This document shows, one piece after another, positions 1 through 64,000 of a DNA stretch of 64,000 nt (the first letter of the stretch is position 1; the number at the start of each line of letters is the position of its first letter). The stretch is from Minisyncoccota bacterium (GTDB lineage Bacteria > Patescibacteriota > Minisyncoccia > UBA6257 > 1-14-0-10-44-23). The position numbers were made by a program, and so were the translations under genes. The stretch is taken from NCBI GenBank assembly GCA_041389085.1, contig JAWKSL010000001.1, positions 228,542 through 292,541 of the forward strand, read 5' to 3'. The notes beneath the pieces were generated by a model that ran no database searches, was not told the DNA's origin, and worked only from the letters and a program-made list of their open reading frames with translations.

Positions 1-143
1 TGCATTTTCCTCTGGTTTATTCTACTATTTGCCCTACACATGCCCGGTGGGACAAATTGGCCCTAAGGGTGTAAATATTAAAAAAGTGATTATTTTCTGG
101 ATTGAGGCAGAATGTCTTGTCCAGGCCAATTAGTACCACCGGG

Positions 144-401
144 ATGCCAAACGTAAAAGCAGCTAAAAAGGACCTTAAGCAAACAGCGGTGCGCACTGCG
201 CGCAATCTTGCTGCGAAGAAAGAGCTTAAAGAGACCATAAAAGACTATAAGAAAGCTCTTGAGGCCGACCAAAAGAAGGCTCAAGAACTTCTTCCTACTG
301 TATTTAAAAAGCTTGATAAGGCAGCTAAAAACAACCTTATAAAGGAAAATGCGGCATCTCGAATGAAGAGCCGCCTCAGCCGAAAGCTCGCAGTTAAGTA
401 A
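144..401 (+). CDS. rpsT: 30S ribosomal protein S20
   Basis: MPNVKAAKKDLKQTAVRTARNLAAKKELK... is basic and K/A-rich, typical of S20. The 102-start ORF extends upstream of the likely start MPNV. Confidence 0.85.
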   Translation: MPNVKAAKKDLKQTAVRTARNLAAKKELKETIKDYKKALEADQKKAQELLPTVFKKLDKAAKNNLIKENAASRMKSRLSRKLAVK

Positions 402-407
402 AGTAGA

Positions 408-432
408 AACCGCCCGGAAGGGCGGTTTTGCA
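408..432 (+). terminator. rho-independent terminator of rpsT
   Basis: Hairpin aaaccgcccggaagggcggtttt followed by a T-run. Confidence 0.6.
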
Positions 433-499
433 TTCTTGGCTCACACTTGCTAGCATTGCCCTAGATCTACCCCCCCCTACCGCGAAAGGTTCCATACCC

Positions 500-1096
500 A
501 TGGACATTCAAGCGATCACTCGCCTTATCTTTGAGTCTGGCACCTTGCGCGGCACTCCGCGTTCGCATCGCCAGCTCCTGCTCACACGCGACGACAGCGA
601 CAACATCGCCGCCCACTCATTCCAGGTTGCCGTCATTGGCTTCTTCCTGGCCCACCTTGAAGGAGTTGACCCCTACAAGGTAGTGGTGATGTGTCTCTTT
701 CATGACCTTGGGGAGACGCGCACTGGAGACAAGAACTGGGTTCATCGCCCCTATGTTGTTGAGGATGAGCCGGCCATCGTCCGCTCCCAGTTTGGGCCTT
801 TTGAGGAGATTGGGCTGCCAGCCCTTATGCTCGAACAGCTCGAACACAAATCTCCCGAGGCTCGCGTAGTCAAGGACGCTGATGTGCTCGGGCAGATCTT
901 GCTACTTCTTGAGTACGCGCGCGCCGGAAACAAGGAGGCCGAACAATGGCTTGGTGGGCGGACCGAAAAGCGCCCCTACGCCTATGTTGACTATCTTCGA
1001 ACCCCTTCTGGGCAAGCGCTTGGTCGGTCCCTCTACGACACACCGGTGAATGACTGGTGGGCGCAGCTCTATAGCGGCGAGAAACGCAAGAAGTAA
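500..1096 (+). CDS. HD-domain phosphohydrolase (YfbR-like 5'-deoxynucleotidase family)
   Basis: Motifs AAHSFQVA...LFHDLGETRTGD match the HD superfamily. The ORF opens at 428; MDIQ at 500 is the likely start. Codon third positions are GC-rich compared with neighbours. Confidence 0.6.
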   Translation: MDIQAITRLIFESGTLRGTPRSHRQLLLTRDDSDNIAAHSFQVAVIGFFLAHLEGVDPYKVVVMCLFHDLGETRTGDKNWVHRPYVVEDEPAIVRSQFGPFEEIGLPALMLEQLEHKSPEARVVKDADVLGQILLLLEYARAGNKEAEQWLGGRTEKRPYAYVDYLRTPSGQALGRSLYDTPVNDWWAQLYSGEKRKK

Positions 1097-1102
1097 CGCA
1101 TT

Positions 1103-1126
1103 GGCGCCTTCCTAGGAAGGCGCCTT
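1103..1126. terminator. bidirectional terminator between the HD gene and holA
   Basis: Palindromic hairpin ggcgccttcctaggaaggcgcc flanked by T and A runs. Confidence 0.5.
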
Positions 1127-1133
1127 TACATTT

Positions 1134-1892
1134 CTAGCTTAGGACTATGTCGAGGAGAACCTCGGGATATTCTAGCTTCCCCGCCTTTATAAGCAGGTCG
1201 TAGTTTGCCATCTTTTCCTTTGCTTGTGGCGCGGAGAGCGCAGCTATCATGTTGAATATAGCTGCTGGGTCTTCGTTTTTAAGCAAGGTGTTTAAAATTT
1301 TGAGTTTCTTCTCTTGCGGGAGTGAGCCTCTGAGTGCGTTTATACTTGGGAAGAAATCTAGACTTTCTTTTATATTTAGCCCGTCTTTCGCTCCGAGGGC
1401 CCACTTCTCTATATCGTTTGTTGTTGCAAAAAGATCACCTCCATTTGCTTCTATAAGCTCGGCAATGTGCTCGTCTGAAATTTTAAAGTCTCTTTTTTCG
1501 GCCTCTTTTTTAATAAAGGTTTTTAGTTGAGCTCCTTTTAGCTCTTCAAATTCTTGCGATATAGCTGGCTTTGTAAGTAGAAACTTGAACTTTGCAGGAA
1601 GTTTCTTTTCAGAAACTACTACCAGGGTAGTATTTTTATCTTCGAGGAAGTTTTTCAAAAACTTTGTGGTTTCTGTGGGGCCTTTTTCTATGTCGAAAAC
1701 TACTGCGAGCGTCTTCTTCGCAAAAAGGCTCGTGTCTGAACAGAAAGTGAGTAGTTTATCGAAGTCGTCTTTTGCACTCAAAGCAAAGGTTGCGTATTTA
1801 CCCTGGGGATTTTTTTCTTTAAAGCTTGCTACAAGCTCAGCTGTCTTCTGCTGCCTGCGGTAAGCATCTTTTCCAAATAGGTATATGAGCAT
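1134..1892 (-). CDS. holA: DNA polymerase III delta subunit
   Basis: MLIYLFGKDAYRRQQKTAELVASFKEK... matches holA N-terminus; 252 aa, short form. Confidence 0.65.
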   Translation of the reverse strand: MLIYLFGKDAYRRQQKTAELVASFKEKNPQGKYATFALSAKDDFDKLLTFCSDTSLFAKKTLAVVFDIEKGPTETTKFLKNFLEDKNTTLVVVSEKKLPAKFKFLLTKPAISQEFEELKGAQLKTFIKKEAEKRDFKISDEHIAELIEANGGDLFATTNDIEKWALGAKDGLNIKESLDFFPSINALRGSLPQEKKLKILNTLLKNEDPAAIFNMIAALSAPQAKEKMANYDLLIKAGKLEYPEVLLDIVLS

Positions 1893-1953
1893 GCTCGTCT
1901 ATTTATAGGGTAAGGATAGCCCAGAACTAATGCGTAAGGCAAAGCCTGGCTTT

Positions 1954-1987
1954 GCTCTAGAGCTAACTCTAGAGTTAGCTCTAGAGC
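1954..1987. repeat. palindromic element built on the CTCTAGAG core (cassette A 5' element)
   Basis: gctctagagctaactctagagttagctctagagc. A related perfect palindrome sits at 31244-31265 in the same position relative to a promoter and a small ORF. Confidence 0.6.
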
Positions 1988-2009
1988 AGTGTGTGGAGGC
2001 TTGGGTTTT

Positions 2010-2038
2010 TTGACAAAAATTTCTTTTTGTTTTATTTT
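2010..2038 (+). promoter_or_regulatory. sigma70-like promoter of cassette A
   Basis: TTGACA at 2010, 17-nt spacer, then tatttt. Confidence 0.4.
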
Positions 2039-2083
2039 TGGATAGAGAAAAGTGCCTTAAAAGGCGCTAGAAAGGAGGCCTTG

Positions 2084-2317
2084 ATGCGAAACTGCCTTGC
2101 GTACATTTCGCGGCACTGGGGAGAGCTCCTTCTGGCGCCCCTCCTCGGAGCTCTCAATCTGGTGTACGCGGCTCACCAGGATGTGCCGCCTTGGCTGCAC
2201 AAAGTGCTATGCATCCCGGGGTGTGTGATCCTCGCAATCCCTCTCGTCCTCATCGATGACCTCATCGTCTGGAAGAGAGAAAGAGCGCTCCAGAAGACTC
2301 TCGATGTCTTCAATTGA
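2084..2317 (+). CDS. small (77 aa) two-TM membrane protein, GC-rich (cassette A)
   Basis: SD aggagg sits 5 nt upstream of the ATG. The protein is hydrophobic and carries a PPWL motif. The 1991-start ORF upstream is a read-through of the promoter region. Confidence 0.55.
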   Translation: MRNCLAYISRHWGELLLAPLLGALNLVYAAHQDVPPWLHKVLCIPGCVILAIPLVLIDDLIVWKRERALQKTLDVFN

Positions 2318-2330
2318 GCTCCCCGCCTGA

Positions 2331-2368
2331 CCCCAGCGACTCGTAGTCGCTGGGGTTCAACTTTTTTG
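2331..2368 (+). terminator. conserved terminator hairpin (family shared with 31590-31626)
   Basis: ccccagcgactcgtagtcgctgggg followed by ttcaacttttttg. Confidence 0.7.
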
Positions 2369-2398
2369 TCTTGTTACGTAGCAAGCTAGGTAACATGC
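2369..2398. repeat. palindromic element TTGTTACGTAGCAAGCTAGGTAACAT (cassette A 3' element)
   Basis: Matches 24 of 26 positions to the element at 44101-44126 (reverse complement), which also lies just past a terminator of a small peptide gene. Confidence 0.55.
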
Positions 2399-2519
2399 TC
2401 CTGAGCAATGTAAGGAGCAGCTCAAAGAACTAATCGGATCCCTCCCTCTGCACTATGCCAAGGCATAGCATGGAATGCTGGTGAGGGCTTTCTAAAATCT
2501 AAGATCGAAAATCTAGAAT

Positions 2520-4148
2520 CTATTTTCTTTGCTTTGCGGCTTTTATAAGCCCGCTAAAGAGTGGGTGTGGGCTTAGTGGTCGGCTTAGAAACTCTGGGTG
2601 AGCCTGAGTTGCTACAAAATATGGGTGGCCCTTTAACTCAATAAACTCCATAAGTTTCCCATTTGGAGATTTGCCTGAGAAAATAAGGCCTTTCTTTTCT
2701 ATCTGCTCTACATATGCGTTATTTACTTCGTAGCGGTGGCGGTGGCGCTCGATAACGCGTGGCTTTTTATACAAACTTTCGACAAGGCTTCCTTTTTTGA
2801 GCTTTGCTGGGTAGTTTCCAAGACGCATTGTCCCGCCATAGTGCTTCTTTGCGAGCTTTTCTTTTTGGCTTTCCATAACGTCTATTACTACGTGTGGAGC
2901 TTTCTTATCTATCTCTGCAGTGTGTGCGCCCTCAAGGCCGACTACGTTTCTCGCGAACTCTACAACTGCAAGTTGCATGCCGTAGCAAAGGCCAAGATAT
3001 GGGATCTTGTTTTCTCTACAGAACTTTATAACGTTTATTTTCCCCTCTATCCCCCTGCTTCCAAATCCTCCTGGCACGATTATTGCGTCGCACTTCTTAA
3101 GTTCTGCGAAGCTTGCCTTTTTGTTTTCAAAATCTGAACTATTAAGCCACCCTATTACTGGCTTAAGCTGCTTTTCATAGGCTGCGTGCTTTACCGCTTC
3201 GATAACAGAAATATATGAGTCGGTAAGAGTAAACTCTCCCGTAGCAAAATACTTCCCAACTATTCCTACCGTAACTTCGCCTTTTGGATTTTTAATGCGA
3301 GATACAAAACGGCGCCAATCTGAAAGGTTTGGTTTTCGTTTTCGTAAATTGAGCTTCTCTATTATTCGGTCTCCTAGGCCGTCGCGCTCAAAGTTGAGCG
3401 GAACTTCGTAAATACTGTCTACGTTTGGCGCTGAAATAACGTCTTGCCCTTGAAGGCCGCAGTTGAAGGCTATTTTCTCCTTTCGCACCTTGTCGAGCGA
3501 CACGTCTGCGCGCGCAATAATTATGTCTGGCTGAATTCCCACTGCGTTTGCTTGGCGTACTGCATTTTGAGTTGGCTTACTCTTAAGCTCTCCGTCCTTT
3601 TGCAACGGAAGAAAGCCAACTAAAACAAACAGGGCGTTTTGTGGGTTTTTAATTTTGAGCATTCTGTAAGCCTCAAGGAAAAGAATGTTTTGATACTCAC
3701 CTATTGTTCCTCCTACCTCTACTACAACAAAGTCGCTTTTGTGTTTTGCAGCACTCGCTTCGAGTTTGTCGATAACAAGCATTGGGATTTCTGGTACTAC
3801 ACTTACGCACTTTCCTTTGTATTCTAAGTTCCTCTCCTTTCTTATCATTTCAAGATAGAGAGAGCCTGTTGTCATATAGTCGCTGGTGTAGAGCTCAGTG
3901 TTTAGGAAGCGCTCGTAGTTCCCCATATCTTGGTCTGTTTCAAGACCGTCTGATAAAACAAAAACCTCACCGTGTTCGGTGGGGTTCATAGTTCCTGCAT
4001 CAACGTTTACGTACGGGTCTATCTTTATTGCGCTGACAGAAAATCCACGTGCTTGTAAAATTTTGGCTACTGAAGACGCGGTTATTCCTTTTCCGATTCC
4101 GCTCATCACTCCTCCGGCAACGAATATAAATTTGGTTGACTTATCCAT
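2520..4148 (-). CDS. pyrG: CTP synthase
   Basis: N-terminal KFIFVAGGVMSGIGKG and a C-terminal glutamine amidotransferase domain (GLCYGMQ). The likely start is MDKSTKFIFV. Confidence 0.9.
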   Translation of the reverse strand: MDKSTKFIFVAGGVMSGIGKGITASSVAKILQARGFSVSAIKIDPYVNVDAGTMNPTEHGEVFVLSDGLETDQDMGNYERFLNTELYTSDYMTTGSLYLEMIRKERNLEYKGKCVSVVPEIPMLVIDKLEASAAKHKSDFVVVEVGGTIGEYQNILFLEAYRMLKIKNPQNALFVLVGFLPLQKDGELKSKPTQNAVRQANAVGIQPDIIIARADVSLDKVRKEKIAFNCGLQGQDVISAPNVDSIYEVPLNFERDGLGDRIIEKLNLRKRKPNLSDWRRFVSRIKNPKGEVTVGIVGKYFATGEFTLTDSYISVIEAVKHAAYEKQLKPVIGWLNSSDFENKKASFAELKKCDAIIVPGGFGSRGIEGKINVIKFCRENKIPYLGLCYGMQLAVVEFARNVVGLEGAHTAEIDKKAPHVVIDVMESQKEKLAKKHYGGTMRLGNYPAKLKKGSLVESLYKKPRVIERHRHRYEVNNAYVEQIEKKGLIFSGKSPNGKLMEFIELKGHPYFVATQAHPEFLSRPLSPHPLFSGLIKAAKQRK

Positions 4149-4294
4149 GTTCTTTCTCTTGCTTGCTCTACCGCCCACCACTCTTTCTTTGCTGCGTTCT
4201 CAGTCTCGATGATAAATTTCTTTATCGCCTGCGCCTTCGCGCCTTGCAAAGAAAATGCTGTGCGCTATCCAAACAAAAAAAGAACACGGACAAA

Positions 4295-5254
4295 TCAACT
4301 GTTTCTTTTCCTGCTTTTATAGAGCCTACTTTCCTTCTGACATTTCGGGCACAAGTGCGTGCCTCTCCCACCTACTTTAATGCGTTTGATGGTAGTTTGG
4401 CAACTTTGACAACTTTCCCCTTGTCTGCCATAAACAAGTCGCCATTTTGTATACCCTCCCTCCTTTCCTTCGGTGTCGCGAAAGTCGCTTGTAGATGTAC
4501 CTCTAAGCCTTACTGCTTTGCGAAGTATGCTTTTTATTGCTCCGTGAAGCCTTTTTAGCTCATCTTTGGTGAGTTTCTTGGGGTTTTGCTGCGGATGAAT
4601 TTTTGCTCTGTGTAAACTTTCGTCGGCGTATATGTTTCCTATGCCTGAAATGAGCTCTGGTTTTAAAAGCGCCTGCTTTATTGTCGGCCCTGAGGTTTTT
4701 ATAAGCTCTTCAAACTTTTTTAGGGTGAGGTCTGGGCTCAGTGCGTCTATGCCGAGGCTCGCTATGTCTTTTGTAGCGTGTATTTGCCCGACGCTTGCAA
4801 CCATCGCCTTAGCAAACTTGCGCATGTCTGAAAGTGCGAGCTGCGTTTTATCTGAAAACGTTATGATGAGGTGAATAAATCCGTTGAATGGATCGTTTTT
4901 TATCGCTTCTGGCTCTAGGCCTTTTGGTCTTCCCTTTTTTATTTCCCATTTCCCAAAGAGAAGGTGTCCCGTCATCTTTTGGTGTATAAGCAAAAGCTTG
5001 TTTGAGCTTAAGTAGACTAAAACATTTTTACCCTTTCTCTCTGCGCGCAATATTTTTTCTCCTACAAGATCGCGTTTGAAGTGGCGAAAGTTTTTTTGCG
5101 CCTCTTTTATGTCTGCGTCTGAAATTCTCCTACTTGGGTGTAGGTGGTCGCGTACAAGCTTTGGGTTGTCGGTCCACACATCTTTAATGCGCTTGCCTGC
5201 AACCTTTTTATTTAAGTCGTTTACGACTGTTTGCACTTCGGGGAGTTCGGGCAT
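4295..5254 (-). CDS. mutM: formamidopyrimidine-DNA glycosylase
   Basis: MPELPEVQTVVNDL start and a C-terminal CPKCQ zinc finger. Confidence 0.8.
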   Translation of the reverse strand: MPELPEVQTVVNDLNKKVAGKRIKDVWTDNPKLVRDHLHPSRRISDADIKEAQKNFRHFKRDLVGEKILRAERKGKNVLVYLSSNKLLLIHQKMTGHLLFGKWEIKKGRPKGLEPEAIKNDPFNGFIHLIITFSDKTQLALSDMRKFAKAMVASVGQIHATKDIASLGIDALSPDLTLKKFEELIKTSGPTIKQALLKPELISGIGNIYADESLHRAKIHPQQNPKKLTKDELKRLHGAIKSILRKAVRLRGTSTSDFRDTEGKEGGYTKWRLVYGRQGESCQSCQTTIKRIKVGGRGTHLCPKCQKESRLYKSRKRNS

Positions 5255-5366
5255 ACCTCTAGTTAAAAGTTTGTCTCTGCAAAAGTCAAAGTTTTGACTT
5301 TTAGCTCTGCTTGTTTTTAAATATCGATAGATCAACACAGTCCTTAGCTCCATTGGAGGAAAGATC

Positions 5367-5879
5367 GTGAAAGCTGCAATCCTTTGCCTTCTTGGCGCCC
5401 TTGTTGGCGTCTATCTCGTTGGTGTGCACGGCCTCCCTGCAACGAAGCTTGCGCACGTACTCGTGCTAGGAGGCATCGTCCTCGCGGCCGCTTTCTCTCT
5501 CCACTTTGCGACTCGTGCGAATTGCGGAGTGCCCATCTGCGACGATTCAGGCGATCCTCCGCTTGGCATTGTCGAGGTCGTTTCGGCTACGCGCGTTGAC
5601 TTTGATACTATGGGAGTCTTCATCAAGAAACCCAATGGAGAGTTTGATGAGCGCCTCTATCTTGAGGTGAATGAACGCTTGTTTGACCCCGCTATTAGTA
5701 AGTTCGCCCACCTTGAGTACCAGGCCCTACCCCACTCACTGACACCTCACTGGCGACGGCTTGCGCTCGTGAGCATCCCTGACGACCTCAGCACTGAGCC
5801 CATCGACTTTACTGAAGATGAGCCGGTGGCGCTCCCGCGGGCCGACAAGCCTCACGCTACCGCCCCTAAGGTGCCGTAG
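5367..5879 (+). CDS. hypothetical membrane-anchored protein, GC-rich (cassette C)
   Basis: GTG start preceded by ggagga; hydrophobic N-terminus; own terminator. No recognisable domain. Confidence 0.4.
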   Translation: MKAAILCLLGALVGVYLVGVHGLPATKLAHVLVLGGIVLAAAFSLHFATRANCGVPICDDSGDPPLGIVEVVSATRVDFDTMGVFIKKPNGEFDERLYLEVNERLFDPAISKFAHLEYQALPHSLTPHWRRLALVSIPDDLSTEPIDFTEDEPVALPRADKPHATAPKVP

Positions 5880-5885
5880 TACCGT

Positions 5886-5930
5886 ATCAGCCGCCGTTTG
5901 CACATGCGAATGGCGGCTGATTGCTTTTTA
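5886..5930. terminator. bidirectional terminator
   Basis: Hairpin atcagccgcc...ggcggctgat followed by ttgcttttt. Confidence 0.6.
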
Positions 5931-7259
5931 GTCTTGCCCAAAGGTGCCCACCTCGCGCTGAGGGATAAGGCCCGAATCTGTAGGAAGCGTAAAGTGGAAG
6001 GTAGAGCCTCTACCAAATACTGACTCTACCCATATTTGCCCGCCGTGCTGGCGGATAATGTTTTTCGCTATATAAAGTCCAAGACCACTTCCGGTGGTGT
6101 CTTTTTTTGTAACTGTTTCACTGCGGTAAAACTTTGTAAAAAGCTTATCTACCTCGTCTTGCTTAACTCCTACCCCGGTATCTTCAACAGTAATTTCTAC
6201 AAATGGCGCAGCTTCCTTTTCTTTTATTCTTACTATTACCTGCCCGTTTTCCACGTTGTACTTTATTGAGTTGTCGAGCAGGTTTGAAAGAACCATGGCT
6301 ATTTTTGAGGCGTCCATTGTTATCTGAATTTGCTTGTCTGGCTTTTCAAAAAACACATTTACCTTGCGCTGCATAGCTACTGGCGCTGCCTCGTCTACAA
6401 CTTTTTGGATAAAGCTGGTTATCTCTTCTTCCTTAAACTCAAAACCAAAGCGACCCTCCTCAATTTTGGTGACGTCTAAAAAGTCGCGAACTATGTTGCT
6501 AAGCTTCTGCGCTGCCTGTGAGCCTGCGGTAAATACACTGCGGCGAGTTGCATCGTCCAAATCTGGCTTTGCAAGCTCTTGGAAGGCCCAATTTATAGCG
6601 CTGAGTGGGGTGCGCAACTGGTGGCTTGCTACGGTAATGAATTCGTTTTTGCTTCGCGCGAAATTTACTGCACGCGTTCTGTCGTGGATGATTTTTACAA
6701 AAGCTCCCTGGCCGCTTTCTCCGCTAATTGGGATAGTTATAGACTGAAGCTCCATAAACGGATTTTCAAAAGAAAGATTTACTACCTGCGGATACTCGCC
6801 TGGTTTTGAAATTGGGTGAATAGATGGGGCAAGCGATGGGAACATAACCTGCCTAAGCAGGGTAAGGCTTGGGTTGCTTGCACTTGTTTGTATAGAAAAT
6901 ATCTTCCCCACTATCTCAGACTCCTTCACCTCGAAAAGAGTTTCGGCTTTTTTGTTGAAATTGAGCACTTTAAAATCGCTATCGTAGGCAATAACCGCAT
7001 CGTTTAGGTTTCGCACTATTGAGGTAAGAAGGTCGTGTTCAAGGTTGAGCTTTCCTTTTGTTTTTGCGCGGCCAAATGTAGCAGCAAAGAATATCGCAAC
7101 AAGAGAAGTAAGTAGAATGCCGGCTATTGCTTTAAATATAGCTGGCATATAGATAAGACTGAGCACGAGGAGCGCAACAATGACAAGAAGGGCTACGTAA
7201 AAGAAACGAGCGCTTTTGCTTTTAAGAAAAATTTTGGCTTCTCTGAGTATCTTTTTCAT
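5928..7259 (-). CDS. sensor histidine kinase (two TM helices, PAS-like, HisKA, HATPase_c)
   Basis: HQLRTPLSAI H-box, and DTGVGV...GSGLGL G-boxes. Confidence 0.8.
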   Translation of the reverse strand: MKKILREAKIFLKSKSARFFYVALLVIVALLVLSLIYMPAIFKAIAGILLTSLVAIFFAATFGRAKTKGKLNLEHDLLTSIVRNLNDAVIAYDSDFKVLNFNKKAETLFEVKESEIVGKIFSIQTSASNPSLTLLRQVMFPSLAPSIHPISKPGEYPQVVNLSFENPFMELQSITIPISGESGQGAFVKIIHDRTRAVNFARSKNEFITVASHQLRTPLSAINWAFQELAKPDLDDATRRSVFTAGSQAAQKLSNIVRDFLDVTKIEEGRFGFEFKEEEITSFIQKVVDEAAPVAMQRKVNVFFEKPDKQIQITMDASKIAMVLSNLLDNSIKYNVENGQVIVRIKEKEAAPFVEITVEDTGVGVKQDEVDKLFTKFYRSETVTKKDTTGSGLGLYIAKNIIRQHGGQIWVESVFGRGSTFHFTLPTDSGLIPQREVGTFGQD

Positions 7260-7289
7260 TCCTGCTACTAGTATACAGGAATGAAGCGC

Positions 7290-8168
7290 TTAGTTTGTGA
7301 GCGCAAGCGCGTCGAGCTCAGATATAAGGCTTACGAAACCGAGGTGGTTGAAGTAATTCTTAATCTCCTCAATGTTGAGCGGCACTGTCTTTAGGTCTTC
7401 GAGACTGTCGGTGTAGATAGGGGCGTTTGTTTCTATGGTTGCAAGCTTTTTTGAGAGTAGCGCTATGTCTTTTTGCCCTTCGAGCTTCTTGGCTATCTTT
7501 GGGTTGATAATCACTAGGTTTTCAAAAATTTCTTCTACGCTTCCCCACTCTTTTATAAGCGGCGCGGCACTTTTAGGCCCGATGCCTTGCACTCCCGGAA
7601 TATTGTCGCTTGTGTCGCCAGTGAGCCCCTTTAGGTCTATTATCTGCTCTGGCTTAATTCCAAACTCCTCTTCTACGAGCGCTTGGTTGTACTGCTTAAC
7701 TTCGCCCCTTGGGCGGATAAGGTCTACAACTACGTCGTTGTCTTTCACAAGCTGGAGCAGATCTTTATCTCCTGAGAAAATAACTGTTTGTAGGCCCTTT
7801 TCGTCTTGGTAGCGTTTTGCGAGCGTACCGATAAGGTCGTCGGCTTCAAAGCCAGCAGCTTCAAAACTTTTAATCTTAAACAAGTCAAAAAGGGTCGATA
7901 TATTTTCTATCTGCCAGATAAGGTCGTCGTCCGCTTTTGTGCGCGTAGCCTTATACTCGCTGTACTGCTCCGCACGAAAGGTTGGCTCTGGTCTATCGAA
8001 GCAGGCGGCAATATACTCTGGGCGCACCTCTTTCCGGATTTTAAGAAATATTTTTGCCAGTCCATAAATAGCGCCTACTGGCTCGTTGTTTGGCCCGGTA
8101 AGTGGCGCCATCGCATGGTACATGCGGTGGATAAGGGCGTGGCTGTCTATAAGAAGAAGGTGCTTCAT
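7290..8168 (-). CDS. 5'-3' exonuclease (FEN-like, stand-alone Pol I N-terminal domain homolog)
   Basis: MKHLLLIDSHALIHRMYHA... matches 5'-3' exonuclease N-terminus, and there is an H3TH region. Confidence 0.8.
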   Translation of the reverse strand: MKHLLLIDSHALIHRMYHAMAPLTGPNNEPVGAIYGLAKIFLKIRKEVRPEYIAACFDRPEPTFRAEQYSEYKATRTKADDDLIWQIENISTLFDLFKIKSFEAAGFEADDLIGTLAKRYQDEKGLQTVIFSGDKDLLQLVKDNDVVVDLIRPRGEVKQYNQALVEEEFGIKPEQIIDLKGLTGDTSDNIPGVQGIGPKSAAPLIKEWGSVEEIFENLVIINPKIAKKLEGQKDIALLSKKLATIETNAPIYTDSLEDLKTVPLNIEEIKNYFNHLGFVSLISELDALALTN

Positions 8169-8171
8169 TGG

Positions 8172-8606
8172 TTAGTATTTTATCTCAAAATTTCGCGCTT
8201 CGCCTTTGTGCTCTATTTTCACCCAGATAGCATCTTCTGGTAGTAAATCTTTTGCTCTCTCTGCCCACTCTACGAGCACGAGAGCATCTTTTTCTTTTAA
8301 TATTTCTTGTAGTTGTAGAGCATTGAGCTCTCCTGTGTCCTCAAGGCGATACGTATCTATGTGGTAGGCCTTCTTAAATCCTTTCGCCTTCTCTTGGTCG
8401 AGCTGGTACTCCTTTATAAGAAGGAATGTTGGGCTAATGATTGGCTCATTTACTCCGAGGCTCTGAAGCAGCCCTTTGCTAAAGGTCGTTTTCCCTGCGC
8501 CTAGGTTTCCCTCAAGCCCAATAACTACCGCTTTCTCCTGTGGCCCTATCTTTTCTGCCACCTCTTTGGCAAACGCTACTGTTTCTTGTTCTGAATTTAA
8601 AATCAT
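8172..8606 (-). CDS. tsaE: tRNA t6A37 biosynthesis protein TsaE
   Basis: GLEGNLGAGKTTFSKGL P-loop; 144 aa. Confidence 0.8.
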   Translation of the reverse strand: MILNSEQETVAFAKEVAEKIGPQEKAVVIGLEGNLGAGKTTFSKGLLQSLGVNEPIISPTFLLIKEYQLDQEKAKGFKKAYHIDTYRLEDTGELNALQLQEILKEKDALVLVEWAERAKDLLPEDAIWVKIEHKGEARNFEIKY

Positions 8607-9127
8607 TGTATTGGGTTTTCTTTTTCGAACTGCTCAAACATTATCTCCTCTCTGGATTTTGGTATGTTTTTTAGCACATAGAGAGACACTGTGGCAACAA
8701 GTAGCCCGAGGAATATTGCTGTTGGCACAAGGGTGTTGTTTGCCTGTACTATTTCGCTTGGAGCGGCGCTAAAAGCGTTTGCTTGGAAAATGTTCTCTTT
8801 TATTTCTTGTGTGAGTGTTGGAGTTTTCTCTATTAGCCTACCCTCGAGAGCGGAGCCAGCATACCCAAGCTCGTCTACCACCTCTCCGCTTGGGGTGATT
8901 AGATACAAAGTTTCACCATTGTTGTTTAGTGGGAACTTTGAGCCAGCCTCAAACCTTTTCTCCTGCCCCGCCTCTAGCACTCCGGTTAAGAAGTAGGCCT
9001 TCCCCGACAGATCTTTAACGTGCCAGCCTGAAAGACTTTGTGTTTGACTACTATTGTTTTCTACTACGAAAAACTCTCCGCTTGCATCTGAGCCTTCAGG
9101 GTTTGGGAGGAAGGCTTTGATCTGCAT
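8603..9127 (-). CDS. lamin-tail-domain (LTD) protein with C-terminal TM anchor
   Basis: FLPNPEGSD...FFVVEN...LSGWHVKDLSG matches the LTD signature. Confidence 0.55.
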   Translation of the reverse strand: MQIKAFLPNPEGSDASGEFFVVENNSSQTQSLSGWHVKDLSGKAYFLTGVLEAGQEKRFEAGSKFPLNNNGETLYLITPSGEVVDELGYAGSALEGRLIEKTPTLTQEIKENIFQANAFSAAPSEIVQANNTLVPTAIFLGLLVATVSLYVLKNIPKSREEIMFEQFEKENPIQ

Positions 9128-10104
9128 TAGAGGCGCGTAGCTTTTAGGTGCTCAATCCCCGCCTCGGTAATGCGCCTGCCCTGCGGGGTTCTATTAAGAA
9201 GCCCGAGGCTTATTAGGTATGGCTCATACACCTCTTCGAGGATACTTTTATCTTCGTTTAATGCTGCCGCAAGTGTTGAAAGCCCCACTGGCCCGTAGTT
9301 GAACTTGTCGGCTATAGCCTCAAGCACCCTTCTGTCGTGCGGGTCGAGCCCAAGACTATCTACCTCGAGCATCTCAAGCGTCTTTCCTGCCACTTCAGCG
9401 TCTACCGACGCTATGTCGTGCACCTGAGCATAGTCTCTTACTCTTCTTAGGAGCCTGTTGGCTACACGAGGGGTGCGCCTACTTGCTTTTGCAACTATTT
9501 TCAGCGCATCTTCTTTTATATCTACCCCGAGAAGCGCTGCATTCCTGCGCAAAATGTCTTCAATATCTTTCTCTTCGTAGTAGTCGAGCTTAAAGCTTGC
9601 TCCAAAACGAGAGCGAAGGGGGTTTGAAAGTAGGTTTGGCCTGGTTGTCGCGGCAATAATAGTAAATGGAGGGAGGTCTAAGTTGAGTGTGCGAGCTCCT
9701 GGGCCCTTTCCTACAATGAGGTGAAGTTTTCTCATCTCCATTGCAGGATAAAGGACCTCCTCGATCAATCTATTTATGCGGTGTATCTCGTCTATAAATA
9801 AAACGTCGTTTGAATTTAAGTTTGTGAGCACCGCTGCTAAGTCCCCCATTTTTTCTAGTGCTGGGCCAGAGGTTATTTTGAGATTTGCTCCCAACTCGCT
9901 TGCCACAAGGTTTGCGAGCGTAGTTTTACCAAGCCCTGCACCTCCGAAGAATAGTAGATGGTCGCAAGCATCGCTTCTTTTCTTTGCTGCGTCGATAATA
10001 ATGCGAAGATTTCTCTTTGCTTTTTCCTGCCCTACGTAGTCTTCCCAGGTTTGGGGCCTTAGTATGGCGTCTATGGCTCTTTCTGGCTCTTTTTCTTCGC
10101 TCAT
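9127..10104 (-). CDS. ruvB: Holliday junction branch migration ATPase RuvB
   Basis: LLFFGGAGLGKTT Walker A and a characteristic RuvB C-terminus. Confidence 0.9.
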   Translation of the reverse strand: MSEEKEPERAIDAILRPQTWEDYVGQEKAKRNLRIIIDAAKKRSDACDHLLFFGGAGLGKTTLANLVASELGANLKITSGPALEKMGDLAAVLTNLNSNDVLFIDEIHRINRLIEEVLYPAMEMRKLHLIVGKGPGARTLNLDLPPFTIIAATTRPNLLSNPLRSRFGASFKLDYYEEKDIEDILRRNAALLGVDIKEDALKIVAKASRRTPRVANRLLRRVRDYAQVHDIASVDAEVAGKTLEMLEVDSLGLDPHDRRVLEAIADKFNYGPVGLSTLAAALNEDKSILEEVYEPYLISLGLLNRTPQGRRITEAGIEHLKATRL

Positions 10105-10197
10105 TTGCTTTGAACTATACCAGAATTAGGGTTTTTTGAGGACGATTTAGCTTCGAGCCCGCCTAACCGCCCTAACGGGGCTTGGGCGGGTAAAGGG

Positions 10198-10228
10198 TTG
10201 ACAAATCTGACATATGTGCTAGTATATG
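10198..10228 (+). promoter_or_regulatory. sigma70-like promoter (TTGACA, 17 nt, tagtatat)
   Basis: Consensus -35 hexamer and an AT-rich -10, on the strand opposite to the flanking ruvB and pilB genes. Confidence 0.4.
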
Positions 10229-10234
10229 CTGCAT

Positions 10235-10424
10235 ATTTGATCTTTCAACATATAAAACGCCCGTTTCGTTGTGGGCTTGGATTAGATACTTAGCACTCGG
10301 AAGAGCTGGTTTCGGCTGGCCCTCTCCTCGGTTCTATTCTGGATTCTCTTTTTATAAGAGTCTTTTTAATCGGTATCCCCCCAGGTGCTGGTTGTGCCCA
10401 CAACGAAACGGGTGTTTTTATTTA
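10235..10424 (+). ncRNA. candidate structured sRNA (~190 nt) closed by a 23-bp stem plus U-tract
   Basis: 10254-10276 aaaacgcccgtttcgttgtgggc pairs with 10396-10418 gcccacaacgaaacgggtgtttt (one G.U), followed by tttatt. There is no ORF. The family is undetermined; 6S-like or SRP-like are possibilities. Confidence 0.3.
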
Positions 10425-12086
10425 CTCTAAAGGGCCGGTAACCTTCTCCAATTCGTCGAGAGTGCTCACTCCTGCAACTACTTTTAGCAGTCCATCTTGC
10501 TGAAGAGTGACGAGGCCATTTTCCTTCGCAAACTTTTGTATCTCTGCCTCGCCGGCATTTTTTTGTATAAGAAATTCTATCTCTTCTCCCATTTTTAATA
10601 TCTCGAATATACCTACTCTACCTCTGTAGCCTGTCTGTCCGCATGTAGCGCACCCCCCTTCCTTCGCTTTCATTACTCTTAGCGCCTCTGGTTTTTTAAC
10701 GCGCTCAGGCAGGGCTGCGATAATGGCTTTTACCTTCTCAATTCTTGGGTCGTTAGTAGCCTCTTCTTTGCAGTTTTCACAAATTTTTCTTATAAGGCGC
10801 TGAGCTATTACTATATTGAGCGCTGGGCCAATAGAGCTTACGGGCGCTCCAAGATTTATGAGGCGTGGAATAACCCCGCTTGCTGAGTTTGTGTGCAGTG
10901 TTGAAAAAACTAAATGGCCGGTAAGCGCCGCCTGCATAGCAGTGTTCGCTGTTTCGGTGTCGCGAATTTCTCCGACAAGAATCACGTCGGGGTCTTGGCG
11001 CATTATTGCCTCTAGCCCACTCGCAAAGGTGTAATTTTTTCTTTTATCTACCTGTGTTTGCTCTATGCGATCAAGGTGGTACTCGATTGGGTCTTCGATG
11101 GTAATGATTTTTATCTCTGAGCTCGCAATGGTTTTTAGAAATGCGTAAAGCGTAGTGGTTTTACCGCTTCCGGTAGGCCCAGTATTTAGAATCATGCCGT
11201 TTGGCCTTTTAATTTCCTGACTTAAAACCTCAAGGTCATCCTCTCTTAGCCCTAGGTCTTTTAATGTTAGTTGAATAACTCGTGGGTCGAGTATTCGCAG
11301 CACGAATGTTTCTCCAAACTCTGACGGAATAGCGCTTACACGAAGGTCGATAGCTGAGTCTCCTACTGAAAAACTAAACCTTCCGTCTTGTGATTTGTTT
11401 TGAACGTTTAGCCTAAGCCCTGATAGAAGCTTTATTCTGCTTACTACGAGCTTGTATGCGCCTTCCGTAAGCTCTGCGTTAATGTCTTGTAGCGCTCCGT
11501 CTACTCGGTAGCGCACTCTCGCTCCTCCCTTCTCTGCCTCAAAGTGAATGTCTGAGGCGCGAAGAGCTAGCGCTCCTGCCAATACAATCTCGAGCACTCT
11601 TCCGATTGATTTTGAATGAATAGCTGACTGTATGCTTTCTGCGATGTCTTCTCTGTTTTTGAATTTACTTGCAAACTCCTCAATTTGAGTATCGATCGCG
11701 TCCATGCGACCAGTCGATATGGTCTTCACCTTAGGCACAAACTTATAAAAGCTCCATGCGTAGACGAGGCTATCTTCTGATGCAAGGAAAATCTTTGCTC
11801 TGTAGCCCTGGCGCAGCAACTTTTGAACTGCAACTTTTGTTTCTTGCGTTGCAGGGTCTGCTGCGGCTACATACACCTCCTTATTTTTGCTTGCGAATGC
11901 AGCAACTTGGGCACTCTTTGCCTCTTGTTCTGGGATAAGAGCAAGGGCCTCGGTTGAGACTGGTAGTGAGTGAAGGTCTACATACCCACTATTCCCTCTT
12001 ACTGCCTGGGCTTTTGTAAGGCGCTCTTGGGAATTTTCCCAAGCCTTTTTAATTCGCTCGTTTATTTCGTTATTGTTTGAGAGCAT
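10422..12086 (-). CDS. pilB: type IV pilus/type II secretion assembly ATPase (PilB/GspE family)
   Basis: GPTGSGKTT Walker A and a C-terminal CxxC zinc tetracysteine. The ORF opens at 12335, but MLSNNNE at 12086 is the likely start because the extension overlaps yebC. Confidence 0.8.
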   Translation of the reverse strand: MLSNNNEINERIKKAWENSQERLTKAQAVRGNSGYVDLHSLPVSTEALALIPEQEAKSAQVAAFASKNKEVYVAAADPATQETKVAVQKLLRQGYRAKIFLASEDSLVYAWSFYKFVPKVKTISTGRMDAIDTQIEEFASKFKNREDIAESIQSAIHSKSIGRVLEIVLAGALALRASDIHFEAEKGGARVRYRVDGALQDINAELTEGAYKLVVSRIKLLSGLRLNVQNKSQDGRFSFSVGDSAIDLRVSAIPSEFGETFVLRILDPRVIQLTLKDLGLREDDLEVLSQEIKRPNGMILNTGPTGSGKTTTLYAFLKTIASSEIKIITIEDPIEYHLDRIEQTQVDKRKNYTFASGLEAIMRQDPDVILVGEIRDTETANTAMQAALTGHLVFSTLHTNSASGVIPRLINLGAPVSSIGPALNIVIAQRLIRKICENCKEEATNDPRIEKVKAIIAALPERVKKPEALRVMKAKEGGCATCGQTGYRGRVGIFEILKMGEEIEFLIQKNAGEAEIQKFAKENGLVTLQQDGLLKVVAGVSTLDELEKVTGPLE

Positions 12087-12141
12087 TGCAATAATTATAG
12101 CGGAATTGAAGCGGATGCGCTGGTTTGCTATGTTGGTACAT

Positions 12142-12669
12142 ATGGCTGGACACAATAAGTGGTCAAAAATCAAACATAAAAAAGCCGCTGCAGACTCAAA
12201 GCGTAGTGGTTTATTTTCTAAACATATTGCTGCAATATCGGTAGCAGCGCGTGAAGGCGCAAACCCAGAGACAAATGCAAAGCTCCGCGCTGTTATCGAC
12301 CGCGCAAAGGCGGCAAATGTTCCGAAGAGCAACATTGAGAGCGCTTTGTCTAAGGCTGGGGCCGAGAAAGATCTTGCCGAGCTTGTACTTGAAGCTTACG
12401 GACCTGCTGGGGTTGGAATTTTAATAAGCGTTATAACTGACAATACTAATCGCAGTATTTCTGAACTTAAAAAACTTATTGCGGATGCGGGTGGGAAGTT
12501 TGCCGACGTAGGAAGTGTGAAGTGGGCTTTTGAACAATCTCAAGACTATCAGTGGGTCGCAAAGTTCCCGCAGACAGTTGATGCTGCAGCTAAATCAGAC
12601 CTTGAAAGAATTGTTTCTGAGATAGAACAACACCCTGATGTTCAGGGTGTTGTAACAAGCGCTGCTTAG
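12142..12669 (+). CDS. yebC: YebC/PmpR family transcriptional regulator (short form)
   Basis: MAGHNKWSKIKHKKA start. At 175 aa it is shorter than the typical ~240 aa. Confidence 0.7.
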   Translation: MAGHNKWSKIKHKKAAADSKRSGLFSKHIAAISVAAREGANPETNAKLRAVIDRAKAANVPKSNIESALSKAGAEKDLAELVLEAYGPAGVGILISVITDNTNRSISELKKLIADAGGKFADVGSVKWAFEQSQDYQWVAKFPQTVDAAAKSDLERIVSEIEQHPDVQGVVTSAA

Positions 12670-15167
12670 TTTTCTTTTCGTAGTGTAAGTTCTGCTTCGT
12701 AAGTATCCCTATCTTCGTCGCGCACCCTTACTCGCAGGGTGTTTTTGGTTTTTAGTATATCTTCGTCGAACTGAACTGTTTGATTGTAGGTATAGCTTTC
12801 CTCAAAGAATCCCTGCTGCTCATCGATAAGATTGTTGTTGAGATACACCTTTATCTCTTTTATTTTTTTCTCCAGCACTATGCTCATCTGTAGATTGATT
12901 GAGTCACCTGAAATTGTGCCGTTGTTTTCAGGGCTAATAATCACCACTGATTGGTCCTCTGATATCTGGCTTATTTTGCTTGGGTCATACGGCTCAGGTA
13001 TTGAGCCTGGCGGAATCGTTTGGTTGTACTGGCCTGAGTCAAATCCTGGCACGTTTTCTTTTGCCCATTGATTTACTGAGCTCTCCCAGTTTGCATACTG
13101 CGGATCTGCTGCGCGCTGTGGCTCTAGCCCAAGAGGGTTGTTTTTGTCGATGTAGAAAAGGATGTTGTGCACCTGTGGGTAGTCGTCTCCTCCATCTTTA
13201 TAGTTTACGATTGGCGATCCGTTCAGTATTGGTTTGTCTGTTTGCGGAGCCTCAACTATGGCAAAGTTTTCACTTTCTGTTTCTGGAAGTGCCTCTCTTA
13301 GGAATGCGCTCCACATTGGAATAGCAGAGAATACGTATCCCCCGTTTGGACTCATTGGCTTATTGTCGTTGTTTCCTGTCCAAATACCGACAGCAAAGTT
13401 TGGTGTATATCCAAACGCCCATACATCGCGGTAGTCATTACTTGTTCCAGTCTTAAGAGCTACGTCGTAGCCTGGAAATACTGTGAGTCCAAGGCTATTC
13501 CTAAATAGCCCTGATCGGAGCTCGGCGCTTGAAAGAATGTTGTTTATAAGACGTGGATATTCTTTTGCTACCACTCTTTTTTCTTCCGGCTCAAATTCTT
13601 CGAGGATGTTTCCGTCTCTATCTTCAATGCGTAAAATATAGCTTTGTGGGTGGTAAACTCCTTCCTCTGCAAGAGTGGCATATGCTCCTACAAGCTGCTT
13701 CAGCGTTACCTCTCCTCCTCCAAGCACCAGAGAAAGCCCAATCCTGTCTTTATCCTCAAGTGTTGTGACTCCAAAGTCTCTTAGGGTTTGAATGACATTG
13801 TCGATTCCTGCTATGTAAAGTGTTTTTACTGCTGGGATGTTCATTGACTGGGCAAGCGCAACCTCAAGCTGTACTGGCCCTCTAAATGCAAAGTCAAAGT
13901 TTTTTGGCTGGTAACTTTTTGCTCCTGCTGCAGCAAACTCTGTAAGCACATCAAACACAACCGTCTTAGGGGTTAACCCTTTCTTAAAGGCAGTCATATA
14001 GGTAAATGGCTTTGTTGCAGATCCTGGCTGTCTTAGCCCCTGAGTGGCTACGTTAAAGTTTCCATCTATATCTTCACTAAAGTAGTCCTTCGAGCCCACC
14101 ATGGCTAAAATTTGGCCAGTGTTGGTGTCTTGGGCAACGAGCGCAGCATTTGTTCCTCCGTAAAGCTCAGTGTTTCTTTCAACCCCTTCAGCAATTACCT
14201 TCTCTGCTATTTGTTGTATGTCCCAGTCGAGAGTTGTTATGACTTTTAGCCCTGAGCGGCGCACAAAATCCTCTCCGTATTTATCGATTAAGTATTCTTG
14301 AACTTCTATAGAAAAGTGAGGCGCCTTCAGCGCTCCTTTTGATTTCTCAAACTCAAATTCGTACTCCTGTGCGTCTACTTTTTCTTCGAGAGTTATGTAC
14401 CCAAGATCGTACATTCGCTCAAGCACATAGTTTTTTCTATTTAGTAGGTCCTCTACGTGTGAACCCCATGGTGAGTAGTAGGTAGGTGCTTGCGGAAGGC
14501 TTGCCAAAAGTGCTGCTTGAGGGAGATTTAACTCGCTTGCTGACATATTGAAGTATGTTTGCGATGCTGACTCTATTCCGTAAGCGTTTCCCCCGTATGG
14601 AATTTGGTTTAGGTAGAGGTGGAGAATTTCATCTTTTGTAAATTGCTTTTCAAGGCGCATTGCTAAAATGAGCTCCTTAATTTTTCGGATATAGCTCTTT
14701 TCTGGTGTTAGGAATGCGTTTTTTGCGAGCTGTTGCGTGATAGTTGATCCTCCTTGCTGCTTGCTGCCGGCCATAATATTTGCCACTACTGCACGTGCAA
14801 TAGCTGGAAGATCGATAGCTCCATGCTCATAGAAGCTCTCGTCTTCTATAGCAATCGTTGCGTTGCGCACGTAGTCTGGAACCTCGTCTTTTGATATAAC
14901 CGTTCGACGTTCTTCTTCAAAGAGCTCATACAGAAGGGTTTCTTCTGTTCGGTCGTATATTTTTGTTGACTCGATAACTTGTTGCTCTCCGAGTTCCTGC
15001 GGCGAAGGAAGGTCGTAGGTGAAGAAAAGGAAAATTCCGGCAAAAATAATACCGCACAAAACAGCGGTTAAAAATGAAAATAAGAAGATATGTTTCATTA
15101 TCTTCTTTTTTGTTCCTTCGGTAATAAATTTTCGGCGCTTAAACATGCGCCCAAAGAGGCTCTTCAT
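12666..15167 (-). CDS. class A penicillin-binding protein (transglycosylase + transpeptidase) with long C-terminal extension
   Basis: EDESFYEHGAID...GGSTITQQLAKN matches the GT51 domain; SATKP transpeptidase motif. Confidence 0.8.
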   Translation of the reverse strand: MKSLFGRMFKRRKFITEGTKKKIMKHIFLFSFLTAVLCGIIFAGIFLFFTYDLPSPQELGEQQVIESTKIYDRTEETLLYELFEEERRTVISKDEVPDYVRNATIAIEDESFYEHGAIDLPAIARAVVANIMAGSKQQGGSTITQQLAKNAFLTPEKSYIRKIKELILAMRLEKQFTKDEILHLYLNQIPYGGNAYGIESASQTYFNMSASELNLPQAALLASLPQAPTYYSPWGSHVEDLLNRKNYVLERMYDLGYITLEEKVDAQEYEFEFEKSKGALKAPHFSIEVQEYLIDKYGEDFVRRSGLKVITTLDWDIQQIAEKVIAEGVERNTELYGGTNAALVAQDTNTGQILAMVGSKDYFSEDIDGNFNVATQGLRQPGSATKPFTYMTAFKKGLTPKTVVFDVLTEFAAAGAKSYQPKNFDFAFRGPVQLEVALAQSMNIPAVKTLYIAGIDNVIQTLRDFGVTTLEDKDRIGLSLVLGGGEVTLKQLVGAYATLAEEGVYHPQSYILRIEDRDGNILEEFEPEEKRVVAKEYPRLINNILSSAELRSGLFRNSLGLTVFPGYDVALKTGTSNDYRDVWAFGYTPNFAVGIWTGNNDNKPMSPNGGYVFSAIPMWSAFLREALPETESENFAIVEAPQTDKPILNGSPIVNYKDGGDDYPQVHNILFYIDKNNPLGLEPQRAADPQYANWESSVNQWAKENVPGFDSGQYNQTIPPGSIPEPYDPSKISQISEDQSVVIISPENNGTISGDSINLQMSIVLEKKIKEIKVYLNNNLIDEQQGFFEESYTYNQTVQFDEDILKTKNTLRVRVRDEDRDTYEAELTLRKEN

Positions 15168-15194
15168 TTCTTGTTAATACTAGCGCGGGTTTAT

Positions 15195-15677
15195 CTAATT
15201 TTCTAGCTTCCTCGCTTTATACTCCATCGCTGATGCGATAGCAATAGCGACTGCGTCTGCAGTATTGTCTTCCTTAATTTCTTCTTTAAGGTTTAGAATT
15301 CTTGCTGTTATTTTAGAAACTGCTTTTTTATCTGCAGATCCATATCCGACTACAGTGCTTTTTACCTGCATCGGTGTTAGTTCAACAAGATTTTTTTGAA
15401 CACTGAGCGCTTGCGCTACTATTACTCCCCTTGCTTGAGCCACCTCGATAGCAGTTTTTTTATTTTTAGCGAAAAATAATTTTTCTACCCCAATTATATC
15501 TGGTTTGTATTCTTCGATTATTTTATTTATCTCGTTTTTAATTTCGAGAAGTTTATAGCTTGGATCTTTTTCTTTTATCTCTAAAAGCCCACAGTCTTCT
15601 AACGTAAATACCCCCTCATCTCTTACTAACGCATACCCTATTAGAGTACTTCCTGGATCTATACCAAGTACGCGCAT
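15195..15677 (-). CDS. ruvC: Holliday junction resolvase RuvC
   Basis: MRVLGIDPGS start. Confidence 0.85.
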   Translation of the reverse strand: MRVLGIDPGSTLIGYALVRDEGVFTLEDCGLLEIKEKDPSYKLLEIKNEINKIIEEYKPDIIGVEKLFFAKNKKTAIEVAQARGVIVAQALSVQKNLVELTPMQVKSTVVGYGSADKKAVSKITARILNLKEEIKEDNTADAVAIAIASAMEYKARKLEN

Positions 15678-15678
15678 C

Positions 15679-16788
15679 TTAGCTTTCAAGCGGCATTACG
15701 ATGTAAAACATTGAGTCGTCTCCTTGTGGTTTTATCATCGCTGGTTTTTGGGTTGAGTTTAGACTAAATACTATTTCTTCTTGTGAAATTGACTGAAGTC
15801 CTGCTAAAAGATAGCGCCAGTTAAAGGTTATTTCGTTTATATCTTTTCCTTCGCGCTTTACTGGGATTTTATAGTTATTTTCTCCAAGAGATTGAGTACT
15901 TGAATATATTTCTAGGAAATTTGTGTCTTCTTTTAGTGAAAGTTTCACCTCTGTTGTTTTCCCTGAAAAGCTACTTACTAGCCGCATAGCATTTATAAGC
16001 TCAGATCTGTCGATGTGGAGTGTTGTAGTGAAGTCTTTTGGAATTATTCCTTGATAGTCTGGGTACTCCCCACTAATTACGCGTGAGATAACACTACTAC
16101 TCTCTGACTCAAATAGAACTTGGTTTTCATCTTTCGCTATTGTTACCTCTTCGCTGTTTTCAAAAACTTTTATAACCTCATTTACTGTCATTAGAGGAAT
16201 AATCACTCTAAACCCTTCATCGAAAGTCGATTCAAAATCGGTATTGAGAAGGGTTTTTTCTGCGAGACGGAAGCTGTCGGTTGCTGCGAGCTTTAAAATT
16301 CCTATTTGATAGTCAAAAAGTATACCTGAGAGCTCTGGTTTAAGCTCTGAAATTTGCGCTGCGTTTATAACTTGTGAAATTGCTGACTTAAGAGTTTCTG
16401 TTTTTATCTTTATGTTTTTCTCGCGCTCCTCTATTTTAGGAATTATTGGAAACTCATCTGCTTTTAAGCCCTGAATCTTCGCTTCATAGTTATCGGTTTT
16501 CACATTTAAAACCTCTCCGTCTAGCTGGAGTGTTACTCTTTCTGACTGAGTGTTGTTTACGATGCTAAATAGTGGATGAAATGGAATTGTTATCTCCCCT
16601 GTTTCAACAACTTTGCATGCAGCTTTTGTTTTTATCGCGAGTTCAAGATTTGTACTCGTGATAGTAAGACTTTTATCTGCACTTAATAAAACATTTTTCA
16701 GTATTGGAAGGTTTGAATTTTGAGTTACTGCTCGTTCTGTTTTTATAAGAGCTGTTTTTAAATTGTCTTTAAGTATTATCAACTGCAT
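15679..16788 (-). CDS. dnaN: DNA polymerase III beta sliding clamp
   Basis: MQLIILKDNLKTALIKTERAVTQNSNLPIL... is a good match to DnaN N-terminus; 369 aa. Confidence 0.85.
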   Translation of the reverse strand: MQLIILKDNLKTALIKTERAVTQNSNLPILKNVLLSADKSLTITSTNLELAIKTKAACKVVETGEITIPFHPLFSIVNNTQSERVTLQLDGEVLNVKTDNYEAKIQGLKADEFPIIPKIEEREKNIKIKTETLKSAISQVINAAQISELKPELSGILFDYQIGILKLAATDSFRLAEKTLLNTDFESTFDEGFRVIIPLMTVNEVIKVFENSEEVTIAKDENQVLFESESSSVISRVISGEYPDYQGIIPKDFTTTLHIDRSELINAMRLVSSFSGKTTEVKLSLKEDTNFLEIYSSTQSLGENNYKIPVKREGKDINEITFNWRYLLAGLQSISQEEIVFSLNSTQKPAMIKPQGDDSMFYIVMPLES

Positions 16789-17011
16789 AGGTTTGGTTAT
16801 TTAAGTTAAAAAGAATAGTAGTTGTAGTAGGGCTTGTTAATTTGTGGATGAGTTAGTCGCAATGTTGATGAATACTAGTTTAAATTGCTGTTTGGGGTGT
16901 GGGTTTCTTGTGGGGAAAACCTTGGTGATTTTGTGAATAACTTTGGATGTTTTAATTTTCCTCCTTTTTTATCCCCACCACTATCCTCTCTATCAATAAT
17001 TTATACCCACC
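16789..17011. promoter_or_regulatory. candidate oriC segment (dnaA-dnaN intergenic) with DnaA-box-like 9-mers
   Basis: tgtggatga, ttatccccac and tgtgaataa are each 1-2 mismatches from TTATCCACA; an AT-rich tract (tatttaagttaaaaagaatag) is present. Confidence 0.5.
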
Positions 17012-18427
17012 TTATTCCTTGCCAATATGGTCTTTAATCAGCATTATCTTCTGATTTAAGACTTGGTTTTTCCCGACCTCTTTTGAAATCTTTTCATATG
17101 CATAAATTGCTGTTGTGTGGTCTCTTTTACCCATTTTTTCACCAATAGCTGGGTAACTAAGGTTTAGTAGGTCGCGAAGAAGGTACATAGCTATCTGACG
17201 AGGCTCTACAACCTCCTTTTTTCTACTCTGGCCGGTGATGTCGGTGAGAGACATATCAAAAGACTCAGCCACCGCTTTAATAAGGGCTTGAGGAGAGATG
17301 TTTTTAGTAGGTTCTTGAACTATTTCGTTGATAATTTCTTCCGCTATCTTCGGACTTATCTTGGTGTTTTTTATGTTTTGGTAAAAAGTGAGTCTGTTTA
17401 TCACCCCTTCAAGCTCTCGGAAGTTCTTCTGAATACGATTTGCGATAACCTGCACTACCTCATCAGAAAGATTTACCTGTTTTTCATCAAGCTTAGCTTT
17501 AAGAATTGCAAAACGAAGCTCGTAGTCTGGTGGAGCTATATCTACAATCATTCCCCCTTCGAATCGTGAGCGAAGACGCTCAGCGAGATCGGGCATAAAC
17601 TTCGGCGGCTTATCAGAAGATATGATTATCTGCTTATTGTTCTCGTAAAGGGCGTTAAAAGTGTGGAAAAATTCCTCCTCAGTTGAAGCCTTACCCATAA
17701 TAAACTGGATATCGTCGATTATAAGGAGGTCTACAAGGCGATATTTTTCTTTCATAGTGTCCATTCGCTTGTTACGAATAGCCCAAATAACGTCGTTAGT
17801 GAATTTTTCACTCGAAACATAACGAACCCTTACTGTATTGTTGTATTTTTTCTTAATCGCGTTACCAACGCCTTGAATAAGGTGGGTTTTCCCAAGCCCT
17901 ACTCCCCCGTAAATAAAGAGCGGGTTGTATTTTGTACCCACATTATCTACAACAGCGCTCGCTGCCGCGTGGCTGAGCTCATTTGCCTTTCCAACCACAA
18001 AAGAATCGAGTGTATAACGCGGATTGAGGTTTGTTTCTGGGTCGATTTTAAACTCAGGGAAGGCTTGTTGGTTGGCGCTTACTACTTGCTTAGCCTCTTT
18101 TGCTCTCTTCGCCTTAATTCTTTGTGCAAGTTTTGAGCTATGAACTACAAACTCGATTTTTGTGATCGTTCCATCGAGATTTCTTAGTGCTGCAAAAACA
18201 ATTTTTGAATATTTGTTTTCAATCCACTCCTTCGCAAAGGTGTTTGGGAGGGCAACAAACCCACAGTTATCTTTTTTCTCAATAAGTTGGGTGTTTTTAA
18301 ACCACGTAACAAAGTTTGGTTTAGAGATTTGCATTTCAATCTCAGCAAGCGCCTGATCCCACAACCCATTTAGGTCGGTGAGCTCTTTCTCTGCTGTTGT
18401 CTGGGCGCTTGTCTGTTTTGGTGACAT
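17012..18427 (-). CDS. dnaA: chromosomal replication initiator DnaA
   Basis: GGVGLGKTHL Walker A and a C-terminal DNA-binding domain. Confidence 0.9.
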   Translation of the reverse strand: MSPKQTSAQTTAEKELTDLNGLWDQALAEIEMQISKPNFVTWFKNTQLIEKKDNCGFVALPNTFAKEWIENKYSKIVFAALRNLDGTITKIEFVVHSSKLAQRIKAKRAKEAKQVVSANQQAFPEFKIDPETNLNPRYTLDSFVVGKANELSHAAASAVVDNVGTKYNPLFIYGGVGLGKTHLIQGVGNAIKKKYNNTVRVRYVSSEKFTNDVIWAIRNKRMDTMKEKYRLVDLLIIDDIQFIMGKASTEEEFFHTFNALYENNKQIIISSDKPPKFMPDLAERLRSRFEGGMIVDIAPPDYELRFAILKAKLDEKQVNLSDEVVQVIANRIQKNFRELEGVINRLTFYQNIKNTKISPKIAEEIINEIVQEPTKNISPQALIKAVAESFDMSLTDITGQSRKKEVVEPRQIAMYLLRDLLNLSYPAIGEKMGKRDHTTAIYAYEKISKEVGKNQVLNQKIMLIKDHIGKE

Positions 18428-18598
18428 TGAAATGGTGTTGGTTTTAGCTAGTATGCCTTTGATTCTAATGAAATAGCAAGGGGGGTGTAAAACACTAAAG
18501 TTCGGACAATCTGTGAGTAAGCTGTGGAAAACATTTTAACACTTCTTCTCGACTTGAAAAAATTCGGAATACCTTGTATAGTTTGGGAAATTCAAATT
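18428..18598. promoter_or_regulatory. dnaA upstream / rpmH promoter region with a DnaA-box-like motif
   Basis: ctgtggaaaac (reverse complement ttttccacag). Divergent dnaA and rpmH promoters are expected here. Confidence 0.4.
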
Positions 18599-18733
18599 TA
18601 TGAGTCAGACATACAACCCAAAGAAGCGTAAAAGGGCTCGAACTCACGGTTTTCGCAAGCGAAACAGCACTAGCAATGGTAAAAAGGTAATTGCGCGCCG
18701 CCGTGCAAAAGGTAGAAAGCGAGTTACTGTATA
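18599..18733 (+). CDS. rpmH: 50S ribosomal protein L34
   Basis: [21 protein letters not shown]...; 44 aa, below the ORF-track length cutoff. Confidence 0.85.
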
Positions 18734-18739
18734 AAGCCC

Positions 18740-19060
18740 ATGTTGGCGAAGAAATACCGACTTCCAGTTCAATCCACCCTTAAAAAGAGGGCAGAGACGA
18801 CAGCGCGAGGACGGTATTTTTTGATTAAAAAATACAAAGCTTCTCACTCCTATGCTCGGATAGCCTTTGTGGTATCCACAAAGGTCTCTAAAAAAGCTGT
18901 TGAGAGGAACAGGGTGCGCCGTGCTTTGTATAGCGCAGCAGGTACGGTTCTTGATTCCGTTAAGGTATTTGATTATGTTGTTATAGCCTCCCCTACCATG
19001 CCTAGTCTTTGCGAAGAAGGTGAGAGTGCTATAGTTAATGAACTTAAAAAACTACTATAA
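18740..19060 (+). CDS. rnpA: RNase P protein component
   Basis: Position after rpmH; basic 106-aa protein. Confidence 0.7.
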   Translation: MLAKKYRLPVQSTLKKRAETTARGRYFLIKKYKASHSYARIAFVVSTKVSKKAVERNRVRRALYSAAGTVLDSVKVFDYVVIASPTMPSLCEEGESAIVNELKKLL

Positions 19061-19752
19061 TGAGCAATTTATTTCACATACTACTTATTCAGCCGCTATT
19101 TAACGCCCTTATTGGCTTTTACAACACCATCGCTTTTAGAGACATGGGGCTTGCTATCATCCTTCTCACTATTGCGGTGAGATTTGTGCTTTATCCCCTC
19201 TTTTACCATGGGCTTAAAAATCAGGCGATGATGCAGAAAATTCAGCCTCATATAGAAGAAATACAAAAGAAGCATAAGGACGATAAGGAGAAGCAGGCGC
19301 TTGAGATGATGGCGCTTTGGAAAGAGCATAAAGTAAACCCTTTTTCAGGGTTTCTCCTTCTTCTCGTACAGCTCCCGATAATTCTTGCTATCTACCGCGT
19401 GTTTCTTGATGGAGTGAGTGAAAAGGCTCTCGAAGGACTCTACTCCTTTGTTTCAGCGCCTGAGGTGCTCAACAATACCTTCTTGGGCGTCGTAGACCTT
19501 AGTTCAAAAAGCATGATTATAGTGGTTTTGGCTACCGCGGCAGCCTATATTCAGGGCAGAATGGCCATACCAAAAGGTAATAGTAAGAGTGCTGAGATAG
19601 GGAAAAAGATGAGCCTTATTGCTCCGGCTATAATTCTTGTAATTTTACTAAACTTTTCAAGCGCGATCGGATTGTATATTCTTACTACAACGGTCTTCTC
19701 TATATTCCAGCAGGCCGTTATAAACAAGAAGATACATGGATCTACAGCTTAA
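19060..19752 (+). CDS. yidC: membrane protein insertase YidC (short Oxa1-like form)
   Basis: Multi-TM protein in the conserved rnpA-yidC context; 230 aa. Confidence 0.8.
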   Translation: MSNLFHILLIQPLFNALIGFYNTIAFRDMGLAIILLTIAVRFVLYPLFYHGLKNQAMMQKIQPHIEEIQKKHKDDKEKQALEMMALWKEHKVNPFSGFLLLLVQLPIILAIYRVFLDGVSEKALEGLYSFVSAPEVLNNTFLGVVDLSSKSMIIVVLATAAAYIQGRMAIPKGNSKSAEIGKKMSLIAPAIILVILLNFSSAIGLYILTTTVFSIFQQAVINKKIHGSTA

Positions 19753-20167
19753 AGACTTTATAGAGGGAATAGTGACACGAATGGGCTTTGCAGACGCCCA
19801 GGTTAGCGTTGATGAAGAAGGCCGAAGAATATCAGTTATTATCGACGATGGTGACTGGGTGGCGAAAAAAGTTCCCGACCTTGTTTCTGCCCTTCGACAG
19901 CTTACACGAGGGCTTGCGCGAAAGAATTCACTCGAGAATTACTTTATCGACATAAACAACTACAAGAAGGAAAGAGAGCGTCTCATTGTTGAGATAGGCC
20001 AGGCGGGTGCAAAGAAGGCAGTATTTGAAAAAGTAGAAGTGGCCCTGCCAGCAATGAACTCTTACGAAAGAAGGCTTGTACACGCAGACCTGTCTATGAG
20101 GCCCGATGTAAAGACTGAGAGCGCCGGAGAGGGCAAAGAAAGACACATAATAATAAAACCGCTGTAA
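19736..20167 (+). CDS. jag: Jag/KhpB-like KH/R3H RNA-binding protein
   Basis: Position after yidC, with a C-terminal R3H-like region. Confidence 0.65.
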   Translation: MDLQLKDFIEGIVTRMGFADAQVSVDEEGRRISVIIDDGDWVAKKVPDLVSALRQLTRGLARKNSLENYFIDINNYKKERERLIVEIGQAGAKKAVFEKVEVALPAMNSYERRLVHADLSMRPDVKTESAGEGKERHIIIKPL

Positions 20168-20195
20168 GCGGTTTTATTATTGAGCTGCTCGATAT

Positions 20196-21371
20196 TTAGT
20201 CTACCCAGGTTGTTATTCCCCCACTCTCTTTTATCTGATTGTAGGCTGTCTCTGTTTGATCCGAGCCATTACTGTATTGAGAAAACATCTGGTCTCTTCC
20301 CGCGAGATACCCAGCGCGCGACTGCTCTACCCATGGATGTGCAGTGTTGTCTGCTAAGTAACTTCTCTGTTCTATTTCAATGAGTTGGCGGGCCACCTGT
20401 TGAGGGGTTTCATTATTGCCCTGTGTTACCACTTCATTTACCACTCCCTCTCTCCTCATTTGGTAAAATTGCTGCTCGGCATACTCATTGAATCCTGTTG
20501 GGTATTCGCTGTTCGCCTCCTGCCATGAGATGTATCCATCTGCTTGGTAGGAAATACGGTTTCCTTCGCTAAAGTTGTATGGGTTTTGATAGTTTCCTGT
20601 ATCGAGGGCGCTTATTCTCTCGGAAAAATAATGAGCTCGAAGAGCGGGATATTGGTTGAATAGAGCTTCTTGCGCTGCGGCAAACGCTGCATAATTTTCT
20701 GAAGAGAGAATTGTAGACTCATCTCTTAGCATTCGTCGTGCGGCTTGAAGCGCCCTACGGTCATCGTTGAGGTTGAACTCGTGTTTATAGCCATTTATAT
20801 ATGACTCTGTTTGGTTCGCTTGTCTGCTCGCCTGTGAGTTTTGTATAGCTTCTAGCTCGGCATCTCTTGCCTCAGCATTTCTTTGCTCTCGCATAGCCTC
20901 GAGCTCACGAATTGGTTCATCTGAGCTCCCAATGTTTAATATGCGCGGATTAATAGTGTAAAGAAGCACAGCAGCTCCAATAAGAAGCACAAGGCCAATA
21001 ATAGCGTCGAATATCCACCCCTTTGCGTCTGCCTGCACAGCTGGCTTCCCTGCTGAAGCTACGTAGCGCACTCCGGCAAAAACAATAATCGCGAGAGCTA
21101 AAAGAGCTCCGATGCCAATAGCCCAGCGATAGATAATGTTTATGTAGTTTCCTAGTCCTTGATGTGCATTTACCGAACCACCTGTTCCTGGAATGTCTAC
21201 AATTAGGTCTACGGTTCCGTCTGGGGTAGTTTTTGCGGCGGCGTCTACAGCGTCAGCATTTGCTTCTTGTGGTGTGGCCTCATCCTCAGCAGAAACACTC
21301 GCCGTGAGTGGGGCTAGTGCGATTAGTCCTGCAAAAAGCGCAGCGAAGAATGTCTTAGTTTTTAGGCTCAT
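20196..21371 (-). CDS. secreted VirB2/TrbC-pilin-like domain fused to a ~240-aa Q/N/Y-rich C-terminal domain
   Basis: A signal peptide is followed by two hydrophobic helices (YINIIYRWAIGIGALLALAIIVFAGV and WIFDAIIGLVLLIGAAVLLY), as in conjugative pilins. The family is not certain. Confidence 0.4.
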   Translation of the reverse strand: MSLKTKTFFAALFAGLIALAPLTASVSAEDEATPQEANADAVDAAAKTTPDGTVDLIVDIPGTGGSVNAHQGLGNYINIIYRWAIGIGALLALAIIVFAGVRYVASAGKPAVQADAKGWIFDAIIGLVLLIGAAVLLYTINPRILNIGSSDEPIRELEAMREQRNAEARDAELEAIQNSQASRQANQTESYINGYKHEFNLNDDRRALQAARRMLRDESTILSSENYAAFAAAQEALFNQYPALRAHYFSERISALDTGNYQNPYNFSEGNRISYQADGYISWQEANSEYPTGFNEYAEQQFYQMRREGVVNEVVTQGNNETPQQVARQLIEIEQRSYLADNTAHPWVEQSRAGYLAGRDQMFSQYSNGSDQTETAYNQIKESGGITTWVD

Positions 21372-23076
21372 TGCTTAATTGTTGGGCGATTAACTCTTCT
21401 GGGTTTGTGGTTATTATCTCATGCTCTGGATAGGACGCTACTATTTGAATAGCAACGTGGTTTAGTCCGGCAAAGAATAGCCCTTGTCCCACCTCTCCTT
21501 CAAGGAGAAGTGATTTTTCTCCATCTGAAAGATCAAATGTCTTGGTGATAGTGTCTATCATCGCTGGTGATTGGCGCAGAAGCAGCTGGAGGCTTGAGTT
21601 TGTGATTATCGGGCGCCCGTATGGCGAGAGAAGAAAGTCTTCTACGTCTTGAGTAATAGTAGTTACCCCAAGGTAGTACTTGCGTGCTCGTTTTACGAGG
21701 CCAAATAGGAATGTTGCACTGTCTTGGTTTTTCATTAAGAGCCACGCTTCGTCGATAACAACAACGCGGCGCTTTAGCTTTGAGCGAATAACTGCCCAGA
21801 TGAAGTTAAGAATTACATACATCGCTATTGGGCGAAGCTCTTCTTCAAGGTCGCGAAGAGAAAATACAATCATGCGGTTTGCGATGTCGATGTTGGTAGC
21901 CTGGTTTGCAAACCCTGCAAAGCTACCTTCGGTAAAGCGGTAGAGTCTGTCTGCAAGCCCCTCCCCTCCTTCAAACCCACGCAAGACGTTTTCCAGGTCT
22001 TTTAATACTGGTGGCTCTGAGTTGCTAAAGTCTTTTCCTGGGATGATGTCGCGCGCTGCATATGTTTCAGTAATAGCGCGGTCGATAAGAGCCTCTTCTT
22101 CTGGGCTAATTTCCCCTACCATGAGGCGGATAAGGCCGGCGAGGTTTACAATGTGGCTGCGAAGAGTTTCTGCTGGATCGTCTCCTTCAGGAATAACTGG
22201 GATTTGAAATGGGTTGATGTGGTCTTTTGATGAAAGTGAAATTCTAAAGTAGCTTCCTCCAACTGCGCGTGTAAGGCGCTCATATTCGTTTTCAGGGTCT
22301 ACAACAAGCACGTCGGTGCCTGTCATTAGAAGGCGGAGAATTTCGAGCTTTGCAGCGTATGATTTTCCAGATCCAGACTTTGCAAAGATAACCATGTTTG
22401 CGTTTTCAAGCTTGAAGCGGTCGAAGATGATCAAGCTGCTGTTGTGGCGGTTTATTCCATATAGGATTCCTTCTTCACTTGTAAGGTTGAGAGAAACAAA
22501 TGGGAAAGAAGAGCTGAGCGGCCCTGAGTTTAGCGGTGTAGTTACTTGCAGCTGATCTTTTGCGGTTGGGAGCGTAGTGTTAAAGCCTTCTACTTGCTGG
22601 AAGAGTGCTGGCTTTGCGTATACAAGGCGGCTTTCAAGAAGATTGGTTATTTCTGACTCTACTTTCTTAAGCTCTTTTAGAGAGTCTGCGTACATCGTTA
22701 TATACACTGCTGATTGAAAAAGGTGCTCGCGCGATTGCTGAAGTGAGTCTCGGAGAGATTCTACATCTTGGTGTGCTGTTTCAAGGAGTGGGCTTCGAAT
22801 GAGGCCTTTTTCTTGTTGCTCGATAAGTTGCGCTTCTATCTGAGTAGCTTTACGGCGAAGTTTTTTGAGTGCGAGCGAAGTCTCAACAGGAGCTACATAT
22901 ATACCTATATCGAGTAGGCCTGGAAAATTTACAATTGGGCTAAACCACCCTGTTGCTAAGTAGCGTGGGTATGAAAATACGAAGATTGTTTTTGCGAACT
23001 TGTTTCCTATTTGAAGGTGGTCGCTGCTGAGCTTTATCGCTGCTGGAGCGATGATGTTTTTTATCTGTTCGTTCAT
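21355..23076 (-). CDS. virB4: VirB4/TrbE/CagE-family T4SS ATPase (C-terminal ATPase part)
   Basis: FAKSGSGKSYAAK Walker A and VVVIDEAWLL Walker B; 573 aa. Confidence 0.75.
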   Translation of the reverse strand: MNEQIKNIIAPAAIKLSSDHLQIGNKFAKTIFVFSYPRYLATGWFSPIVNFPGLLDIGIYVAPVETSLALKKLRRKATQIEAQLIEQQEKGLIRSPLLETAHQDVESLRDSLQQSREHLFQSAVYITMYADSLKELKKVESEITNLLESRLVYAKPALFQQVEGFNTTLPTAKDQLQVTTPLNSGPLSSSFPFVSLNLTSEEGILYGINRHNSSLIIFDRFKLENANMVIFAKSGSGKSYAAKLEILRLLMTGTDVLVVDPENEYERLTRAVGGSYFRISLSSKDHINPFQIPVIPEGDDPAETLRSHIVNLAGLIRLMVGEISPEEEALIDRAITETYAARDIIPGKDFSNSEPPVLKDLENVLRGFEGGEGLADRLYRFTEGSFAGFANQATNIDIANRMIVFSLRDLEEELRPIAMYVILNFIWAVIRSKLKRRVVVIDEAWLLMKNQDSATFLFGLVKRARKYYLGVTTITQDVEDFLLSPYGRPIITNSSLQLLLRQSPAMIDTITKTFDLSDGEKSLLLEGEVGQGLFFAGLNHVAIQIVASYPEHEIITTNPEELIAQQLSNEPKN

Positions 23077-23077
23077 G

Positions 23078-23770
23078 CTAGGCGTTTGGTTGGTCTGTAG
23101 TTAAGACAAGACCTTTCTTTTCTATAGCCTCTGGGTTGTAGAGGTTGTAGAAAAGTTCAGTGGTTTCTTCGTCGTTGAGGGGTACTGCGCGAAGACCTAT
23201 CTGGTTTAGTGAAGACACTACTTCGTCAGTTCTTTGCTTGAGCTGACTCACGTATTCGCGAATGTTTTCGTCTCCTGATGTCTTTGTGAGAGGGTCGAGC
23301 TTATCCTTCGATATGAGTTTAAACAGTCCTCCAGCAGCCTTTTTGCCTGCTTGTGAGAGCTGCACTGGGTCGTATGGTACTACAACGAAGAACGATTTAT
23401 GCATGATAATGTTCTCGTTTACAAGGGTGCGGATAAACTCGCGATACTCTGCTATTTGTGTGCGAAGAAGCGGGTTTGGCTCCTTTACCTCTATTTGAGA
23501 AAGCCCTTCAATGTATCGGTCTACGTTTATCTTGCGTGAGTGTACGAAAATTTGAATTGGAAAGTCGAGTGAGTTGAGGAAGTTTTGATATCCAAATATA
23601 AGAGCCTCCTTCTCTTCTTCACTTTTTAGGTCGAAGTTTATACCAGAAACCATAACGATCTGGCGCAAAGCTCCGTTTTTAAGAATAGCTATACCATCCT
23701 TCACTTCTTTTACTTCAACAAACGATTGTGTTGGAAGTGACTGTTTTGGATTCACTTTTTCCTCTTGCAT
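23078..23770 (-). CDS. probable N-terminal domain of VirB4, encoded as a separate ORF
   Basis: Its stop (TAG) is 1 nt before the ATG of the ATPase ORF. 230 + 573 aa is about the length of a full VirB4. Confidence 0.4.
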   Translation of the reverse strand: MQEEKVNPKQSLPTQSFVEVKEVKDGIAILKNGALRQIVMVSGINFDLKSEEEKEALIFGYQNFLNSLDFPIQIFVHSRKINVDRYIEGLSQIEVKEPNPLLRTQIAEYREFIRTLVNENIIMHKSFFVVVPYDPVQLSQAGKKAAGGLFKLISKDKLDPLTKTSGDENIREYVSQLKQRTDEVVSSLNQIGLRAVPLNDEETTELFYNLYNPEAIEKKGLVLTTDQPNA

Positions 23771-23794
23771 ATATAAAAGTATAACAGGCTTAAG

Positions 23795-24310
23795 CTAGCG
23801 ATAATCGACGCGCTTGTATACGCGGCGTTCACCAGTAAGCTTTCTTTGTACTTCGAACTGCTCTACTGGCTCTTTAATTCGGTTAAATATCTTTAATCCC
23901 CCCTTCTCTCTTAACTTTATTGGCTGAGTTGTGGTGTTGAGCTTATCCCAAAGGTTTTCGAGCGGTTTTATCTGAGCTTCTTTCTCGCGAACCACCTTTA
24001 TATCAGGAAGGTTTGGAAGAAGTTCCTTTGTTTCTTCTTTTTTCCAAATATAAAACTTCGGTTGCCAGGTGAATTTGACTGCTGAAACGAGCAAGATAAT
24101 AAACGGGCGGCCATTTACCTTTATAAATGCAAAAGAGCTGGCAAGTGTGCCAACTACTACGGTGATTATAAGCCAGAGCCAGAGTTCAAAAAGGAAGAAA
24201 AAAAGAAAACTCGCGAGAGCTGCTATTGCGATGTAGATAAACTGCTTGAGCGTAAGAGGCCCAACTATCTTGTCTTCTATTTCGATAAATTGAGGTACTT
24301 GGAACTGCAC
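23795..24310 (-). CDS. PrgI/VirB3-like small membrane protein
   Basis: Two N-proximal TM helices (FIYIAIAALASFLFFFLF / LWLIITVVVGTLASSFAF) and a position next to VirB4. Confidence 0.45.
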   Translation of the reverse strand: MQFQVPQFIEIEDKIVGPLTLKQFIYIAIAALASFLFFFLFELWLWLIITVVVGTLASSFAFIKVNGRPFIILLVSAVKFTWQPKFYIWKKEETKELLPNLPDIKVVREKEAQIKPLENLWDKLNTTTQPIKLREKGGLKIFNRIKEPVEQFEVQRKLTGERRVYKRVDYR

Positions 24311-24334
24311 AAAATTAGAGTTAAGAGGTAAGAA

Positions 24335-24721
24335 TTAAGAATTAAGAGTTTTGGTCTTTTTTATCAACCCATTTAGTAGTTTACTACATTCAATCGCCAT
24401 GTCTGCTAGGTTTTTAAAACCATTTTCTTTTATATGTCCTAAGTCTCTAGCTATAAGTAGTTGGCTTTGTAGTTCAGTTAGAGACCCTAAGCTCATAGAG
24501 TAAAAATGCTGCCTGTCTTTCGGGGAGTGCCTACTAAAGCCCTCTGCTATATTTGAACATGTAGACACCGAGGCTCTTCTCATTTGGCTTGTAAGTGTAA
24601 ACATCTCTTCTTTCGGGAAAGCCGATGTGGCTTTGTATATTGCTAAGGTCAGCGAATGACATCTCCTCCACGCGATAAGGTCTGTGAACGATTTAATTTT
24701 CCCTGTGTTTTCTTTTTTCAC
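24335..24721 (-). CDS. four-helix-bundle protein (23S rRNA intervening-sequence protein / Avd-like family)
   Basis: 128 aa; the ...AEGFSRHS...FYSMSLGSLTELQSQL pattern is typical of this family. Confidence 0.7.
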   Translation of the reverse strand: MKKENTGKIKSFTDLIAWRRCHSLTLAIYKATSAFPKEEMFTLTSQMRRASVSTCSNIAEGFSRHSPKDRQHFYSMSLGSLTELQSQLLIARDLGHIKENGFKNLADMAIECSKLLNGLIKKTKTLNS

Positions 24722-24753
24722 TCTTACGTCTTATCTCTAAACTCTCGCTTCTA

Positions 24754-25590
24754 TTATTTCGGTAAGTTGTCTTTGTCTCCTAATATTGTTCTAAATGCGC
24801 TGTAGTGCACTACTTTTGGCTCTTCGTGCCTACTTTCAACCCTGCCTGGCTGCACCTGGGCTTCATTTTTATTTATGCCCTTAAAGAAGCTTCCGAAGCG
24901 GGCTTTTTCTTGCGGAGCTTGTTCTTGCTTCTGGGGTTGGCTTGCTGAGTGTGGGAGCTCAAAGCGAAACGCAGGGCCCGCGCTTTCTGCCGAAGGCTGC
25001 TTTGGTGCCTCTTCGTGAAGCATAAAAGGTTTCTCGGTTGTTTGCTGGTTTGTGTCGCTCTTTAAGTCTGGCTTTTGTGGTTGCTGCTTTGGCGCAAGGT
25101 CCGGCACAACACTTCCTTGTGCTGGTGTGGCTTGTCCTTCCAGCTGGGTTGTTGGTGCTGAGTCGGCTAAAGATCCTTTTCTTGCTTGCGCAAAGGCTGA
25201 AATAGAAGGCTTCTGTTGCGAAAGTGAATCTACTCCCCCTCTCGGTGTACTGATTTTTTCTATATCAACGCCCTGTACTGTTTTTAGGCCGATTGTAATC
25301 GGTGCCAGTACTTTATCTTTCAATATTGCTGCAATTTCTCCTGCTTTGTCTTCAGATATCTTTAAATCAGTAGCAAGCGCCTTTGTGAAGGCTTCTGGCG
25401 GGGTTAGCGTGAGTACGAGGCGCGTAATGTCGCGCGCGATTACAGGTAGGCGCTCTCCAAAAAACTGGTTTTCCTTGTTGATGTGTTCGATGACTTCTAC
25501 CACTCGGTCTGAAGTAAGCCAGTTCTTAATAGCCTCTGGAAGAAGGTAGAAAGTTTTTTGAGCTGTTTGTTGGCTAGAGAGAATATCCAT
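24754..25590 (-). CDS. hypothetical protein, Q/P-rich low-complexity C-terminal half
   Basis: ORF only; lies inside the T4SS-like cluster. Confidence 0.3.
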   Translation of the reverse strand: MDILSSQQTAQKTFYLLPEAIKNWLTSDRVVEVIEHINKENQFFGERLPVIARDITRLVLTLTPPEAFTKALATDLKISEDKAGEIAAILKDKVLAPITIGLKTVQGVDIEKISTPRGGVDSLSQQKPSISAFAQARKGSLADSAPTTQLEGQATPAQGSVVPDLAPKQQPQKPDLKSDTNQQTTEKPFMLHEEAPKQPSAESAGPAFRFELPHSASQPQKQEQAPQEKARFGSFFKGINKNEAQVQPGRVESRHEEPKVVHYSAFRTILGDKDNLPK

Positions 25591-25592
25591 CT

Positions 25593-28079
25593 TTAAGTGT
25601 AGCTTTGGTGTGTGTCTGCTCCTGCGTTATAATTTTGTTTTTTTGAGGATGGCTTTTGACCGGCCCCTGGGTCTCCTGGTGTTTGCATTAGTTTGTGCCA
25701 AGCCACTACCATGTCGCGGTCTTGTGTTAATTTCGCGATCTGCTCCTTCTGCTGCTTGCTGTCACCCCCCTGAGAGCGAATGGCGTTTATCTGGGTTTGT
25801 ATTTGAGCAGCGGCTGCTTCAGGACTTGCAGTTTGCCAGCTACCCTTTCCAAGACTTTCTTCTATAGCCTGTATCCAAGCCTCTTGTGTTGATGCTTTTG
25901 CATTCATTATCATCGCAGTTGCGCCTCTTACCTTCATGGCTTGTGCCAAGGCATATTTCTGCGCTGTATCGCCTAGGTCTTTAATAGGAAGATCGGCGAT
26001 CTTCTTTGCATCCAAGGATTCAAAGATACCTTTAATGATTTTATTTTCCGCCTCGGTGAGGTCGCTAGGCATGTCATTGCGTGCTTTTGCAAGGAATCCT
26101 TTAGCAATTTTGCGACTCTCTTTCTGGTCTTCAGTGCGAGCTTTTGTATTTTTATCCTTGAGCGCTTTCGCTATAGCCGCAAATTCAGGGTCCTTTTCGG
26201 AGAGCCCTCGAGCGATACTTTCTGCTAACTGTACACTTCCATTTGCGTAAGCGGCCTCAAGAAGTGCTTTTTTGTTCTTAAAGCTACTATCTCCGCTCGC
26301 TGCGCCCACATCGCTAAGAGCATTTGTTTTCGACAGGAGCATGCCAAGTGCAGCTTTTTCTTTGCTCGACATGGTGTCAATCTTGCTGAGCATGTCGAGA
26401 GCCTCTGGTTTTGATTTATCTTTATATTGATCGTTGAAGAACTTTAGGGTTGCCTCCTGGCTTGCCTTTTCTCCAAACGGAATAGATTTCTTTCCTACCG
26501 CGAAGTCTTCGGTCCACGCAAGCTTATCTTCTGCTATTTTTGGAATGTCTTTTAGGCGCGACTTTGAATCGAGGACTTCCCCTAGGGCTTTGCGCGGTGC
26601 AGCGGAAATTTTTCCTGCCCCCTTACCGAACCGTGCTATACCGCTTCCTACTGTTGCGAGTTTGTTAAATCCAAACTTAGAACCGGCTGCCCCAAGCCCC
26701 GATCCAATACCGGCAACAGCACCGGTGCTTGTTGCTTCAAATGCCTTTAAGGTTCCCCGCGTTGCTCCTCCTAGACCAACCTTACCAAGTGTTTTTGGTA
26801 TGCGTGAGCCGATAAATGCGCCGACTCCAAATGCGAGGCCTGCGCCCATAACTCCTCCAGCCTTTCCTGCCTTCATGGCTGCCCAAAGGAGCCCGAGAAG
26901 GACGAGGATTTGCATAACGTTGTTAAAGAAGTCGGTTCCGAGTAGTCCTCCGCTTCGTGAAGTGACGAGCATGGTACTAATCGCGAGGAAGACAAAGAAG
27001 GTTACCGTTGGTAGATAAATAAGCCACTTTATAAAGTTGTCCCACCACTTCTTTTGATATTCGCTTAGGCGAGGAATGAGTCCGAGTGCCCATACGAGTG
27101 GCATAAATATGAGAAGCGTTGCTATCCAAATGTTTCGCACAAGGACCATAATTCCAATTGCAACAAGGACCCCTGCCATAAGCCAGGTGATGATGTCGGC
27201 AAGAATCAGAGCTTGTACAAGTTTAAACCACACCGACCAACCTGTTTCGTCATTGTTTATATTGAATTTTAAGTCTTTACCGAGTTTAAATGCCTCTTCG
27301 TCTTCTACAAGTCCGCTTGATACCTTTGTGCCTTCATCGTTTAGCTTCACCGACTTATACTCAAAGTCCCCTGCATTTTTAATGCTTAGCAAACTTTGAG
27401 GTTGAAGCGCACCTCCGATTTTATCCGGGTGGATAGATTGGAGGAAGTTTGCTGTAAGTACATTTGATACATCGATAAATAGCCCAGCAATGAGGAAGCT
27501 GAAGTTTACGAGAATAGCTGCGAAGATGAGGCGTTTAAGTTGATTTTTGATATTGTAGCTCTTGCTTCGAAGCATGGTGCCAAAAGCCATAACGATTATG
27601 GCGATGACGAAGAAGAGGTTTGTAAGACTAAGGCTTACTTTAAAGCCGGCGGTGATTATCGGTAGCGTGATGATCGTGATTCCATACTTCACCATTGTGT
27701 ACACCATCCATGATCCAAAAGTGAGGATAAGTGCCCCTATTTTACCCACGAGGCTTAAGAAGAGCATGGTCACCGACTTAAAGCCAACCAAGATCCAGCA
27801 GTAGACGTCTGTTACTGATTTATCGCACTGGCCATACTTAATGTCGATACCTTCAAGATCAAAAAATCCATTCCCTTCTCCTATGCCAGGTACTGATGTC
27901 CCCGCAAAGTCTGCTGCTGAGGGTGGGTTGATGTTTGCACTTGCAGATGCTCCCTCCTCAGTTTCGTCATCTGCGAGCGCAACATTCACCCATGGTGTTG
28001 AAATAGGCAGGAGCGACAGTAGCACAAGCGCGATCATCGCTGCGGCAAATATTTTTTTTGTGATTTTTTTAGCTAGCAT
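25593..28079 (-). CDS. polytopic membrane protein, VirB6/TrbL-like, with long hydrophilic C-terminal extension
   Basis: Signal sequence, six or more TM helices, and cluster context. Confidence 0.5.
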   Translation of the reverse strand: MLAKKITKKIFAAAMIALVLLSLLPISTPWVNVALADDETEEGASASANINPPSAADFAGTSVPGIGEGNGFFDLEGIDIKYGQCDKSVTDVYCWILVGFKSVTMLFLSLVGKIGALILTFGSWMVYTMVKYGITIITLPIITAGFKVSLSLTNLFFVIAIIVMAFGTMLRSKSYNIKNQLKRLIFAAILVNFSFLIAGLFIDVSNVLTANFLQSIHPDKIGGALQPQSLLSIKNAGDFEYKSVKLNDEGTKVSSGLVEDEEAFKLGKDLKFNINNDETGWSVWFKLVQALILADIITWLMAGVLVAIGIMVLVRNIWIATLLIFMPLVWALGLIPRLSEYQKKWWDNFIKWLIYLPTVTFFVFLAISTMLVTSRSGGLLGTDFFNNVMQILVLLGLLWAAMKAGKAGGVMGAGLAFGVGAFIGSRIPKTLGKVGLGGATRGTLKAFEATSTGAVAGIGSGLGAAGSKFGFNKLATVGSGIARFGKGAGKISAAPRKALGEVLDSKSRLKDIPKIAEDKLAWTEDFAVGKKSIPFGEKASQEATLKFFNDQYKDKSKPEALDMLSKIDTMSSKEKAALGMLLSKTNALSDVGAASGDSSFKNKKALLEAAYANGSVQLAESIARGLSEKDPEFAAIAKALKDKNTKARTEDQKESRKIAKGFLAKARNDMPSDLTEAENKIIKGIFESLDAKKIADLPIKDLGDTAQKYALAQAMKVRGATAMIMNAKASTQEAWIQAIEESLGKGSWQTASPEAAAAQIQTQINAIRSQGGDSKQQKEQIAKLTQDRDMVVAWHKLMQTPGDPGAGQKPSSKKQNYNAGADTHQSYT

Positions 28080-29536
28080 GAGAATATTTTGCTATCGATA
28101 TAGTCGTCTGCCTGGTTGTATGAAGCTTGAGCTTCCATCTTTTTGCTTTGTACGAGTGGTGGAGTTGCAAGTGAGCCTATTTCTACCTGAAGGCGAACAA
28201 TCTCTCTCCATGCACTTGCCCCTTCGTCGGTGCTTAGCTCTTCTATTTCTACTTTGTAGGCTTCAAGCGATTGAATGTCAGCGAGGATAGAAGCATCTTT
28301 TGCTGCAAGGATGGCGATGTTTGCCTGCACGGCTTCTCTTTCATCGTCTACATCGCAAATGCTTTGCTTACCATCAAGGTCGTCGTCGTAGTCTTCCCAA
28401 AGTGCTTTTTCTGCACGCACAATTTCAACCATCTCTTCGTAGAGGGCGATGCTTGCGTCTATGTTTGCTACCATGTCTTCTTTTGCATTCTCAAACGGCG
28501 CGCCAATACTTGTTTGGTAAGCTTGGCAGGCTGCGAGCGCGTCTGAGCTTAGACCTGAGCACGGATTTGCATTTGTATTTACAAAGTCTGCACCGCGGTT
28601 GTCGTTTCGGCTAAGGCCACGAAGCCCTTCTACTCCGGTGCGTACAAGACGGTTGAAGAGCGCGTTCGCTATAGCTCCCGCGTATTCTGAAAGTTGGTCT
28701 GCATTTACGATAAAGTCGAAGTCTATTCCTACTGCATCCTTCACGAGATCGCCCACCACTGATCCTGGGGTGGTAATTGTACACTTTACGTCTCCTGGTA
28801 TACCGTCTCCGTCTATGTCTGGGCCGGTGCCTCCTTCCTCTTGGCAACTTTTTGTTCCGATAAATCCATCTCCAGCTCGGGCGTCTTCAAGCGCGGTGAA
28901 CTGAGCGGCAGATATTCTTCTGTGCTTCTCTTCCTCTAATAGAATGTAGCTACCAAAGATATTGTTTTGCGGCTCCCATGCAGCTTGGTAAGCAACCCAA
29001 CTTCCGTTTTCAAAGTCGGCGTAGAAGTTTTCGATATTTCCAACTATGTCGTCGAGCGTACATCTTGCTTGGTTTTGGAAGCGAGACTCTGGTGCGAGTG
29101 CAATTCGTAGCTGCGCGCTAAATGGGCTGCAGAGAAAGCCGAGCCCTATTTCTTGCGCCAAATCTCCCACTGCTTGGCTAGCGATGTCGTCAAGAAATGC
29201 GCTCCAGTCGGTTACGAAGCGTGGTTCGTCTCCTCCGTTTATCCATTGAATAATGTCGTCTACCATCATGTCTAAAAGACGCTTTTTGAGCGTCTCGAGG
29301 ATAAATGACTGAGCCCATTCAAAGCTTTGTTGAGTCGTTTCTGCCGTTGTCGCTGCTGCGATTGTTGCGATACTTCCGTCTATTGATGGAAGGCTACTGA
29401 TAAAGTCGAGGTGTCCGCCTACTACGTGTACGGTGAGCGCTTGGGCCTTTTGTGGCTTGAGAGTGAGAGAAAGTGGCGCAAGCGTAGCTACTACGAGAAG
29501 AGTGGCAGTAAGTTTTTTAAGTGTTTCAAAATTCAT
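28073..29536 (-). CDS. secreted hypothetical protein (T4SS-cluster associated)
   Basis: Signal peptide MNFETLKKLTATLLVVATLAPLS; no recognisable domain. Confidence 0.35.
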   Translation of the reverse strand: MNFETLKKLTATLLVVATLAPLSLTLKPQKAQALTVHVVGGHLDFISSLPSIDGSIATIAAATTAETTQQSFEWAQSFILETLKKRLLDMMVDDIIQWINGGDEPRFVTDWSAFLDDIASQAVGDLAQEIGLGFLCSPFSAQLRIALAPESRFQNQARCTLDDIVGNIENFYADFENGSWVAYQAAWEPQNNIFGSYILLEEEKHRRISAAQFTALEDARAGDGFIGTKSCQEEGGTGPDIDGDGIPGDVKCTITTPGSVVGDLVKDAVGIDFDFIVNADQLSEYAGAIANALFNRLVRTGVEGLRGLSRNDNRGADFVNTNANPCSGLSSDALAACQAYQTSIGAPFENAKEDMVANIDASIALYEEMVEIVRAEKALWEDYDDDLDGKQSICDVDDEREAVQANIAILAAKDASILADIQSLEAYKVEIEELSTDEGASAWREIVRLQVEIGSLATPPLVQSKKMEAQASYNQADDYIDSKIFSC

Positions 29537-30309
29537 TAGAATGTGATGCCGTTGTCCTCGATGTATTTATTCATTTGGTTTGAAAGTGTGATGAACTCAT
29601 CGTCTACCGAGTCTGCAAAATCGAGTGCGAGGAGTGCCTGAAGCGGATCGGTCTGATAGTTTGCGAGGAGCGCATATATGTTTCGCTGCGTAAGAAAGAG
29701 CTCTATAAGGTTTGCGTGAAACCCTGAGATAACGCGCGGAACAGGGAGTGCGTATAAATCGGCGATAATTTTTTCGTAGGTGCTTACAAACACTGGGAAG
29801 TTTGTCGCTTCGGGTTTTTCATAGTTTATAGACAGCCCTTTAAGGTTTTTCTTTATTAGGCTGTTCATTTCTTCAAAGTAGTCGGCTTGCGCCTCCTTGT
29901 CTGAAGTAGAGGTAAAAACTATTTGACCCTCATCTACCTTCCCGCGTAGCGCACTTGCATCAAATTCTTCAATAGCTTTTTGAAGAGTGGTTGCTACAAG
30001 CTGGTCTGGGTCTATCGCTGCGATCTGTGCGCCGCTCTCAGTCTGGAGTGGTCCGTCTGGGTTTTTGTCGACAAGATCTTTCGCAAGTGCCTTGCTTATC
30101 TCTTGTGTTAAGTTCCCATCAGTCGGACTCTTTACTGAGTTGAGGCTTTCAACGGTAGAAAAGCTTGGGACTTTTACTATTTCAGTCTCAATTATTTCTT
30201 TGTCGCCAAAGGCCCATACTGTTGCGGCAAACACAAGACACAAAGCAATCAAGGCGGTAAGAGTTGCCTTTAAAATTCGCTTTGCTGATACCTGGTTAGT
30301 CTGCAACAT
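29536..30309 (-). CDS. membrane-anchored hypothetical protein (T4SS-cluster associated)
   Basis: N-terminal TM helix; its start overlaps the stop of the next ORF. Confidence 0.3.
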   Translation of the reverse strand: MLQTNQVSAKRILKATLTALIALCLVFAATVWAFGDKEIIETEIVKVPSFSTVESLNSVKSPTDGNLTQEISKALAKDLVDKNPDGPLQTESGAQIAAIDPDQLVATTLQKAIEEFDASALRGKVDEGQIVFTSTSDKEAQADYFEEMNSLIKKNLKGLSINYEKPEATNFPVFVSTYEKIIADLYALPVPRVISGFHANLIELFLTQRNIYALLANYQTDPLQALLALDFADSVDDEFITLSNQMNKYIEDNGITF

Positions 30310-30377
30310 GAAAAGACGCGAAGACAGGACGCCTCCACTGCTTTATTTTAGCACCGATTATGCGTAAAAATGCTGCT

Positions 30378-31163
30378 TTATTTGTTCACAAGCTTAAGCT
30401 TTTTTGAAAGCTCGTATAGTTGCTCTACCGTAAGCTCTGAAGCGCGAACATTTTCTTCAAATTTGAGAGCTTTTAGGGCTTTGGCCGCATCCTGTTTTTC
30501 TACTCCTGCCTGGTTTAGGTTGTTGAGTAGTGTTTTGCGTGGCTGCTTGAATGAAGCTTTGAGAAAATCGAAGTAGCTTTGGTCTACTTCGGGCATTTTT
30601 TCTTTCTTTGTGAGCTTAATAACGGCAGATTTTACCTTTGGGGCTGGGTCGAAGTCGTTCTCGCTCAGATTCATCACGATTTCAGTGTCTGCCCATACCT
30701 GCACCGATGCAGCTATAAGGCTGAGCTTCTTTTTGTTGCATATTCTTTGAGCAACTTCTTTTTGAAGCATTAAAACTGCGGTTTCTGGCTTGTTTTGAAG
30801 GTCGGTGATGGTGCGCAAAATTTTTCCGCTGATGTAGTAGGGCAGGTTTCCTACAATGTGGTAGCGCTTTGGGCTTTTTTCTTCCATGAGCTTTGGGAGC
30901 TCTTTGAGCAAGTCTTTGTCGCGCACTTCAAAGCTACTCTCCTTTTTTTGAATGCTTTGGTAGAGCTTAAGGGCGAGGTTTCTGTCTTTTTCTATCGCTA
31001 CAAGCGTAGCGCCTGCTTTTTTGCACTCCTCAAGCAGAGGGTACGTAAGAGCTCCGGTGCCGGGCCCAAGCTCTACAACAAGGTCCCCCGCTTCTAGCTT
31101 TGGGGTAGATATAATGCGGGCTATAGCGTCTATGTTTATTAGAAAGTGTTGGCCTAAATACAC
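30378..31163 (-). CDS. rsmA: 16S rRNA (adenine1518/1519-N6)-dimethyltransferase
   Basis: FLINIDAIARI...GPGTGALT SAM-binding motif. Confidence 0.85.
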   Translation of the reverse strand: MYLGQHFLINIDAIARIISTPKLEAGDLVVELGPGTGALTYPLLEECKKAGATLVAIEKDRNLALKLYQSIQKKESSFEVRDKDLLKELPKLMEEKSPKRYHIVGNLPYYISGKILRTITDLQNKPETAVLMLQKEVAQRICNKKKLSLIAASVQVWADTEIVMNLSENDFDPAPKVKSAVIKLTKKEKMPEVDQSYFDFLKASFKQPRKTLLNNLNQAGVEKQDAAKALKALKFEENVRASELTVEQLYELSKKLKLVNK

Positions 31164-31243
31164 AAGAGTTTAGAGATAAGAGTTACGACGTAAGAATAGC
31201 TCATAACGAAGCCTAAAGGCAAAACTTTGCGTTGCTCTAGAGT

Positions 31244-31265
31244 TAACTCTAGAGCTTAATATAGA
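31244..31265. repeat. perfect 22-bp palindrome gctctagagttaactctagagc (cassette B 5' element)
   Basis: Homologous to 1954-1987, including upstream context (aaggcaaa...ttgctctagag). Confidence 0.6.
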
Positions 31266-31300
31266 GCAGTAGTGCGCGAAGAGTTATTTCTTGACAATAA

Positions 31301-31329
31301 GGCTAATTTATTTTATTCTCTTGGCAGAG
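31301..31329 (+). promoter_or_regulatory. sigma70-like promoter of cassette B
   Basis: TTGACA, 17-nt spacer, tattct. Confidence 0.45.
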
Positions 31330-31356
31330 CGATGGTGCTCTTGAGGAGGTGTTGGG

Positions 31357-31605
31357 ATGTTCCGATCCACCACCTATTTGCTTCTCCTCGGCTTCTCTCT
31401 TGTTGGAGGGGCTGCGGTCATGACAGCTCTTCTGATGGTCAGCCTTGCGCTGACCGCGCACCTGCCGCCATGGCTTGAACTCGCGGCTCGCCTCGCGCTG
31501 GTTTTCTCAGTGCTGCGCTGGGCAGGCCCGGCCCTCGGGAGGCTTCTCATTCCGATGTTCCGAGCTTACATTTCAGCTCGGAACGCCAACCCTAGCGACT
31601 TGTAG
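31357..31605 (+). CDS. small (82 aa) membrane protein, GC-rich (cassette B), weak paralog of 2084-2317
   Basis: SD gaggagg; hydrophobic; shares an AHxPPWL motif with the cassette A protein. Confidence 0.5.
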   Translation: MFRSTTYLLLLGFSLVGGAAVMTALLMVSLALTAHLPPWLELAARLALVFSVLRWAGPALGRLLIPMFRAYISARNANPSDL

Positions 31606-31626
31606 TCGCTGGGGTTCAACTTTTCT
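31590..31626 (+). terminator. conserved terminator hairpin (~90% identical to 2331-2368)
   Basis: ccctagcgacttgtagtcgctgggg followed by ttcaactttt. Confidence 0.7.
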
Positions 31627-31680
31627 ATAATCTGATGGCAAAAAACACCCGAATTAATTCATAATTAATTCGGGTGTTTT

Positions 31681-33501
31681 TTATTCTATGTACATGTCGT
31701 CTTCGTCGGGTAGCCAGCCGCTGCCTCCATCTGCTGAGAGTACGTCGCAGTTTTCTTGCGGTATTTCGTAGAGGAAACGCGAAGGGTAGGAAAAGTACGA
31801 TATGTAGAGCTTTTTGCGTGCCCGCGTCATAGCTACGTACATAAGGCGCCTCTCTTCTTCTACCCCGTCCATTTCTTGGTAAGCCTTTTGGTGGGGCATG
31901 TTTCCGTCGTTTACTCCTACGATAAATACGGTGTCGAACTCAAGCCCTTTAGCTATGTGTACGGTCATAAGCTTTAGCTCAGACATCTTTTGCCCTTGCG
32001 GGTGCTTTGTTTGGTCGTCGTTTGCCTGCAAAAGGAGCACTTGGTCTAAAAATTCTCCCAAACTTTCAAAGCTGCTGGCGAAGTTTACTAACTCGGCTAT
32101 GTTTTCGATGCGCTCGTGCGCATTTTGCATCTTTTGCGCGAGGTATTCTGGGTATTCTGTGCTGGTGAGGAATATGTTTATTAGCTCAACTGCCGAGGTT
32201 GTTTGCACTTCCTTCATCGCAAGGACGTAAGCTGCCGTGCGTCTTTTGCCAAGGCTTTTTTCAAGGCGCTCAATCGATGCGGTATCTTTTTCATTGTGCG
32301 CAACGGTGAGCGCTGCGACTATATCTTTTATTTCTTTTCGGTCGTAAAAGCGAAGCCCTCCGTATATCTTATATGATATATGAAAGCTTAAAAGTGCTTG
32401 CTCGATAGAGCGGCTTTGCGCGTTGGTTCGATAGAGTATTGCAATGCTTTGGCTTGGGTCTTTTCTTCGCAACGACTGTATTTCGCTCGCTAGCCACAAC
32501 GCTTCCTCTTCTGCGCTGCTGCTTTGCACAAGAGTTATTGGCTGGCCTTCTTCGTTGTCTGTCCAAAGTTCTTTCTTTGCCTGCGTCTTATTGTTTTTTA
32601 TTAGTGCGTTTGCACTTTCAATTATTTTCTTTGTACTTCGGTATGATTGCTCAAGCTTTACTACTTTTGCGCTTGGCCAGTCGCGCTGAAAGTTGAGAAA
32701 GTTTCTAAAGTTTGCACCGCGAAAGCCATATATAGCTTGCTGATCGTCGCCTACTACGTTTACGTTTTTGTGTTTGTGCCCCAGAAGACGAATGAGTTGG
32801 TACTGCGCGTTGTTTATGTCTTGATACTCGTCTACCAAAATGTAGTCGAACATATCTTGGTATTTTTGTAGTACATTTTTGTGTGCAAGAAAAAGTTGCA
32901 CTGGTTTTTGAATGAGATCGTCGAAGTCGAGCGCATTATTTTCTTGGAGTTGTCTTTCGTACTCTGCGTAGACTTTGTAGATAAGAACGTCGCGTTCATA
33001 TTCACTGTCGATGAGCTCAGTTTCGTCTCTTAATTCGTTTTTTATCTTTCCGATTGCGCTTAGAGCTTGCGGTGGGCTTAATCTCTCTTTTGATATATCG
33101 AAAGACTTTAAAATCTTCTTTACGATCGACGCACTTTTATCGTTGTCGTAGATAGAAAGGTTTGGTGTGCGCTGCAAAAGAGCTACTTCTTGTTTTAAAA
33201 TTCGTAGGCCAAAAGAGTGGAAGGTTCCGATAAAAGGAGCGCCATCGAGCGGAAGCCCTGGGGAAAGCTTCATTTTTGCGCTCCCAAATACGCGCTCGCG
33301 CATCTCGTCTGCTGCCTTGTTGGTAAAGGTTATAGCAACTATGCGCTGTGGAGGTACGTTGTGTGCTTCAATCAGGTGCTTTAGGCGGCTGGTAAGGGCT
33401 CTGGTTTTACCACTTCCTGCCCCTGCAGACATAAGAAGAGGGCCGCTTCCGTGTTGAACAGCCTCTTTTTGAGGCTCGTTTAGGTTTTCGAGGTGTTTCA
33501 T
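31681..33501 (-). CDS. pcrA: UvrD/PcrA-family DNA helicase
   Basis: GAGSGKT Walker A and helicase motifs (VDEYQD); 606 aa, short form. Confidence 0.85.
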   Translation of the reverse strand: MKHLENLNEPQKEAVQHGSGPLLMSAGAGSGKTRALTSRLKHLIEAHNVPPQRIVAITFTNKAADEMRERVFGSAKMKLSPGLPLDGAPFIGTFHSFGLRILKQEVALLQRTPNLSIYDNDKSASIVKKILKSFDISKERLSPPQALSAIGKIKNELRDETELIDSEYERDVLIYKVYAEYERQLQENNALDFDDLIQKPVQLFLAHKNVLQKYQDMFDYILVDEYQDINNAQYQLIRLLGHKHKNVNVVGDDQQAIYGFRGANFRNFLNFQRDWPSAKVVKLEQSYRSTKKIIESANALIKNNKTQAKKELWTDNEEGQPITLVQSSSAEEEALWLASEIQSLRRKDPSQSIAILYRTNAQSRSIEQALLSFHISYKIYGGLRFYDRKEIKDIVAALTVAHNEKDTASIERLEKSLGKRRTAAYVLAMKEVQTTSAVELINIFLTSTEYPEYLAQKMQNAHERIENIAELVNFASSFESLGEFLDQVLLLQANDDQTKHPQGQKMSELKLMTVHIAKGLEFDTVFIVGVNDGNMPHQKAYQEMDGVEEERRLMYVAMTRARKKLYISYFSYPSRFLYEIPQENCDVLSADGGSGWLPDEDDMYIE

Positions 33502-33664
33502 CTGGTTTGTAGAGATACGATTAAGGATAGCACGGCATTTTTGTGGGGATAAGTTGTGTGTAATAGGCCTAAAATGTGTCGCAAAATAGTGGTTGACAGG
33601 GGTTTTTATGCTGGTATATTTGGCATATTCGGGTCTACGATAGTCTTTTCTGAGAGGCCCTGAG

Positions 33665-34777
33665 ATGCATCAAAATGGACGGTTTTCCCTTCAGAATGAC
33701 GCATCAGAATCAAATTTGAACTCACACACTACAGGCCAAGGGAATGGCGACGACGCTCCCTATAGATGGCCTTCAAAACTTAAAAATCTCGTAAAATCCC
33801 CTCTTTTCGGGGTCGGGGCTCTTTTTGTAATTTTGGGTATCGTGTTTACTCCAAGCGCGAGTTCTCAGGTAAGTTTTAGCGAGCCTACTTATTCTTTCGA
33901 TGATGGGGCTCTTAGCCTTGTAGTCGCAAGCGATGTGCCAGACGGCGTTGTTTTGGCAAACGATCCTCTTGAAGTAGCAGGGTTTGTTATCCTTGAGGAG
34001 TCTGTAGCTCTTGGTAGCGATAGCCCTGTGTTTATGGAGGGGGCAGATGGGCAAAAGCTTACGCGCGACGAAGTTATAACCTACACCGTTGCTGAAGGCG
34101 ACACCCTTTCTACCATCGCTGAGCAGTTCGGTATTTCCCTTTCTACCGTGCTTTGGGCAAACGAAGGCGTTGATGCAAAGCGTGTGCGTATAGGGCAGAA
34201 GATCGTTATCTTGCCTGTTTCTGGCGTGCGCCACACTGTGAAGAGCGGCGACACTCTTTCTAAAATCGCTTACAACTACAAAGTTTCAGCTGCAAAGATT
34301 ATGGAGTTTAATGACCTTGATGACGACGTAGTGCGCATTGGTCAAGAACTTCTCATTCCTGGCGGAAAGAAAACTTCAACCGCTTCTTCTGGCTCTGTTT
34401 CAAACAACATGCCAAGCTACGCTGGCTACTATGCAAAGCCTGCAAGCGGATACAACTGGGGCTCTCTACACGGAAACAACGGAGTAGACATTGCAAACGC
34501 TTGTGGCGCTACCCCTATCTACTCAGCTGCAGCCGGAACTGTTAAGGACGCAAAGTTTGGATGGAACGGTGGATATGGAAACATGGTCAGCGTTTCACAC
34601 GACAACGGAACCTGGACTCTCTACGCACACCTTAGCGATATTTCAGTAAGCTCTGGACAGAGCGTTTCACAAGGAAGCCTTCTTGGATACATGGGTAACA
34701 CTGGAAAGGTTTCTGGTGCTACCGGATGCCACCTTCACTTCGAGGTGCGCGGTGCCGCAAACCCATTTGCACATTAG
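33665..34777 (+). CDS. LysM-LysM-M23 peptidoglycan endopeptidase
   Basis: Two LysM repeats (YTVAEGDTLSTIA and HTVKSGDTLSKIA) and an M23 HxH motif (GCHLHFEVRG). Confidence 0.8.
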   Translation: MHQNGRFSLQNDASESNLNSHTTGQGNGDDAPYRWPSKLKNLVKSPLFGVGALFVILGIVFTPSASSQVSFSEPTYSFDDGALSLVVASDVPDGVVLANDPLEVAGFVILEESVALGSDSPVFMEGADGQKLTRDEVITYTVAEGDTLSTIAEQFGISLSTVLWANEGVDAKRVRIGQKIVILPVSGVRHTVKSGDTLSKIAYNYKVSAAKIMEFNDLDDDVVRIGQELLIPGGKKTSTASSGSVSNNMPSYAGYYAKPASGYNWGSLHGNNGVDIANACGATPIYSAAAGTVKDAKFGWNGGYGNMVSVSHDNGTWTLYAHLSDISVSSGQSVSQGSLLGYMGNTGKVSGATGCHLHFEVRGAANPFAH

Positions 34778-35020
34778 CCTCCTCTCCTTCCTTAATTTTC
34801 TTAGTTTCCTAACTTTTCAGCTCTTTGTTTTTCTTTTCGAAAAATGCTCAATGATACACTTCGTAGTATCACCTGCGCTTTTTCGCCTTGAAAACAAAAA
34901 CTAAAAAGAGAAACCTAAATAACTAAGGAAGGAAGAGAAGGCTGGGGGGGCGCAGCGGCAGTTTCTCATAGCTGGCGCTTTTTGTTTTGGTTTGCTACCG
35001 TGGGCTTGAAGGAGGTTCAC

Positions 35021-35284
35021 ATGAACGCAGTCCCTGTGAGTTTGAAGTGGCTGAAGGTGCGCCTTGCGGTGCTTGAAACAGGCGAGCTTTTGGCCTGGTA
35101 CACCGGTCTGGTTGTGCTTGCCGCCGCATTCTTCCAAGCCATGATGTACGGCCTTTGGCCTTACTTCTACCTCTGGTTCGCTGCAGGGGCTCTGTGGTGG
35201 ATCGGGAAGGGGCTTGGGGCGCGCGCAGACGCTTTGCGTCACATTGTGCGCCCTGAGCTCAACGCAGGCGCCAGTCGAAGATGA
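35021..35284 (+). CDS. small (87 aa) membrane protein, GC-rich (cassette E)
   Basis: SD aaggagg sits 6 nt upstream of ATG (MNAVPV); W/L/A-rich TM helices. The stop codon lies inside the terminator hairpin. Confidence 0.45.
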   Translation: MNAVPVSLKWLKVRLAVLETGELLAWYTGLVVLAAAFFQAMMYGLWPYFYLWFAAGALWWIGKGLGARADALRHIVRPELNAGASRR

Positions 35285-35299
35285 CTGGCGCCTTTAATT
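35267..35299 (+). terminator. terminator ggcgccagtcgaagatgactggcgcc followed by tttaatt
   Basis: Perfect 10-bp stem. Confidence 0.55.
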
Positions 35300-35319
35300 A
35301 TTTGCTATACTTTCTATGT

Positions 35320-35664
35320 ATGGCATTAACACAAGAACAAATAGAGAAAGCGAAGGCTCGCCTCGAGGAGTTGCGCGCTGAGCTCGAAAAAGACATAGAC
35401 TACCTTGAGTCTCCGGTAGACTATGGCGACGACATTGATAGTGGAGATGAGGAGGCTGATGAAGCAGAAGAGTTTTCTGCAAACGCTGGGCAAGCTCTCG
35501 ATGTGCACGCACGGCACGAAGCAGTAGTAACTGCGCTTTCAAAAATTGATCGCGGTGTGTACGGCACGTGCGAAGAATGCAGTGGGCAGATAGAAGAAGA
35601 AGTGCTGCTTGTAAACCCAGAAGCTCGATACTGCAAAAAAGACATTGCTAAAAAGAATTCTTAA
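35320..35664 (+). CDS. DksA/TraR-family C4 zinc-finger protein
   Basis: CEECSGQIEEEVLLVNPEARYC four-cysteine finger after a coiled-coil region. Confidence 0.6.
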   Translation: MALTQEQIEKAKARLEELRAELEKDIDYLESPVDYGDDIDSGDEEADEAEEFSANAGQALDVHARHEAVVTALSKIDRGVYGTCEECSGQIEEEVLLVNPEARYCKKDIAKKNS

Positions 35665-35666
35665 CG

Positions 35667-37217
35667 ATGAGTGGGCGCGTAGCAAAGCTGTATTCTGCTG
35701 AGCTTGAGGGAATACAGGCGCGTCTTGTTGAAGTGGAGGCCGACGTAAGTGTTGGCCTCCATTCGTTTTCTATCGTTGGCTTGGCCGACAAGGCCTTAAA
35801 CGAGGCTAAGGAGCGCGTAAATGCAGCTCTGAAACACGCTGGAGTAAATCCGCCTAGTAAAGAAAACAGGCGGATTGTTGTAAACTTGGCGCCGGCTGAT
35901 TTAAAAAAGACTGGTACACACTACGATTTAGCTATCGCTATCGCCTACTTGGCGGCGACAAATCAGATAAAGGATTTTGATTTTTCTAAAACACTTTTCT
36001 TAGGCGAGCTTTCTCTTTCTGGTGAACTTAGGCCGGTGTCGGGAGTTTTGAGCATTGCTTCTTTTGCTAAGAGAAGGAAAATGAAGCGCATTATACTTCC
36101 CTATTCAAACGCACGCGAAGCTGCGCTTATCGACGGTGTCGATATCATTCCGGTAAAGACACTTACTGAGCTCATTGGCTTCCTAGAAGGGAAGCTGGCG
36201 ATAACGCCGCAGGAAAAAACCACTATTTCTACCGATTTTGAAAGCAGGAGCGAGGTAGACTTTGCCGATGTGTATGGGCACGAGGCGGTAAAGCGCGCTC
36301 TTTTAATAGCAGCTACTGGTGGGCACAACGTACTTTTGAGCGGGCCTCCAGGCACAGGGAAGACTATGCTTGCTCGTGCTTTTTCTACCATACTGCCTGA
36401 GCTTTTGGAGCAGGAAGTTTTAGAGCTTACAGAAATTTATAGTAGTGCTGGGCTTTTGGGCGAGTTTGGCTACGTAGCTTCCAGGCCTTTTCGCAGCCCA
36501 CACCAAAGTGCCTCCGCTGTAGCTCTTATGGGCGGTGGGCAAATGCCAAAGCCTGGGGAGATAAGCTTGGCGCACAAGGGAGTTTTGTTTCTAGATGAAG
36601 TTGCTGAGTTTCGAAAAGATGTGCTTGAAAGCTTGCGCCAGCCTATCGAGAGCGGGCGCGCGATTATTAGTAGAGCGCGCGCACGGTTGGAGTTTCCAGC
36701 AAACTTTGTACTTGTGCTTGCTATGAATCCTTGCCCATGTGGGTTCTATCAAGATGAGGAGCGCGCATGCAAATGTAGTGCGCACGAAGTTTTGCGCTAT
36801 CAGAAAAAGCTTTCAGGTCCCCTACTCGACAGAGTCGACATACAGGTAGAAGTGCCGCGCATTTCCATTGAAGAACTTTCTGCGCGCAATGCAAAAGAAG
36901 GCAGCGCAAGTAGTTCTATTCTTCGCGCACAAGTGAAAAAGGCGCGCGCGTTTTCACACGAGCGCATGGAGGAGTTTGGCGTTGAGAAAAAACAAAACAG
37001 TGATTTGCAAAATAAAGAGCTTGAAAATATAGCTCAGCTCGATGAGGATGCACACAACTTTGTGCAGAGAGTTTTTGATAAGAGCCTGGTGAGTCCGCGC
37101 GGATATTATCGAATTTTGAAAGTAGCGCGCTCTATCGCCGACCTAGAAGGAAGCGATACGGTGAAGCGTTCACACATTTCCGAGGCATTTGGATACAGAG
37201 TGAGGCAGGCTGACTAA
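35667..37217 (+). CDS. yifB: YifB/ComM-family Mg-chelatase-like AAA+ ATPase
   Basis: LLSGPPGTGKTMLA Walker A and a C-terminal ChlI-like domain. Confidence 0.85.
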   Translation: MSGRVAKLYSAELEGIQARLVEVEADVSVGLHSFSIVGLADKALNEAKERVNAALKHAGVNPPSKENRRIVVNLAPADLKKTGTHYDLAIAIAYLAATNQIKDFDFSKTLFLGELSLSGELRPVSGVLSIASFAKRRKMKRIILPYSNAREAALIDGVDIIPVKTLTELIGFLEGKLAITPQEKTTISTDFESRSEVDFADVYGHEAVKRALLIAATGGHNVLLSGPPGTGKTMLARAFSTILPELLEQEVLELTEIYSSAGLLGEFGYVASRPFRSPHQSASAVALMGGGQMPKPGEISLAHKGVLFLDEVAEFRKDVLESLRQPIESGRAIISRARARLEFPANFVLVLAMNPCPCGFYQDEERACKCSAHEVLRYQKKLSGPLLDRVDIQVEVPRISIEELSARNAKEGSASSSILRAQVKKARAFSHERMEEFGVEKKQNSDLQNKELENIAQLDEDAHNFVQRVFDKSLVSPRGYYRILKVARSIADLEGSDTVKRSHISEAFGYRVRQAD

Positions 37218-37525
37218 TTTTGTACCTCAAGAGTTGCTTCTGGCCCTGTTGATCCTTGGCCGAATTTGAAAAAGAGAAATGCGCCGGCAGCTCCGGCAAC
37301 GACTACGAGAAGAGAGATGAGAATTATGAGCTTTTTCGAGCTCTTTTTTTGTGGCTTTGGTGTACCAACAGTTGCAACTTGTGGAGCGCTTACCCTTTGC
37401 GGTTGTACAAGCTGTGGTTCTGGTACTGCAAGGCCGCGTGCAACGCTTTGGGCGTCGCTACTAAGTGTGCGCAGAGAAACTTCTGGTACTGGCGGTGGGC
37501 CTACTTGCTGTGTTTCATTTGGCAT
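37214..37525 (-). CDS. proline-rich protein with C-terminal TM anchor, hypothetical
   Basis: ORF plus a C-terminal hydrophobic helix. Confidence 0.3.
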   Translation of the reverse strand: MPNETQQVGPPPVPEVSLRTLSSDAQSVARGLAVPEPQLVQPQRVSAPQVATVGTPKPQKKSSKKLIILISLLVVVAGAAGAFLFFKFGQGSTGPEATLEVQN

Positions 37526-37593
37526 GTTGGTTGTAGTATAGCAAAAAAAGAATACCGCCGGGCCCTGGGTGGGCACGGCGGTAAGCTGGTGGT

Positions 37594-37806
37594 TCAGGGG
37601 AAGGCAACGAGATCGTCGTCGCTTGCATGCCCTGCACGCTTCGTACGCTCCGCAAGCTCGTTGATGTCGGTCTTCTTGAAGACCATCTGGCCTCCGTCTC
37701 TGAAGGCGCGGATCTCCCCTTCCGTAACGAGGCGCTTGAGGCGATTCTCGTCGATACCGAGCACTTCCATTGTCTCGTCAAAGCTGTAGTAGGCGGACCC
37801 TTCCAT
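37594..37806 (-). CDS. small HTH DNA-binding protein (excisionase/MerR-like), GC-rich
   Basis: METLGIDENRLKRLVTEGEIRAF helix-turn-helix; 70 aa. Confidence 0.5.
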   Translation of the reverse strand: MEGSAYYSFDETMEVLGIDENRLKRLVTEGEIRAFRDGGQMVFKKTDINELAERTKRAGHASDDDLVAFP

Positions 37807-37926
37807 TTCTGAGCTCCTTTCGTTTTGGGTATGAGCTTACATTTTATCGCTTTGCTTGGCAAGGAATTGCTTTTTTTGAAACCAAAAACGGCCTACGCAT
37901 ATACGTAGGCCGTTTTTCTCAATCTT

Positions 37927-40071
37927 CTATTTCTTCGGTTCCTCTTTCTTTGGCTCGAGGGCCTTCATTGAGAGGCCGATTTTTCCGCCTTCTACCTTTA
38001 TGATTTTGGCTTTTACTACTTGGCCTTCTTTTACTACGTCGGTAACGTTTTTCACAAACCCGTTTTTGAGCTCGCTTACGTGTATCATACCGTCTCTACC
38101 TCCTCCGAAGTCTACTATAGCTCCGAACTCAAGTATGCGGCTGATAGGGCCTTCTATAATCTCCCCTACTTGGAACTCGCGCGCAATCATTTCTACTTGC
38201 TTGAGAGCAGCTTTTCCTGCTTCTTGATTGTCGGCGCTGATAAATACGAGTCCGTCTTCTTCTATGTCGATAGCAAGTGCTCCGGTTGAAGCGATAATGC
38301 CGTTGATGTTTTTACCACCTGGGCCGATAAGCTCACCAATCTTATCTACTGGGATTCTGGTCTTAAGAATGAGTGGAGCGTATTGGCTGAGCTCTTTTGG
38401 AGCTGCGAGTGTAGCTTTCATGTGCTCGAGTATTTGAAGGCGAGCTTTCTTTGAAGCTTCCATAGCATCTTTAAGCATTGGTGCGGTTAGCCCTTCTATC
38501 TTCACGTCCATCTGCATAGCAGTTACTCCTTCTGAAGTTCCCGCTACCTTGAAGTCTGCATCTCCGAAGTGGTCTTCTGGGCCCTGGATGTCGGTAAGTA
38601 TTTTGTACTGGCTCGCATCTTCGCTGCTGATAAGGCCCATAGCGATTCCTGCTACTGGCTTCTTGAGCGGAACTCCAGCGTCGAGGAGTGAGAGAGTGCT
38701 TGCACATACGGTAGCCATAGAAGAGCTTCCGTTTGAGCTTACGATTTCAGAAACGGTGCGCACTGCATATGGGAAGTCTTCAAGACTTGGCATCATGTTC
38801 TCAAGCGCCTTCTTTGCAAGAGCTCCGTGTCCTACTTCGCGGCGGCCTGCTCCTCTAAACATACCAACTTCTCCTACTGAGTATGGAGGGAAGTTGTAGT
38901 GAAGCATAAAGCGGTTCTTTCCTACCTTGAAAGTGTTTTCAACTATCTGGTCTTGGCCTGGAGGTGCGATAGTGGTTATAGCGAGAGACTGAGTTGTTCC
39001 TCGTGAGAAGAAAGCGCTTCCGTGAGTTCGCGCAAAGAGCCCTACTTCAGAGTAGAGTGTGCGAATTTGGTCTAGCGGGCGGCTGTCTACACGCTTTTCT
39101 TCTGCAAGAATGCGCTCGTGCATACGCTTGTCGATAAGCTTGTCTACAAAGCCGTTTGCAAACGCACGCTGGCCTTCGTCTACTCCTTCAGCTTCGAGGT
39201 GCGCTGCAAGCTCCTCTTCTATTCCCTTTATATTTTTGGTTCGCTCTGAGTTGTCTTCGCAGTAAATCGCTGCATCTATTTTTTCTGCAGTTACAAACGC
39301 GCTAATTTTCTGTTTGTTTTCTTCGGTAAGGTCTTTGAATGCAACTTCTTCCTTTGGCTTTCCAATTTCTTTAACAATTTTTTCTTGGAAAGCTACAAGA
39401 GTTGCGATTTCTTTTTGTGCTGCTTCAAAAGCTGCTTGAATGTTTTCTTCCTTTGCATCGATACCTTCAAGCTCGATCATATTTATCTTCTCTTTGGTTC
39501 CTGCTACGAAAGCATCGAACTCAAACTCATCTTTTACTTCTACAGCATCGATAGACTTTGGAAGTGAAGGCTTATTTGCGTTTATGAGAAGCTTGCCATC
39601 TTTGTGGGTAAGCTTTACTCCGGCTACTGGGCCAGCCCATGGCACATTTGAAATAGAGAGTGCTACTGAGGTGGTAATAAGGCCAAGGAAGTCGCTCTCT
39701 TGCTCTGGGTCGAGGCTGAGCGGGGTAATAACTACCTGAATTTCTCGGCGGAGCTTGTCGTCGAAAAGTGGGCGCACGGTGCGGTCGATAACGCGACCTG
39801 CAAGAATGCTCTCGTCGCTTGGTCGGCCTTCGCGGCGGATAAAGCGAGCTCCCATAATGCGGCCTGCAGCGTAAAAACGCTCTTGGTACTCAATACGAAG
39901 TGGGAAGTAAGGAAGGTCTACGTCCTTACTATCCATAACTACTGTTACTAATATTGCGCTGTCGCCGTAGCGGCCGATAACGCTGGCGTTTGCCTGGCCT
40001 GCTAGGTCTGATGTTTCAAAACTTAGTTTCTTTCCTGCAAATTCTGTTTCAAATACTTTCTGGTTTAACAT
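37927..40071 (-). CDS. pnp: polyribonucleotide nucleotidyltransferase
   Basis: Two RNase PH domains plus KH and S1 domains; 714 aa. Confidence 0.9.
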   Translation of the reverse strand: MLNQKVFETEFAGKKLSFETSDLAGQANASVIGRYGDSAILVTVVMDSKDVDLPYFPLRIEYQERFYAAGRIMGARFIRREGRPSDESILAGRVIDRTVRPLFDDKLRREIQVVITPLSLDPEQESDFLGLITTSVALSISNVPWAGPVAGVKLTHKDGKLLINANKPSLPKSIDAVEVKDEFEFDAFVAGTKEKINMIELEGIDAKEENIQAAFEAAQKEIATLVAFQEKIVKEIGKPKEEVAFKDLTEENKQKISAFVTAEKIDAAIYCEDNSERTKNIKGIEEELAAHLEAEGVDEGQRAFANGFVDKLIDKRMHERILAEEKRVDSRPLDQIRTLYSEVGLFARTHGSAFFSRGTTQSLAITTIAPPGQDQIVENTFKVGKNRFMLHYNFPPYSVGEVGMFRGAGRREVGHGALAKKALENMMPSLEDFPYAVRTVSEIVSSNGSSSMATVCASTLSLLDAGVPLKKPVAGIAMGLISSEDASQYKILTDIQGPEDHFGDADFKVAGTSEGVTAMQMDVKIEGLTAPMLKDAMEASKKARLQILEHMKATLAAPKELSQYAPLILKTRIPVDKIGELIGPGGKNINGIIASTGALAIDIEEDGLVFISADNQEAGKAALKQVEMIAREFQVGEIIEGPISRILEFGAIVDFGGGRDGMIHVSELKNGFVKNVTDVVKEGQVVKAKIIKVEGGKIGLSMKALEPKKEEPKK

Positions 40072-40085
40072 TCTTTTTGTTTATT

Positions 40086-40694
40086 CTACTTTTCTGATGA
40101 TTCTTTCTTTGGCTTGTGAGCTGACTTTGGTTTCTTCGCTCCCCTCTTTCGACGAATTTTTGTAAGGGCTTGCGGTATTTCTTCGATAGCTATGAAGCGG
40201 TCGGCTACTTCTTTGAGCTGGTTGTTTGAGCTCTTGCTAAACGCTGCTACCCATACCTCTTTTCCTTTTCCGAGCTGGAGATAGTCGAGAAGTGGGAGGA
40301 AGTCTCCGTCTCCGGTCATGAGCACAATTATATCGAGGTCTTGGCTCATGCGCACGGCGTCTATCGCCATACCTACGTCCCAGTCTGCCTTTTTAACTCC
40401 GCCTTGGAAAACTTGGATGTCTTTTATACGAAGAGTGAGCCCAGTCTTTTCGAGTGCGTCGAAAAAGCTCGCTTCAGTCTTTCCGGTAACTGTTTCAAGT
40501 CCTTTTTCTGTTCCTGGGAGAACTTTTTCACTTTGTACTACGTATGCAAATGCGCGAACGAGCTTTTTGTCTTTTGCTATTTCGCCAATAAGTTCTTTGT
40601 AATTAACTCTGCTGTCGTAAATGTTTTTAGCGCTGTGGTAGAGGTTTTGAACGTCTATAAAAATTCCAATGCGCTGATCTTTGTATTCAATCAT
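40086..40694 (-). CDS. NYN/LabA-like (PIN-fold) domain protein with lysine-rich tail
   Basis: RIGIFIDVQNLYHSAKN...LMTGDGDF motifs; lies between rpsO and pnp. Confidence 0.65.
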   Translation of the reverse strand: MIEYKDQRIGIFIDVQNLYHSAKNIYDSRVNYKELIGEIAKDKKLVRAFAYVVQSEKVLPGTEKGLETVTGKTEASFFDALEKTGLTLRIKDIQVFQGGVKKADWDVGMAIDAVRMSQDLDIIVLMTGDGDFLPLLDYLQLGKGKEVWVAAFSKSSNNQLKEVADRFIAIEEIPQALTKIRRKRGAKKPKSAHKPKKESSEK

Positions 40695-40730
40695 ATATAA
40701 AAATGTAAAGCCCCGAAGAGGGGCCCTACC

Positions 40731-40994
40731 TTACTTCTTAAGTCCGATTTTTTTAATGAGAGCTTTGTAGTCCTTTGAGCTCTTCTTTTCGAAGTAGCTT
40801 AGGAGTCTGCGGCGCTTTCCTACCATCATAAGTAGTCCGCGACGGCTGTGGTTGTCCTTAGGGTTTTTCTTAAGGTGAGAGGTAAGCTCAGTAATCCTCT
40901 TACTCAAAAGTGCAACTTGAACTGGAACAGAACCGGTGTCTTTGTCAGCGGTTTTGTACTCGTTTATTGCTCTTTTCTTCTTTTGCTTAGTTAA
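40731..40994 (-). CDS. rpsO: 30S ribosomal protein S15
   Basis: LTKQKKK...HLKKNPKDNHSRRGLLMMVGKRRRLL. Confidence 0.85.
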   Translation of the reverse strand, partial: LTKQKKKRAINEYKTADKDTGSVPVQVALLSKRITELTSHLKKNPKDNHSRRGLLMMVGKRRRLLSYFEKKSSKDYKALIKKIGLKK

Positions 40995-41034
40995 CATACT
41001 ATTTTTCAATTATACCTTATTTTGTCTTCTTTGT

Positions 41035-41898
41035 CTAGCCCCTCTCGTTTCCATATATTTCGTCGACTATTTCGACATCTTTCCCGCTCTGTTTGAGAAG
41101 ATCGATGTTTTTCTCCTCTATCGAGCGAAGAAGCTCTATACCCTTGCTGTCGTCTTTGCATGTTCTTTCATATAAGTCGCGAAAGGCTGCAAAATCTTTC
41201 AAAAGGCAGACTCCTCCGGCTCCTCTTCCCTCTGTTTTGCCGCTTCCGATGTCTGGGGTCTTAGTCCACTCCTCTCCTATGCGCGGGTCGTGCACTATAG
41301 CTTCTCTGAGCGCGTGCCAATCGGCACCAATTTCTTTTGAAAGCTCGTAGAGAAGGTTGAAATAGACTACTTTTGTATATCCGAAACAGTTGCTGGCGTA
41401 CTTTATAAGCTCGGCCTCTTTTGCAGAGCACACTTTTTCGTAGGGAGCTTTCGGAAGGAGCTTGAGTATTTCGTTTGCTCTTTCTTTATAGCTCTCTTCG
41501 TCTTTCGCGCAGCCGACGATGTTTCGCTGTGGGTTTTTCGCATCTTCCTTTGCTCTCCGTGCAGTTAGAAACTCTGGTGAGTGGAAAATGTATTTGTTTG
41601 GGAATTGAGATTGTAGCTTCTCAGTTGTTCCTGGGATGAGCGTAGACTTTATGACGACGCTTGCACCATCTTTTGCAAGCTCTACCGCTGAATATACAGC
41701 GCTTGGGTCGAACCCTTCCTTTGTAGTTGGTGTCGGCACTGCTACAAAGACAATGTCGGCTTCGCTTACCTTTTGCTTGTTTTGCACATATGGCTCCTCG
41801 AGGCCGTAGCGGATGACGCTTATGCCTCTTTCCTCAAATTCATCTGAGTAGGCTTTACCAATAAAGCCCTGGCCGATAAATGCAATTGTTTGCGACAT
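41035..41898 (-). CDS. UDP-glucose/GDP-mannose dehydrogenase-family protein (truncated form, no C-terminal domain)
   Basis: IAFIGQGFIGKA Rossmann fold, ADIVFVAVPTP, and GGVCLLKD catalytic Cys motif. Confidence 0.55.
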   Translation of the reverse strand: MSQTIAFIGQGFIGKAYSDEFEERGISVIRYGLEEPYVQNKQKVSEADIVFVAVPTPTTKEGFDPSAVYSAVELAKDGASVVIKSTLIPGTTEKLQSQFPNKYIFHSPEFLTARRAKEDAKNPQRNIVGCAKDEESYKERANEILKLLPKAPYEKVCSAKEAELIKYASNCFGYTKVVYFNLLYELSKEIGADWHALREAIVHDPRIGEEWTKTPDIGSGKTEGRGAGGVCLLKDFAAFRDLYERTCKDDSKGIELLRSIEEKNIDLLKQSGKDVEIVDEIYGNERG

Positions 41899-41919
41899 TG
41901 TCTTTGAGCGTTAGCGCTT

Positions 41920-42993
41920 CTATTTAGAAGCGAGTTTGAGAATAATTCTCTTTTCTTCTGGCTTGATGAGCTCGATAGTGAACTCATAACCCTTTCCGAG
42001 TTCAAGCTTTTCTTTCATAGCTTCTACTGATCCGAACTCTGAAACGTGGATGAGCCCTTGGATGTCTTCATCGAGAGCTACGAATGCTCCAAATGGGTTG
42101 AAGCGAGACACCGTTCCTTTGATAGTCTGGCCTTGGGCGTACTTTTCTCCGATTTTCTCCCATGGGTTTTCCTTGAGAGCTTTGAGTGAAAGGCTTACGC
42201 GGCCGTTTTTGATTTCTACTACTTTTGCCTTTACGCTGTCGCCTACTTTGAGAACTTCTTTCGGGTTTTCGATAAGGCGGTGGTCTATTTCACTGATGTG
42301 AATGAGTCCTTCAACTTCTGGCTGGTCTGCAAACTTTATAAATGCTCCAAAGTCTGCAACTCCTGATACAACTCCGTCGATAATGTCTCCTTCGTTGTAC
42401 TTGTTGAGAAGTGCTTTTACGCTTTCTCCCGCAACTTCTTTTTCTGAGACGATGAGCTTGTTTGAGCCTTGGTTTGAGTTGATAATCTTTACCTTTATCT
42501 TCTTACCAATAAGCTTCTTAAGTTCTTCAAGGATTTTTTCCTTGCTCCCGTCTTCAACGCGTGGGTAGTTGTCTGGTCCAAGCTGGCTTGCTGGAAGGAA
42601 TGCCTTTACTCCGGCAACTTCGGTCATAAGACCTCCAGAGTTTGCTCCCATTATTTCTACTTCGATAGCCTCGTCTTTTTCCTCAACTTCTTTTACTTCG
42701 CTCCAAAGCTTCTGGTTTCCTACTTCAGAAAGTGAAAGGTCTATATATCCGTCTTCATCTTCCTGTGTGAGAACCTTGATGCTTGTGGTGTCGCCCTCTT
42801 TGAGAGCCTTTAGTGCCTCAGATGCGTTGGTAAACTCTATTCCGTAAAGGCGTCCTGTTCCAAAGCGTCCAAGGTTGAAGAATGCTGCGCGCTTTTCTTT
42901 CTTTATAAGCACAGCGTCTACGAAGTCACCTTCTTTTATCTTCTTAAGGTCTTCGCTCTTATCTTTTAGTATCTTGTTTAGTAGTTCTGACAT
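41920..42993 (-). CDS. rpsA: 30S ribosomal protein S1 (four S1 domains)
   Basis: Repeated S1-domain pattern (G.V.GTV...FGAFV). Confidence 0.75.
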   Translation of the reverse strand: MSELLNKILKDKSEDLKKIKEGDFVDAVLIKKEKRAAFFNLGRFGTGRLYGIEFTNASEALKALKEGDTTSIKVLTQEDEDGYIDLSLSEVGNQKLWSEVKEVEEKDEAIEVEIMGANSGGLMTEVAGVKAFLPASQLGPDNYPRVEDGSKEKILEELKKLIGKKIKVKIINSNQGSNKLIVSEKEVAGESVKALLNKYNEGDIIDGVVSGVADFGAFIKFADQPEVEGLIHISEIDHRLIENPKEVLKVGDSVKAKVVEIKNGRVSLSLKALKENPWEKIGEKYAQGQTIKGTVSRFNPFGAFVALDEDIQGLIHVSEFGSVEAMKEKLELGKGYEFTIELIKPEEKRIILKLASK

Positions 42994-43215
42994 ATTGTTT
43001 TCTTCGCGATCTCTTTGCCTACTCGCCTAATTCCTTCGCTTTGCTCAGGATTTGGGCGGGTTATTTCACTGCGTGAAATAAAAAACAAACCTTCTGTTAA
43101 TTGTAATAAGATCTTCCGGCAGTAGGTTTGTTTAAGACTGGTCGGAAGCTCTTTAAAAGGTAGATAAATACTAGGTTAAATGCGCCTTTTGGTCAAGGCG
43201 TGTTAATATCGTTAT

Positions 43216-44100
43216 ATGAAAACACTACAGGAGGCCCTTGCATGGGCTAGTGAGAAGAAAGTAGCTATTGGGCACTTTAACGTAGCGAACATCGAAGCCC
43301 TCAAAGCTATATTTGAAGCGGCTCAGGAACTATCGACTGAAGCTGGGTTTAAAATTCCGGTAATCATTGGTCTTTCTGAGGGAGAGAGAAAGTTTGTCGG
43401 CGAGCACGCAGCAGTTGCGCTTATAAAACACATGCGCGAGCGCTACGACTACCCTATTTTCCTCAACGCTGACCACACGTATGACGATGAAATGGCGAAG
43501 GAAGCGGTACGTGCTGGATACGACAGCGTGATAATCGATGGGGCAAACCTTTCTTACGACGAAAACCTAGAAAAGACGAAGCGATTTGTAGAGTTTGCTC
43601 GCACACAAAACCCAGATTGTTTGGTAGAGGCTGAAGTTGGCTACATCGGTAGCGGGTCAAATATAAAAGAGGCTCTTCCTGAGGGTGCGGCTATAACTGA
43701 AGATACGGTAACTAAAGTTGATGAAGCGGTGCGCTTTGTAAATAAAACTGGCGTAGACTTGCTCGCTCCTGCAGTTGGGAACATTCATGGAATGCTGAAG
43801 GGGGCTAAGAACCCAAACCTTATAATTTCGCGCATTAAGGAAATAGCTGAAGCTACTGGGAAGCCACTCGTGCTTCACGGAGGAAGTGGGATTTCAGACG
43901 AAGACTTTAGTGCTGCTATCGAAGCTGGTATACGCATCGTGCACATTTCTACAGAACTTCGACGTGCATATAAAGAAGCTTTGGATGCATCTCTTGCCGC
44001 TTCCCCTTCTGAGCTTGCGCCGTACAAGATAATGGCGCCTGTAGTAGATGCTATGAAAGCTGTTGTAACAGCACGGCTTAAACTTTTTACGAATTTGTAG
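43216..44100 (+). CDS. fba: class II fructose-bisphosphate aldolase
   Basis: IGHFNVANIEALKAI...LHGGSGISDED. Confidence 0.8.
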   Translation: MKTLQEALAWASEKKVAIGHFNVANIEALKAIFEAAQELSTEAGFKIPVIIGLSEGERKFVGEHAAVALIKHMRERYDYPIFLNADHTYDDEMAKEAVRAGYDSVIIDGANLSYDENLEKTKRFVEFARTQNPDCLVEAEVGYIGSGSNIKEALPEGAAITEDTVTKVDEAVRFVNKTGVDLLAPAVGNIHGMLKGAKNPNLIISRIKEIAEATGKPLVLHGGSGISDEDFSAAIEAGIRIVHISTELRRAYKEALDASLAASPSELAPYKIMAPVVDAMKAVVTARLKLFTNL

Positions 44101-44126
44101 TTGTTACGTAGCTTGCTACGTAACAA
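44101..44126. repeat. perfect 26-bp palindrome ttgttacgtagcttgctacgtaacaa
   Basis: Same element as 2369-2398; lies just past the terminator of the minus-strand mini-gene. Confidence 0.55.
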
Positions 44127-44127
44127 G

Positions 44128-44160
44128 AAGTGAAGAGGCGCGACTCAGGGAGAGTCGCGC
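44128..44160. terminator. bidirectional terminator (fba on +, mini-gene on -)
   Basis: ggcgcgactcagggagagtcgcgcc followed by tttcg. Confidence 0.55.
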
Positions 44161-44303
44161 CTTTCGCGTGTGAGGCTGTCGCCGCTTACGAAGAAGAGAA
44201 GGGCGGCAGTGAAGGCAGCTACGAGGAGCCCGACCCACCACAGGCCAGTTCCCTTTGCGACTCCGAAACCAAGCGCAGATCCGATGATGAGGTCGCAGTG
44301 CAT
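44145..44303 (-). CDS. unannotated 52-aa hydrophobic mini-protein, GC-rich (cassette D)
   Basis: Perfect SD aggagg sits 5 nt upstream of ATG. Sequence MHCDLIIGSALGFGVAKGTGLWWVGLLVAAFTAALLFFVSGDSLTRERRDSP. A TTGACC promoter lies upstream; the stop codon is inside the terminator hairpin. Confidence 0.45.
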   Translation of the reverse strand: MHCDLIIGSALGFGVAKGTGLWWVGLLVAAFTAALLFFVSGDSLTRERRDSP

Positions 44304-44390
44304 GGGGCCTCCTTTTACTATTATTCAGCCAGCTTTTTTGCCTCTGGTCAATACTTTTAAACCTGCCGTAATTTAACTACACTAGCTTTA

Positions 44391-44837
44391 ATGATTAGTT
44401 TGATTGTTGCGATGGACAAGGAGCGATGCATTGGCAAGAACGGTTCTTTGCCGTGGCATCTTCGCGCTGATTTGCAGCGCTTAAAAGATATAACTACTGG
44501 GAACGCAATTATTATGGGGCGCGCAACTTTTGAATCGATTGGTAAGGCGCTGCCAAATCGGCAAAACATTGTTCTTACCTCTGATAAGAACTTTTCTTTT
44601 CCTGGTGTTGAGGTTGCAAATTCTCTCCAGGAGGCTTTTGGGCTTGTGGAAGATGGCCGGGAGGCAATTGTGTTTGGCGGAGCTTCTGTCTATGAAGCTG
44701 CGCTGCCGCAGGTTGCCGTCGACATCGTAACGCCAAAAGTCGAGCTATGCGAAGTGGAAACTTTTAGCATGATCAAACCAGACGTTGTTGTAATTTCTCA
44801 ATCAACAAAAGCACACGACAGGAGAAACAGTTGCTGA
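44391..44837 (+). CDS. folA: dihydrofolate reductase
   Basis: MISLIVAMDKERCIGKNGSLPWHL...TTGNAIIMGRATFESIG. Confidence 0.8.
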   Translation: MISLIVAMDKERCIGKNGSLPWHLRADLQRLKDITTGNAIIMGRATFESIGKALPNRQNIVLTSDKNFSFPGVEVANSLQEAFGLVEDGREAIVFGGASVYEAALPQVAVDIVTPKVELCEVETFSMIKPDVVVISQSTKAHDRRNSC

Positions 44838-45375
44838 TCTGGGAAGGTTTCAGGTGCTGAAGTTGCTTGTTTTCAAAACCACAAGCGACTACTTCAACAA
44901 TTGCAAAGCTTCGTCTTATGCAGATTTCTACTGCAAAGAAGTTACGGAAACACTTCCACAAAAGATGGCTCAGCTCATTGAAGAGCTGGCGGGCGGAGAA
45001 GTTTCTAAGAGCCGAAAAAAGAAATGAAAATAGTTCTTTGCTACTTGCCAGTTTTGCACGAAGAAGAATTATTATCAGTTTCAAAACCTACAAAGACACT
45101 GGTATTTGTATTCTTGGGGAAAACTTTTTTGAAGACAAGCCTCTTTCAAGGAGCATCCCCGCGCACTCGGCCTGTTTTAGCTAAAAAAGCTCTTAAAGGC
45201 TGGGCAATCTTCCCAGCAGTGCGCATAGTCGAAAAAGCCGACGTGCTAAACCTTGATAAAGAAGGGGCTCTGATAGTAATGCCAAACGATGAGTTGTGAG
45301 TGACGCGATCTTACGACTTCTGAGCTCAACTTTCCTTCGACTCTATCTTTTTGCGTTGGGATAAGCACCGCGCTA

Positions 45376-45837
45376 TGGAAATGAAACCAGTAGAAGTTGA
45401 CCAAACGCTTTCAGCTGAAGATTTCCTGCGTGGATTCTTTCAAGTTTAAAAATGAAGCAGAAGAAAAAGGCTCTAAGACATTTGGCGCCGCATTGGTGCG
45501 GCGATCGTGAAGAGACGGTGAAATTGTTTCGCAACGTACAATAAGCATGTACCAAGTGAGCACGCCCATTTAGCCTCTGGTGATCCGAAATAATTTTCAA
45601 AGGAGTTTGCGTTGAACTCTCTGTTTTTGCATGCAGAGTCTGCATGTTGCGCAGGCTGCCAAAAATGGAGTTTCTCTTGAGGGTGCAGACATGTATCTGG
45701 CGGGTGTTTCCTTGCCGCCCTGCGCTAAGGGCTGTTGCTTATTCGGGCGTAAAGACACTACTCCTGGTGGGTACAGAGTTCTCAGCAGTGCTGACATACT
45801 CAAGGCTCAAGGAGTGGAAATAATATACGTAGGCTAG
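45376..45837 (+). pseudogene. dCMP deaminase (ComEB-like) pseudogene, frameshifted
   Basis: Pieces in different frames: FGAALVRRS (VGAVIV-like), then an intact C-terminal half in-frame, ...GADMYLAGVSLPPCAKGC (PCxxC zinc motif). Confidence 0.5.
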
Positions 45838-47056
45838 ATTCGTAAATGAGAAAGGCGCGCAACACTTGCGCAGCCAATCGCGCCTTTCACGTGCTAACCG
45901 TTAGGCCTTCTTCATCCTGCCCTCGAGCAGCTGGAGCTCTTCTTGTAGTGGGCGCATGACTGCTTCAACGGCTCAGTGCTGCCGCCACGCTGAGCTCGTA
46001 AGGCGTCTCGGAAGACCTCTACGAGGCTCCTTTCTCCTCGAGCTTCTCACGGCGTCTGCCTTGAAGAGAGGCAGACGCCTCTGCGCTGCCATTCGGCACG
46101 AGCACGTTCTGTGTCACAGGTGGCGGATGGTGCCTGCGATCGAGGCGCACGGATCAGCCGAAGCGCATGAGCGAACCACCACCAGGAAGGTTGATGCCCT
46201 TGATGAACCCTCCACTCATCATCTGCCTCCGGGAAGGTGCCGATCCCTCTCCAGTGGCTCGGCTCCACCAGGGGCCGAGTCAGTCTTGTGTTCACGGGGA
46301 GCCATGACCGGTGGCGGCAGTACCCTTCGCTGGGTAGAGTTGGCCCAGAAGCTCTCCATCCGGAGTGCTCGACGAACACGCCTTGTTCTTCTCGGGGTCG
46401 AGGTTGCAGAAGGGCACTCTCCTGCCTGCAGCATGTTGCGCATGGCAACAGTACTGGGTAGCATGAAAGTACTTGCAGCGCAGCGGTCTTCATGATCCTG
46501 TGGTTGAAATTCGCAGCTCTTGGGGTGCACGAGATTATCCTCGCTGGGGTTCCTAGTTCTTGGGTTCTTCTCGGTTTTCAACTATTTTCCCCGCTGTAGT
46601 CAAGCAGCTGCACGAGTTTTTACCTTGACTGACTGGTGGTTTGGCTGAAATCTACGTTTCCTTGTAGAAGTTGTGCGTGTATGTGCTTTACACTTCGCCG
46701 GTGTATTTTGTGTTTAAAGCGGACAAATGAAGGAGCACTACTTCCCCTGTGTTGTCCTGCGAGCCACTGCCAGTGCCTTCCGAAACTCTTCAAATTCCTG
46801 GCAAGGCCAGTTCACTGATATGCTCGGCGTGTCTTTTAAAATAAGGATGAAATGATTTGCTTTGTTCCTTCGTATGGCTTGCTGGTTTTTGTCGTAAGCC
46901 AGAGTCTCCTTCTTTGAGAATTGGTTCTTTGTGGTACTTATCCTAGGCTTTCTTTACAGAAAGGGCAATTGTCGTCTTCTACTATTTGCTGCATCACTTT
47001 TTTCTGCTCGTCGATGCGTGAATTTCAAATCTGCAAGTGTTTCTTTCGCTCATATT

Positions 47057-47507
47057 CTACAAGCAATAATTGTATTGGTTGGTTTCATCTGACTGATGGC
47101 ACTCTCTACTACTTTCTTGCCATTCACTCTCTTTTACTTCTGAGAAAAACTCATCGCCTTCTATTTCGCAGTCTACTTCGGTAGCTGGAACGTTTTATCC
47201 TACTCGGAAGAGCTTCTTTATATGCCTGCTCCGCCAAAAATGAATGGTTTTTGCCTTCCTCTACTTTTGTCAGGGCTTATCAGGCTGTGGGCGGCAAATA
47301 TCTGGGGCAGCAAATGCTTTGTCTGAAGTTGAGTACGATGTTTGTCTGTTTGGGAGCGCTTTGCCGATGGACTCCATTTTTTGCGTCCCATGATGGTGCA
47401 TTTCCTGTTGTGAGTTCTTTTACTCTTTGCATGTCACTTTTAGACGCAAGGTACTTGCCAGCTCCAATGCAGCGGTTTTTTGAGTATGCAACGATAAGAT
47501 AGAGCAT
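47057..47507 (-). pseudogene. second dihydrofolate reductase copy, pseudogene (inverted relative to intact folA)
   Basis: Pieces in different frames: LMLYLIVAYSKNRCIG...TTGNA...; PFIFGGAGIYKEALP; GDEFFSEVKESEWQESS...NYCL. Confidence 0.55.
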
Positions 47508-47617
47508 TAAATTGCTACTGGAATGTCTTTTATTCCTGGGTGTGGGTTGTGGTCGGTAGCTCAAAGTCGTCTTTTCTAAACTTAACAAATCGGTATTGTC
47601 GAGTGCCAGTTTGTTAT

Positions 47618-48368
47618 TTACAGTGGGCGCCCTCGCTCAAGCATTTGCTGCAACATCTTGGTCATATATGTGCGTCTGAAAAGCTGTGCAAATTCGCGGA
47701 ATATTTGTAAGCTTTGCGAAGCATCATTAGGGCGCATACTGCACCATGTTGCTTGGCACTCCGACTGGCACGTCGGCACTTCTTTGTATCATGTGCCGTC
47801 AAAAACACCGTCCTGCGGTAACGTGTGTACCCAGCCGTGACAAAGGACAAATTGCGCTTTTTGTGTCTTCCCCTCTCCCCTTCCAGTGTTGGGAGCCTGC
47901 AGGTTACAAAGTGAGTTCTTAGGGTGTGGAAATTCTTTTATCTGCTCAGCAACATAGCAGACAGTTATAGATCACCAGCAACTAGAAGACGGAGTATTGA
48001 ATGCTGCTCCGTGTGAGCCAGGGCCCAAATCTCCTGTTTCGATCACTTTTTGCGCCTCTTCCGTTGCCCATGGTCCCCACCAACCGTAGCTTTCAATTTC
48101 TTCTAGCGTTCTCGCTCCATTTATAAAAGCAATAATCTCGGCAATTGCTTGCTTCCATATAGTTACCGGCAATCGATCTGACTCTTTTGGGTATGTTGCT
48201 TTCATTGATGATTGGAAACCCGTTTCTAGTTTGAAGTGGAGGGATCGTGGTCCGATCCGGTAATAGCATCTACTCCTTGTTGTTTTCACGAATAGTTCCC
48301 TTGTCGAGAATTTCTTGAAGGAGCTCTTTATATTGTGTATCCGGGGTCCTTTGATCGATTGGGTTCAT
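47618..48368 (-). pseudogene. thyA: thymidylate synthase ThyA pseudogene (frameshifts, stops and substitutions)
   Basis: Pieces in different frames: MNPIDQRTPDTQYKELLQEILDKGT; RSLHFKLETGF...IWKQAIAEI...EEIESYGWWGPWATEE...GDLGP; YQRSADVPVGVPSNMVQYAP; ALMML; SDAHI; QQMLERGRPL. Confidence 0.6.
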
Positions 48369-48454
48369 GCTTTTGGGTGGGTTATTTTCTTAGTATATCA
48401 GTAGCTCTGGCCAATAAACTCTTGCCGGTAGAGCTTCTGGTATTCTCAGCTTCT

Positions 48455-49122
48455 ATGAAAGTAGAACTACAAAGCCAGCGTACGCGACATTTTGGAGTCG
48501 CAAGGTTGAGACACTTCGCTCTGAGGGCCTTATTCCTGCTGAGCTATATGGAAATGAAATTGAAAACCAGCACCTTAGTGTTGATGCAAAGAGCTTTAAC
48601 AAAGCTTTCGACCGAGCTGGAGAAAACACACGCAGACTATGCCATTGATGGAAGGTTTTGCCGGTGCTGCCCGCTGTACAGACCCACTACCTTAGTGGTG
48701 ACGTTATCGCTATCGACTTCTACGCGCCAAACTTGAAGAGGCGAAGAAGTTACTGTTTCTGTGCCAATAGTATTTAAAGGTGAGAGCCCTGCAGTAAAGG
48801 GAGGAGATGGATCTTCGTGCCTTCACTCGAAGAGCTCGAAGTTGAGTGTTTGCCTACCGCAATCCCTCACGAGTTTGAAGTAGACATTTCTTCACTCGCT
48901 AAAGTTGGAGACTCAATTCTTGTAAAAGATATTGCTGTTCCAGCTGGGGTAAAGGTAGCTGTTGAAGGCGAAACCTCAGTAGCAAGTATCGCTGCAAAGA
49001 TGACTGAAGAGGAAGACGCAGCTATGAGTGCTGAAGCGGACGTTGCAGCAGTGTCTGTAGAGGGAGAAAAGAAGGAAGACGAAGCTGCTGAAGGAGCTGA
49101 AAGCGCTGAAGCTTCTGAGTAA
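48455..49122 (+). pseudogene. rplY: ribosomal protein L25/Ctc with at least four frameshifts; every segment is still well conserved
   Basis: Segments in different frames: MKVELQSQRT | TFWSRKVETLRSEGLIPAELYGNEIENQHLSVDAKSFNKAFDRAGENT | ADYAIDG | KVLPVLPAVQTHYLSGDVIAIDFYAPNL | TVSVPIVFKGESPAVKGGDG | LEELEVECLPTAIPHEFEVDISSL... Confidence 0.6.
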
Positions 49123-49186
49123 GAAGAATCTCATATATACGTTTTAGAAAGACCCGCTGTCCATTCTTCATGTTATAATTTCTCTT

Positions 49187-50634
49187 ATGAGCGAGGAAAC
49201 CGCGTACATATTTTTGGATGTAAAAAGTGAGAGATTGCACAGTTTTTCTAACCGCGATAGGCAGGTTGCTCTTTCGGGTTCATATACTCACTCTCGTGTG
49301 TTTGGATTTGTGAAGTTTGCTGCGGTTCTCGTGGTTATTTTGACCTTTGTGCTTGGCTTCGCTATCGCCCCTCAGGGTTCTGAGAAGAGCCTGGCAGTTG
49401 CGGCAAATAAAACGAGCGAGCGAGCCGACCTTGAAAAGGAGCTTGCTGAGCTTGAAGCTCAAATGAAGGTGTATTCGGCTCAGGCTGCTCAGTATCGACA
49501 CCAAGGAAACACTCTTCAGAGCGAAATAGACAGGCTTGATGGGCAAATAGCTCAACTCGAGCGTCAGATCCGCACGATCACTCTTACCCTTGATAAGCTA
49601 AGCGATGAAATAGTGGAGACTGAAAGCACTATTATCACCACAGAAGAGCGCCTCGACCAAGCGCGCAGCGCGGTAGCAAACACGCTTCAGTACGTATACG
49701 AAAGATCAAAGAGAGCTTGGTAGCTGTGTTGCTTAAGAACCAAACTTAGAGCTTCTTCTCTGAAGTAAATGATTTGCTTGATGTGCAGGGCACTCTTTCA
49801 AACAAGATAAAGGAAATGACCAACCTTAGGGATAATCTTCTTGAAGAAAAGGAGCTTCTTGCGCTTCAGAAGGATGATGCGATAAGGCTTGCGCAGTTTC
49901 AGGCTGAGCAAAAAAAGTCTGTGTTGAGCACGAAGAGTCAGAAAGACGTTATTCTTGAGGAAACTCGCGGCAAAGAGGCTACCTACCAAGACCTTTATGT
50001 AAAAACTAAGCAGAGTGCAGACGAAATTCGATCAAGAATATTCCGTCTTCTTGGCGGAGGAGAGATGACCTTCGAACAGGCGTACAATTATGCCAAATAT
50101 TCAAATGGCCTCACTGGTATTCGCCCAGCGTTTCTTCTTGCGATTCTTCAGCAAGAGAGCGCGCTCGGAAAGAACGTAGGAAAGTGTAACTATCGAGACG
50201 CCATGGCTCCTGGCCCTCCAACGTCTCGTCGCGATGACATAACTCCATTTTTGCAGATCACGGCTGAGCTCGGTTTAGACCCTGACCAGACGCTTGTTTC
50301 TTGCGCTATCTCTACAGACGGTGCTTACGGAGGAGCTATGGGCCCAAGCCAATTTATTCCTACTACCTGGATGTACTACAAGGATAGAGTTTCAAAGCTT
50401 ACTGGCAACAGCCCCGCTAGCCCATGGAACAATGGAGACGCTTTCGTAGCTACTGGGCTTTACCTGTCTGATGCTATGAACTCATGCTCTCAATACAGCG
50501 GTACTGACCAAGAGCGTTGTGCCGCCGCCCGTTACTACGCAGGAGGAAACTGGCAAACCCACCTTTGGACTTATGGAGAGCGCGTAATAGCTCGAGCGGC
50601 TCAATTTGAGGCTGACATTGAGATAATCCGCTAG
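49187..50634 (+). pseudogene. coiled-coil + SLT_2/MltB-like lytic transglycosylase, split by frameshifts near 49720-49775
   Basis: The 49187 ORF (coiled coil) and the 49774 ORF (…GAMGPSQFIPTTW lytic-transglycosylase motif) are joined by an intermediate frame reading RKIKESLVAVLLKNQ. Confidence 0.5.
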
Positions 50635-50636
50635 TT

Positions 50637-51416
50637 TTGATTTTTAGGCCTGGTTTGGTTTATAGTAGCCATACTATGCCAGAGAACGATATACGCTCAC
50701 TGCTTATCGATGGGCTTAAACGTAAGCACCTTACCCCTGAAAGGCTTCAGGGGCTTACTGAAGTTCCTATGCACTACCTCGACAGTCTCCTCGCTGGAGA
50801 CTGGGCTGATTTGCCTGCGCGTCCATACGTTCGTGGCTACCTTATAAAAATTGCTCGTGAGCTCGATCTGGACGAAGACGATCTTTTAGATCGCTATCAA
50901 AACCAATTTCTTGCAGCTTCTGGATCTTTTGACTCACTTCCAGGCAATCGCTTTGCGCTCCCCTCTTTTAAATATCGAAAGCTTCTTATTCCTTTCGCGG
51001 TATTGGTAGTAATTATTTACGCTGTTTTCTTTACCATCTCTTCACGCACTCCTTATCTGGAGCTTGTAACTCCACCAAACGAAAGCCTGGAACCATATGC
51101 AGTAAACACGCCAGAAATAGTGCTCGAAGGTAGTGTTGAGGAGGGAGACAATGTTTTCATTAATGGCGACCAAGTAGAGGTAGATAGTACTGGCACGTTT
51201 CAATATCCATATACTCTCTCTTTAGGGCTTAACACTATAGAGTTTCGTGTAAGCCGCTTCTTGGGTAAGGAAATACGGGTTATAACCCAGGTATTTTTTG
51301 AACGCACACCGGTGATTATTGAGGATAGCAGCGACGATTCTCAGCTTTTAGAGGCTACTGATGAGCCTGCAAGTAGCTCGGTTGAGCTTGATAGTGAGGA
51401 TGATACAATAAATTAA
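50637..51416 (+). CDS. RodZ-like HTH membrane protein
   Basis: N-terminal HTH ([23 protein letters not shown]), one TM, and an acidic C-terminus. Confidence 0.45.
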
Positions 51417-51435
51417 ACAATTAAGAGCACATACT

Positions 51436-52461
51436 ATGGCAAAAACTAAAAAGAAAGCAGCTGACGAAGGGGAAGAAAAGAAGGGAAGCATCGCCGATTT
51501 GGTAGAAGAGCTTCAGGGAAAGTTTGGAGAGGGTGCGCTCATGACTCTTGGTGAGGCGCGCAAGGTAAACGTAGACGTTATCTCTACCGGATCTTTTTCT
51601 CTCGACCTTGCTCTTGGAGTAAATGGTTTACCAAAGGGAAGAATCATCGAAGTCTATGGGCCAGAGAGTAGCGGTAAGACTACTCTTGCTCTTAACGTAA
51701 TAGCGCAGGCGCAAAAGAAGGGAGAGCGCTGCGCGTTTGTCGATGCAGAACACGCGCTCGACCCTGTGTATGCTAAAAACCTTGGAGTGAAGGTAAACGA
51801 GCTTCTTATTTCTCAGCCTGACAACGGAGAGGAAGCTCTCAACATCGTAGACAGTCTTGTGCGTAGCGGAATGATTTCTGTAGTCGTTGTAGACTCTGTG
51901 GCTGCGCTTACTCCTCGTGCGGAAATTGAAGGAGAGATGGGAGCTCAGTTTATGGGGCTTCAGGCTCGTATGATGAGCCAAGCTCTTCGAAAGCTTACTG
52001 CTATCGCAGCTCGCCACAACGTACTTATCATCTTCATCAACCAGATTCGTATGAAGATTGGTGTGATGTTTGGTAGCCCTGAAACTACTCCTGGAGGAAA
52101 GGCGCTAAAGTTTTCTTCTTCGGTGCGTCTCGACATTCGCCGTATTGCTCAAATTAAGAAAGGAGAAGAAGTGGTCGGAGGGCGCATTAAGGTAAAGATC
52201 GTGAAGAATAAGGTAGCTCCCCCATTTAAAATCGCCGAGTTTAACATTATGTACGGCACAGGAATTTCTTATGAAGCCGATGTGTTGCAGGCTGGAATAA
52301 AGTATGGAGTTGTAGAGAAGAAAGCAGCGAGCTATTCGTTTAACGGAGAAAAAATTGCCGTTGGACTTGAGAAGGCAGCGGAGAGGCTTGTAGAAGACAA
52401 GAAGCTTTTGAAGGAAATAGAGAAAGCAACAACCAAGCAGGCGCTTGTAGCAGAAGAATAA
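51436..52461 (+). CDS. recA: recombinase RecA
   Basis: [12 protein letters not shown] Walker A and L2-loop motifs. Confidence 0.9.
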
Positions 52462-52464
52462 TTT

Positions 52465-52488
52465 AAAAACCGCCCAAGGGCGGTTTTT
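52465..52488. terminator. bidirectional terminator
   Basis: Hairpin aaaaaccgcccaagggcggttttt. Confidence 0.6.
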
Positions 52489-52491
52489 GTT

Positions 52492-52902
52492 TTAGCCTTT
52501 TACGGCAGTGATGCAGTCGAGTACCGTCTGGTAGTGTTCTTGGAAAATAAGATAGTGTGTTTCTACTTTCTCAGGGTTTCCGATGAGAATAGTTTTTTTA
52601 CCAAGAGCAAATGCCATTCCTGCTTCGATATGTGAACTGTTTCCTGCTGGGAGCAACATGATAAACACGTCGCTTTCCCTTAAGCCTTCAAGATCTTGCT
52701 CGTAGAGCTGGCGAATTTCAGCGTCGCTCTTCCAGTCTTTGTTTTTAAACTTTTCTTGATCGTCTTTGAGTTCGCTTTCCGGTACGAAGTTTCGCTTATC
52801 GCTTACATAGGAGAATACTTCGTTCCCAAGGGCACTCAGGTTTTCTGTAAGGAGCTGGACTTGTTTCATGTTTTTCCAGCTGCTGGCTATGAAATATTTC
52901 AT
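52492..52902 (-). CDS. nucleoside 2-deoxyribosyltransferase-like / YtoQ-like protein (136 aa)
   Basis: …VFIMLLPAGNSSHIEAGMAFALGKKTILIG… The ORF-track N-terminal Q-rich extension (to 53115) is the antisense reading of the next gene and is rejected. Confidence 0.4.
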   Translation of the reverse strand: MKYFIASSWKNMKQVQLLTENLSALGNEVFSYVSDKRNFVPESELKDDQEKFKNKDWKSDAEIRQLYEQDLEGLRESDVFIMLLPAGNSSHIEAGMAFALGKKTILIGNPEKVETHYLIFQEHYQTVLDCITAVKG

Positions 52903-52945
52903 ACCCTTAAGGATAGCAAATATAGGGCCTGGCCGGCTATAAAGT

Positions 52946-52968
52946 AAAACCCCCCTTTCGGGGGGTTC
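52946..52968 (-). terminator. terminator of the acidic mini-protein gene
   Basis: Hairpin aacccccctttcggggggtt followed by a T-run on the minus strand. Confidence 0.55.
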
Positions 52969-52972
52969 TGAT

Positions 52973-53149
52973 TTACATTGCTGCTGGTGTTTCTCCCTCT
53001 TGTGGAGCTTCTGGTGCAGCTGCTGGCATTTCTGCTGGCGCAGCATCTCCTCCTTCTGCTGGAGCTGCTGGTTCAGCTGCTGGCATTGCTGGTGCTGGAG
53101 TTGCGTTATCGTCACCTCCCATACCAGGGTTCATGTTTTGGTCGTCCAT
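52973..53149 (-). CDS. 58-aa acidic P/A/E-rich (disordered-type) mini-protein
   Basis: MDDQNMNPGMGGDDNATPAPAMPAAEPAAPAEGGDAAPAEMPAAAPEAPQEGETPAAM; internal DNA repeats (cagctgctggcatt x2); own terminator; lies 77 nt downstream of the ATP-grasp gene. Confidence 0.45.
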   Translation of the reverse strand: MDDQNMNPGMGGDDNATPAPAMPAAEPAAPAEGGDAAPAEMPAAAPEAPQEGETPAAM

Positions 53150-53229
53150 AACAAAAACAAAATAACGGATTTATATTTGACCTTTGGACTACATATAGAG
53201 TGTAGCAAAAAAATCCCTATAGCCCAACC

Positions 53230-54510
53230 TTATTTTGTTTTTATGACAATAAGTTGCTCGAGGCGACGAATGTCGGCAAGAAGCTTTGATCTATCTTTGT
53301 TGAACATTATGACGTTGGCAATGCTCTTGCCTCCGTTTTTTGCAAAGCGTGCCTTGTCCCCCACTTTTGCTTTTGAGTGGATGCTGTGGAAGGAAGCAAG
53401 CTTTTCTATACGTTTAATTCCTTTGAGCTGAGTGATAGTTCCTTCTTTCTTTGCAAAGAGCTTGAGTGCGGCTGTATAGCCTTTCTTTTTCTTCGTAAGA
53501 CGTGGTGTCTTTGGAATGCGGATAAGAATATCGTTCATTGAGTGGTCGATGCCAAACGAAAGCTTGTACATGTCTACTCTAAAGCCTCCGATGCGTGGTC
53601 CTATTTCAATCACCTTGAAGCCGTCTTCGGTGCGGATAAACTCGATGTGTACTGTAGTGCTTCTTAGCCCGATAGCTTTTACTGACTTTTCAGCAACTTC
53701 TTCGAGTGATTTTATAGACTTTGGCTTAAGTATTGTTGGCGTTATCTGCTGGTAGCCAAAGAAGTCGTCGAAGCCAATAGCTTTTCCTGTTTTGATGTGG
53801 CATGGAGGGCACCAGTAGGACTTTCCTCGAGAATTTACGTATCCGTCGATAGAGTACATATCGCCTTCCATAAACTGTTCAACAAGAACGCGTGGCTCCA
53901 TCTTTCTTCCCTCCTTCTTATATACACCCTTTATTCTCTTAAAGGTTTTCTTAAGCGTGTCTTTAAGTTCATCTTCGTGGTAGCAGATACTTACGAGCAA
54001 GCTTGCTCCAAGGTCTGCGGGTTTCAGTATGAGTGGGAAGCCTACCTTGTTGCTTATCTTTGAAAGGCTGCTCTTACTCATGTCTGAAACGATTGTGAAC
54101 TTTGGAGTAATAGAGCGGTCGTACGCTGTGAAGCGGCGGCGCATCATTATCTTGTCGATAGCCCAAAGAAGGCTGTCTTTAGTAGGGGTTCTTAGATATG
54201 GCACATGTGGCACTACGCGTGCCATGTGTGGCACGTCCTCTTCTCCACGTGTAGTGATAGCGATAAGCTCCTCTTCGTATGGGCGAAGAGCTTTGGTGAT
54301 TTTGTATGGATTGTGGAGGTCGCACTTTATGTCGATAACGCCCCACTCCTTAAGCTTCTTTCTGGTAGCGAGTGGAAGCTTCTTTTTTGAGTGTCTGATT
54401 GTAGCGATTCTGAACTTTTCTCCTGTTTTTTTCTCGTATTCACGGATAGACTTTACGGCGCTTGGAAGAATGCTTCCTACGTAAAGAATGATATTTCTTT
54501 TCTTTCGCAT
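53230..54510 (-). CDS. ATP-grasp family ligase
   Basis: …FPLILKPADLGASLLVSICYHEDEL…RVLVEQFMEGDMYSIDGYV… ATP-grasp core; MRKKRNIILYV is the likely start. Confidence 0.65.
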   Translation of the reverse strand: MRKKRNIILYVGSILPSAVKSIREYEKKTGEKFRIATIRHSKKKLPLATRKKLKEWGVIDIKCDLHNPYKITKALRPYEEELIAITTRGEEDVPHMARVVPHVPYLRTPTKDSLLWAIDKIMMRRRFTAYDRSITPKFTIVSDMSKSSLSKISNKVGFPLILKPADLGASLLVSICYHEDELKDTLKKTFKRIKGVYKKEGRKMEPRVLVEQFMEGDMYSIDGYVNSRGKSYWCPPCHIKTGKAIGFDDFFGYQQITPTILKPKSIKSLEEVAEKSVKAIGLRSTTVHIEFIRTEDGFKVIEIGPRIGGFRVDMYKLSFGIDHSMNDILIRIPKTPRLTKKKKGYTAALKLFAKKEGTITQLKGIKRIEKLASFHSIHSKAKVGDKARFAKNGGKSIANVIMFNKDRSKLLADIRRLEQLIVIKTK

Positions 54511-54629
54511 ACGTTTTATTAAACTACAAACCCGGCATATCACCGGGCTCTCGTTTTATTTATTGACTCTAGTATATTTCCTATTGAGGTGCTGGTCAAT
54601 GGCTTATATTTGCGCTAGATTGTGCCTAT

Positions 54630-55436
54630 ATGAATACCATTGCAGAGATATTATTGGTTGGATTTGGCATCATGCTCGTGAGCCTTTCAGGTGTTTTATT
54701 CCTTGGTGGGCTTACCCAGCGTTGGCTTTCGAAAAACCTGCCTCTTTTGCTTAGTTTTTCCGCTGGAGTGTTCTTTCTTACCGCCTTTGACCTTGTGCGA
54801 GAATCGTTTGAGCTTTTGAGCGCAACATTCGCTGGGCTTTCTGTTTTGGGAGGCTACCTTCTCTTTCTTTTGCTTCAGCGCGCTATACCGGAGAGCCATC
54901 ACCACCACGGAGCGGACGATTGCGACGATTCTCACAATGAAAGAAGCGCGCTCCGCATTCTCTTAGGAGACGCTATTCATAATGCTGGTGACGGCATTCT
55001 TCTCGTTCCTGCCTTCTTGGCAAGTCCTGCACTCGGCTTTGCTACTTCCATTAGTATCTTTGCTCACGAGTTCCTTCAGGAGATTTCTGAATTCTTCATC
55101 CTTAAAGGCGCTGGCTACTCTACCGGCAAGGCGCTCGCCCGAAACTTCTTTGCCTCTTCTACTATTCTTGTTGGTATCTTTCTTGGTTTTATTCTTCAGT
55201 CTTTGGGCGAGGTGCAGGGTGTGTTGCTCGGTGTTGCAGCAGGAGGATTTCTCTACATCGTTTTTCACGATTTAATCTTGCACCGATCAACTTCGCTTAA
55301 GGGAAAGAGGTTTGTGTTTCACGTTGTTGCCTTTCTCTTTGGTGCAGTTGCCATTCTTTATATTGGCTCGCTCTTTGTGCATGGGCATGGGGTTGAGTCT
55401 GACCAACACGATCAAGAAATTTTACATCTAGAATAA
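54630..55436 (+). CDS. ZIP-family metal (zinc) transporter
   Basis: Eight-TM-type hydrophobicity, a His-rich loop (SHHHHGADDCDDSHNE), and HNAGDG/HEF motifs. Confidence 0.6.
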   Translation: MNTIAEILLVGFGIMLVSLSGVLFLGGLTQRWLSKNLPLLLSFSAGVFFLTAFDLVRESFELLSATFAGLSVLGGYLLFLLLQRAIPESHHHHGADDCDDSHNERSALRILLGDAIHNAGDGILLVPAFLASPALGFATSISIFAHEFLQEISEFFILKGAGYSTGKALARNFFASSTILVGIFLGFILQSLGEVQGVLLGVAAGGFLYIVFHDLILHRSTSLKGKRFVFHVVAFLFGAVAILYIGSLFVHGHGVESDQHDQEILHLE

Positions 55437-55458
55437 AAGCCCCGTTGGGGCTTTTATT

Positions 55459-55848
55459 TTACTCTGTTGTTTGTCCGTCGAAGTGTTCTTCTTTCTCTTC
55501 TTCTTTTGTCTTGTGCACGGTTTGATCTTTGTGCTCTGGTGGAGAGTAGATTGAATAAATCTTCAGGTCAGTATCTGACTCGTTTATAACGTTGTGCCAG
55601 GTTTCGCGCGGTATAACGATGGCGAAATCCGCTTCTACGATGTGCTCTTCACTATTGTTGAGCACTACTTTTGCCCTCCCCTGCTCGACGCGGATAAACT
55701 GGTCGAGGTGGTGCATCTCATTTCCTATCTCCTGCCCTGGCTTGATGCACATAAGAACAAGCTGGCTGTACTTACTGGTGTACAGCACGCGACGATAGTC
55801 GGTGTTTTCAAGAGTTTCCTTCTCTATGTTTGTAATAAATCCTTTCAT
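55459..55848 (-). CDS. cupin-domain protein
   Basis: Two-His/Glu cupin motif pattern (…GNEMHHLDQFIRV…); 129 aa. Confidence 0.55.
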   Translation of the reverse strand: MKGFITNIEKETLENTDYRRVLYTSKYSQLVLMCIKPGQEIGNEMHHLDQFIRVEQGRAKVVLNNSEEHIVEADFAIVIPRETWHNVINESDTDLKIYSIYSPPEHKDQTVHKTKEEEKEEHFDGQTTE

Positions 55849-55891
55849 AGAAGTATTTTTTACTTTTAAAAGAGACCTTTTGCTCTGTTTG

Positions 55892-55963
55892 GGTGCCTGA
55901 CGGGAATTGAACCCGCGCCACCGCTGCCACAGAGCGGAGCTCTACCACTGAGCTACAGGCACC
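55892..55963 (-). tRNA. tRNA-His (GTG)
   Basis: Manual cloverleaf: G-1 present, anticodon loop CUGUGGC, T-loop TTCAATT, discriminator C; no CCA encoded. Confidence 0.8.
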
Positions 55964-55977
55964 ATAGTCTTCTTAGC

Positions 55978-56052
55978 TGGTGCCGCGGGGGTGAATCGAA
56001 CACCCGACACGACGCTCTTCAGGCGTCTGCTCTACCACTGAGCTACCGCGGC
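55978..56052 (-). tRNA. tRNA-Phe (GAA)
   Basis: Manual cloverleaf: anticodon loop CUGAAGA, T-loop TTCGATT, CCA encoded. Confidence 0.85.
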
Positions 56053-56347
56053 TTAATTTCTTCTAAAAAGATGATGCTTATTGTAGTTTGCTGGGGGTCA
56101 AAAAGCAAGCAATTTGGTGTTTCAAAATTTCATTTGGCAACCTATCCACATTGTGGTGAAAAAACACCCTTTTTCTATATTGACTGGCCCTCTATCGACC
56201 ACGCTACAATTGTACAACTGGGGGAAGGCTCGTTTCTTCGCAAGAGGAAACAAATCTTCTCCTTTATTTTCAAAATTAATTTATAAACGTTAGTTCATTA
56301 CAAACTCTATGACATCTCGCGCATCGCTGAAAAGCACGGATCTCAAA

Positions 56348-58633
56348 ATGATTAAAAAAATTTACCGCCGCAGTGGCGAACTTGTTGATTTCAACATCGA
56401 CAAAATTGAATCTGCGGTTATGAAAGCTTTTGAGGCTTCGAAAGAAGGAAGTCAAAAGCAGGCTGCGGAAATTGCTGCAGCAGTTTTCAAAGATTTACTC
56501 CGTCTTAGACGCGCTGCAAAGAATGATTCATTCATTCCAACAGTTGAAATGGTGCAGGACCTAGTAGAAGAGCAACTTGTTCACCACGACTTTGCTTCAA
56601 CTGCAAAAGCATACATTTTGTATCGTGAAGAGCGTGCGAAAGAGCGCAAGAGAATGGGCGCAATTCCACAAGAAGTGCGCGATGCTGTAGAGAAAAGCTC
56701 AAAGTACTTTGCGAGTCCGTACCAAGAGTTTATTTTTTACCGCACATACTCAAAGTGGCTTCCTGAACTTGGTCGTCGCGAGACATGGATGGAGGCAATT
56801 GATCGCTTCATGGACTTCATGAAAGAAAATCTTGGGAAAAAACTTTCCGAGAAAGAATACGACGAAGTTCGTGAAGGAATTTTGAAACAAGAAGTTTGTC
56901 CTTCAATGCGTTTGCTCTGGAGCAGTGGCGATGCCTGCCGAAAGAGTAACGTGTGGGCATACAACTGCTCATACACTGCGCCAACAAAGTGGCAAGACTT
57001 GGGAGAGATAATGTACGTACTCATGTGTGGAAGTGGACTAGGGTTTGCAGTTGAGAGCGAGAACGTGCAGCAGTTCCCACAAATCAAGAAGCAGACAGGA
57101 GAGAAGGCTAAGACTCACGTTGTTGCTGACAGTAAGGAAGGATGGGCAGACGCCTTTGTACACGGATGTGAAGTTTGGGCTAGTGGAAAGGATGTAGAGT
57201 TTGACTTCTCACAGGTGCGTCCTGCAGGAGCTCGTCTTAAGACCGCAGGAGGAACCGCGAGCGGCCCTCAGCCACTTATAGACCTTATAAAGTTTACTCG
57301 CGAAAAGATGCTTAGCCGCCAAGGAAAGCGTCTTCGAAACATCGACCTACACGACATTATCTGCCAAATCGGACTTATCGTAGTTGCAGGAGGAGTTCGC
57401 CGCAGCGCGCTTATTTCTCTCTCTGATCTTGATGACCCTGCTATGCGTGATTCAAAGAGCGGTCAGTTCTGGGTTGATAACGGACAGCGCAGCATGGCAA
57501 ACAACAGTGCCGTATATGAAGAGAAGCCAAGTGCTGACGTGTTTCTTAAAGAGTGGCTTTCATTGGTTAAAAGCGGAACAGGAGAACGTGGAATCTTTAA
57601 CCGCGGAGGTTTTGAAAAACAGATGCCAAAGCGCCGATGGGAAGTTGTAAAAGGAATTCCTCAGATTGGTGTAAACCCATGCGGAGAAATTTATCTTCAG
57701 AGCAAGCAGTTCTGCAACCTTACTTCTATAGTAGTTCGACCAAAAGACACAGCCGCTGATCTTAAGAGAAAGGTGCGCCTTGCAACCATACTTGGAACTT
57801 ACCAAGCAAGCCTTACCAACTACGGATATCTTTCAAAAGAATGGAAAAAGAACTGCGAGAAAGAAGCTCTTCTTGGAGTTTCACTCACCGGGTACTACGA
57901 CAACAAGACTATTCGAAACGATAAGGTGCTTCGTGATTTGAAGGCTGAGGCGATTCGCGTAAATAAAATGTACGCAAAGAAGATTGGAATCAACCCATCT
58001 ACCGCTATCACTACCGTAAAGCCGCACGGAAACAGTGGACAGCTTCTTAACGTAGGAAGCGGAATGCACCCATGGTACGCACCATACTTTATTCGCCGCG
58101 TACGCATCAGCACAAACGATCCTCTTTGTAAGCTTGCGATGGACCAAGGAGTTCCTGCAAAGCCTGAAGTTGGATACTCAACCACCAGTTCTACCGTTAT
58201 GGTGCTCGAATTCCCGGTAAAGGCACCAACAGGAGCAATCTTTAAAGACGATGTTTCTGCTATCGATCTTTTGCAGGAGTGGAAGCGCCTCAAGAACAAC
58301 TACGTAGAGCACAATCCAAGTGTAACCATCTACGTTGGTCCAGATGAGTGGCTCCAGGTAGGAAACTTCGTATATGAGAATTGGGACATTGTAGGAGGAC
58401 TTTCATTCCTTCCTCGCAGCGAGCACGTATACCAGCTTGCTCCATATGAAGAGATAACCAAAGAGCAGTACGAAGAGATGGCCTCAAAGATTAAGCTCGA
58501 CTTCTCAAAGCTTCTTTACTACGAAGCTGAGGATCACACTACTGGAGCAAAAGAATTCGCTTGTGTGTCAGGAGTATGCAGTATCGACGACGCGCTTGCT
58601 GAAGAGGCTCAGAAGGAGGCAGCAAAGAAATAA
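56348..58633 (+). CDS. nrdJ: class II (adenosylcobalamin-type) ribonucleotide reductase with N-terminal ATP-cone
   Basis: ATP-cone (IYRRSGELVDFNIDKI), catalytic NPCGEI…CNL motif, and C-terminal CxxC (CVSGVCS). The ORF opens at 56309. Confidence 0.7.
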   Translation: MIKKIYRRSGELVDFNIDKIESAVMKAFEASKEGSQKQAAEIAAAVFKDLLRLRRAAKNDSFIPTVEMVQDLVEEQLVHHDFASTAKAYILYREERAKERKRMGAIPQEVRDAVEKSSKYFASPYQEFIFYRTYSKWLPELGRRETWMEAIDRFMDFMKENLGKKLSEKEYDEVREGILKQEVCPSMRLLWSSGDACRKSNVWAYNCSYTAPTKWQDLGEIMYVLMCGSGLGFAVESENVQQFPQIKKQTGEKAKTHVVADSKEGWADAFVHGCEVWASGKDVEFDFSQVRPAGARLKTAGGTASGPQPLIDLIKFTREKMLSRQGKRLRNIDLHDIICQIGLIVVAGGVRRSALISLSDLDDPAMRDSKSGQFWVDNGQRSMANNSAVYEEKPSADVFLKEWLSLVKSGTGERGIFNRGGFEKQMPKRRWEVVKGIPQIGVNPCGEIYLQSKQFCNLTSIVVRPKDTAADLKRKVRLATILGTYQASLTNYGYLSKEWKKNCEKEALLGVSLTGYYDNKTIRNDKVLRDLKAEAIRVNKMYAKKIGINPSTAITTVKPHGNSGQLLNVGSGMHPWYAPYFIRRVRISTNDPLCKLAMDQGVPAKPEVGYSTTSSTVMVLEFPVKAPTGAIFKDDVSAIDLLQEWKRLKNNYVEHNPSVTIYVGPDEWLQVGNFVYENWDIVGGLSFLPRSEHVYQLAPYEEITKEQYEEMASKIKLDFSKLLYYEAEDHTTGAKEFACVSGVCSIDDALAEEAQKEAAKK

Positions 58634-58668
58634 GAAGGAGCACAAACAAATCCTGGGGGGATTTAACA

Positions 58669-58699
58669 AAAAAACTCGGCATCTAGCCGAGTTTTTTTG
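58669..58699. terminator. bidirectional terminator after nrdJ
   Basis: Hairpin aaaaaaactcggcatctagccgagttttttt. Confidence 0.6.
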
Positions 58700-58704
58700 T
58701 CTGC

Positions 58705-59055
58705 TTACCAAATAATCAATGAAACTATAGACCCAATAACCAATATCATACCAATAAGGAATGGTGTTGCTGGGTTGTTGGATGCTAGGGGTGATCCTGG
58801 TAAGAATGCACCTGCAAATATGAGCGCCGGTATCCATAAAAATAGACCTGCCCACCATGCAATTAAAACAAATCCAAGCACTATTTCTGCAACTAGCAAC
58901 AAAGTCGCGAGGATTGGAAGAGTAATCTTTGTTGTTTTTGACGAAAACCATAGAGGCGCATCTAATGGACTCACGCCTCCGGGCCCTGGCTGTTTGCCAT
59001 AAGCGCCTTGAACTAAGGCCGCGCCGAAGCAGAATATTAAGTATTTAATTAGCAT
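58705..59055 (-). CDS. hypothetical polytopic membrane protein
   Basis: Hydrophobic ORF only. Confidence 0.3.
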   Translation of the reverse strand: MLIKYLIFCFGAALVQGAYGKQPGPGGVSPLDAPLWFSSKTTKITLPILATLLLVAEIVLGFVLIAWWAGLFLWIPALIFAGAFLPGSPLASNNPATPFLIGMILVIGSIVSLIIW

Positions 59056-59091
59056 TGATCTAGTTTTTCAAAATGTTTGTATTTCTTTATG

Positions 59092-59163
59092 TGCCTCCGG
59101 CAGGAATCGAACCTGCATCAAGGGCTTAGAAGACCCTTGCTTTATCCATTAAGCTACGGAGGC
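59092..59163 (-). tRNA. tRNA-Arg (TCT)
   Basis: Manual cloverleaf: anticodon loop CUUCUAA, T-loop TTCGATT. Confidence 0.75.
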
Positions 59164-59205
59164 TAATGTGCCATTTATATCAGAGCAGCTCCTTATAGTA
59201 AATGC

Positions 59206-59520
59206 TTAGCTATACAAGAGCGCTCCAAGCACCATAGAGGCGTTTACGAGCACCCATAGGATGTTTGTAAGGACGATAGGTTTGTCGCGATGGAGGGCGC
59301 CGTAGAATATCCAAAATATGTTTAGGAAGATAAAGGTGGCCCATGTTATTGGCTCAATACTTGAGCCGTTTTTTTCAAAAAAGACTTTTGCTACTTGAGG
59401 CAGTGTTGCGACCGGACTTCCGATAGCGGCAACGTAGATGAGCTTGTCTACAACCCTAAAGCGATGTGTGTGCTTTTTTGCTCGTGATAGTTCGTGTTGT
59501 CCTTGTGGCATACCTTCCAT
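59206..59520 (-). CDS. hypothetical membrane protein
   Basis: ORF with two C-terminal TM helices. The longer ORF-track N-terminus overlaps the att-like repeat. Confidence 0.3.
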   Translation of the reverse strand: MEGMPQGQHELSRAKKHTHRFRVVDKLIYVAAIGSPVATLPQVAKVFFEKNGSSIEPITWATFIFLNIFWIFYGALHRDKPIVLTNILWVLVNASMVLGALLYS

Positions 59521-59532
59521 TGTAAACCATAA

Positions 59533-59583
59533 ATCAAAAACACGACGCAAGGTCGTGTCTCTGATTTTGTCGGGCCGCCGGGA
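59533..59583. repeat. 51-bp direct repeat copy 1 (tRNA-Pro 3' end + terminator hairpin)
   Basis: atcaaaaacacgacgcaaggtcgtgtctctgattttgtcgggccgccggga is identical to 59710-59760. Confidence 0.8.
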
Positions 59584-59709
59584 CGCTTCGCTATCTCACT
59601 CTCTGAAAACCCACGGTTTTCCAGCGCATGCTTCGCGTGCTGCCTTCCTACACGGGGAACTTCCGTTCCCCGACCCCCTCCCGTCCGATTCCCGGCCCGT
59701 ACTTTAGTA

Positions 59710-59760
59710 ATCAAAAACACGACGCAAGGTCGTGTCTCTGATTTTGTCGGGCCGCCGGGA
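59710..59760. repeat. 51-bp direct repeat copy 2 (includes the genuine tRNA-Pro 3' end and its terminator)
   Basis: Perfect match to 59533-59583. Confidence 0.8.
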
Positions 59761-59817
59761 ATCGAACCCGGGCCGCACGCTCCCAAAGCGCGCATACTAC
59801 CATTATACGACGGCCCG
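59747..59817 (-). tRNA. tRNA-Pro (TGG)
   Basis: Manual cloverleaf: anticodon loop UUUGGGA, T-loop TTCGATT; the D-stem is imperfect. Confidence 0.7.
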
Positions 59818-59850
59818 ATATAGGAAGTACCTTATTGGTACTTCCCTACT

Positions 59851-60453
59851 TTATTGCATTCGTACAATCTTATCAAACTCTCTCAGTGAGTTTGTGAACT
59901 CCTCGTTGAGTTTGTTTATTTCTTCAACTTCTTCGTTAAGCTGGTTTAGAGTACTTTCGATGGTGAGAATGTTTGGATCTTCTCCTTCGAGTTTACGCTG
60001 AATCTGCTCGTGTAGTCTGTCGAAGAAGTTGTTAAAGGCAAGCATGTGCGTTATTGCCGCAACTTGAGAGCTTACCGCTTCTACCGCTACTTCGCGCGCA
60101 TCGCTTGATTCTATCTGTTTTGATGCCTGAGCCATTTTGTCGATTGCTTTCGCAAGCTCAATTGCTGCATTGTTTCTCTCTGCAGAATTGTCTTTTTCTT
60201 CTTGGAGAAGATCAAGTGCGTCTTGAGTTTGCCCTTCTCTCTCGTAGCGAGCAATCACTGAAAGGTTGTCGAGTGATTTCTTAAAAAGTTTTGAAACTTG
60301 CTCAGATGCCTTTGCTGCCTCTTTTCTTCCGCTTACAAAATCTTGCGGGAGGTTTGCTGAGTTAAGATTTATTACTCCAGTTCCGATCAATGCGGCAAAG
60401 ACTATTGCGAGTGCAACAATTCCGATAAGTGCGTTTTTTGTGGTTTTAGTCAC
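59851..60453 (-). CDS. membrane-anchored coiled-coil protein, hypothetical
   Basis: N-terminal TM (ALIGIVALAIVFAALIG) and a charged helical C-terminus. Confidence 0.35.
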   Translation of the reverse strand: MTKTTKNALIGIVALAIVFAALIGTGVINLNSANLPQDFVSGRKEAAKASEQVSKLFKKSLDNLSVIARYEREGQTQDALDLLQEEKDNSAERNNAAIELAKAIDKMAQASKQIESSDAREVAVEAVSSQVAAITHMLAFNNFFDRLHEQIQRKLEGEDPNILTIESTLNQLNEEVEEINKLNEEFTNSLREFDKIVRMQ

Positions 60454-60558
60454 GGTATTTTTAAGATTAGTATATTGAAGTTAGCTGAAGTTGGCTAAAG
60501 AATCAAGATGCCTTGAAAAAGTCGCGCTCAGGTATTAGACTATCTCTACGTTAGATAT

Positions 60559-60630
60559 GCGGGTGTCGTATAGTGGCTATTATGGCTGCCTTCCAAGCAG
60601 CAGACGAGGGTTCGATTCCCTTCACCCGCT
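60559..60630 (+). tRNA. tRNA-Gly (TCC)
   Basis: Manual cloverleaf: anticodon loop CUUCCAA, T-loop TTCGATT; followed by the terminator aaaaatacctctggtattttt. Confidence 0.8.
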
Positions 60631-60726
60631 CAAAAATACCTCTGGTATTTTTGAGCGAGGCTCGCCTAGCGCTTTGCGCTAAAGGCGGCCCGCTCTTAAG
60701 TGCTGTAAATAGCCTATGATTAAAGG

Positions 60727-60957
60727 ATGATAGGGGTTTATATACTTTTAAGTATAAAGGATGGCCGTAGCTATATTGGCTCTACAGATAACCTTCTTCG
60801 CCGTCTCTCAGAGCATGAAGCAGGCCATGTTAGATCTACAAAACATAGGCGCCCGCTACGGTTAGTATTTTTTGAGGAATCTCCGAGTTTGTCGGTTGCT
60901 AGAAGAAGAGAGCTGTATTGGAAGAGTGGTGCTGGGCGCCGAAAACTCTCTTTTTAG
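60727..60957 (+). CDS. small GIY-YIG nuclease-family protein (YhbQ-like)
   Basis: MIGVYILLSIKDGRSYIGSTDNLLRRLSEH matches the GIY-YIG signature. Confidence 0.6.
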   Translation: MIGVYILLSIKDGRSYIGSTDNLLRRLSEHEAGHVRSTKHRRPLRLVFFEESPSLSVARRRELYWKSGAGRRKLSF

Positions 60958-61033
60958 TAGTTTTTTGTATAAAAGTGGCCATTTGCTCGTTTTACACATA
61001 GAATGTAACTACCGAGGTGGTTTTTCGTTCTAT

Positions 61034-61576
61034 ATGACAGAAAGCGAGCAACAACTTGTTGAAAGGGCCCAAAATGGCGATCAGGGCGCCTTTGCTGACC
61101 TTTATAAGGCTCACCATGGCGCTATTTACCGTTTTGTGGCTACAAAGGTGTCTTTCAGGCATGAGGCTGAGGATTTGACCCACGAGGTCTTCCTAAGCGC
61201 CTGGAAGAACGTTGCTTCCTTTAAAATGAAGGGTTTCCCCTTCTCTAGCTGGCTGTATCGTATAGCTCGAAATAAGGTAATAGACCACTATCGGGTGGCT
61301 AAGCAGACCGACGATATAGAAAAGGTCGATAAGCAATTTATCGCAATCAGTGAAGATATTGATCTTGCACTCGATCAGCGGACGGCCTTTGAAGACGTAA
61401 GCGCTAAGCTCAAACAGCTCCCAGCAGATCAGCAAGATGTTCTCACGCTTCGATTCGTTGAAGATATGGAGTACGAGGAAATTGCTGAAGTAATAAAGAA
61501 AAGTCCTGGCAACGTTCGAACGATACAACACAGAGCGATTGCAAAGCTTAAAAAGCTTTTAGAGGATGATAAATAA
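61034..61576 (+). CDS. ECF-type RNA polymerase sigma factor (sigma-70 family, regions 2 and 4)
   Basis: …AFADLYKAHHGAIYRFV… region 2; …DVLTLRFVEDMEYEEIAEV…TIQHRAIAKLKK region 4. The ORF opens at 60872; MTESEQQ is the likely start. Confidence 0.75.
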   Translation: MTESEQQLVERAQNGDQGAFADLYKAHHGAIYRFVATKVSFRHEAEDLTHEVFLSAWKNVASFKMKGFPFSSWLYRIARNKVIDHYRVAKQTDDIEKVDKQFIAISEDIDLALDQRTAFEDVSAKLKQLPADQQDVLTLRFVEDMEYEEIAEVIKKSPGNVRTIQHRAIAKLKKLLEDDK

Positions 61577-61934
61577 GACAATGGAAAAATATATTGAATC
61601 ACAACTAAAGAAGTTTAAGTCTCTCGCCTCTTCACCTGAAGTGGCTGAGAAGTCTTTGTATTCAATTCTTTCTAGTGAACAAAAGCTTCCGTTTCGACTT
61701 GGATTCCGATCTCCTGCGTTTTCAGGAGTATTTGCTGTTGTTGCACTTTTCGTTGTTCTTGCTACTACGCAGTTTAATGCAGCCCCTTCTACGGAAGTTG
61801 CCGCTCTTCAAGATGAAAGCCTTACACAGGAAGTTGAAAGCAGTGAAGACTTCCAAATTCAGCTCGAAGAAGCTCGCTACTTTAGCGAGCGCGCTGATCG
61901 CGTAGCAGCTGCTCTCGATCAGGTTTCTCGATAG
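61566..61934 (+). CDS. candidate anti-sigma factor (single TM)
   Basis: Its start overlaps the sigma-factor stop by 11 nt, suggesting translational coupling; central TM helix VFAVVALFVVLATT. Confidence 0.35.
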   Translation: MINKTMEKYIESQLKKFKSLASSPEVAEKSLYSILSSEQKLPFRLGFRSPAFSGVFAVVALFVVLATTQFNAAPSTEVAALQDESLTQEVESSEDFQIQLEEARYFSERADRVAAALDQVSR

Positions 61935-61944
61935 TTCTTCAACT

Positions 61945-62754
61945 ATGAAAAAAATATTTCTAGGAACAGCTTTGTCTCTCGCATTTTTCGCCCTCGCATT
62001 TCAGGCGAGCTTTGCTATGGAGGCTGTTGCCGTTGGTGAGCTCGAGGGACTTCCTACCTTCCCTGAAGTAACTGAAGGGGTTGATATAGGAAACCTTGAG
62101 AGCAGAGTTCTTGTTTTAAATCAGGTTCTAGACTTCACCGAGGAAGAAGTTCTTTCTCTTTTAGAGAAGCTTCGCGCGCTTAAGAAGGCCGACGGAGACT
62201 CTTTCCTCTTCGATTTGTATGAATATTTTGAAGACCATGGTGCTGCCGCGCTTACCAGTATTGCGGACTATCGCGAGGATGTAGCGGCTCTTAACGGCGT
62301 TGATCAAGCGCGCGACCTTGCACTCGACATTCGCCTTTGGCGCTCAAGCACGTACGATGTGCGAAACAAAATGTTGGTAAACTTTTTGCTTCTTGGTAGA
62401 AGCGAGTCTGCTATCGCTATTGCTGAAGCACGTAGTGAAAAAATAGATCGCGACATTGCTCGCCTTCAGGATGCGTTTGGTGAAGCTGGCTCTTTGAGGC
62501 TGCAAACACTTTTTACTCGCGCACTTTTGGAAATCGAGCAAGCACGAGCTGAGCAAAGCAGCGCTCGTGTACTCTTCCGTAGCTATATGATTGCTCCTGA
62601 GGGGCAGACCGCGGTAGAAGCCTCTCTTATGAGTAGTGAGGACGAGGTTGTATATCAAGAGGCTCTTACCGACGCTCTTTCTCATGTTGGCCAGGCCTAC
62701 CGATACTTCATCGAGATGAGCCGTCTTGCGAACGATCTTTTGCAAGCGAACTAG
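61945..62754 (+). CDS. secreted hypothetical protein (third gene of the sigma module)
   Basis: Signal peptide MKKIFLGTALSLAFFALAFQASFA. Confidence 0.35.
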   Translation: MKKIFLGTALSLAFFALAFQASFAMEAVAVGELEGLPTFPEVTEGVDIGNLESRVLVLNQVLDFTEEEVLSLLEKLRALKKADGDSFLFDLYEYFEDHGAAALTSIADYREDVAALNGVDQARDLALDIRLWRSSTYDVRNKMLVNFLLLGRSESAIAIAEARSEKIDRDIARLQDAFGEAGSLRLQTLFTRALLEIEQARAEQSSARVLFRSYMIAPEGQTAVEASLMSSEDEVVYQEALTDALSHVGQAYRYFIEMSRLANDLLQAN

Positions 62755-62827
62755 TTTTGCTTTTTGAGGTGGGCATAATATAATTGGGTAACAAACAGCT
62801 TGTTAGCTCTATTTTTTTATTTCAACT

Positions 62828-64000
62828 ATGAAAACTTTCTCAAAAAACATCTTCTACGCCGTCGGATTTCTTGTGCTTATAACTCTTATTTTTTCTTACT
62901 TTGCTTCCAGCTCAGATGAGATTGCGCAGTTTTCACTTTCTGATGTTGCCGAGAAAATAGAGGCAAATGAAGTAGTGAGCATAGTTGTGCAGAGCAACGA
63001 TCTTGATATTGAGCTTGCTGACGGCTCTAAGGCGCGTGCGAAAAAGGAGCGAGAAGCGAGCCTTTCTGAAACGCTGGCAAACTACGGAGTTACCGGTGCT
63101 GCCCTTTCAGAAGTTTCTATATCAGTGCAAGAAGAGAGTGGGATGCGTGCTTTGATGGGAATATTGATTCCTACTCTTCTTCCGTTGATAATTTTGATCA
63201 TCTTTTTCTGGTTTATATTCCGCAACGCGAAGGGTGGGGCAAACCAGATGATGAGCTTTGGAAAGAGCCCTCTTAAAATGGCCGGCGGGAAGCAGAAGTA
63301 CACCTTCGCTGACGTGGCTGGGCTTAAAGAAGAGAAGCAAGAGCTCATGGAGATTGTAGAATTTCTTAAAGAGCCGCAAAAGTTTATTCGCATGGGAGCA
63401 AAAATTCCTCGCGGAGTTTTGCTGATGGGTTCACCAGGAAGCGGAAAAACTCTTCTTGCGCGAGCGGTTGCTGGAGAAAGCGGTGTCCCCTTCTTCCATG
63501 TAAGTGCGAGTGAGTTCGTAGAAATGTTTGTTGGAGTTGGAGCGAGCCGTATACGCGATGCGTTTGCAACTGCAAAGCGCCACAGCCCTTCTATACTTTT
63601 CATCGATGAAATCGATGCAGTTGGTCGCCAGCGCGGAACTGGTATGGGTGGGGGTCACGATGAGCGTGAACAAACTCTTAACCAAATACTCGTAGAGATG
63701 GATGGATTTGATCGCGACACTCAAGTTATCGTACTTGCAGCTACAAACCGACCAGATATTCTTGATCAAGCTCTTCTTCGTCCTGGCCGCTTTGATCGCC
63801 GAGTCCTTATCGACCTTCCCGACATAAAGGAGCGTGAGGCAATACTTGAGCTACACGCAAAGAATAAGCCGATAGAAGGCAGTGTAGACTTTGCACGTAT
63901 TGCAGCGCGTACTCCTGGTTTTTCAGGAGCTGACCTTGAAAGCTTGGTTAACGAGGCGGCTATCTTAAGCAGCTCGTGTTGGAAAGCGCAGCATAAATCA
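62828..64000 (+). CDS. ftsH: ATP-dependent zinc metalloprotease FtsH (partial; runs off the window end)
   Basis: Two TM helices, then AAA+ ([22 protein letters not shown]), Walker [16 protein letters not shown] and SRH motifs. Not in the ORF track because there is no stop inside the window. Confidence 0.85.

Follow-up and report, generated by a model that had tools for sequence, protein, structure and literature searches.

A Patescibacteria-type T4SS gene cluster next to the chromosomal origin that is probably not a conjugative element

The stretch of DNA analyzed here (64 kb, hereafter the window) contains nine closely packed minus-strand genes, which overlap or are separated by short gaps (20196–30309, Table 1). 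They lie between jag and rsmA, at 1.8 kb from dnaA. These ORFs confirm an earlier preliminary description of the locus, which had reported a T4SS-like cluster with all genes on the minus strand. The assignment of the cluster to core chromosome also holds: the neighbors DnaA, DnaN, YidC and RsmA were verified by Pfam, and the synteny is kept in relatives. The genes rnpA, yidC and jag are divergent from dnaA, and the hairpin that ends the operon is shared with the convergent jag. The GC content of the cluster is identical to that of the window (0.457), and every ORF is intact, with translational coupling between them. DnaA-box-like sites in the dnaA–dnaN spacer, the position of these two genes and a cumulative GC skew minimum at about 10–18 kb of the window bear out the earlier statement that the cluster is oriented head-on to replication from the adjacent origin. 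This orientation is kept in relatives, yet these represent at most two independent configurations, and strand bias is absent from the right replichore of the window. Therefore, we assign no functional meaning to it.

Table 1. Positions of the T4SS genes and of neighboring features in the window
Feature	Position	Strand	Basis
dnaN	15679–16788		Pfam DnaN
dnaA	17012–18427		Pfam DnaA
Terminator-like hairpin, 15-bp stem	20149–20181	−	Consensus scan
VirB2-type T4SS pilin with long tail	20196–21371	−	PF18895
VirB4 ATPase (motor domain), signature T4SS protein	21355–23076	−	NCBIfam CD1110, Pfam
TrsD-like protein (VirB4 N-terminal domain as separate gene)	23078–23770	−	NCBIfam, alignment
PrgI/VirB3-like small membrane protein	23795–24310	−	PF12666
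IVS-like cassette, probable passenger	24317–24745	−	23S-rRNA-IVP-type four-helix-bundle ORF at 24335–24721
h278, soluble protein	24754–25590	−	No TM helix, no signal peptide
VirB6-like polytopic membrane protein ("extended VirB6")	25593–28079	−	Topology, orthologues
h487, Sec-signal-bearing secreted protein	28073–29536	−	Signal peptide
h257, first operon gene	29536–30309	−	Bitopic membrane protein
LysM + M23 peptidoglycan peptidase	33665–34777	+	Pfam LysM ×2, Peptidase_M23

The VirB4 protein matches the MPF-FATA-type NCBIfam family conju_CD1110 with 381.4 bits (cutoff: 325) as well as Pfam P-loop_TraG, AAA_10 and DUF87, and scores best on the conjugative families CD1110 and Mbov_0397 (ICE ATPases). 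More than 8000 homologues were found. Among the best 120 of these matches, all taxon-specific names belong to Patescibacteria lineages (Paceibacteria, Harrisonbacteria, Wolfebacteria, Patescibacteria group; 68–100% identity), and identities of 68–85% over many genera among the matches listed indicate very strong conservation. Proteins identical to VirB4, h487 and h257 are recorded at NCBI in a "Candidatus Paceibacterota bacterium" MAG. The TrsD-like gene lies immediately upstream of virB4 (junction TAG-C-ATG). Its product matches NCBIfam TrsD (E = 4e-9) and VirB4 N-terminal regions (E = 1e-8 to 1e-9), aligns with residues 3–216 of a fused 790-residue VirB4 (P0113) with 49% identity (E = 5e-70), and has orthologues annotated as PF26593 (TraC-like) in the related loci L066 and L067. 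Since the split is the majority form among close homologues, the two-ORF VirB4 noted earlier is, as judged by these alignments, a conserved TrsD + VirB4 arrangement and no broken gene. The PrgI/VirB3-like protein, which had also been recognized before, scores 39.6 bits on PF12666 (cutoff: 27) and matches TcpE (E = 6e-6). With two adjacent TM helices (residues 15–33 and 35–53) it is predicted to anchor VirB4 in the membrane.

The pilin-like protein, described earlier as a fusion, combines a signal peptide and a pair of TM helices with a hydrophilic C-terminal tail some 250 residues long. Residues 72–139 match Pfam T4SS_pilin (PF18895, 37.0 bits; cutoff: 26.6), and the NCBIfam Mbov_0395 pilin-like family was also found (E = 1e-4). 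An orthologue at locus L001 has the same architecture (35% identity). The tail, which is predicted to be extracellular, evolves fast, and no homologue of it was detected in the 65 loci compared. The window holds only this one pilin gene, and a pilin with such a tail may fail to polymerize like canonical VirB2. The first 400 residues of the VirB6-like protein contain about nine TM segments as predicted by KD hydropathy, and the remaining 420 or so form a hydrophilic tail. The window copy has no Pfam match and scores below the cutoff of every curated family, including NCBIfam CD3337/EF1877 (mobilome membrane protein, E = 1.1e-7). On the other hand, 6 of 20 syntenic orthologues match Pfam TrbL/VirB6, the orthologue at L067 carries TrbL_3, and eight residues are invariant over the 20 sequences (N154, N192, S194, R315, P327, P336, W345 and P357). 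The VirB6 homology of the window protein is thus transitive, by way of its orthologues, and not direct. Hence, topology and orthologues support the earlier notion of a VirB6-like protein with a long tail, while its own family score does not; likewise, in the HMM check proposed for VirB3, VirB6 and VirB2, the first and the last passed their cutoffs and the window copy of VirB6 did not.

The remaining operon genes encode proteins without assigned function. The earlier mention of secreted or membrane hypothetical proteins applies to h257, with one TM helix (about residues 9–34), and to h487, with a signal peptide; h278 has neither. The extracytoplasmic part of h257 is an all-helical bundle domain of a conserved family. 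An assignment of h257 as VirB8/PrgL/TcpC was rejected for lack of an NTF2-like alpha+beta fold. In h487, a Cys-containing conserved core (about residues 80–300; invariant C136, C159 and G/N/P positions) precedes a C-terminal long-helix bundle. Its 39 homologues, all hypothetical, come from Paceibacteria, Harrisonbacteria or unclassified MAGs. The AF2 model of h487 (overall pLDDT 66) is confident only at residues 331–486. Foldseek against the PDB returned nothing under E = 0.1, and a profile search of PDB sequences gave only coiled-coil noise. In the compared loci, the h487 gene always adjoins the VirB6-like gene. The third protein, h278, has a conserved N-terminal domain (about 110 residues) and a Pro/Gln-rich low-complexity tail, and matches no Pfam or NCBIfam family. 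Its place in the operon is taken by orthologues in L001 (47% identity) and L002 (27%), and by unannotated genes for proteins of 241 and 303 residues in L066 and L067.

The gene at 24335–24721, a four-helix-bundle gene that the preliminary description did not mention, matches PF05635 (121.7 bits) and TIGR02436 (118.7 bits). It is bracketed by imperfect inverted repeats (24317–24345 and 24717–24745; 29 nt, 79% complementary) with a motif that occurs four times against 0.42 expected. RNA folding predicts a stem closed around the ORF, in the MFE as well as in the centroid structure. This cassette has a GC content of 0.388, as compared to 0.457 for the window, and is missing from this position in L001, L066 and L067. 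L002 contains two such cassettes in other spacers of the same operon, which makes three copies in three different spacers from two genomes. The cassette is probably a passenger and not a T4SS subunit.

To define what the cluster lacks, we scanned the window's other large or ambiguous ORFs against Pfam and read the remaining translations. Neither a relaxase nor a T4CP, VirB11 or integrase turned up in the 64 kb, and these ORFs gave housekeeping functions only. The sole other ATPase of the secretion type, at 10422–12335, is the PilB-type ATPase of T4P (T2SSE + MshEN). The window's notable inverted repeats are IVP arms and terminators only, and the two flanks of the cluster (20 kb and 34 kb) are free of MOB, T4CP and oriT-like features. 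These results sustain the earlier claims that relaxase, VirD4 coupling protein, VirB11 and oriT-like structures are absent. Since T4SSs of monoderms (MPF-FATA/FA) naturally lack VirB11, the absence of this ATPase is uninformative. The flanks of the cluster contain no direct repeats, adjacent tRNA genes or integrase. In short, none of the attributes of an ICE or plasmid (relaxase and oriT, T4CP, an integration/excision module with att repeats, atypical composition) was found in the window.

A synteny comparison, which had been proposed as a check on the preliminary description, revealed the same gene order in related Paceibacteria and a common core across classes. The order pcrA-rsmA-h257-h487-VirB6-h278-PrgI-TrsD-VirB4-pilin-jag-yidC-rnpA-dnaA recurs in L002, L004, L066 and L067 (VirB4 identity about 55–75%), and the VirB6-PrgI-TrsD-VirB4 core in five candidate phyla or classes, including Moranbacteria, Kazan, Berkelbacteria and Saccharibacteria. 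This gene set, its lack of relaxase and its dnaA/rnpA/ksgA neighborhood have been described by Quinonero-Coronel et al. (2025, Microb Genom, PMC12102498). These authors found a VirB4 clade with TrsD, VirB3, VirB6 and VirB2 in 2,417 of 3,035 Patescibacteria genomes, and reported the dnaA/dnaN/rnpA/ksgA/rpmH neighborhood for Paceibacteria. Relaxases occurred in only 103 of the 3,035 genomes, and these 103 had no distinct T4SS features; VirD4-like T4CP homologues were present in 2,918 genomes, mostly far from virB4. Of the characteristics of this clade, the window shows VirB4, adjacent TrsD, PrgI/VirB3 and a VirB2-like pilin, no relaxase or T4CP by the cluster, and a chromosomal dnaA/dnaN/rnpA/ksgA site; its VirB6 is a candidate. 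The placement of VirB4 itself in this clade is suggested by family score and best-match taxa.

In Saccharibacteria, epibiotic growth depends on their version of the system (Wang et al. 2023, Cell, PMC10633639): in Southlakia epibionticum, the T4SS cluster and pilins are essential, whereas comEC is not (PMC10633639; PMC12857230). The cluster of strain ML1 (SEML1_0006–0019) shares with the window TrsD + VirB4, PrgI/VirB3, a VirB6 (putative in the window), a VirB2-like pilin and a chromosomal location near dnaA, dnaN, rnpA, rpmH and ksgA. Both clusters are without adjacent relaxase or T4CP and without an outer-membrane core complex, and both have a LysM/M23 wall hydrolase nearby. The LysM-M23 gene also lies beside pcrA-rsmA-T4SS in L066 and L067. 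A gene of this type directly precedes virB6 in Moranbacteria loci, and in several loci of Saccharibacteria one directly follows virB4. VirB1-like proteins containing LysM/M23 have been described, and essential peptidase and lysozyme genes adjoin virB4 in S. epibionticum (PMC12102498). Thus, we infer that the peptidase belongs to the system, as a candidate functional analogue of VirB1 in cell-wall remodeling. The two systems also differ. The window encodes one long-tailed pilin, whereas the known Patescibacteria system has an array of 2–11 short pilins; relative to the origin, the window cluster lies towards rnpA/jag and the Saccharibacteria cluster towards dnaN; and, of the two, the window operon alone contains an IVP cassette and the h257/h487 pair, which is specific to Paceibacteria. 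Essentiality data pertain to the Saccharibacteria version.

Comparison with MPF-FATA systems (pCF10 Prg, pGO1 Trs, C. difficile CTn, Mycoplasma ICE Mbov_0395/0397) shows common TrsD and PrgI, a membrane protein that is probably of the VirB6/CD3337 type, a pilin-like protein comparable to that of Mycoplasma ICEs, and absence of VirB7/9/10 and VirB11 from both. Unlike these conjugative T4SSs, which reside on mobile elements, the window cluster is fixed in core chromosome and lacks relaxase, T4CP, oriT, integrase and a PrgB-type surface adhesin; a VirB8-like (PrgL/TcpC) protein was not detected in it either. Bordetella Ptl, Brucella VirB, H. pylori ComB and archaeal Ced also have no adjacent coupling protein. 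In ComB and Ced, VirB4 is the only ATPase and T4CP is absent; both import DNA, which illustrates that VirB4-centered machines can be repurposed. However, Ptl, VirB and ComB belong to diderms and have VirB7–10, the first two also VirB11, and Ced uses CedA/A1/A2, none of which the window cluster has. Its sequence similarity to these four systems is confined to the VirB4/HerA-type ATPase fold.

We conclude, with a probability of roughly 0.85, that the cluster is a Patescibacteria-clade T4SS, derived from MPF-FATA and fixed next to oriC in the core chromosome of a Candidatus Paceibacterota bacterium, and not a conjugative element. This system and its interpretation were published in 2023–2025, and the cluster is no new discovery. 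In T4SSs of Gram-negative bacteria, VirB2, VirB3, VirB4 and VirB6 form the pilus-biogenesis core, and T4CP recruits substrates, with which PMC12857230 agrees. The operon encodes such a cytoplasmic-membrane pilus-assembly module (VirB4 + TrsD, VirB3/PrgI, putative VirB6-type platform, VirB2-type pilin) together with the lineage-specific extracytoplasmic h257 and h487, and the substrate-recruitment and DNA-processing module (T4CP, relaxase) is missing. The cluster most likely builds a surface pilus or conduit that is driven by VirB4 and serves contact and exchange with the host, and not conjugation. VirB4 hexamers docked on PrgI and VirB6 would pull Sec-inserted pilin from the membrane. The pilin would polymerize to a surface filament or conduit with its variable C-terminal tail outward, and the neighboring LysM-M23 peptidase may open the cell wall. 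The resulting structure could mediate contact with host cells and possibly the exchange of macromolecules needed by biosynthetically poor epibionts. With T4CP homologues elsewhere in most Patescibacteria genomes (PMC12102498), substrate transfer via a distant T4CP is possible. Two claims of the preliminary description are supported by these considerations and agree with the published conclusions (PMC12102498, PMC10633639, PMC12857230): that conjugation is unlikely, as cross-class core synteny, native GC and the absence of MOB, T4CP and integrase from the window suggest, and that a secretion, uptake or host-attachment machine is more plausible.

The best scores of VirB4 on CD1110 and Mbov_0397 ICE ATPases would also suit a functional conjugation module, with relaxase, coupling protein and oriT encoded elsewhere and acting in trans on the chromosome or a co-resident element. 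The distant T4CP homologues mentioned above point in the same direction, as does the coverage of our search, 64 kb on a contig that extends over at least 312 kb. Nevertheless, we consider such a module very unlikely, given the rarity of relaxases in Patescibacteria, the flanks free of MOB, T4CP and oriT-like features, and a fixed core-chromosome site over classes that is atypical for a transfer module. In addition, the T4CP homologue of S. epibionticum is dispensable, whereas the T4SS is essential (PMC12102498). Even less credible is a decaying, non-functional remnant of an integrated conjugative element that lost its DNA-processing genes. Missing relaxase, T4CP and integrase, a VirB4 in two ORFs and a foreign-looking low-GC IVP cassette interrupting the operon are what such decay could leave behind; intact and coupled ORFs, the strong conservation of VirB4 among the matches listed, a TrsD/VirB4 split that is no lesion, synteny kept over classes and an essential homologous system in Saccharibacteria (PMC10633639) argue against it.

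The third alternative is a sub-hypothesis of the surface pilus or conduit and fixes the direction of transport: an import machine resembling ComB or Ced, through which a cell unable to make nucleotides would take up host DNA, RNA or other macromolecules. We regard import as conceivable but on balance doubtful. It is favored by the authors of PMC12102498, who report that the ABY1-class cluster adjoins comF, recG and radA. Since comEC of S. epibionticum is dispensable and the T4SS essential (PMC12857230), another uptake route is needed. VirB4 as sole ATPase and the lack of T4CP fit import as well. By contrast, the match to CedB (E = 3e-10) reaches 39 bits, far below the cutoff of 700; Pfam and NCBIfam searches detected no partner families such as CedA-like or ComB7–10-like components; competence genes are absent beside the cluster in the window; and Wang et al. 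propose protein export as an alternative (PMC10633639).

Two minor additions to the published description are the conserved h257/h487 pair, with h257 not VirB8-like, and the IVS-like inverted-repeat cassettes inside the operon. Both invite readings beyond the published account that we offer only tentatively. Since h257 and h487 are always adjacent and upstream of VirB6, are fused in one relative, and showed no relatives of known fold, they may be Paceibacteria-specific extracytoplasmic T4SS subunits that stand in for the undetected VirB8, VirB5 or adhesin. If so, they would set host specificity together with the long-tailed pilin. Each cassette consists of a four-helix-bundle ORF that a stem of about 30 nt closes, and the cassettes may be elements that are mobile at the RNA level. 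In that case, they could create RNase III processing sites in the polycistronic T4SS mRNA and thereby tune subunit stoichiometry.

Nine minus-strand ORFs, which overlap or are spaced by no more than some tens of bases, make up the T4SS-like operon. Judged by sequence, the VirB4 ORF is identified without ambiguity, with 381 bits on NCBIfam CD1110 (cutoff 325) and matches to the Pfam families P-loop_TraG, AAA_10 and DUF87. The TrsD-like ORF resembles TrsD as well as the N-terminal parts of various VirB4 families (E 1e-8 to 1e-9), and aligns with residues 3-216 of a fused 790-aa VirB4 relative (P0113) at 49% identity. Since the two ORFs meet at a TAG-C-ATG junction and the majority of close VirB4 homologs are about 570 aa long, the two-ORF VirB4 recorded in the preliminary description is a conserved TrsD plus VirB4 arrangement and no lesion. 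The PrgI/VirB3-like protein and the pilin-like fusion of that description also held up. The former exceeds its Pfam PrgI cutoff, and in the latter a signal peptide, a pair of TM helices and a T4SS_pilin domain (above the Pfam cutoff) precede a hydrophilic tail some 250 aa long. The claim of a VirB6-like polytopic protein with a long tail stands in part. Its topology (about nine TM segments, then a tail of about 420 aa) and the Pfam TrbL/VirB6 matches of 6 of the 20 positional orthologs support it, but the window copy itself reaches E 1e-7 at best (NCBIfam CD3337/EF1877). One ortholog contains a TrbL_3 domain, and a VirB6 profile searched against PDB sequences drew nothing but noise, with coiled coils or ATP synthase b matching its tail. 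We treat this protein as putatively VirB6-like by way of transitive homology and topology.

Features of the T4SS operon and its surroundings (window coordinates, except for the L002 locus)
Feature	Position	Strand	Description
h257	29536-30309	-	257 aa, first in transcription order
h487	28073-29536	-	487 aa, second
VirB6-like	25593-28079	-	828 aa, third
h278	24754-25590	-	278 aa, fourth
Four-helix-bundle gene (IVP)	24335-24721	-	128 aa, fifth
PrgI/VirB3	23795-24310	-	171 aa, sixth
TrsD-like	23078-23770	-	230 aa, seventh
VirB4	21355-23076	-	573 aa, eighth
Pilin	20196-21371	-	391 aa, last
Terminator-like hairpin	20149-20181		15-bp stem, closes the T4SS operon against convergent jag
IVP cassette	24317-24745	-	four-helix-bundle gene inside the T4SS operon, flanked by imperfect inverted repeats (about 29 nt)
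Two L002 IVP cassettes	L002 8427-8859 and 9546-9995		in other spacers between genes of the T4SS operon
PilB	10422-12335		637 aa, T2SSE and MshEN domains
LysM x2 + M23 peptidase	33665-34777	+	neighbour of the T4SS block
Promoter-like site of GC-rich insert	31291-31319	+	
Membrane ORF of GC-rich insert	31357-31605	+	82 aa, hydrophobic, preceded by RBS

The unannotated protein h487 (named, like h257, by its length in aa) gave no matches in Pfam, NCBIfam or PDB sequences. Its profile retrieved only coiled-coil noise from PDB sequences, and Foldseek with a weak AF2 model (pLDDT 66) found nothing below E 0.1 in the PDB. Relatives with known function were not detectable by these homolog, profile and fold searches, which also gave no support to h487 as a relative of VirB1, VirB5 or an adhesin. 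The protein does contain a conserved Cys-containing core and a C-terminal long-helix bundle, the latter confident in the AF2 model. Comparison with window 28073-30309 showed that a 637-aa Parcubacteria MAG protein (P0148) holds an h257-like part (residues 42-248) in a single chain with a core resembling h487 (43% identity over residues 322-581). This Rosetta-stone hint suggests that h257 and h487 may act together; alternatively, the single chain may stem from faulty gene calling or a frameshift in its MAG.

VirB4 has more than 8000 homologs, and the best matches with taxon-specific names all fall in Patescibacteria lineages (68-85% identity). An NCBI MAG named 'Candidatus Paceibacterota bacterium' has VirB4, h487 and h257 proteins identical to those of the window. 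Scanning species-representative genomes yielded 65 loci, and local BLAST of the window proteins with their ORFs established that the order VirB6-PrgI-TrsD-VirB4 is common to Paceibacteria, Moranbacteria, Kazan, Berkelbacteria and Saccharibacteria. Among closer relatives, L002 and L004 have the whole series pcrA-rsmA-h257-h487-VirB6-h278-PrgI-TrsD-VirB4-pilin-jag-yidC-rnpA-dnaA-dnaN, and L001 has part of this block. Two contigs reached via h487 homologs (L066, L067) contain the same block plus a divergent LysM-M23 peptidase beside pcrA. In Paceibacteria the LysM-M23 gene keeps its place next to the T4SS block; it lies directly beside virB6 in Moranbacteria loci and directly beside virB4 in several Saccharibacteria loci, and is a candidate VirB1 analogue. 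In the window, Pfam confirms DnaN, DnaA, YidC, RsmA and the UvrD/PcrA helicase as flanking core genes, the GC content of the cluster (0.457) equals that of the window, and there is no tRNA gene near the cluster. The T4SS locus is part of the vertically inherited core and no island. With dnaA 1.8 kb from the cluster, clustered DnaA-box-like sites in the dnaA-dnaN spacer and a cumulative GC skew minimum at about 10-18 kb of the window, we conclude that oriC adjoins the cluster and that the operon is transcribed toward it.

To survey the window for missing components, Pfam was run on every large or ambiguous ORF and the remaining translations were read. All ORFs so examined outside the cluster have housekeeping functions, and no relaxase, coupling protein, VirB11 or integrase was found in the 64 kb so surveyed, on a contig that measures at least 312 kb. 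The sole secretion-type ATPase is PilB, which was rejected as a stand-in VirB11 because its domains and length identify it as a type IV pilus ATPase. Around the cluster, searches for direct repeats of the att type and for an inverted repeat resembling oriT returned only short, chance-level repeats. The preliminary description is thus borne out where it placed a cluster without relaxase, VirD4, VirB11 or oriT-like structure inside core chromosome (jag to rsmA) and head-on to the adjacent origin.

This cluster is an already known system. Quinonero-Coronel et al. 2025 (PMC12102498) described a Patescibacteria VirB4 clade, monophyletic and nested in MPF-FATA, that occurs in about 2,407-2,417 of 3,035 genomes in association with TrsD, PrgI/VirB3, VirB6 and VirB2-like pilins. 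According to the same study, relaxases occur in only 103 Patescibacteria genomes, T4CP homologs are mostly distant from virB4, and the virB4 neighbourhood of Paceibacteria and Microgenomatia is rich in dnaA, dnaN, rnpA, ksgA and rpmH. Tn-seq by Wang et al. 2023 (PMC10633639) identified SEML1_0006-0019 and pilins as essential for epibiotic growth of Southlakia epibionticum, and these authors remarked that coupling and relaxase proteins are missing. SEML1_0006-0019 is a homolog of the window cluster, and neither has an adjacent coupling protein or relaxase. A 2025 review (PMC12857230) summarises the Tn-seq work and speculates on a pilus conduit for uptake. Since these three sources match the preliminary observation and its interpretation, the finding is not new: composition, missing relaxase and T4CP, origin-proximal core position and the repurposed, non-conjugative reading were published in 2023-2025, and the window is one more example. 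The h487 core and bundle features and the h257-h487 chain of P0148 are new details from the present analysis. The locus is a clean, complete Paceibacteria example, has one pilin gene only, with a long tail, and encodes two conserved extracytoplasmic proteins that are unannotated; it could guide structural or genetic work given a tractable Paceibacteria host-epibiont culture.

Encoded in the operon is the core for pilus assembly at the membrane (VirB2, VirB3, VirB4/TrsD and a putative VirB6); ORF scans found no substrate-recruitment and DNA-processing module in it. We assign a probability of roughly 0.85 to the cluster being the Patescibacteria T4SS in a non-conjugative role. That it is unlikely to be a conjugative element, as first proposed, agrees with the absence of relaxase, T4CP and integrase from the 64-kb window, the conserved core synteny and the published conclusions. 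Judged from the 64-kb window, conjugation with MOB and T4CP acting in trans is quite improbable, since relaxases are scarce phylum-wide and the S. epibionticum T4CP is non-essential. Decay of a former ICE is scarcely credible, since the ORFs are intact and coupled, VirB4 conservation is very strong and synteny extends across classes.

The alternative offered at the outset, a dedicated secretion, uptake or host-attachment machine, matches the interpretation in PMC12102498. Its authors prefer import of host macromolecules; this specific version takes up a lesser part of the probability given to the non-conjugative role and is by itself rather doubtful. Protein export has been suggested by Wang et al. 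(PMC10633639). Although their genomes are extremely reduced, almost all Patescibacteria have kept the T4SS, which few other machines share. Epibiotic growth requires it in the single species tested, and it may be the route through which these cells draw on their hosts or act on them.

From what is established about T4SS architecture, we can outline how the non-conjugative machine may work. VirB4, docked on PrgI and VirB6, would extract Sec-inserted pilin, whose polymerisation would build a filament or conduit on the cell surface. Located after TM2, the tail of the pilin would face the cell exterior, and the LysM-M23 neighbour may provide VirB1-like wall opening. The tail is probably fast-evolving, because it has no detectable homolog in the 65 loci and similarity to the ortholog of the relative with 85% VirB4 identity (L001) fades past about residue 250. 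Such a tail would suit a surface for host recognition, and the divergent pilin arrays of Saccharibacteria offer a parallel. The idea that the window pilin arose when a short pilin fused with the gene that follows it in L067 was rejected, since tail and gene are without similarity.

The operon also carries a gene of the 23S-rRNA-IVP type. The predicted RNA fold pairs its inverted repeats around the ORF in an IVS-like architecture. Each of the two L002 cassettes has its own 20-35-nt inverted repeats, and there are none in L001, L066 and L067. These sequence features suggest a small IVS-like cassette that is mobile or processed by RNase III. The repeat motif also occurs once on its own, at 31165-31181, a short way upstream of rsmA.

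Origin-proximal T4SS operons are all head-on to oriC, in the window (20196-33501), in L001, L002, L004, L066 and L067, and in about 18 Saccharibacteria loci. The side of the origin differs, being that of rnpA/jag in Paceibacteria and that of dnaN in Saccharibacteria, which amounts to only about two independent configurations. On the left replichore of the window 13/16 are co-directional, and the right side is without strand bias. The orientation is not discussed in PMC12102498, and we set it aside as a meaningful signal in view of the two configurations and the unbiased right replichore.

About 4.4 kb at 44840-49190 (44.8-49.2 kb) have no ORF above 180 aa and many stops in all six frames, with a 55-62% GC core at 45.7-46.6 kb, which is unusual for a reduced genome. 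This stretch gave no Rfam match at the gathering threshold or E <= 0.01, and no tRNA or tmRNA gene or notable repeat. At 49187-50634 (+) a coiled-coil membrane protein, an SLT_2 lytic transglycosylase and a RodZ-like HTH protein are encoded in this order, a further cell-wall remodelling module without T4SS link. An insert of 60% GC (window, 45.7%) at 31300-31650 (+) separates rsmA from pcrA and holds two terminator hairpins; Rfam matches and tmRNA or tRNA genes are absent here too, and neither this insert nor the ORF-poor stretch was retained as a known RNA. The insert is specific to the window genome, since rsmA lies directly beside pcrA in L002, L066 and L067. A 36-nt GC-rich terminator-like hairpin at 31588-31624 recurs far away at 2330-2365 with 94% identity, which suggests a small family of hairpin elements.

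Follow-up and report, generated by a model that had tools for sequence, protein, structure and literature searches.

Type IV secretion systems (T4SSs) of Patescibacteria and their VirB2-like pilins have already been described, in 2023–2025. Published T4SS loci lie near dnaA (PMC12102498), and one Saccharibacterium cannot grow epibiotically without its T4SS genes, those of the pilin array among them (PMC10633639, PMC12857230). The VirB2-like pilins in question, i.e., those of the essential array in Southlakia epibionticum ML1 and those in the catalogue of Quinonero-Coronel et al. 2025, match the Pfam family PF18895 above threshold. They consist of a signal peptide followed by two helices with a basic loop, and their operons near dnaA encode PrgI, TrsD, VirB4, and a VirB6-like protein. 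The described pilins are small and often arranged in arrays of 2 to 11 divergent paralogs, and the sampled ones end no more than 26 residues past the second helix.

The conjugative pilins of diderm bacteria (TrbC/VirB2, PF04956; F TraA, R27 TrhA, and T-pilus VirB2) share the helix-loop-helix layout, the positively charged loop, the signal peptide, and the dependence on a VirB4 ATPase. Known conjugative pilins are roughly 65 to 75 aa long when mature and are sometimes trimmed and cyclised; we know of no conjugative pilin that carries a folded domain of at least 25 kDa. In the conjugative pilus, the basic loop faces the lumen, the two termini are close to each other on the outside, and the filament has C5 symmetry, a rise of 12.14 Å, and a diameter of about 90 Å (PMC12037004).

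Here, we discuss a pilin-like gene from an uncultured Minisyncoccota lineage, located in a 64-kb stretch of DNA that was analyzed as a whole (the window). Its product shares with the Patescibacteria pilins all of the features listed above except their size and number: the locus has one gene, and the protein is extended by an acidic segment at the N terminus and by a C-terminal domain of 251 aa. In this lineage the diversity resides in the tail and not in the number of paralogs. The long tail is a departure from other PF18895 members in architecture, not in the domain itself.

The operon and its neighborhood

The gene closes a type IV secretion operon of the Patescibacteria kind that lies on the chromosome next to dnaA and is encoded on the minus strand. 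The operon includes two ORFs of 487 and 257 aa (28073..30309) to which Pfam and NCBIfam scans assign no family; the 487-aa protein and its counterpart in L004 share 43% identity. A polytopic membrane protein of 828 aa (25593..28079) is VirB6/PrgH-like, as suggested by a match below the cut-off to the NCBIfam CD3337/EF1877 mobilome membrane protein (E 1e-7) and by a weak TrbL_3 match of its positional ortholog. The neighboring 278-aa protein (24754..25590) matches nothing in Pfam or NCBIfam and has homologs at the matching position in L003 and L004. It is followed by a 23S-rRNA-IVP/bAvd-like four-helix-bundle protein (24335..24721; PF05635, 121.7 bits) and a PrgI/VirB3-like membrane protein (23795..24310; Pfam PrgI, 39.6 bits with a cut-off of 27). 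The 230-aa TrsD/VirB4 N-terminal-domain protein (23078..23770) matches both NCBIfam TrsD and the VirB4 N-terminal domain, and its orthologs are called PF26593 TraC-like. Next to it, a separate gene encodes the C-terminal ATPase part of a VirB4-type ATPase (573 aa; 21355..23076), which matches P-loop_TraG, AAA_10, and DUF87 in Pfam as well as NCBIfam conju_CD1110 (381 bits, cut-off 325). Separate genes for TrsD and VirB4 are usual in Patescibacteria (PMC12102498). The 573-aa VirB4 looks truncated only because its N-terminal domain, TrsD, has a gene of its own.

The first 17 nt of the pilin-like gene lie within the 3′ end of virB4. Beyond its stop codon, a palindromic terminator-like hairpin (20149..20181) lies between this gene and the convergent jag gene and marks the end of the T4SS operon. 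The order PrgI, TrsD, VirB4, pilin, convergent jag-yidC-rnpA, and dnaA-dnaN is kept in L001, L003, L004, L068, L069, and L070, and it agrees with the published Patescibacteria loci near dnaA (PMC12102498). Exactly one pilin-like ORF is present in the window and in each of these six syntenic loci. The scan covered 64 kb, taken from a contig of 312 kb; further short pilin genes could lie in other parts of the genome, and this counts against the protein being the sole subunit of a filament. In contrast to the systems of diderm bacteria, the host here is monoderm, and neither an outer-membrane core complex nor VirB5 was detected in the operon.

The Avd-like PF05635 gene raised the question of whether the pilin-like gene is the target of a diversity-generating retroelement. 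This candidate was rejected: no template/variable repeat pair was found, no repeat in the window touches the gene, and none of the neighboring ORFs scanned (12.6–33.5 kb) has a reverse-transcriptase domain.

The signal peptide and the pilin-family module

A preliminary description, made from the DNA alone, placed an ORF with a pilin-like module and a long tail at 20196..21371. The ORF is present exactly there, on the minus strand, and encodes 391 aa. The protein is identical to MEZ4156623.1, which NCBI already labels "pilin" in its title (MAG: pilin [Candidatus Paceibacterota bacterium]). The same description proposed a signal peptide and two hydrophobic helices separated by a basic loop, and hydropathy and loop charge bear this out. 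Residues 1–28 (21288..21371) are a predicted Sec signal peptide with K4 and K6, the hydrophobic core FFAALFAGLIALAPL, and then SVSA|ED, where cleavage would occur after SVSA; an A-x-A site aligns at the equivalent position in 15 family members. The mature protein begins with an acidic, variable segment (residues 29–78; 21138..21287) that has a pI of 4.05 and ends in a conserved L-I-x-x-I-P-G motif. Relative to the L001 ortholog, residues 1–59 have a dN/dS of 0.20 and are 59% identical. The pilin hairpin follows (residues 79–143; 20943..21137). Hydropathy places its two hydrophobic helices at approximately 79–105 and 117–142, while AlphaFold models helices at 73–105 and 110–140 with pLDDT values of 80–87. 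The loop between them (residues 102–118; R102-YVASAGKPAVQADAK-G118) has a pI of 9.7, and Y103, G108, P110, A116, and K117 are among the residues that are near-invariant in the family.

Membership in a T4SS pilin family, also proposed earlier, is supported by PF18895 (T4SS_pilin), which matches residues 72–139 of the whole protein with 37.0 bits (gathering cut-off 26.6) and the isolated core with 41.4 bits. All 24 aligned family cores match this family, and 10 of the 24 also match PF04956 (TrbC/VirB2; best E 7e-6); the window protein itself has no PF04956 match at E ≤ 1. It does match, weakly, NF045849, a pilin-like family from Mycoplasma ICEs. The overlap with virB4 points in the same direction. 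Searches of PDB sequences with the whole protein returned only noise, as did those with a profile of the family core, which found no pilin. Fold searches with the modeled hairpin returned generic helical hairpins and no conjugative pilin in particular, and are uninformative here. When the 91-aa pilin core was used by itself in a word-indexed homolog search, nothing significant came up, since so short a query does not suffice against 5.8e9 sequences.

What sets the protein apart is its length beyond the hairpin. Whereas most PF18895 members sampled have 0–26 residues after helix 2, the window protein has 251. It is not alone in this respect, as 9 of about 50 pilin-like ORFs, in a sample of loci fetched via VirB4, have more than 100 residues after helix 2.

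Composition and variability of the C-terminal domain

Residues 144–391 (20199..20942, minus strand) form an orphan, acidic, predicted helical ectodomain. It opens with the T-I-N-P-x-I-L junction motif and a charged helix (151–199) some 49 residues long. The preliminary description called the tail rich in Q, N, and Y. As a statement about composition this holds: residues 151–391 contain 10.0% Q, 8.3% N, and 6.6% Y compared with 3.9, 4.2, and 2.8%, respectively, in the long ORFs of the window, an enrichment of approximately 2.3-fold. A, E, and R are just as abundant in the tail, which has two lysines in 246 residues, a pI of 4.6, and a net charge of –16. As a statement about a low-complexity or prion-like region it does not hold, because the tail is acidic, almost lysine-free, predicted to be helical, under purifying selection (see below), and of normal sequence complexity (mean 30-aa entropy 3.55 bits compared with 3.53 for other ORFs in the window). 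In two AlphaFold models, pLDDT reaches approximately 85–88 between residues 160 and 260; half of the tail is modeled below 50, and the C-terminal half poorly. Pfam, NCBIfam, PDB-sequence, and fold searches detected no adhesin, lectin, enzyme, or toxin fold or family in the tail, and we found no description of it in the papers searched. A search with the tail of a Moranbacteria family member (L010) against PDB sequences was likewise negative, and a zinc-peptidase (LAS/M15-like) motif seen by eye in long-pilin tails from Moranbacteria was rejected, since Pfam confirmed none.

An exhaustive phmmer search of 1.84 billion representative proteins with the tail recovered only its own cluster. The closest ortholog of the protein is 79% identical, carries the same tail, and occurs on two independent contigs from other samples. 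L001 and L002, which belong to this lineage, come from the sequencing runs SRR23004074 and SRR23004066. Between the window protein and the L001 ortholog, the tail is 90% identical with a dN/dS of 0.033 over 245 codons at dS >1. Relative to its one close ortholog, the tail is under strong purifying selection, which argues that it is functional.

Outside this close pair, the hairpin is kept and the tail is not. The preliminary description asked whether orthologs in relatives carry the same extension; unexpectedly, only the closest relative does, and the other positional orthologs have in-frame tails of 106–268 aa that are unrelated to that of the window protein. Among 16 family members, the median identity is 74% for the core and 16.4% for the tail, the latter being the level of shuffled sequences. 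In 53 pairs the cores are at least 75% identical, and in 48 of these the tails are unrelated by BLAST; hhalign between three tail types gave probabilities below 1%. The pair L069/L070 illustrates the point: VirB4 is 96% and the core 89% identical, while the tails cannot be aligned. Two similarities remain. Residues ~311–390 of the window tail are 34% identical to the tail of P0005 (E 9e-8), and the window and L003 tails show a weak collinear similarity. The latter argues for divergence of the tail, and nothing comparable is seen among the three tail types compared by hhalign. The genome pairs that would inform on gradual divergence versus cassette replacement are saturated at synonymous sites; in the window, no sign of a recombination cassette or of silent tail copies was found. 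Tails in the clade of the window protein are all acidic, Cys-free, and begin with a charged segment. The T-I-N-P-x-L junction is common to long family members with mutually unrelated tails (the window protein with P0002; the Moranbacteria proteins; P0016), and the T-I-N-P motif is missing from most members of the window protein's own clade.

The pattern in which close relatives keep a strongly conserved N-terminal assembly module but attach unrelated C-terminal domains to it is also that of polymorphic toxins, phage tail-fibre tips, and the outer domains of flagellins. As in those surface and delivery proteins, each tail type is itself conserved. Unlike polymorphic toxins, the window protein has no toxin domain and no downstream immunity gene.

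Probable surface display, proposed host contact, and the alternatives

The reading that best fits these data is a VirB2-like subunit or anchor whose lineage-specific ectodomain is exposed on the surface of the cell or of a filament, probably for host contact. A more specific version of this reading holds that it is the single VirB2-like (PF18895) subunit of the origin-proximal T4SS, with an outward lineage-specific C-terminal domain on each subunit that likely serves host contact; here, we see the balance as even. Once the protein is exported by Sec and its signal peptide is cleaved off, the hairpin would sit in the membrane so that the basic loop faces inward and the two ends face outward. 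A signal peptide followed by a hairpin with a basic loop thus suggests that the tail is outside the cell. The VirB4/TrsD/PrgI/VirB6 machine would either use the hairpin to polymerise a filament or short tube, or retain it as a component of the envelope-spanning channel. In either case, each subunit would project its C-terminal domain outward on the charged helix (residues 151–199) as a stalk. The resulting lineage-specific surface layer would most likely mediate or tune contact with the envelope of the host cell, and it may also shield the conserved core.

In this context, the comparison with PrgB is relevant. PrgB is an adhesin of Gram-positive conjugation systems, which, like the present one, involve an MPF-FATA-like T4SS that has to hold on to a target cell and encode an extracellular domain in the T4SS operon. 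No PrgB-like adhesin has been found in Patescibacteria (PMC12102498), and the ectodomain would fill this role. There is, however, no similarity between the two in sequence or fold; PrgB-type adhesins are anchored by LPXTG while the present protein has a pilin-type hairpin, and its tail is far smaller.

The preliminary description suggested an adhesin at the tip of a T4SS filament. The tip location is not supported. The pilus tip protein in known systems is a separate protein, VirB5, and no VirB5 match was obtained for the tail; likewise, no adhesin fold or family was detected in it. Since the gene is the only pilin-like one found, a filament, if made, would bear the tail on every subunit. Given the geometry of the conjugative pilus, a fully decorated filament would need a width of at least about 16 nm, with about 16–20 nm predicted; for Mycosynbacter, a tube of 8.6 nm has been reported (PMC11880426). 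Several points count against the subunit reading, among them the early ends of canonical family members after helix 2, the missing PF04956 match, and a tail without a recognisable fold of which half is poorly modeled. To our knowledge, a T4SS pilus has been demonstrated in no Patescibacterium, the present lineage included. Moreover, subunits that each bear a domain of 27 kDa may not fit the close packing seen in conjugative pili, and several VirB2-type pilins need C-terminal trimming or cyclisation (PMC12037004). In the boldest version, which we regard as doubtful, a cell with a single membrane would use its T4SS to make a conjugative-type tube from one pilin, whose exchangeable ectodomain would coat the whole filament and set the host to which the cell can attach or from which it can feed. 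Were it true, it would represent a second route to T4SS surface diversity beside the multi-pilin arrays of Saccharibacteria.

The alternative that survives best, possible though on the unlikely side, is that the hairpin is only a membrane anchor and that the protein is an unpolymerised, T4SS-associated surface protein whose variable ectodomain acts as an adhesin or spacer beside the channel. The size of the tail relative to canonical pilins, with their 26 or fewer residues after helix 2, would fit such a role, as would the charged helix of ~49 residues directly after helix 2, which would serve as a stalk from the membrane. Gram-positive-type T4SSs, moreover, normally lack pili and have surface adhesins instead (PMC12102498), and in the fold searches the hairpin was indistinguishable from other two-helix membrane hairpins. 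The conservation of the hairpin (74% median identity, near-invariant loop residues), however, is far above what an anchor needs, the Pfam family is shared with the short pilins that are essential in Southlakia (PMC10633639), and the locus holds no other pilin-like gene.

It has also to be considered that the tail is a pro-domain or released cargo, such that cleavage at T-I-N-P-x-L would generate a short canonical pilin and a secreted, lineage-specific effector that acts on the host. TrbC- and TrhA-type pilins do undergo C-terminal processing before maturation, but the known trimming removes few residues, five in the case of TrhA (PMC12037004). Similarly, the junction motif is common to long members with unrelated tails, yet most of the window protein's own clade lacks it. 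The conserved N-terminal module with its variable C terminus resembles polymorphic effectors; against this, the tail matches no toxin or enzyme family, no immunity-like gene lies downstream, where the terminator and the convergent housekeeping gene jag follow, and the operon showed no candidate for a maturation protease. Collectively, we consider release of the tail improbable. Finally, an error of assembly or annotation (such as a frameshift) behind the long ORF, or a decaying read-through in which a short pilin gene lost its stop codon and became fused to non-functional sequence, might be entertained given that tail homologs are confined to one cluster and the C-terminal half is poorly modeled, but it is effectively refuted by the recurrence of the architecture on independent contigs from other samples, the purifying selection on the tail at saturated synonymous divergence, the in-frame tails in all positional orthologs, and the similarities to the P0005 and L003 tails.

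Returning to the displayed ectodomain, the T4SS of Patescibacteria is essential for epibiotic growth in one tested species, and no adhesin has been identified for that T4SS. The combination of a conserved assembly module with a lineage-specific, selectively maintained ectodomain makes the present protein a candidate host-contact or host-specificity element. For annotation, it follows that "pilin" labels on PF18895 proteins conceal a subclass with large extra domains. That the tails differ completely between related genomes may mean that the tail helps the cell to recognise its host.

Domain layout and operon context

The pilin-like gene (ORF 20196..21371, minus strand) encodes a 391-aa protein identical to NCBI MEZ4156623.1; that record, from a 312-kb contig, is annotated "MAG: pilin [Candidatus Paceibacterota bacterium]". 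Sequence and hydropathy predict a typical Sec signal peptide at residues 1-28 (ending SVSA|ED), followed by an acidic segment (residues 29-78; pI 4.05) and two strongly hydrophobic helices (residues 79-105 and 117-142) with a basic loop between them (residues 102-118, RYVASAGKPAVQADAKG; pI 9.7). Residues 72-139 match Pfam PF18895 (T4SS_pilin) with 37 bits, above the family's gathering score of 26.6, and the isolated two-helix core scores 41.4 bits. In NCBIfam, the protein weakly matches the Mycoplasma ICE "pilin-like conjugal transfer protein" family. The pilin layout proposed in the preliminary description is thus borne out.

The relation of this hairpin to VirB2 was addressed by iterating a core HMM over the ORFs of 65 VirB4 loci from GTDB species genomes, which gave 58 domain matches. 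All 24 aligned cores match PF18895 and 10 of the 24 match PF04956 (TrbC/VirB2; best E 7e-6); the window's own core has no PF04956 match, and a sequence search with the family profile found no solved pilin. The hairpin fold is too simple for the structural comparison that had been suggested to discriminate, and the putative link to VirB2 draws on sequence bridges at the family level together with gene context.

The gene is the last of a minus-strand operon. It is preceded by two ORFs without family (487 and 257 aa; 28073-30309), an 828-aa VirB6/PrgH-like membrane protein (25593-28079; weak CD3337/EF1877 match), a 278-aa ORF without family (24754-25590), a 23S-rRNA-IVP/Avd-like four-helix protein (24335-24721), PrgI/VirB3 (23795-24310), TrsD, the separately encoded 230-aa VirB4 N-terminal domain (23078-23770), and the 573-aa VirB4 ATPase (21355-23076; conju_CD1110, 381 bits), all on the minus strand. 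The virB4 gene shares 17 nt with the start of the pilin gene. Between the pilin gene and the convergent jag-yidC-rnpA lies a terminator-like palindromic hairpin (20149-20181); dnaA, dnaN and ruvC come after jag-yidC-rnpA. The TrsD and VirB4 ORFs (21355-23770, minus strand) are one base apart; truncation of VirB4 is apparent only, the two-ORF split being the normal state in Patescibacteria. These bacteria have a Gram-positive-type (MPF-FATA-like) T4SS with TrsD, PrgI, VirB6 and VirB2-like pilins, often adjoining dnaA and in most cases lacking a relaxase (PMC12102498), and the window locus has the same arrangement. Epibiotic growth of Southlakia epibionticum requires its T4SS genes and a pilin array (PMC10633639, PMC12857230, PMC11665869). 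The pilin module and its locus are already known biology.

Other features of the neighborhood were also recorded. The bAvd-like four-helix-bundle (23S-rRNA-intervening-sequence) gene found at 24335-24721 (minus strand) recurs within the T4SS operons of related genomes (loci L004, 6605-6958; L068, 5100-5459; L069, 5210-5545). It precedes PrgI in the window and in L001, and lies in the PrgI/TrsD gap in L068 and L069 and in the TrsD/VirB4 gap in L004; L070 has none, and the L003 stretch examined showed no homolog. These different slots among relatives suggest a small gene that is mobile or has been inserted repeatedly. Two paralogous cassettes of ~430 bp (1910-2365 and 31190-31624), 29.3 kb apart, lie on either side of the origin and T4SS region; identity is 78% over their 5′ 81 nt and 94% over their 3′ terminator hairpins, the middles are divergent, and they have no Rfam match. 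An exact 52-nt direct repeat (59532-59583 and 59709-59760) may represent an integration scar or a duplicated tRNA flank; its second copy overlaps the end of a tRNA gene (59747-59817).

Composition, predicted structure and selection of the tail

In the region C-terminal to helix 2 (the tail; residues 151-391), Q, N and Y make up 10.0, 8.3 and 6.6% of residues versus 3.9, 4.2 and 2.8% across long ORFs of the window. A, E and R are equally abundant, and within the clade only the window's tail type has this Q/N/Y richness. The tail has 2 Lys in 246 residues, a pI of 4.6, a net charge of -16 and no Cys. Its mean entropy is 3.55 bits (3.53 in other ORFs). Both AlphaFold runs predict it to be helical throughout, with a ~49-residue helix (151-199) directly after the second membrane helix; pLDDT reaches ~85-88 within residues 160-260 and is poor past 262. 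In these models, the tail looks like a folded helical domain. A prion-like Q/N tract was rejected, given the normal entropy and the predicted helices. Three other window ORFs of at least 200 aa are also lysine-poor (1.9-2.6%): 50637-51416, 54630-55436 and 61945-62754, all on the plus strand.

Searched alone against 1.84 billion representative proteins, the tail had no match beyond its own 50% cluster. The sole close ortholog, database protein P0002 (431 aa, on two contigs with identical synteny), carries the same tail at 90% identity and differs mainly in the acidic N-terminal segment. In this comparison, with synonymous sites near saturation, dN/dS is 0.033 for the tail, 0.057 for the hairpin, 0.20 for residues 1-59, 0.006 for VirB4 and 0.016 for DnaA; tail dN is ~13 times that of VirB4. 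The tail is clearly under purifying selection. The next relative, locus L003 (VirB4 85% identical), has a 390-aa protein in the matching position, whose 268-aa tail shows weak collinear similarity to that of the window (25% over 88 aa; pairwise E 0.004), including a common [YH]P-x-LR-x-x-YF motif. Among positional orthologs, the closest relative alone shares the extension; tails elsewhere are mostly unrelated. Two additional genes flank the pilin gene in L003, encoding a 226-aa secreted protein (3789-4469) and a 369-aa membrane-anchored protein (5625-6734); both are missing from the window, which makes the operon end a variable region.

Variability and distribution of extended tails

A profile search recovered 16 further proteins. 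For four of these (P0003, from locus L004, P0009, P0012 and P0015), the encoding gene comes last after VirB4 and faces jag-yidC, with dnaA farther along on contigs that extend far enough. Among 16 members, median pairwise identity is 74% for the hairpin and 16.4% for the tails, which is the level of shuffled tails; in the 53 pairs with core identity of at least 75%, tails are BLAST-related in only five. The window's clade has four tail types and several singletons, and the Cys-rich tails found in the Moranbacteria proteins and P0016 add further kinds. Residues ~311-390 of the window tail share 34% identity with the P0005 tail (E 9e-8), and three tail types aligned against each other by hhalign gave probabilities <1%. 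Tails in the clade share general properties only, being acidic and Cys-free with a charged helical segment at the start. In L069 and L070, VirB4 is 96% and the cores 89% identical, the tails are not alignable and DNA-level homology within the pilin gene is limited to the hairpin; because synonymous sites are saturated in these pairs, very fast divergence and outright tail replacement are not separable. Other envelope parts of the machine evolve fast as well: the window and L004 versions of the VirB6-like and 278-aa proteins are 27% identical.

In the sampled loci, most PF18895 proteins have 100-170 aa with at most 26 residues after helix 2, many of them forming tandem arrays, above all in Saccharibacteria and Berkelbacteria. 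Tails exceeding 100 residues were seen in the window's clade and in one group of Moranbacteria proteins (165-182 aa, Cys-rich, HxH at the end; L010 12507-13409, L019 12078-12935, L016 13489-14772, L022 7410-8684, L040 13331-14650), some members of which have a Cys-rich extension at the N terminus as well. A segment of the L010 tail, SAHYSGNAFDV...ADHIHVRF, resembles zinc-binding motifs of LAS/M15 cell-wall peptidases; Pfam confirmed no such motif in any member of the group, and searching PDB sequences with the L010 tail likewise gave nothing. Two tandem PF18895 domains are fused in single ORFs in L005 (4530-5411), L007 (4660-5652) and L039 (100-831).

Topology and candidate function of the tail

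With the N-terminal K4/K6 inside, the basic inter-helix loop would place the C-terminus outside regardless of signal-peptide cleavage, and the tail would lie outside the cell. Conjugative pili of solved structure have the positively charged loop turned towards the lumen, with both termini together away from it; one such pilus has C5 symmetry, a 12.14-Å rise and a ~90 Å diameter (PMC12037004). If the window protein polymerised likewise, five ~27-kDa tails per 12 Å rise would form a coat, and the decorated filament would be ~16 nm wide or more by our volume estimate. Such a filament is possible but would have no precedent. A tube between a Saccharibacterium and its host has been seen, 8.6 nm in width (PMC11880426).

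The tail was earlier suggested to be a tip adhesin. In all seven syntenic loci of the window's clade, the extended protein is the one pilin-like ORF, and fusion to the only pilin-like subunit leaves that suggestion unsupported. We favor display of a host-contact domain, to which we give an even chance. That the hairpin is purely a membrane tether for a surface protein seems doubtful. Cleavage of the tail at the junction, as a pro-domain or effector, is improbable, even with the T-I-N-P-x-L motif at the end of helix 2 (20931-20948, minus strand; residues 142-147), which could be a processing or hinge site and recurs at the matching junction in L010, L016, L019, L022, L040 and P0016, long members with otherwise unrelated tails. 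An artefact is excluded.

The literature searched describes pilins as small, reports no adhesin and does not mention such extensions. The window protein belongs to a known family in a known kind of locus, and the analysis establishes its domain layout, its operon membership, the selection on its tail and the lineage specificity of that tail. Its architecture is a real departure from what that literature describes: a pilin that is the only one of its T4SS locus bears a selectively maintained, lineage-specific ectodomain.

Follow-up and report, generated by a model that had tools for sequence, protein, structure and literature searches.

Background

Type I toxin families (Ldr, Ibs, Hok, TisB) are multi-copy accessory genes which encode small hydrophobic membrane peptides, carry their own promoter and terminator and produce strongly folded mRNAs. 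An integron cassette consists of a promoterless variable ORF together with a structured attC element holding paired R and L boxes, and such cassettes are arrayed by means of intI and attI. Matus-Garcia, Nijveen and van Passel (2012, PMC3488235) described putative mobile promoters: upstream regions of 50-100 nt which recur within a genome, with an identity of 80% or more, before genes that are not homologous. In the YefM-YoeB operator, palindromes are placed 12 bp apart, centre to centre (PMC1802561).

Here we analyse two related cassettes, A and B, in a 64-kb stretch of chromosomal DNA (46% GC) from a member of the Patescibacteria (CPR); the whole of this stretch is called the window. CPR bacteria have small genomes with few recognised regulators or mobile elements. 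The reading which we prefer, with a confidence slightly better than even, is that each cassette contains an accessory membrane-peptide gene, divergent from a shared and selected promoter/operator block that would also serve the housekeeping neighbour.

The window and its relatives

The genes of the window include dnaA, rnpA, yidC, recA, pyrG, ksgA, pcrA and ribosomal protein genes together with five tRNAs. Its PcrA is 100% identical to the NCBI protein MEZ4156633.1, and the nearest species representatives are Paceibacteria with a PcrA about 50% identical. Contigs of a sister species, at about 82-94% nucleotide identity to the window, were reached via the members of 90% protein clusters.

Cassette B sits antisense in the pcrA-to-ksgA junction, and cassette A, also antisense, between pyrG and holA. 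The adjacency of pcrA and ksgA is kept in 13 Paceibacteria loci, with a spacer of 17-170 bp in nine of the 13 and of 517 bp in the window; the wider spacers of L123, L126 and L130 contain unrelated co-directional genes. Cassette-like sequence was found neither in GTDB Paceibacteria loci nor in L202, a relative whose PcrA is 68% identical. Two elements next to cassette B lie outside the homology between A and B:

31164-31189, minus strand: short leader of ksgA (GTG start at 31163), without a Shine-Dalgarno sequence, 96% identical to the sister contig L204
31640-31682, unstranded: perfect palindrome with 20-bp arms and A and T runs on either side, read as a two-way terminator ending pcrA

Uneven likeness of the two cassettes

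The two units have the following extent:

1910-2365, plus strand: cassette A, with 5' block, promoter, ORF and terminator
31190-31624, plus strand: cassette B, with 5' block, promoter, leader, ORF and terminator

A first-pass annotation of the sequence had described two cassettes with common flanks around a diverged ORF, and all the elements that it described are present, with coordinates slightly corrected. The 5' palindrome of B, which it began at 31244, spans 31234-31255. Together with an upstream aaggcaaa context this palindrome does match cassette A, but the matching context is longer than was proposed: the 5' blocks (1910-1990 and 31190-31270) are 75-78% identical over 81 nt, the upper value applying to the full block. 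The terminators, put at about 90% identity, agree at 34 of 37 positions (92%) with 23 nt exact. Between these ends the identity drops to about 47% in the peptide promoter region, 39% in the leader and 40% in the ORF, and promoter, leader and ORF are thereby at the chance level of about 40%. That the non-coding ends outlast the coding sequence was correctly seen (Fisher p = 1.2e-14 for flanks versus ORF), and an alignment with such uneven divergence rules out a duplication of uniform age. The homology ends sharply, at the outward -10 box on one side and at the T-run of the terminator on the other.

The terminator sequence has two matches in the window and none in 100 shuffles. Using nhmmer profiles, no third copy of the 5' block, the terminator or the whole unit was found in the 64 kb, and the motifs shared by A and B are therefore not generic. 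A site with TCGCTGGGGTTC at 46541 was considered as a third copy; it has neither hairpin nor cassette and was put down to chance.

The peptide genes

The peptide-encoding parts of the two cassettes are:

31291-31319, plus strand: promoter of the B peptide gene, TTGACA-17-TATTCT, 10/12 to consensus, absent in L204
31326-31356, plus strand: probable 5' leader of B, opening with the hairpin AGAGC...GCTCT, Shine-Dalgarno GAGGAGG at 31343-31349
31357-31605, plus strand: ORF B, 82 aa, predicted membrane hairpin of two helices which turns at AHLPPWL, TAG stop inside the terminator loop
2010-2365, plus strand: peptide part of A, with TTGACA-17-TATTTT at 2010-2038, AGGAGG at 2073-2078, an ORF of 77 aa at 2084-2317 and the terminator at 2329-2365

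Both predicted peptide promoters match 10 of 12 positions of the sigma-70-type consensus with a spacer of 17 nt, and in both cassettes a Shine-Dalgarno sequence precedes the ATG by 5-7 nt. The GC contents at the first, second and third codon positions are 0.65/0.36/0.69 in A and 0.64/0.49/0.67 in B. The motif AH-x(1-3)-PPWL is in frame in both, and its codons differ solely at synonymous third positions (GCT/GCG, CCT/CCA, CTG/CTT). At their 3' ends, TCA in B stands opposite the stop TGA of A, and B runs nine codons more into the 5' arm of the terminator. BLASTP of A versus B gives one local match of 7/15 around AH..PPWL (E = 0.035), and the similarity exceeds that of shuffled sequences (p = 0.012 local, 0.0035 global), which agrees with the weak paralogy suggested earlier. 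Judged by sequence, ORFs A and B are coding and their products are distant paralogues.

AlphaFold2 without alignment placed helices at 2-33 and 38-77 in B (pLDDT 83) and at 2-31 and 39-76 in A (pLDDT 68), the AH..PPWL motif being at the helix break in both structures. The peptides are thus predicted to be helical-hairpin membrane peptides.

Neither peptide has a match in Pfam, NCBIfam, PHROGs or PADLOC, and a word-based search of large public protein collections returned no homologue of either. An exhaustive HMMER search with B through 1.84 billion representatives gave just three weak multi-stretch matches, to proteins of 480-984 aa. Gene B appears to have been missed by public annotation, as the protein collection holds no self-match. 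Furthermore, the NCBI accessions of the genes around A run consecutively, and so do those around a further small peptide gene, C, which suggests that A and C are absent from the annotation.

The proposed control block

Upstream of the peptide promoters the following elements were recognised:

31190-31225, minus strand: outward promoter-like site facing ksgA, with -35 TTGCCT and -10 TATTCT separated by 18 nt (reverse complements of 31217-31222 and 31193-31198, respectively)
31234-31267, unstranded: CTCTAGAG array of B, a putative operator, with units at 31235-31242 and 31247-31254 and a degenerate ATATAGAG at 31259-31266
1910-1990, unstranded: 5' block of A, whose outward promoter-like site faces holA (ATG at 1892), with -35 TTGCCT and -10 TATCCT (reverse complements of 1937-1942 and 1913-1918, respectively)

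CTCTAGAG is an 8-bp palindrome, repeated with a period of 12 bp in both cassettes. The first two units of B make up the 22-bp palindrome GCTCTAGAGTTAACTCTAGAGC (31234-31255), and the units of A, at 1955, 1967 and 1979, form a perfect 36-bp palindrome (1953-1988). All five occurrences of CTCTAGAG in the window are in A or B, the expected number being 1.6 by dinucleotide shuffles and 0.9 by base composition. The tetranucleotide CTAG is depleted in the window (90 observed, 241 expected). In A and B alike the array stands, in the same register, between the outward promoter-like site and the peptide promoter. A dimeric DNA-binding protein may use the array as its operator. The single small HTH_17 protein encoded in the window has no CTCTAGAG site close to its gene. 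It would be one candidate binder of the array, another being an HTH_25 protein encoded at 50637-51416.

Conservation is highest in two minus-strand sub-blocks, TTGCCT and, after a spacer of 18 nt, TATYCT. Apart from the fourth position of the -10, the outward hexamers do not vary among A, B and the sister, and the transcribed leaders past the outward -10 differ between A and B. With 8 of 12 matches the outward site was not called by the promoter scanner, whose cut-off was 9 of 12 matches to a sigma-70-type consensus. Sigma-70-like sites are enriched in intergenic DNA, where 30 of 59 sites fall within about 18% of the sequence. On account of its conservation, we infer that TTGCCT-18-TATYCT is an outward promoter, predicted to serve ksgA at B and holA at A.

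Comparison with the sister species

At ksgA the sister contig L204 retains the leader, the outward site and the array, 94-96% identical over 110 nt. The flanking genes are less conserved, with 86% for ksgA, 90% for pcrA and 89% for the downstream genes (binomial P = 0.007 versus the 5' block). The outward site is 94% identical as against 86% for the ksgA coding sequence, and the array 96%, its sole change being in a spacer. All five substitutions in the 5' block are outside the hexamers and the CTCTAGAG cores, and this sparing of functional motifs argues for selection. In place of the 408 nt with the peptide promoter, ORF and terminator (31274-31681), L204 has about 30 nt.

At holA, the sister contigs L205 and L206 lack the entire cassette A, including the 5' block. 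There, holA is 16 nt from the palindrome TGTTACGTAGCTTGCTACGTAACA, and the same palindrome occurs 5 nt past the A terminator in the window. Since the 5' block of A lies within the insertion or deletion, it can move or vanish along with the peptide gene.

Between the segment that replaces the peptide part of B in L204 and the region of the peptide promoter there is a weak alignment (p = 0.024). In the window, the 9-nt sequence TTTTATTCT is directly repeated, at 31310-31318 and 31677-31685. There is thus a hint, which is not conclusive, that the sister lost B by deletion rather than that the window gained it.

Standing alone in the sister and conserved above the level of coding genes, the 5' block is more than the end of a cassette or a site of recombination. 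Comparing these sequences, we conclude that the 5' flank is selected regulatory DNA, able to stand alone, and that the peptide genes are accessory. The first-pass annotation had offered recombination or regulation as the role of the flanks: the regulatory part is the best reading of the 5' flank, and the recombination part finds no support, as there is no terminal inverted repeat, no target duplication at the empty A site and no recombinase among the ORFs scanned with Pfam. Its suggestion of a variable peptide cargo is borne out by the loss or lack of the peptide gene at both orthologous loci of the sister species.

According to our preferred reading, of an accessory peptide gene beside a shared control block, B would be a self-contained gene with a near-consensus sigma-70-type promoter, a structured leader, an 82-aa ORF and an intrinsic terminator. 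The two-way block of about 84 bp would comprise an outward promoter-like site into ksgA (B) or holA (A), followed by three phased CTCTAGAG units. With predicted start sites near 31326 (+) and 31186 (-) in B, and near 2045 (+) and 1906 (-) in A, the unit centres of the array would precede the peptide start by about 63, 75 and 87 bp and the outward start by about 52, 64 and 76 bp. The 5' blocks would remain alike because of purifying selection on regulatory DNA, and the ORFs would have drifted to saturation because constraint is limited to the hydrophobic nature of the helices and to AH-x(1-3)-PPWL at the turn.

The block would then be a non-coding element of about 84 bp which is more constrained than the essential genes adjoining it and recurs before the unrelated holA and ksgA. 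It thereby provides a concrete candidate operator, or regulon, in an uncultured lineage. The peptide genes, in turn, would point to a concealed pool of accessory genes which can escape standard annotation.

The terminators

The 3' flank consists of one element in each cassette:

31588-31624, plus strand: intrinsic terminator of B, with a 13-bp stem and a 3-nt loop, then CAACTTTT; 92% identical to A
2329-2365, plus strand: intrinsic terminator of A, with a 13-bp stem and a 3-nt loop, then CAACTTTT

The stems hold 7-8 G-C pairs, and both copies fit a predicted Rho-independent terminator, with a stem-loop and T-run on the same strand 3' of the ORF. Of the differences between them, one affects the loop and another, from C to U, leaves the position paired as G.U. 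Ordinary termination has no need for a specific stem sequence, so that our preferred reading leaves the 23-nt exact match unexplained, synonymous sites being saturated; near-identity between paralogues so far diverged is not explained by termination alone.

The heptamer GTTCAAC was considered as an integron R'' box (consensus RYYYAAC) and rejected, having no partner R' box. A 21-mer of the terminator had no match in genome contigs, and a 19-mer had none in viral contigs. A 17-mer matched at least 120 metagenome loci; among the matches listed none extends into the hairpin, and they were regarded as chance matches of a word that is too short.

Composition and other small genes

The GC content of the cassettes is 57-60%, compared with 46% for the genome, and the GC3 of ORFs A and B is 0.67-0.69, compared with 0.45 +/- 0.08 for host genes. 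Six stand-alone small genes of the window are GC-rich in this way (GC3 0.61-0.74), namely A, B and the following:

44145-44303, minus strand: peptide gene C
35021-35283: small gene D
37594-37806, minus strand: excisionase-like HTH_17 gene, 6 kb from cassette B
5367-5879: orf170

A Shine-Dalgarno sequence is present in 6/6 of these genes and in 0/40 host genes with an ATG start. High GC3 together with a Shine-Dalgarno sequence points to foreign origin or to a separate expression class. Gene C, in contrast to A and B, is kept in the sister, where its ORF is 98% identical and the flanking genes 82-89%. C and D were tried as relatives of A and B; the sole nominal signal, between B and C (global p = 0.0035, local p = 0.04), was not taken as homology on account of the shared hydrophobic composition.

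A further palindrome is associated with A and C:

2371-2396, unstranded: second palindrome, TTGTTACGTAGCAAGCTAGGTAACAT, unrelated to the CTCTAGAG array, 5 nt past the A terminator

The TTGTTACGTAGCAAGCTAGGTAACAT element also follows the terminator of gene C, at 44101-44126 (20 nt exact). The sister species has it as well, where cassette A is missing, as do L207 and L208 at their C locus.

Alternative explanations

It is unlikely, although more probable than the other alternatives, that the whole unit is a non-autonomous mobile mini-cassette which inserts antisense at operon junctions and supplies a promoter, its ends being recognised by an enzyme. Both loci vary in presence against a species at about 82-94% nucleotide identity, and both cassettes are antisense between co-directional housekeeping genes. 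The sharp homology limits, from the outward -10 to the terminator T-run, and the foreign-looking composition with high GC3 and Shine-Dalgarno sequences would also suit such an element. However, the ends of the unit have no common terminal inverted repeat, and comparing the A site with the empty site of the sister revealed no target-site duplication. Among the ORFs scanned with Pfam there is no recombinase or transposase, the sole candidate being the excisionase-like HTH_17 gene. L204, moreover, has the 5' block of B alone, with a remnant whose weak alignment, like the TTTTATTCT repeat, fits a deletion in the sister.

Phage, plasmid and viral collections gave no match. Cassette B found none by blastn in the phage and plasmid collections, and the TTACGTAGC palindrome none in viral contigs. 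A match of the palindrome pattern to the viral contig L001 was rejected; it is a phage iteron array within an ORF, and about one chance match was expected. If the cassettes were mobile, they would show how little inserted DNA is needed to split an operon and rewire it.

A more elaborate proposal, to which we would give somewhat less weight, is an undescribed class of promoter-carrying mini-cassettes in the CPR. These would insert antisense at operon junctions without terminal inverted repeats and combine a shared operator over a housekeeping gene with a fast-evolving membrane peptide, a toxin or a symbiosis factor, the hairpin and the array doubling as mobilisation sites.

A little more doubtful again is a type I toxin-like locus, in which membrane-damaging peptides would be curbed at the RNA level and the leader and the 3' hairpin would act on the stability or the translation of the mRNA. 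In favour of this, the peptides are small, hydrophobic orphans, encoded by genes which are accessory and paralogous like those of the Ldr, Ibs and Hok families. The predicted folding of both transcripts is unusually strong, with z = -4.4 in A and -4.5 in B, and in the minimum-energy fold of B the Shine-Dalgarno sequence is paired with a CUCC within the ORF. Part of the folding z-score comes from the terminator hairpin, however, and the leaders are not conserved (39% between A and B). At the threshold of the scanner no promoter-like site was seen on the opposite strand in or beside A or B, and an antitoxin RNA is thus not evident. With 77-82 aa and two helices the peptides are longer than most type I toxins, and the searches of PADLOC, Pfam and PHROGs gave no match.

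We give little credence to gene conversion, or a recent partial copy, keeping the flanks alike as the ORFs diverge freely. The exact match of 23 nt in the terminator fits such events, but stretches of 37 and 81 nt are very short for them, and in the longer one, the 5' block, the identity is just 78%. Block B reaches 95% identity with the sister ortholog but stays at 78% to A, which indicates vertical descent since speciation with no homogenisation from A, and substitutions that miss the functional motifs point to selection instead. The conversion with A envisaged by the earlier annotation is contradicted by these values.

That the GC-rich stretch is a structured non-coding RNA with an incidental ORF can hardly be right: a GC content of 57-60% in a 46% genome and folding z-scores of about -4.4 would be compatible with it, and an open frame of 80 codons has, by a rough estimate, a chance of about 7% at such GC, but the properly spaced Shine-Dalgarno sequence and ATG in both copies, the strong codon-position periodicity, the in-frame AH..PPWL with synonymous-only differences and the absence of any Rfam match for the cassettes, even at E <= 10, all speak against it.

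Comparison with known systems

The features above set A and B apart from integron cassettes and MITEs, and a type I toxin-antitoxin locus is not demonstrable. Like type I toxin genes, A and B each encode a small hydrophobic peptide, with two predicted helices, have a promoter and a terminator of their own and give a transcript predicted to fold strongly. They differ in that no promoter for an antisense RNA reaches the scanner threshold, in the longer, two-helix peptides, and in the position of the conserved sequence, which is upstream of the promoter and in the terminator and not in the leader.

With integron cassettes they share a variable ORF as cargo and a conserved structured 3' element. 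In contrast to these, A and B carry their own consensus promoter, and where an attC site would have paired R and L boxes they have a simple, perfect hairpin followed by a T-run; no integrase was found among the ORFs scanned and no attI was seen, and the two cassettes are not arrayed but lie 29 kb apart between housekeeping genes. MITEs and other derivatives of insertion sequences differ from A and B, which have no terminal inverted repeats and show no target duplication at the empty A site.

The array resembles the YefM-YoeB operator (PMC1802561) in its short palindromic cores at 12-bp spacing beside a promoter. The core is CTCTAGAG in A and B and TGTACA in YefM-YoeB, with three units as against two. 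The array of A and B is upstream of both -35 boxes, whereas that of YefM-YoeB lies over the promoter, and A and B encode no toxin-antitoxin pair.

A parallel to a block of 81 nt facing the unrelated genes holA and ksgA is given by the putative mobile promoters (PMC3488235). The identity of 78% between A and B is just below the 80% cut-off used for these; additionally, the block of A and B is two-way, contains a phased palindrome array, and is coupled at both loci to a divergent small-peptide gene with a shared terminator. As in the relocation of putative mobile promoters, the block is absent before holA in L205 and L206 and present before ksgA in L204.

Initiation signals of the small genes

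Start sites of the host genes and of the small stand-alone genes rich in GC at third codon positions (GC3) were compared in the window over positions -18 to -4. None of 40 host genes starting with ATG carried a Shine-Dalgarno-like motif in this interval, whereas GGAGG or AGGAG was found there in all six of the small genes. This split would fit two separate classes of translation initiation; alternatively, the small genes may be of foreign origin. The six starts are:

2084, 77-aa peptide of cassette A
31357, 82-aa peptide of cassette B
44303, minus strand, peptide C
35021, small gene D
37806, minus strand, excisionase-like HTH_17 gene
5367, orf170

Comparison with the sister species

Peptide C, whose gene appears to be unannotated, is the third GC-rich small membrane-peptide gene, and its counterparts were located on two sister-species contigs.

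44101-44350, minus strand, peptide C gene (52 aa)
L207 4222-4470, sister-species counterpart
L208 1312-1560, sister-species counterpart

The ORF has 98% nucleotide identity to the sister species, with 89% in the flanking FBA and 82% in the flanking DHFR. Judged from these identities, either ultra-conservation or recent exchange could account for the ORF. The GC-rich orf170 encodes a membrane-anchored protein of 170 aa. No nucleotide similarity to the sister-species counterpart was detectable in its centre (5424-5790 against 2547-2916 of contig L206), and both flanks of this centre align to L206 at 86-91%. The protein is accessory and evolves fast.

A palindrome, TTGTTACGTAGC(WW)GCTACGTAACA, lies shortly past the terminators of both A and C, with 20 nt exact, and the sister species has it at its empty A site.

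2371-2396, palindrome past the A terminator
44101-44126, palindrome past the C terminator
L205 about 24-47, sister-species palindrome
L206 about 5947-5970, sister-species palindrome

It is not an obvious terminator, as no T-run was found at the palindrome. About 100 nt following it (2397-2500, from the TTACGTAGC palindrome to the end of pyrG) are missing in L206, so that the A locus shows one more small insertion/deletion.

Other repeats and matches

Two perfect 52-nt copies form a direct repeat (59532-59583 and 59709-59760) that runs into the 3' end of the minus-strand tRNA-Pro gene (59746-59817). The duplication resembles an att site and may have been left behind by an element that integrated here. 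The GC-rich 0.7 kb stretch 45850-46560 reaches 63% GC and has long ORFs on both strands, with neither codon-position GC bias nor a Pfam match; it may represent an RNA that has escaped recognition or the decayed remains of a foreign gene. The ksgA leader (31165-31181, reverse complement) matches 24729-24745 (plus strand) exactly over 17 nt; the chance expectation for matches of this kind is about 0.24. The latter site is an intergenic spacer 6.4 kb away, and with respect to the genes next to them the two matching segments are oppositely oriented.

Within a phage ORF of IMG/VR contig IMGVR_UViG_3300006737_005161 (L001, 3890-4030) (G/A)ACTCTAGAG is repeated in an array resembling iterons, with a period of 12 bp, as in the palindrome arrays of the cassettes. 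The motif common to both is probably a coincidence; the phage array itself looks like a replication origin.
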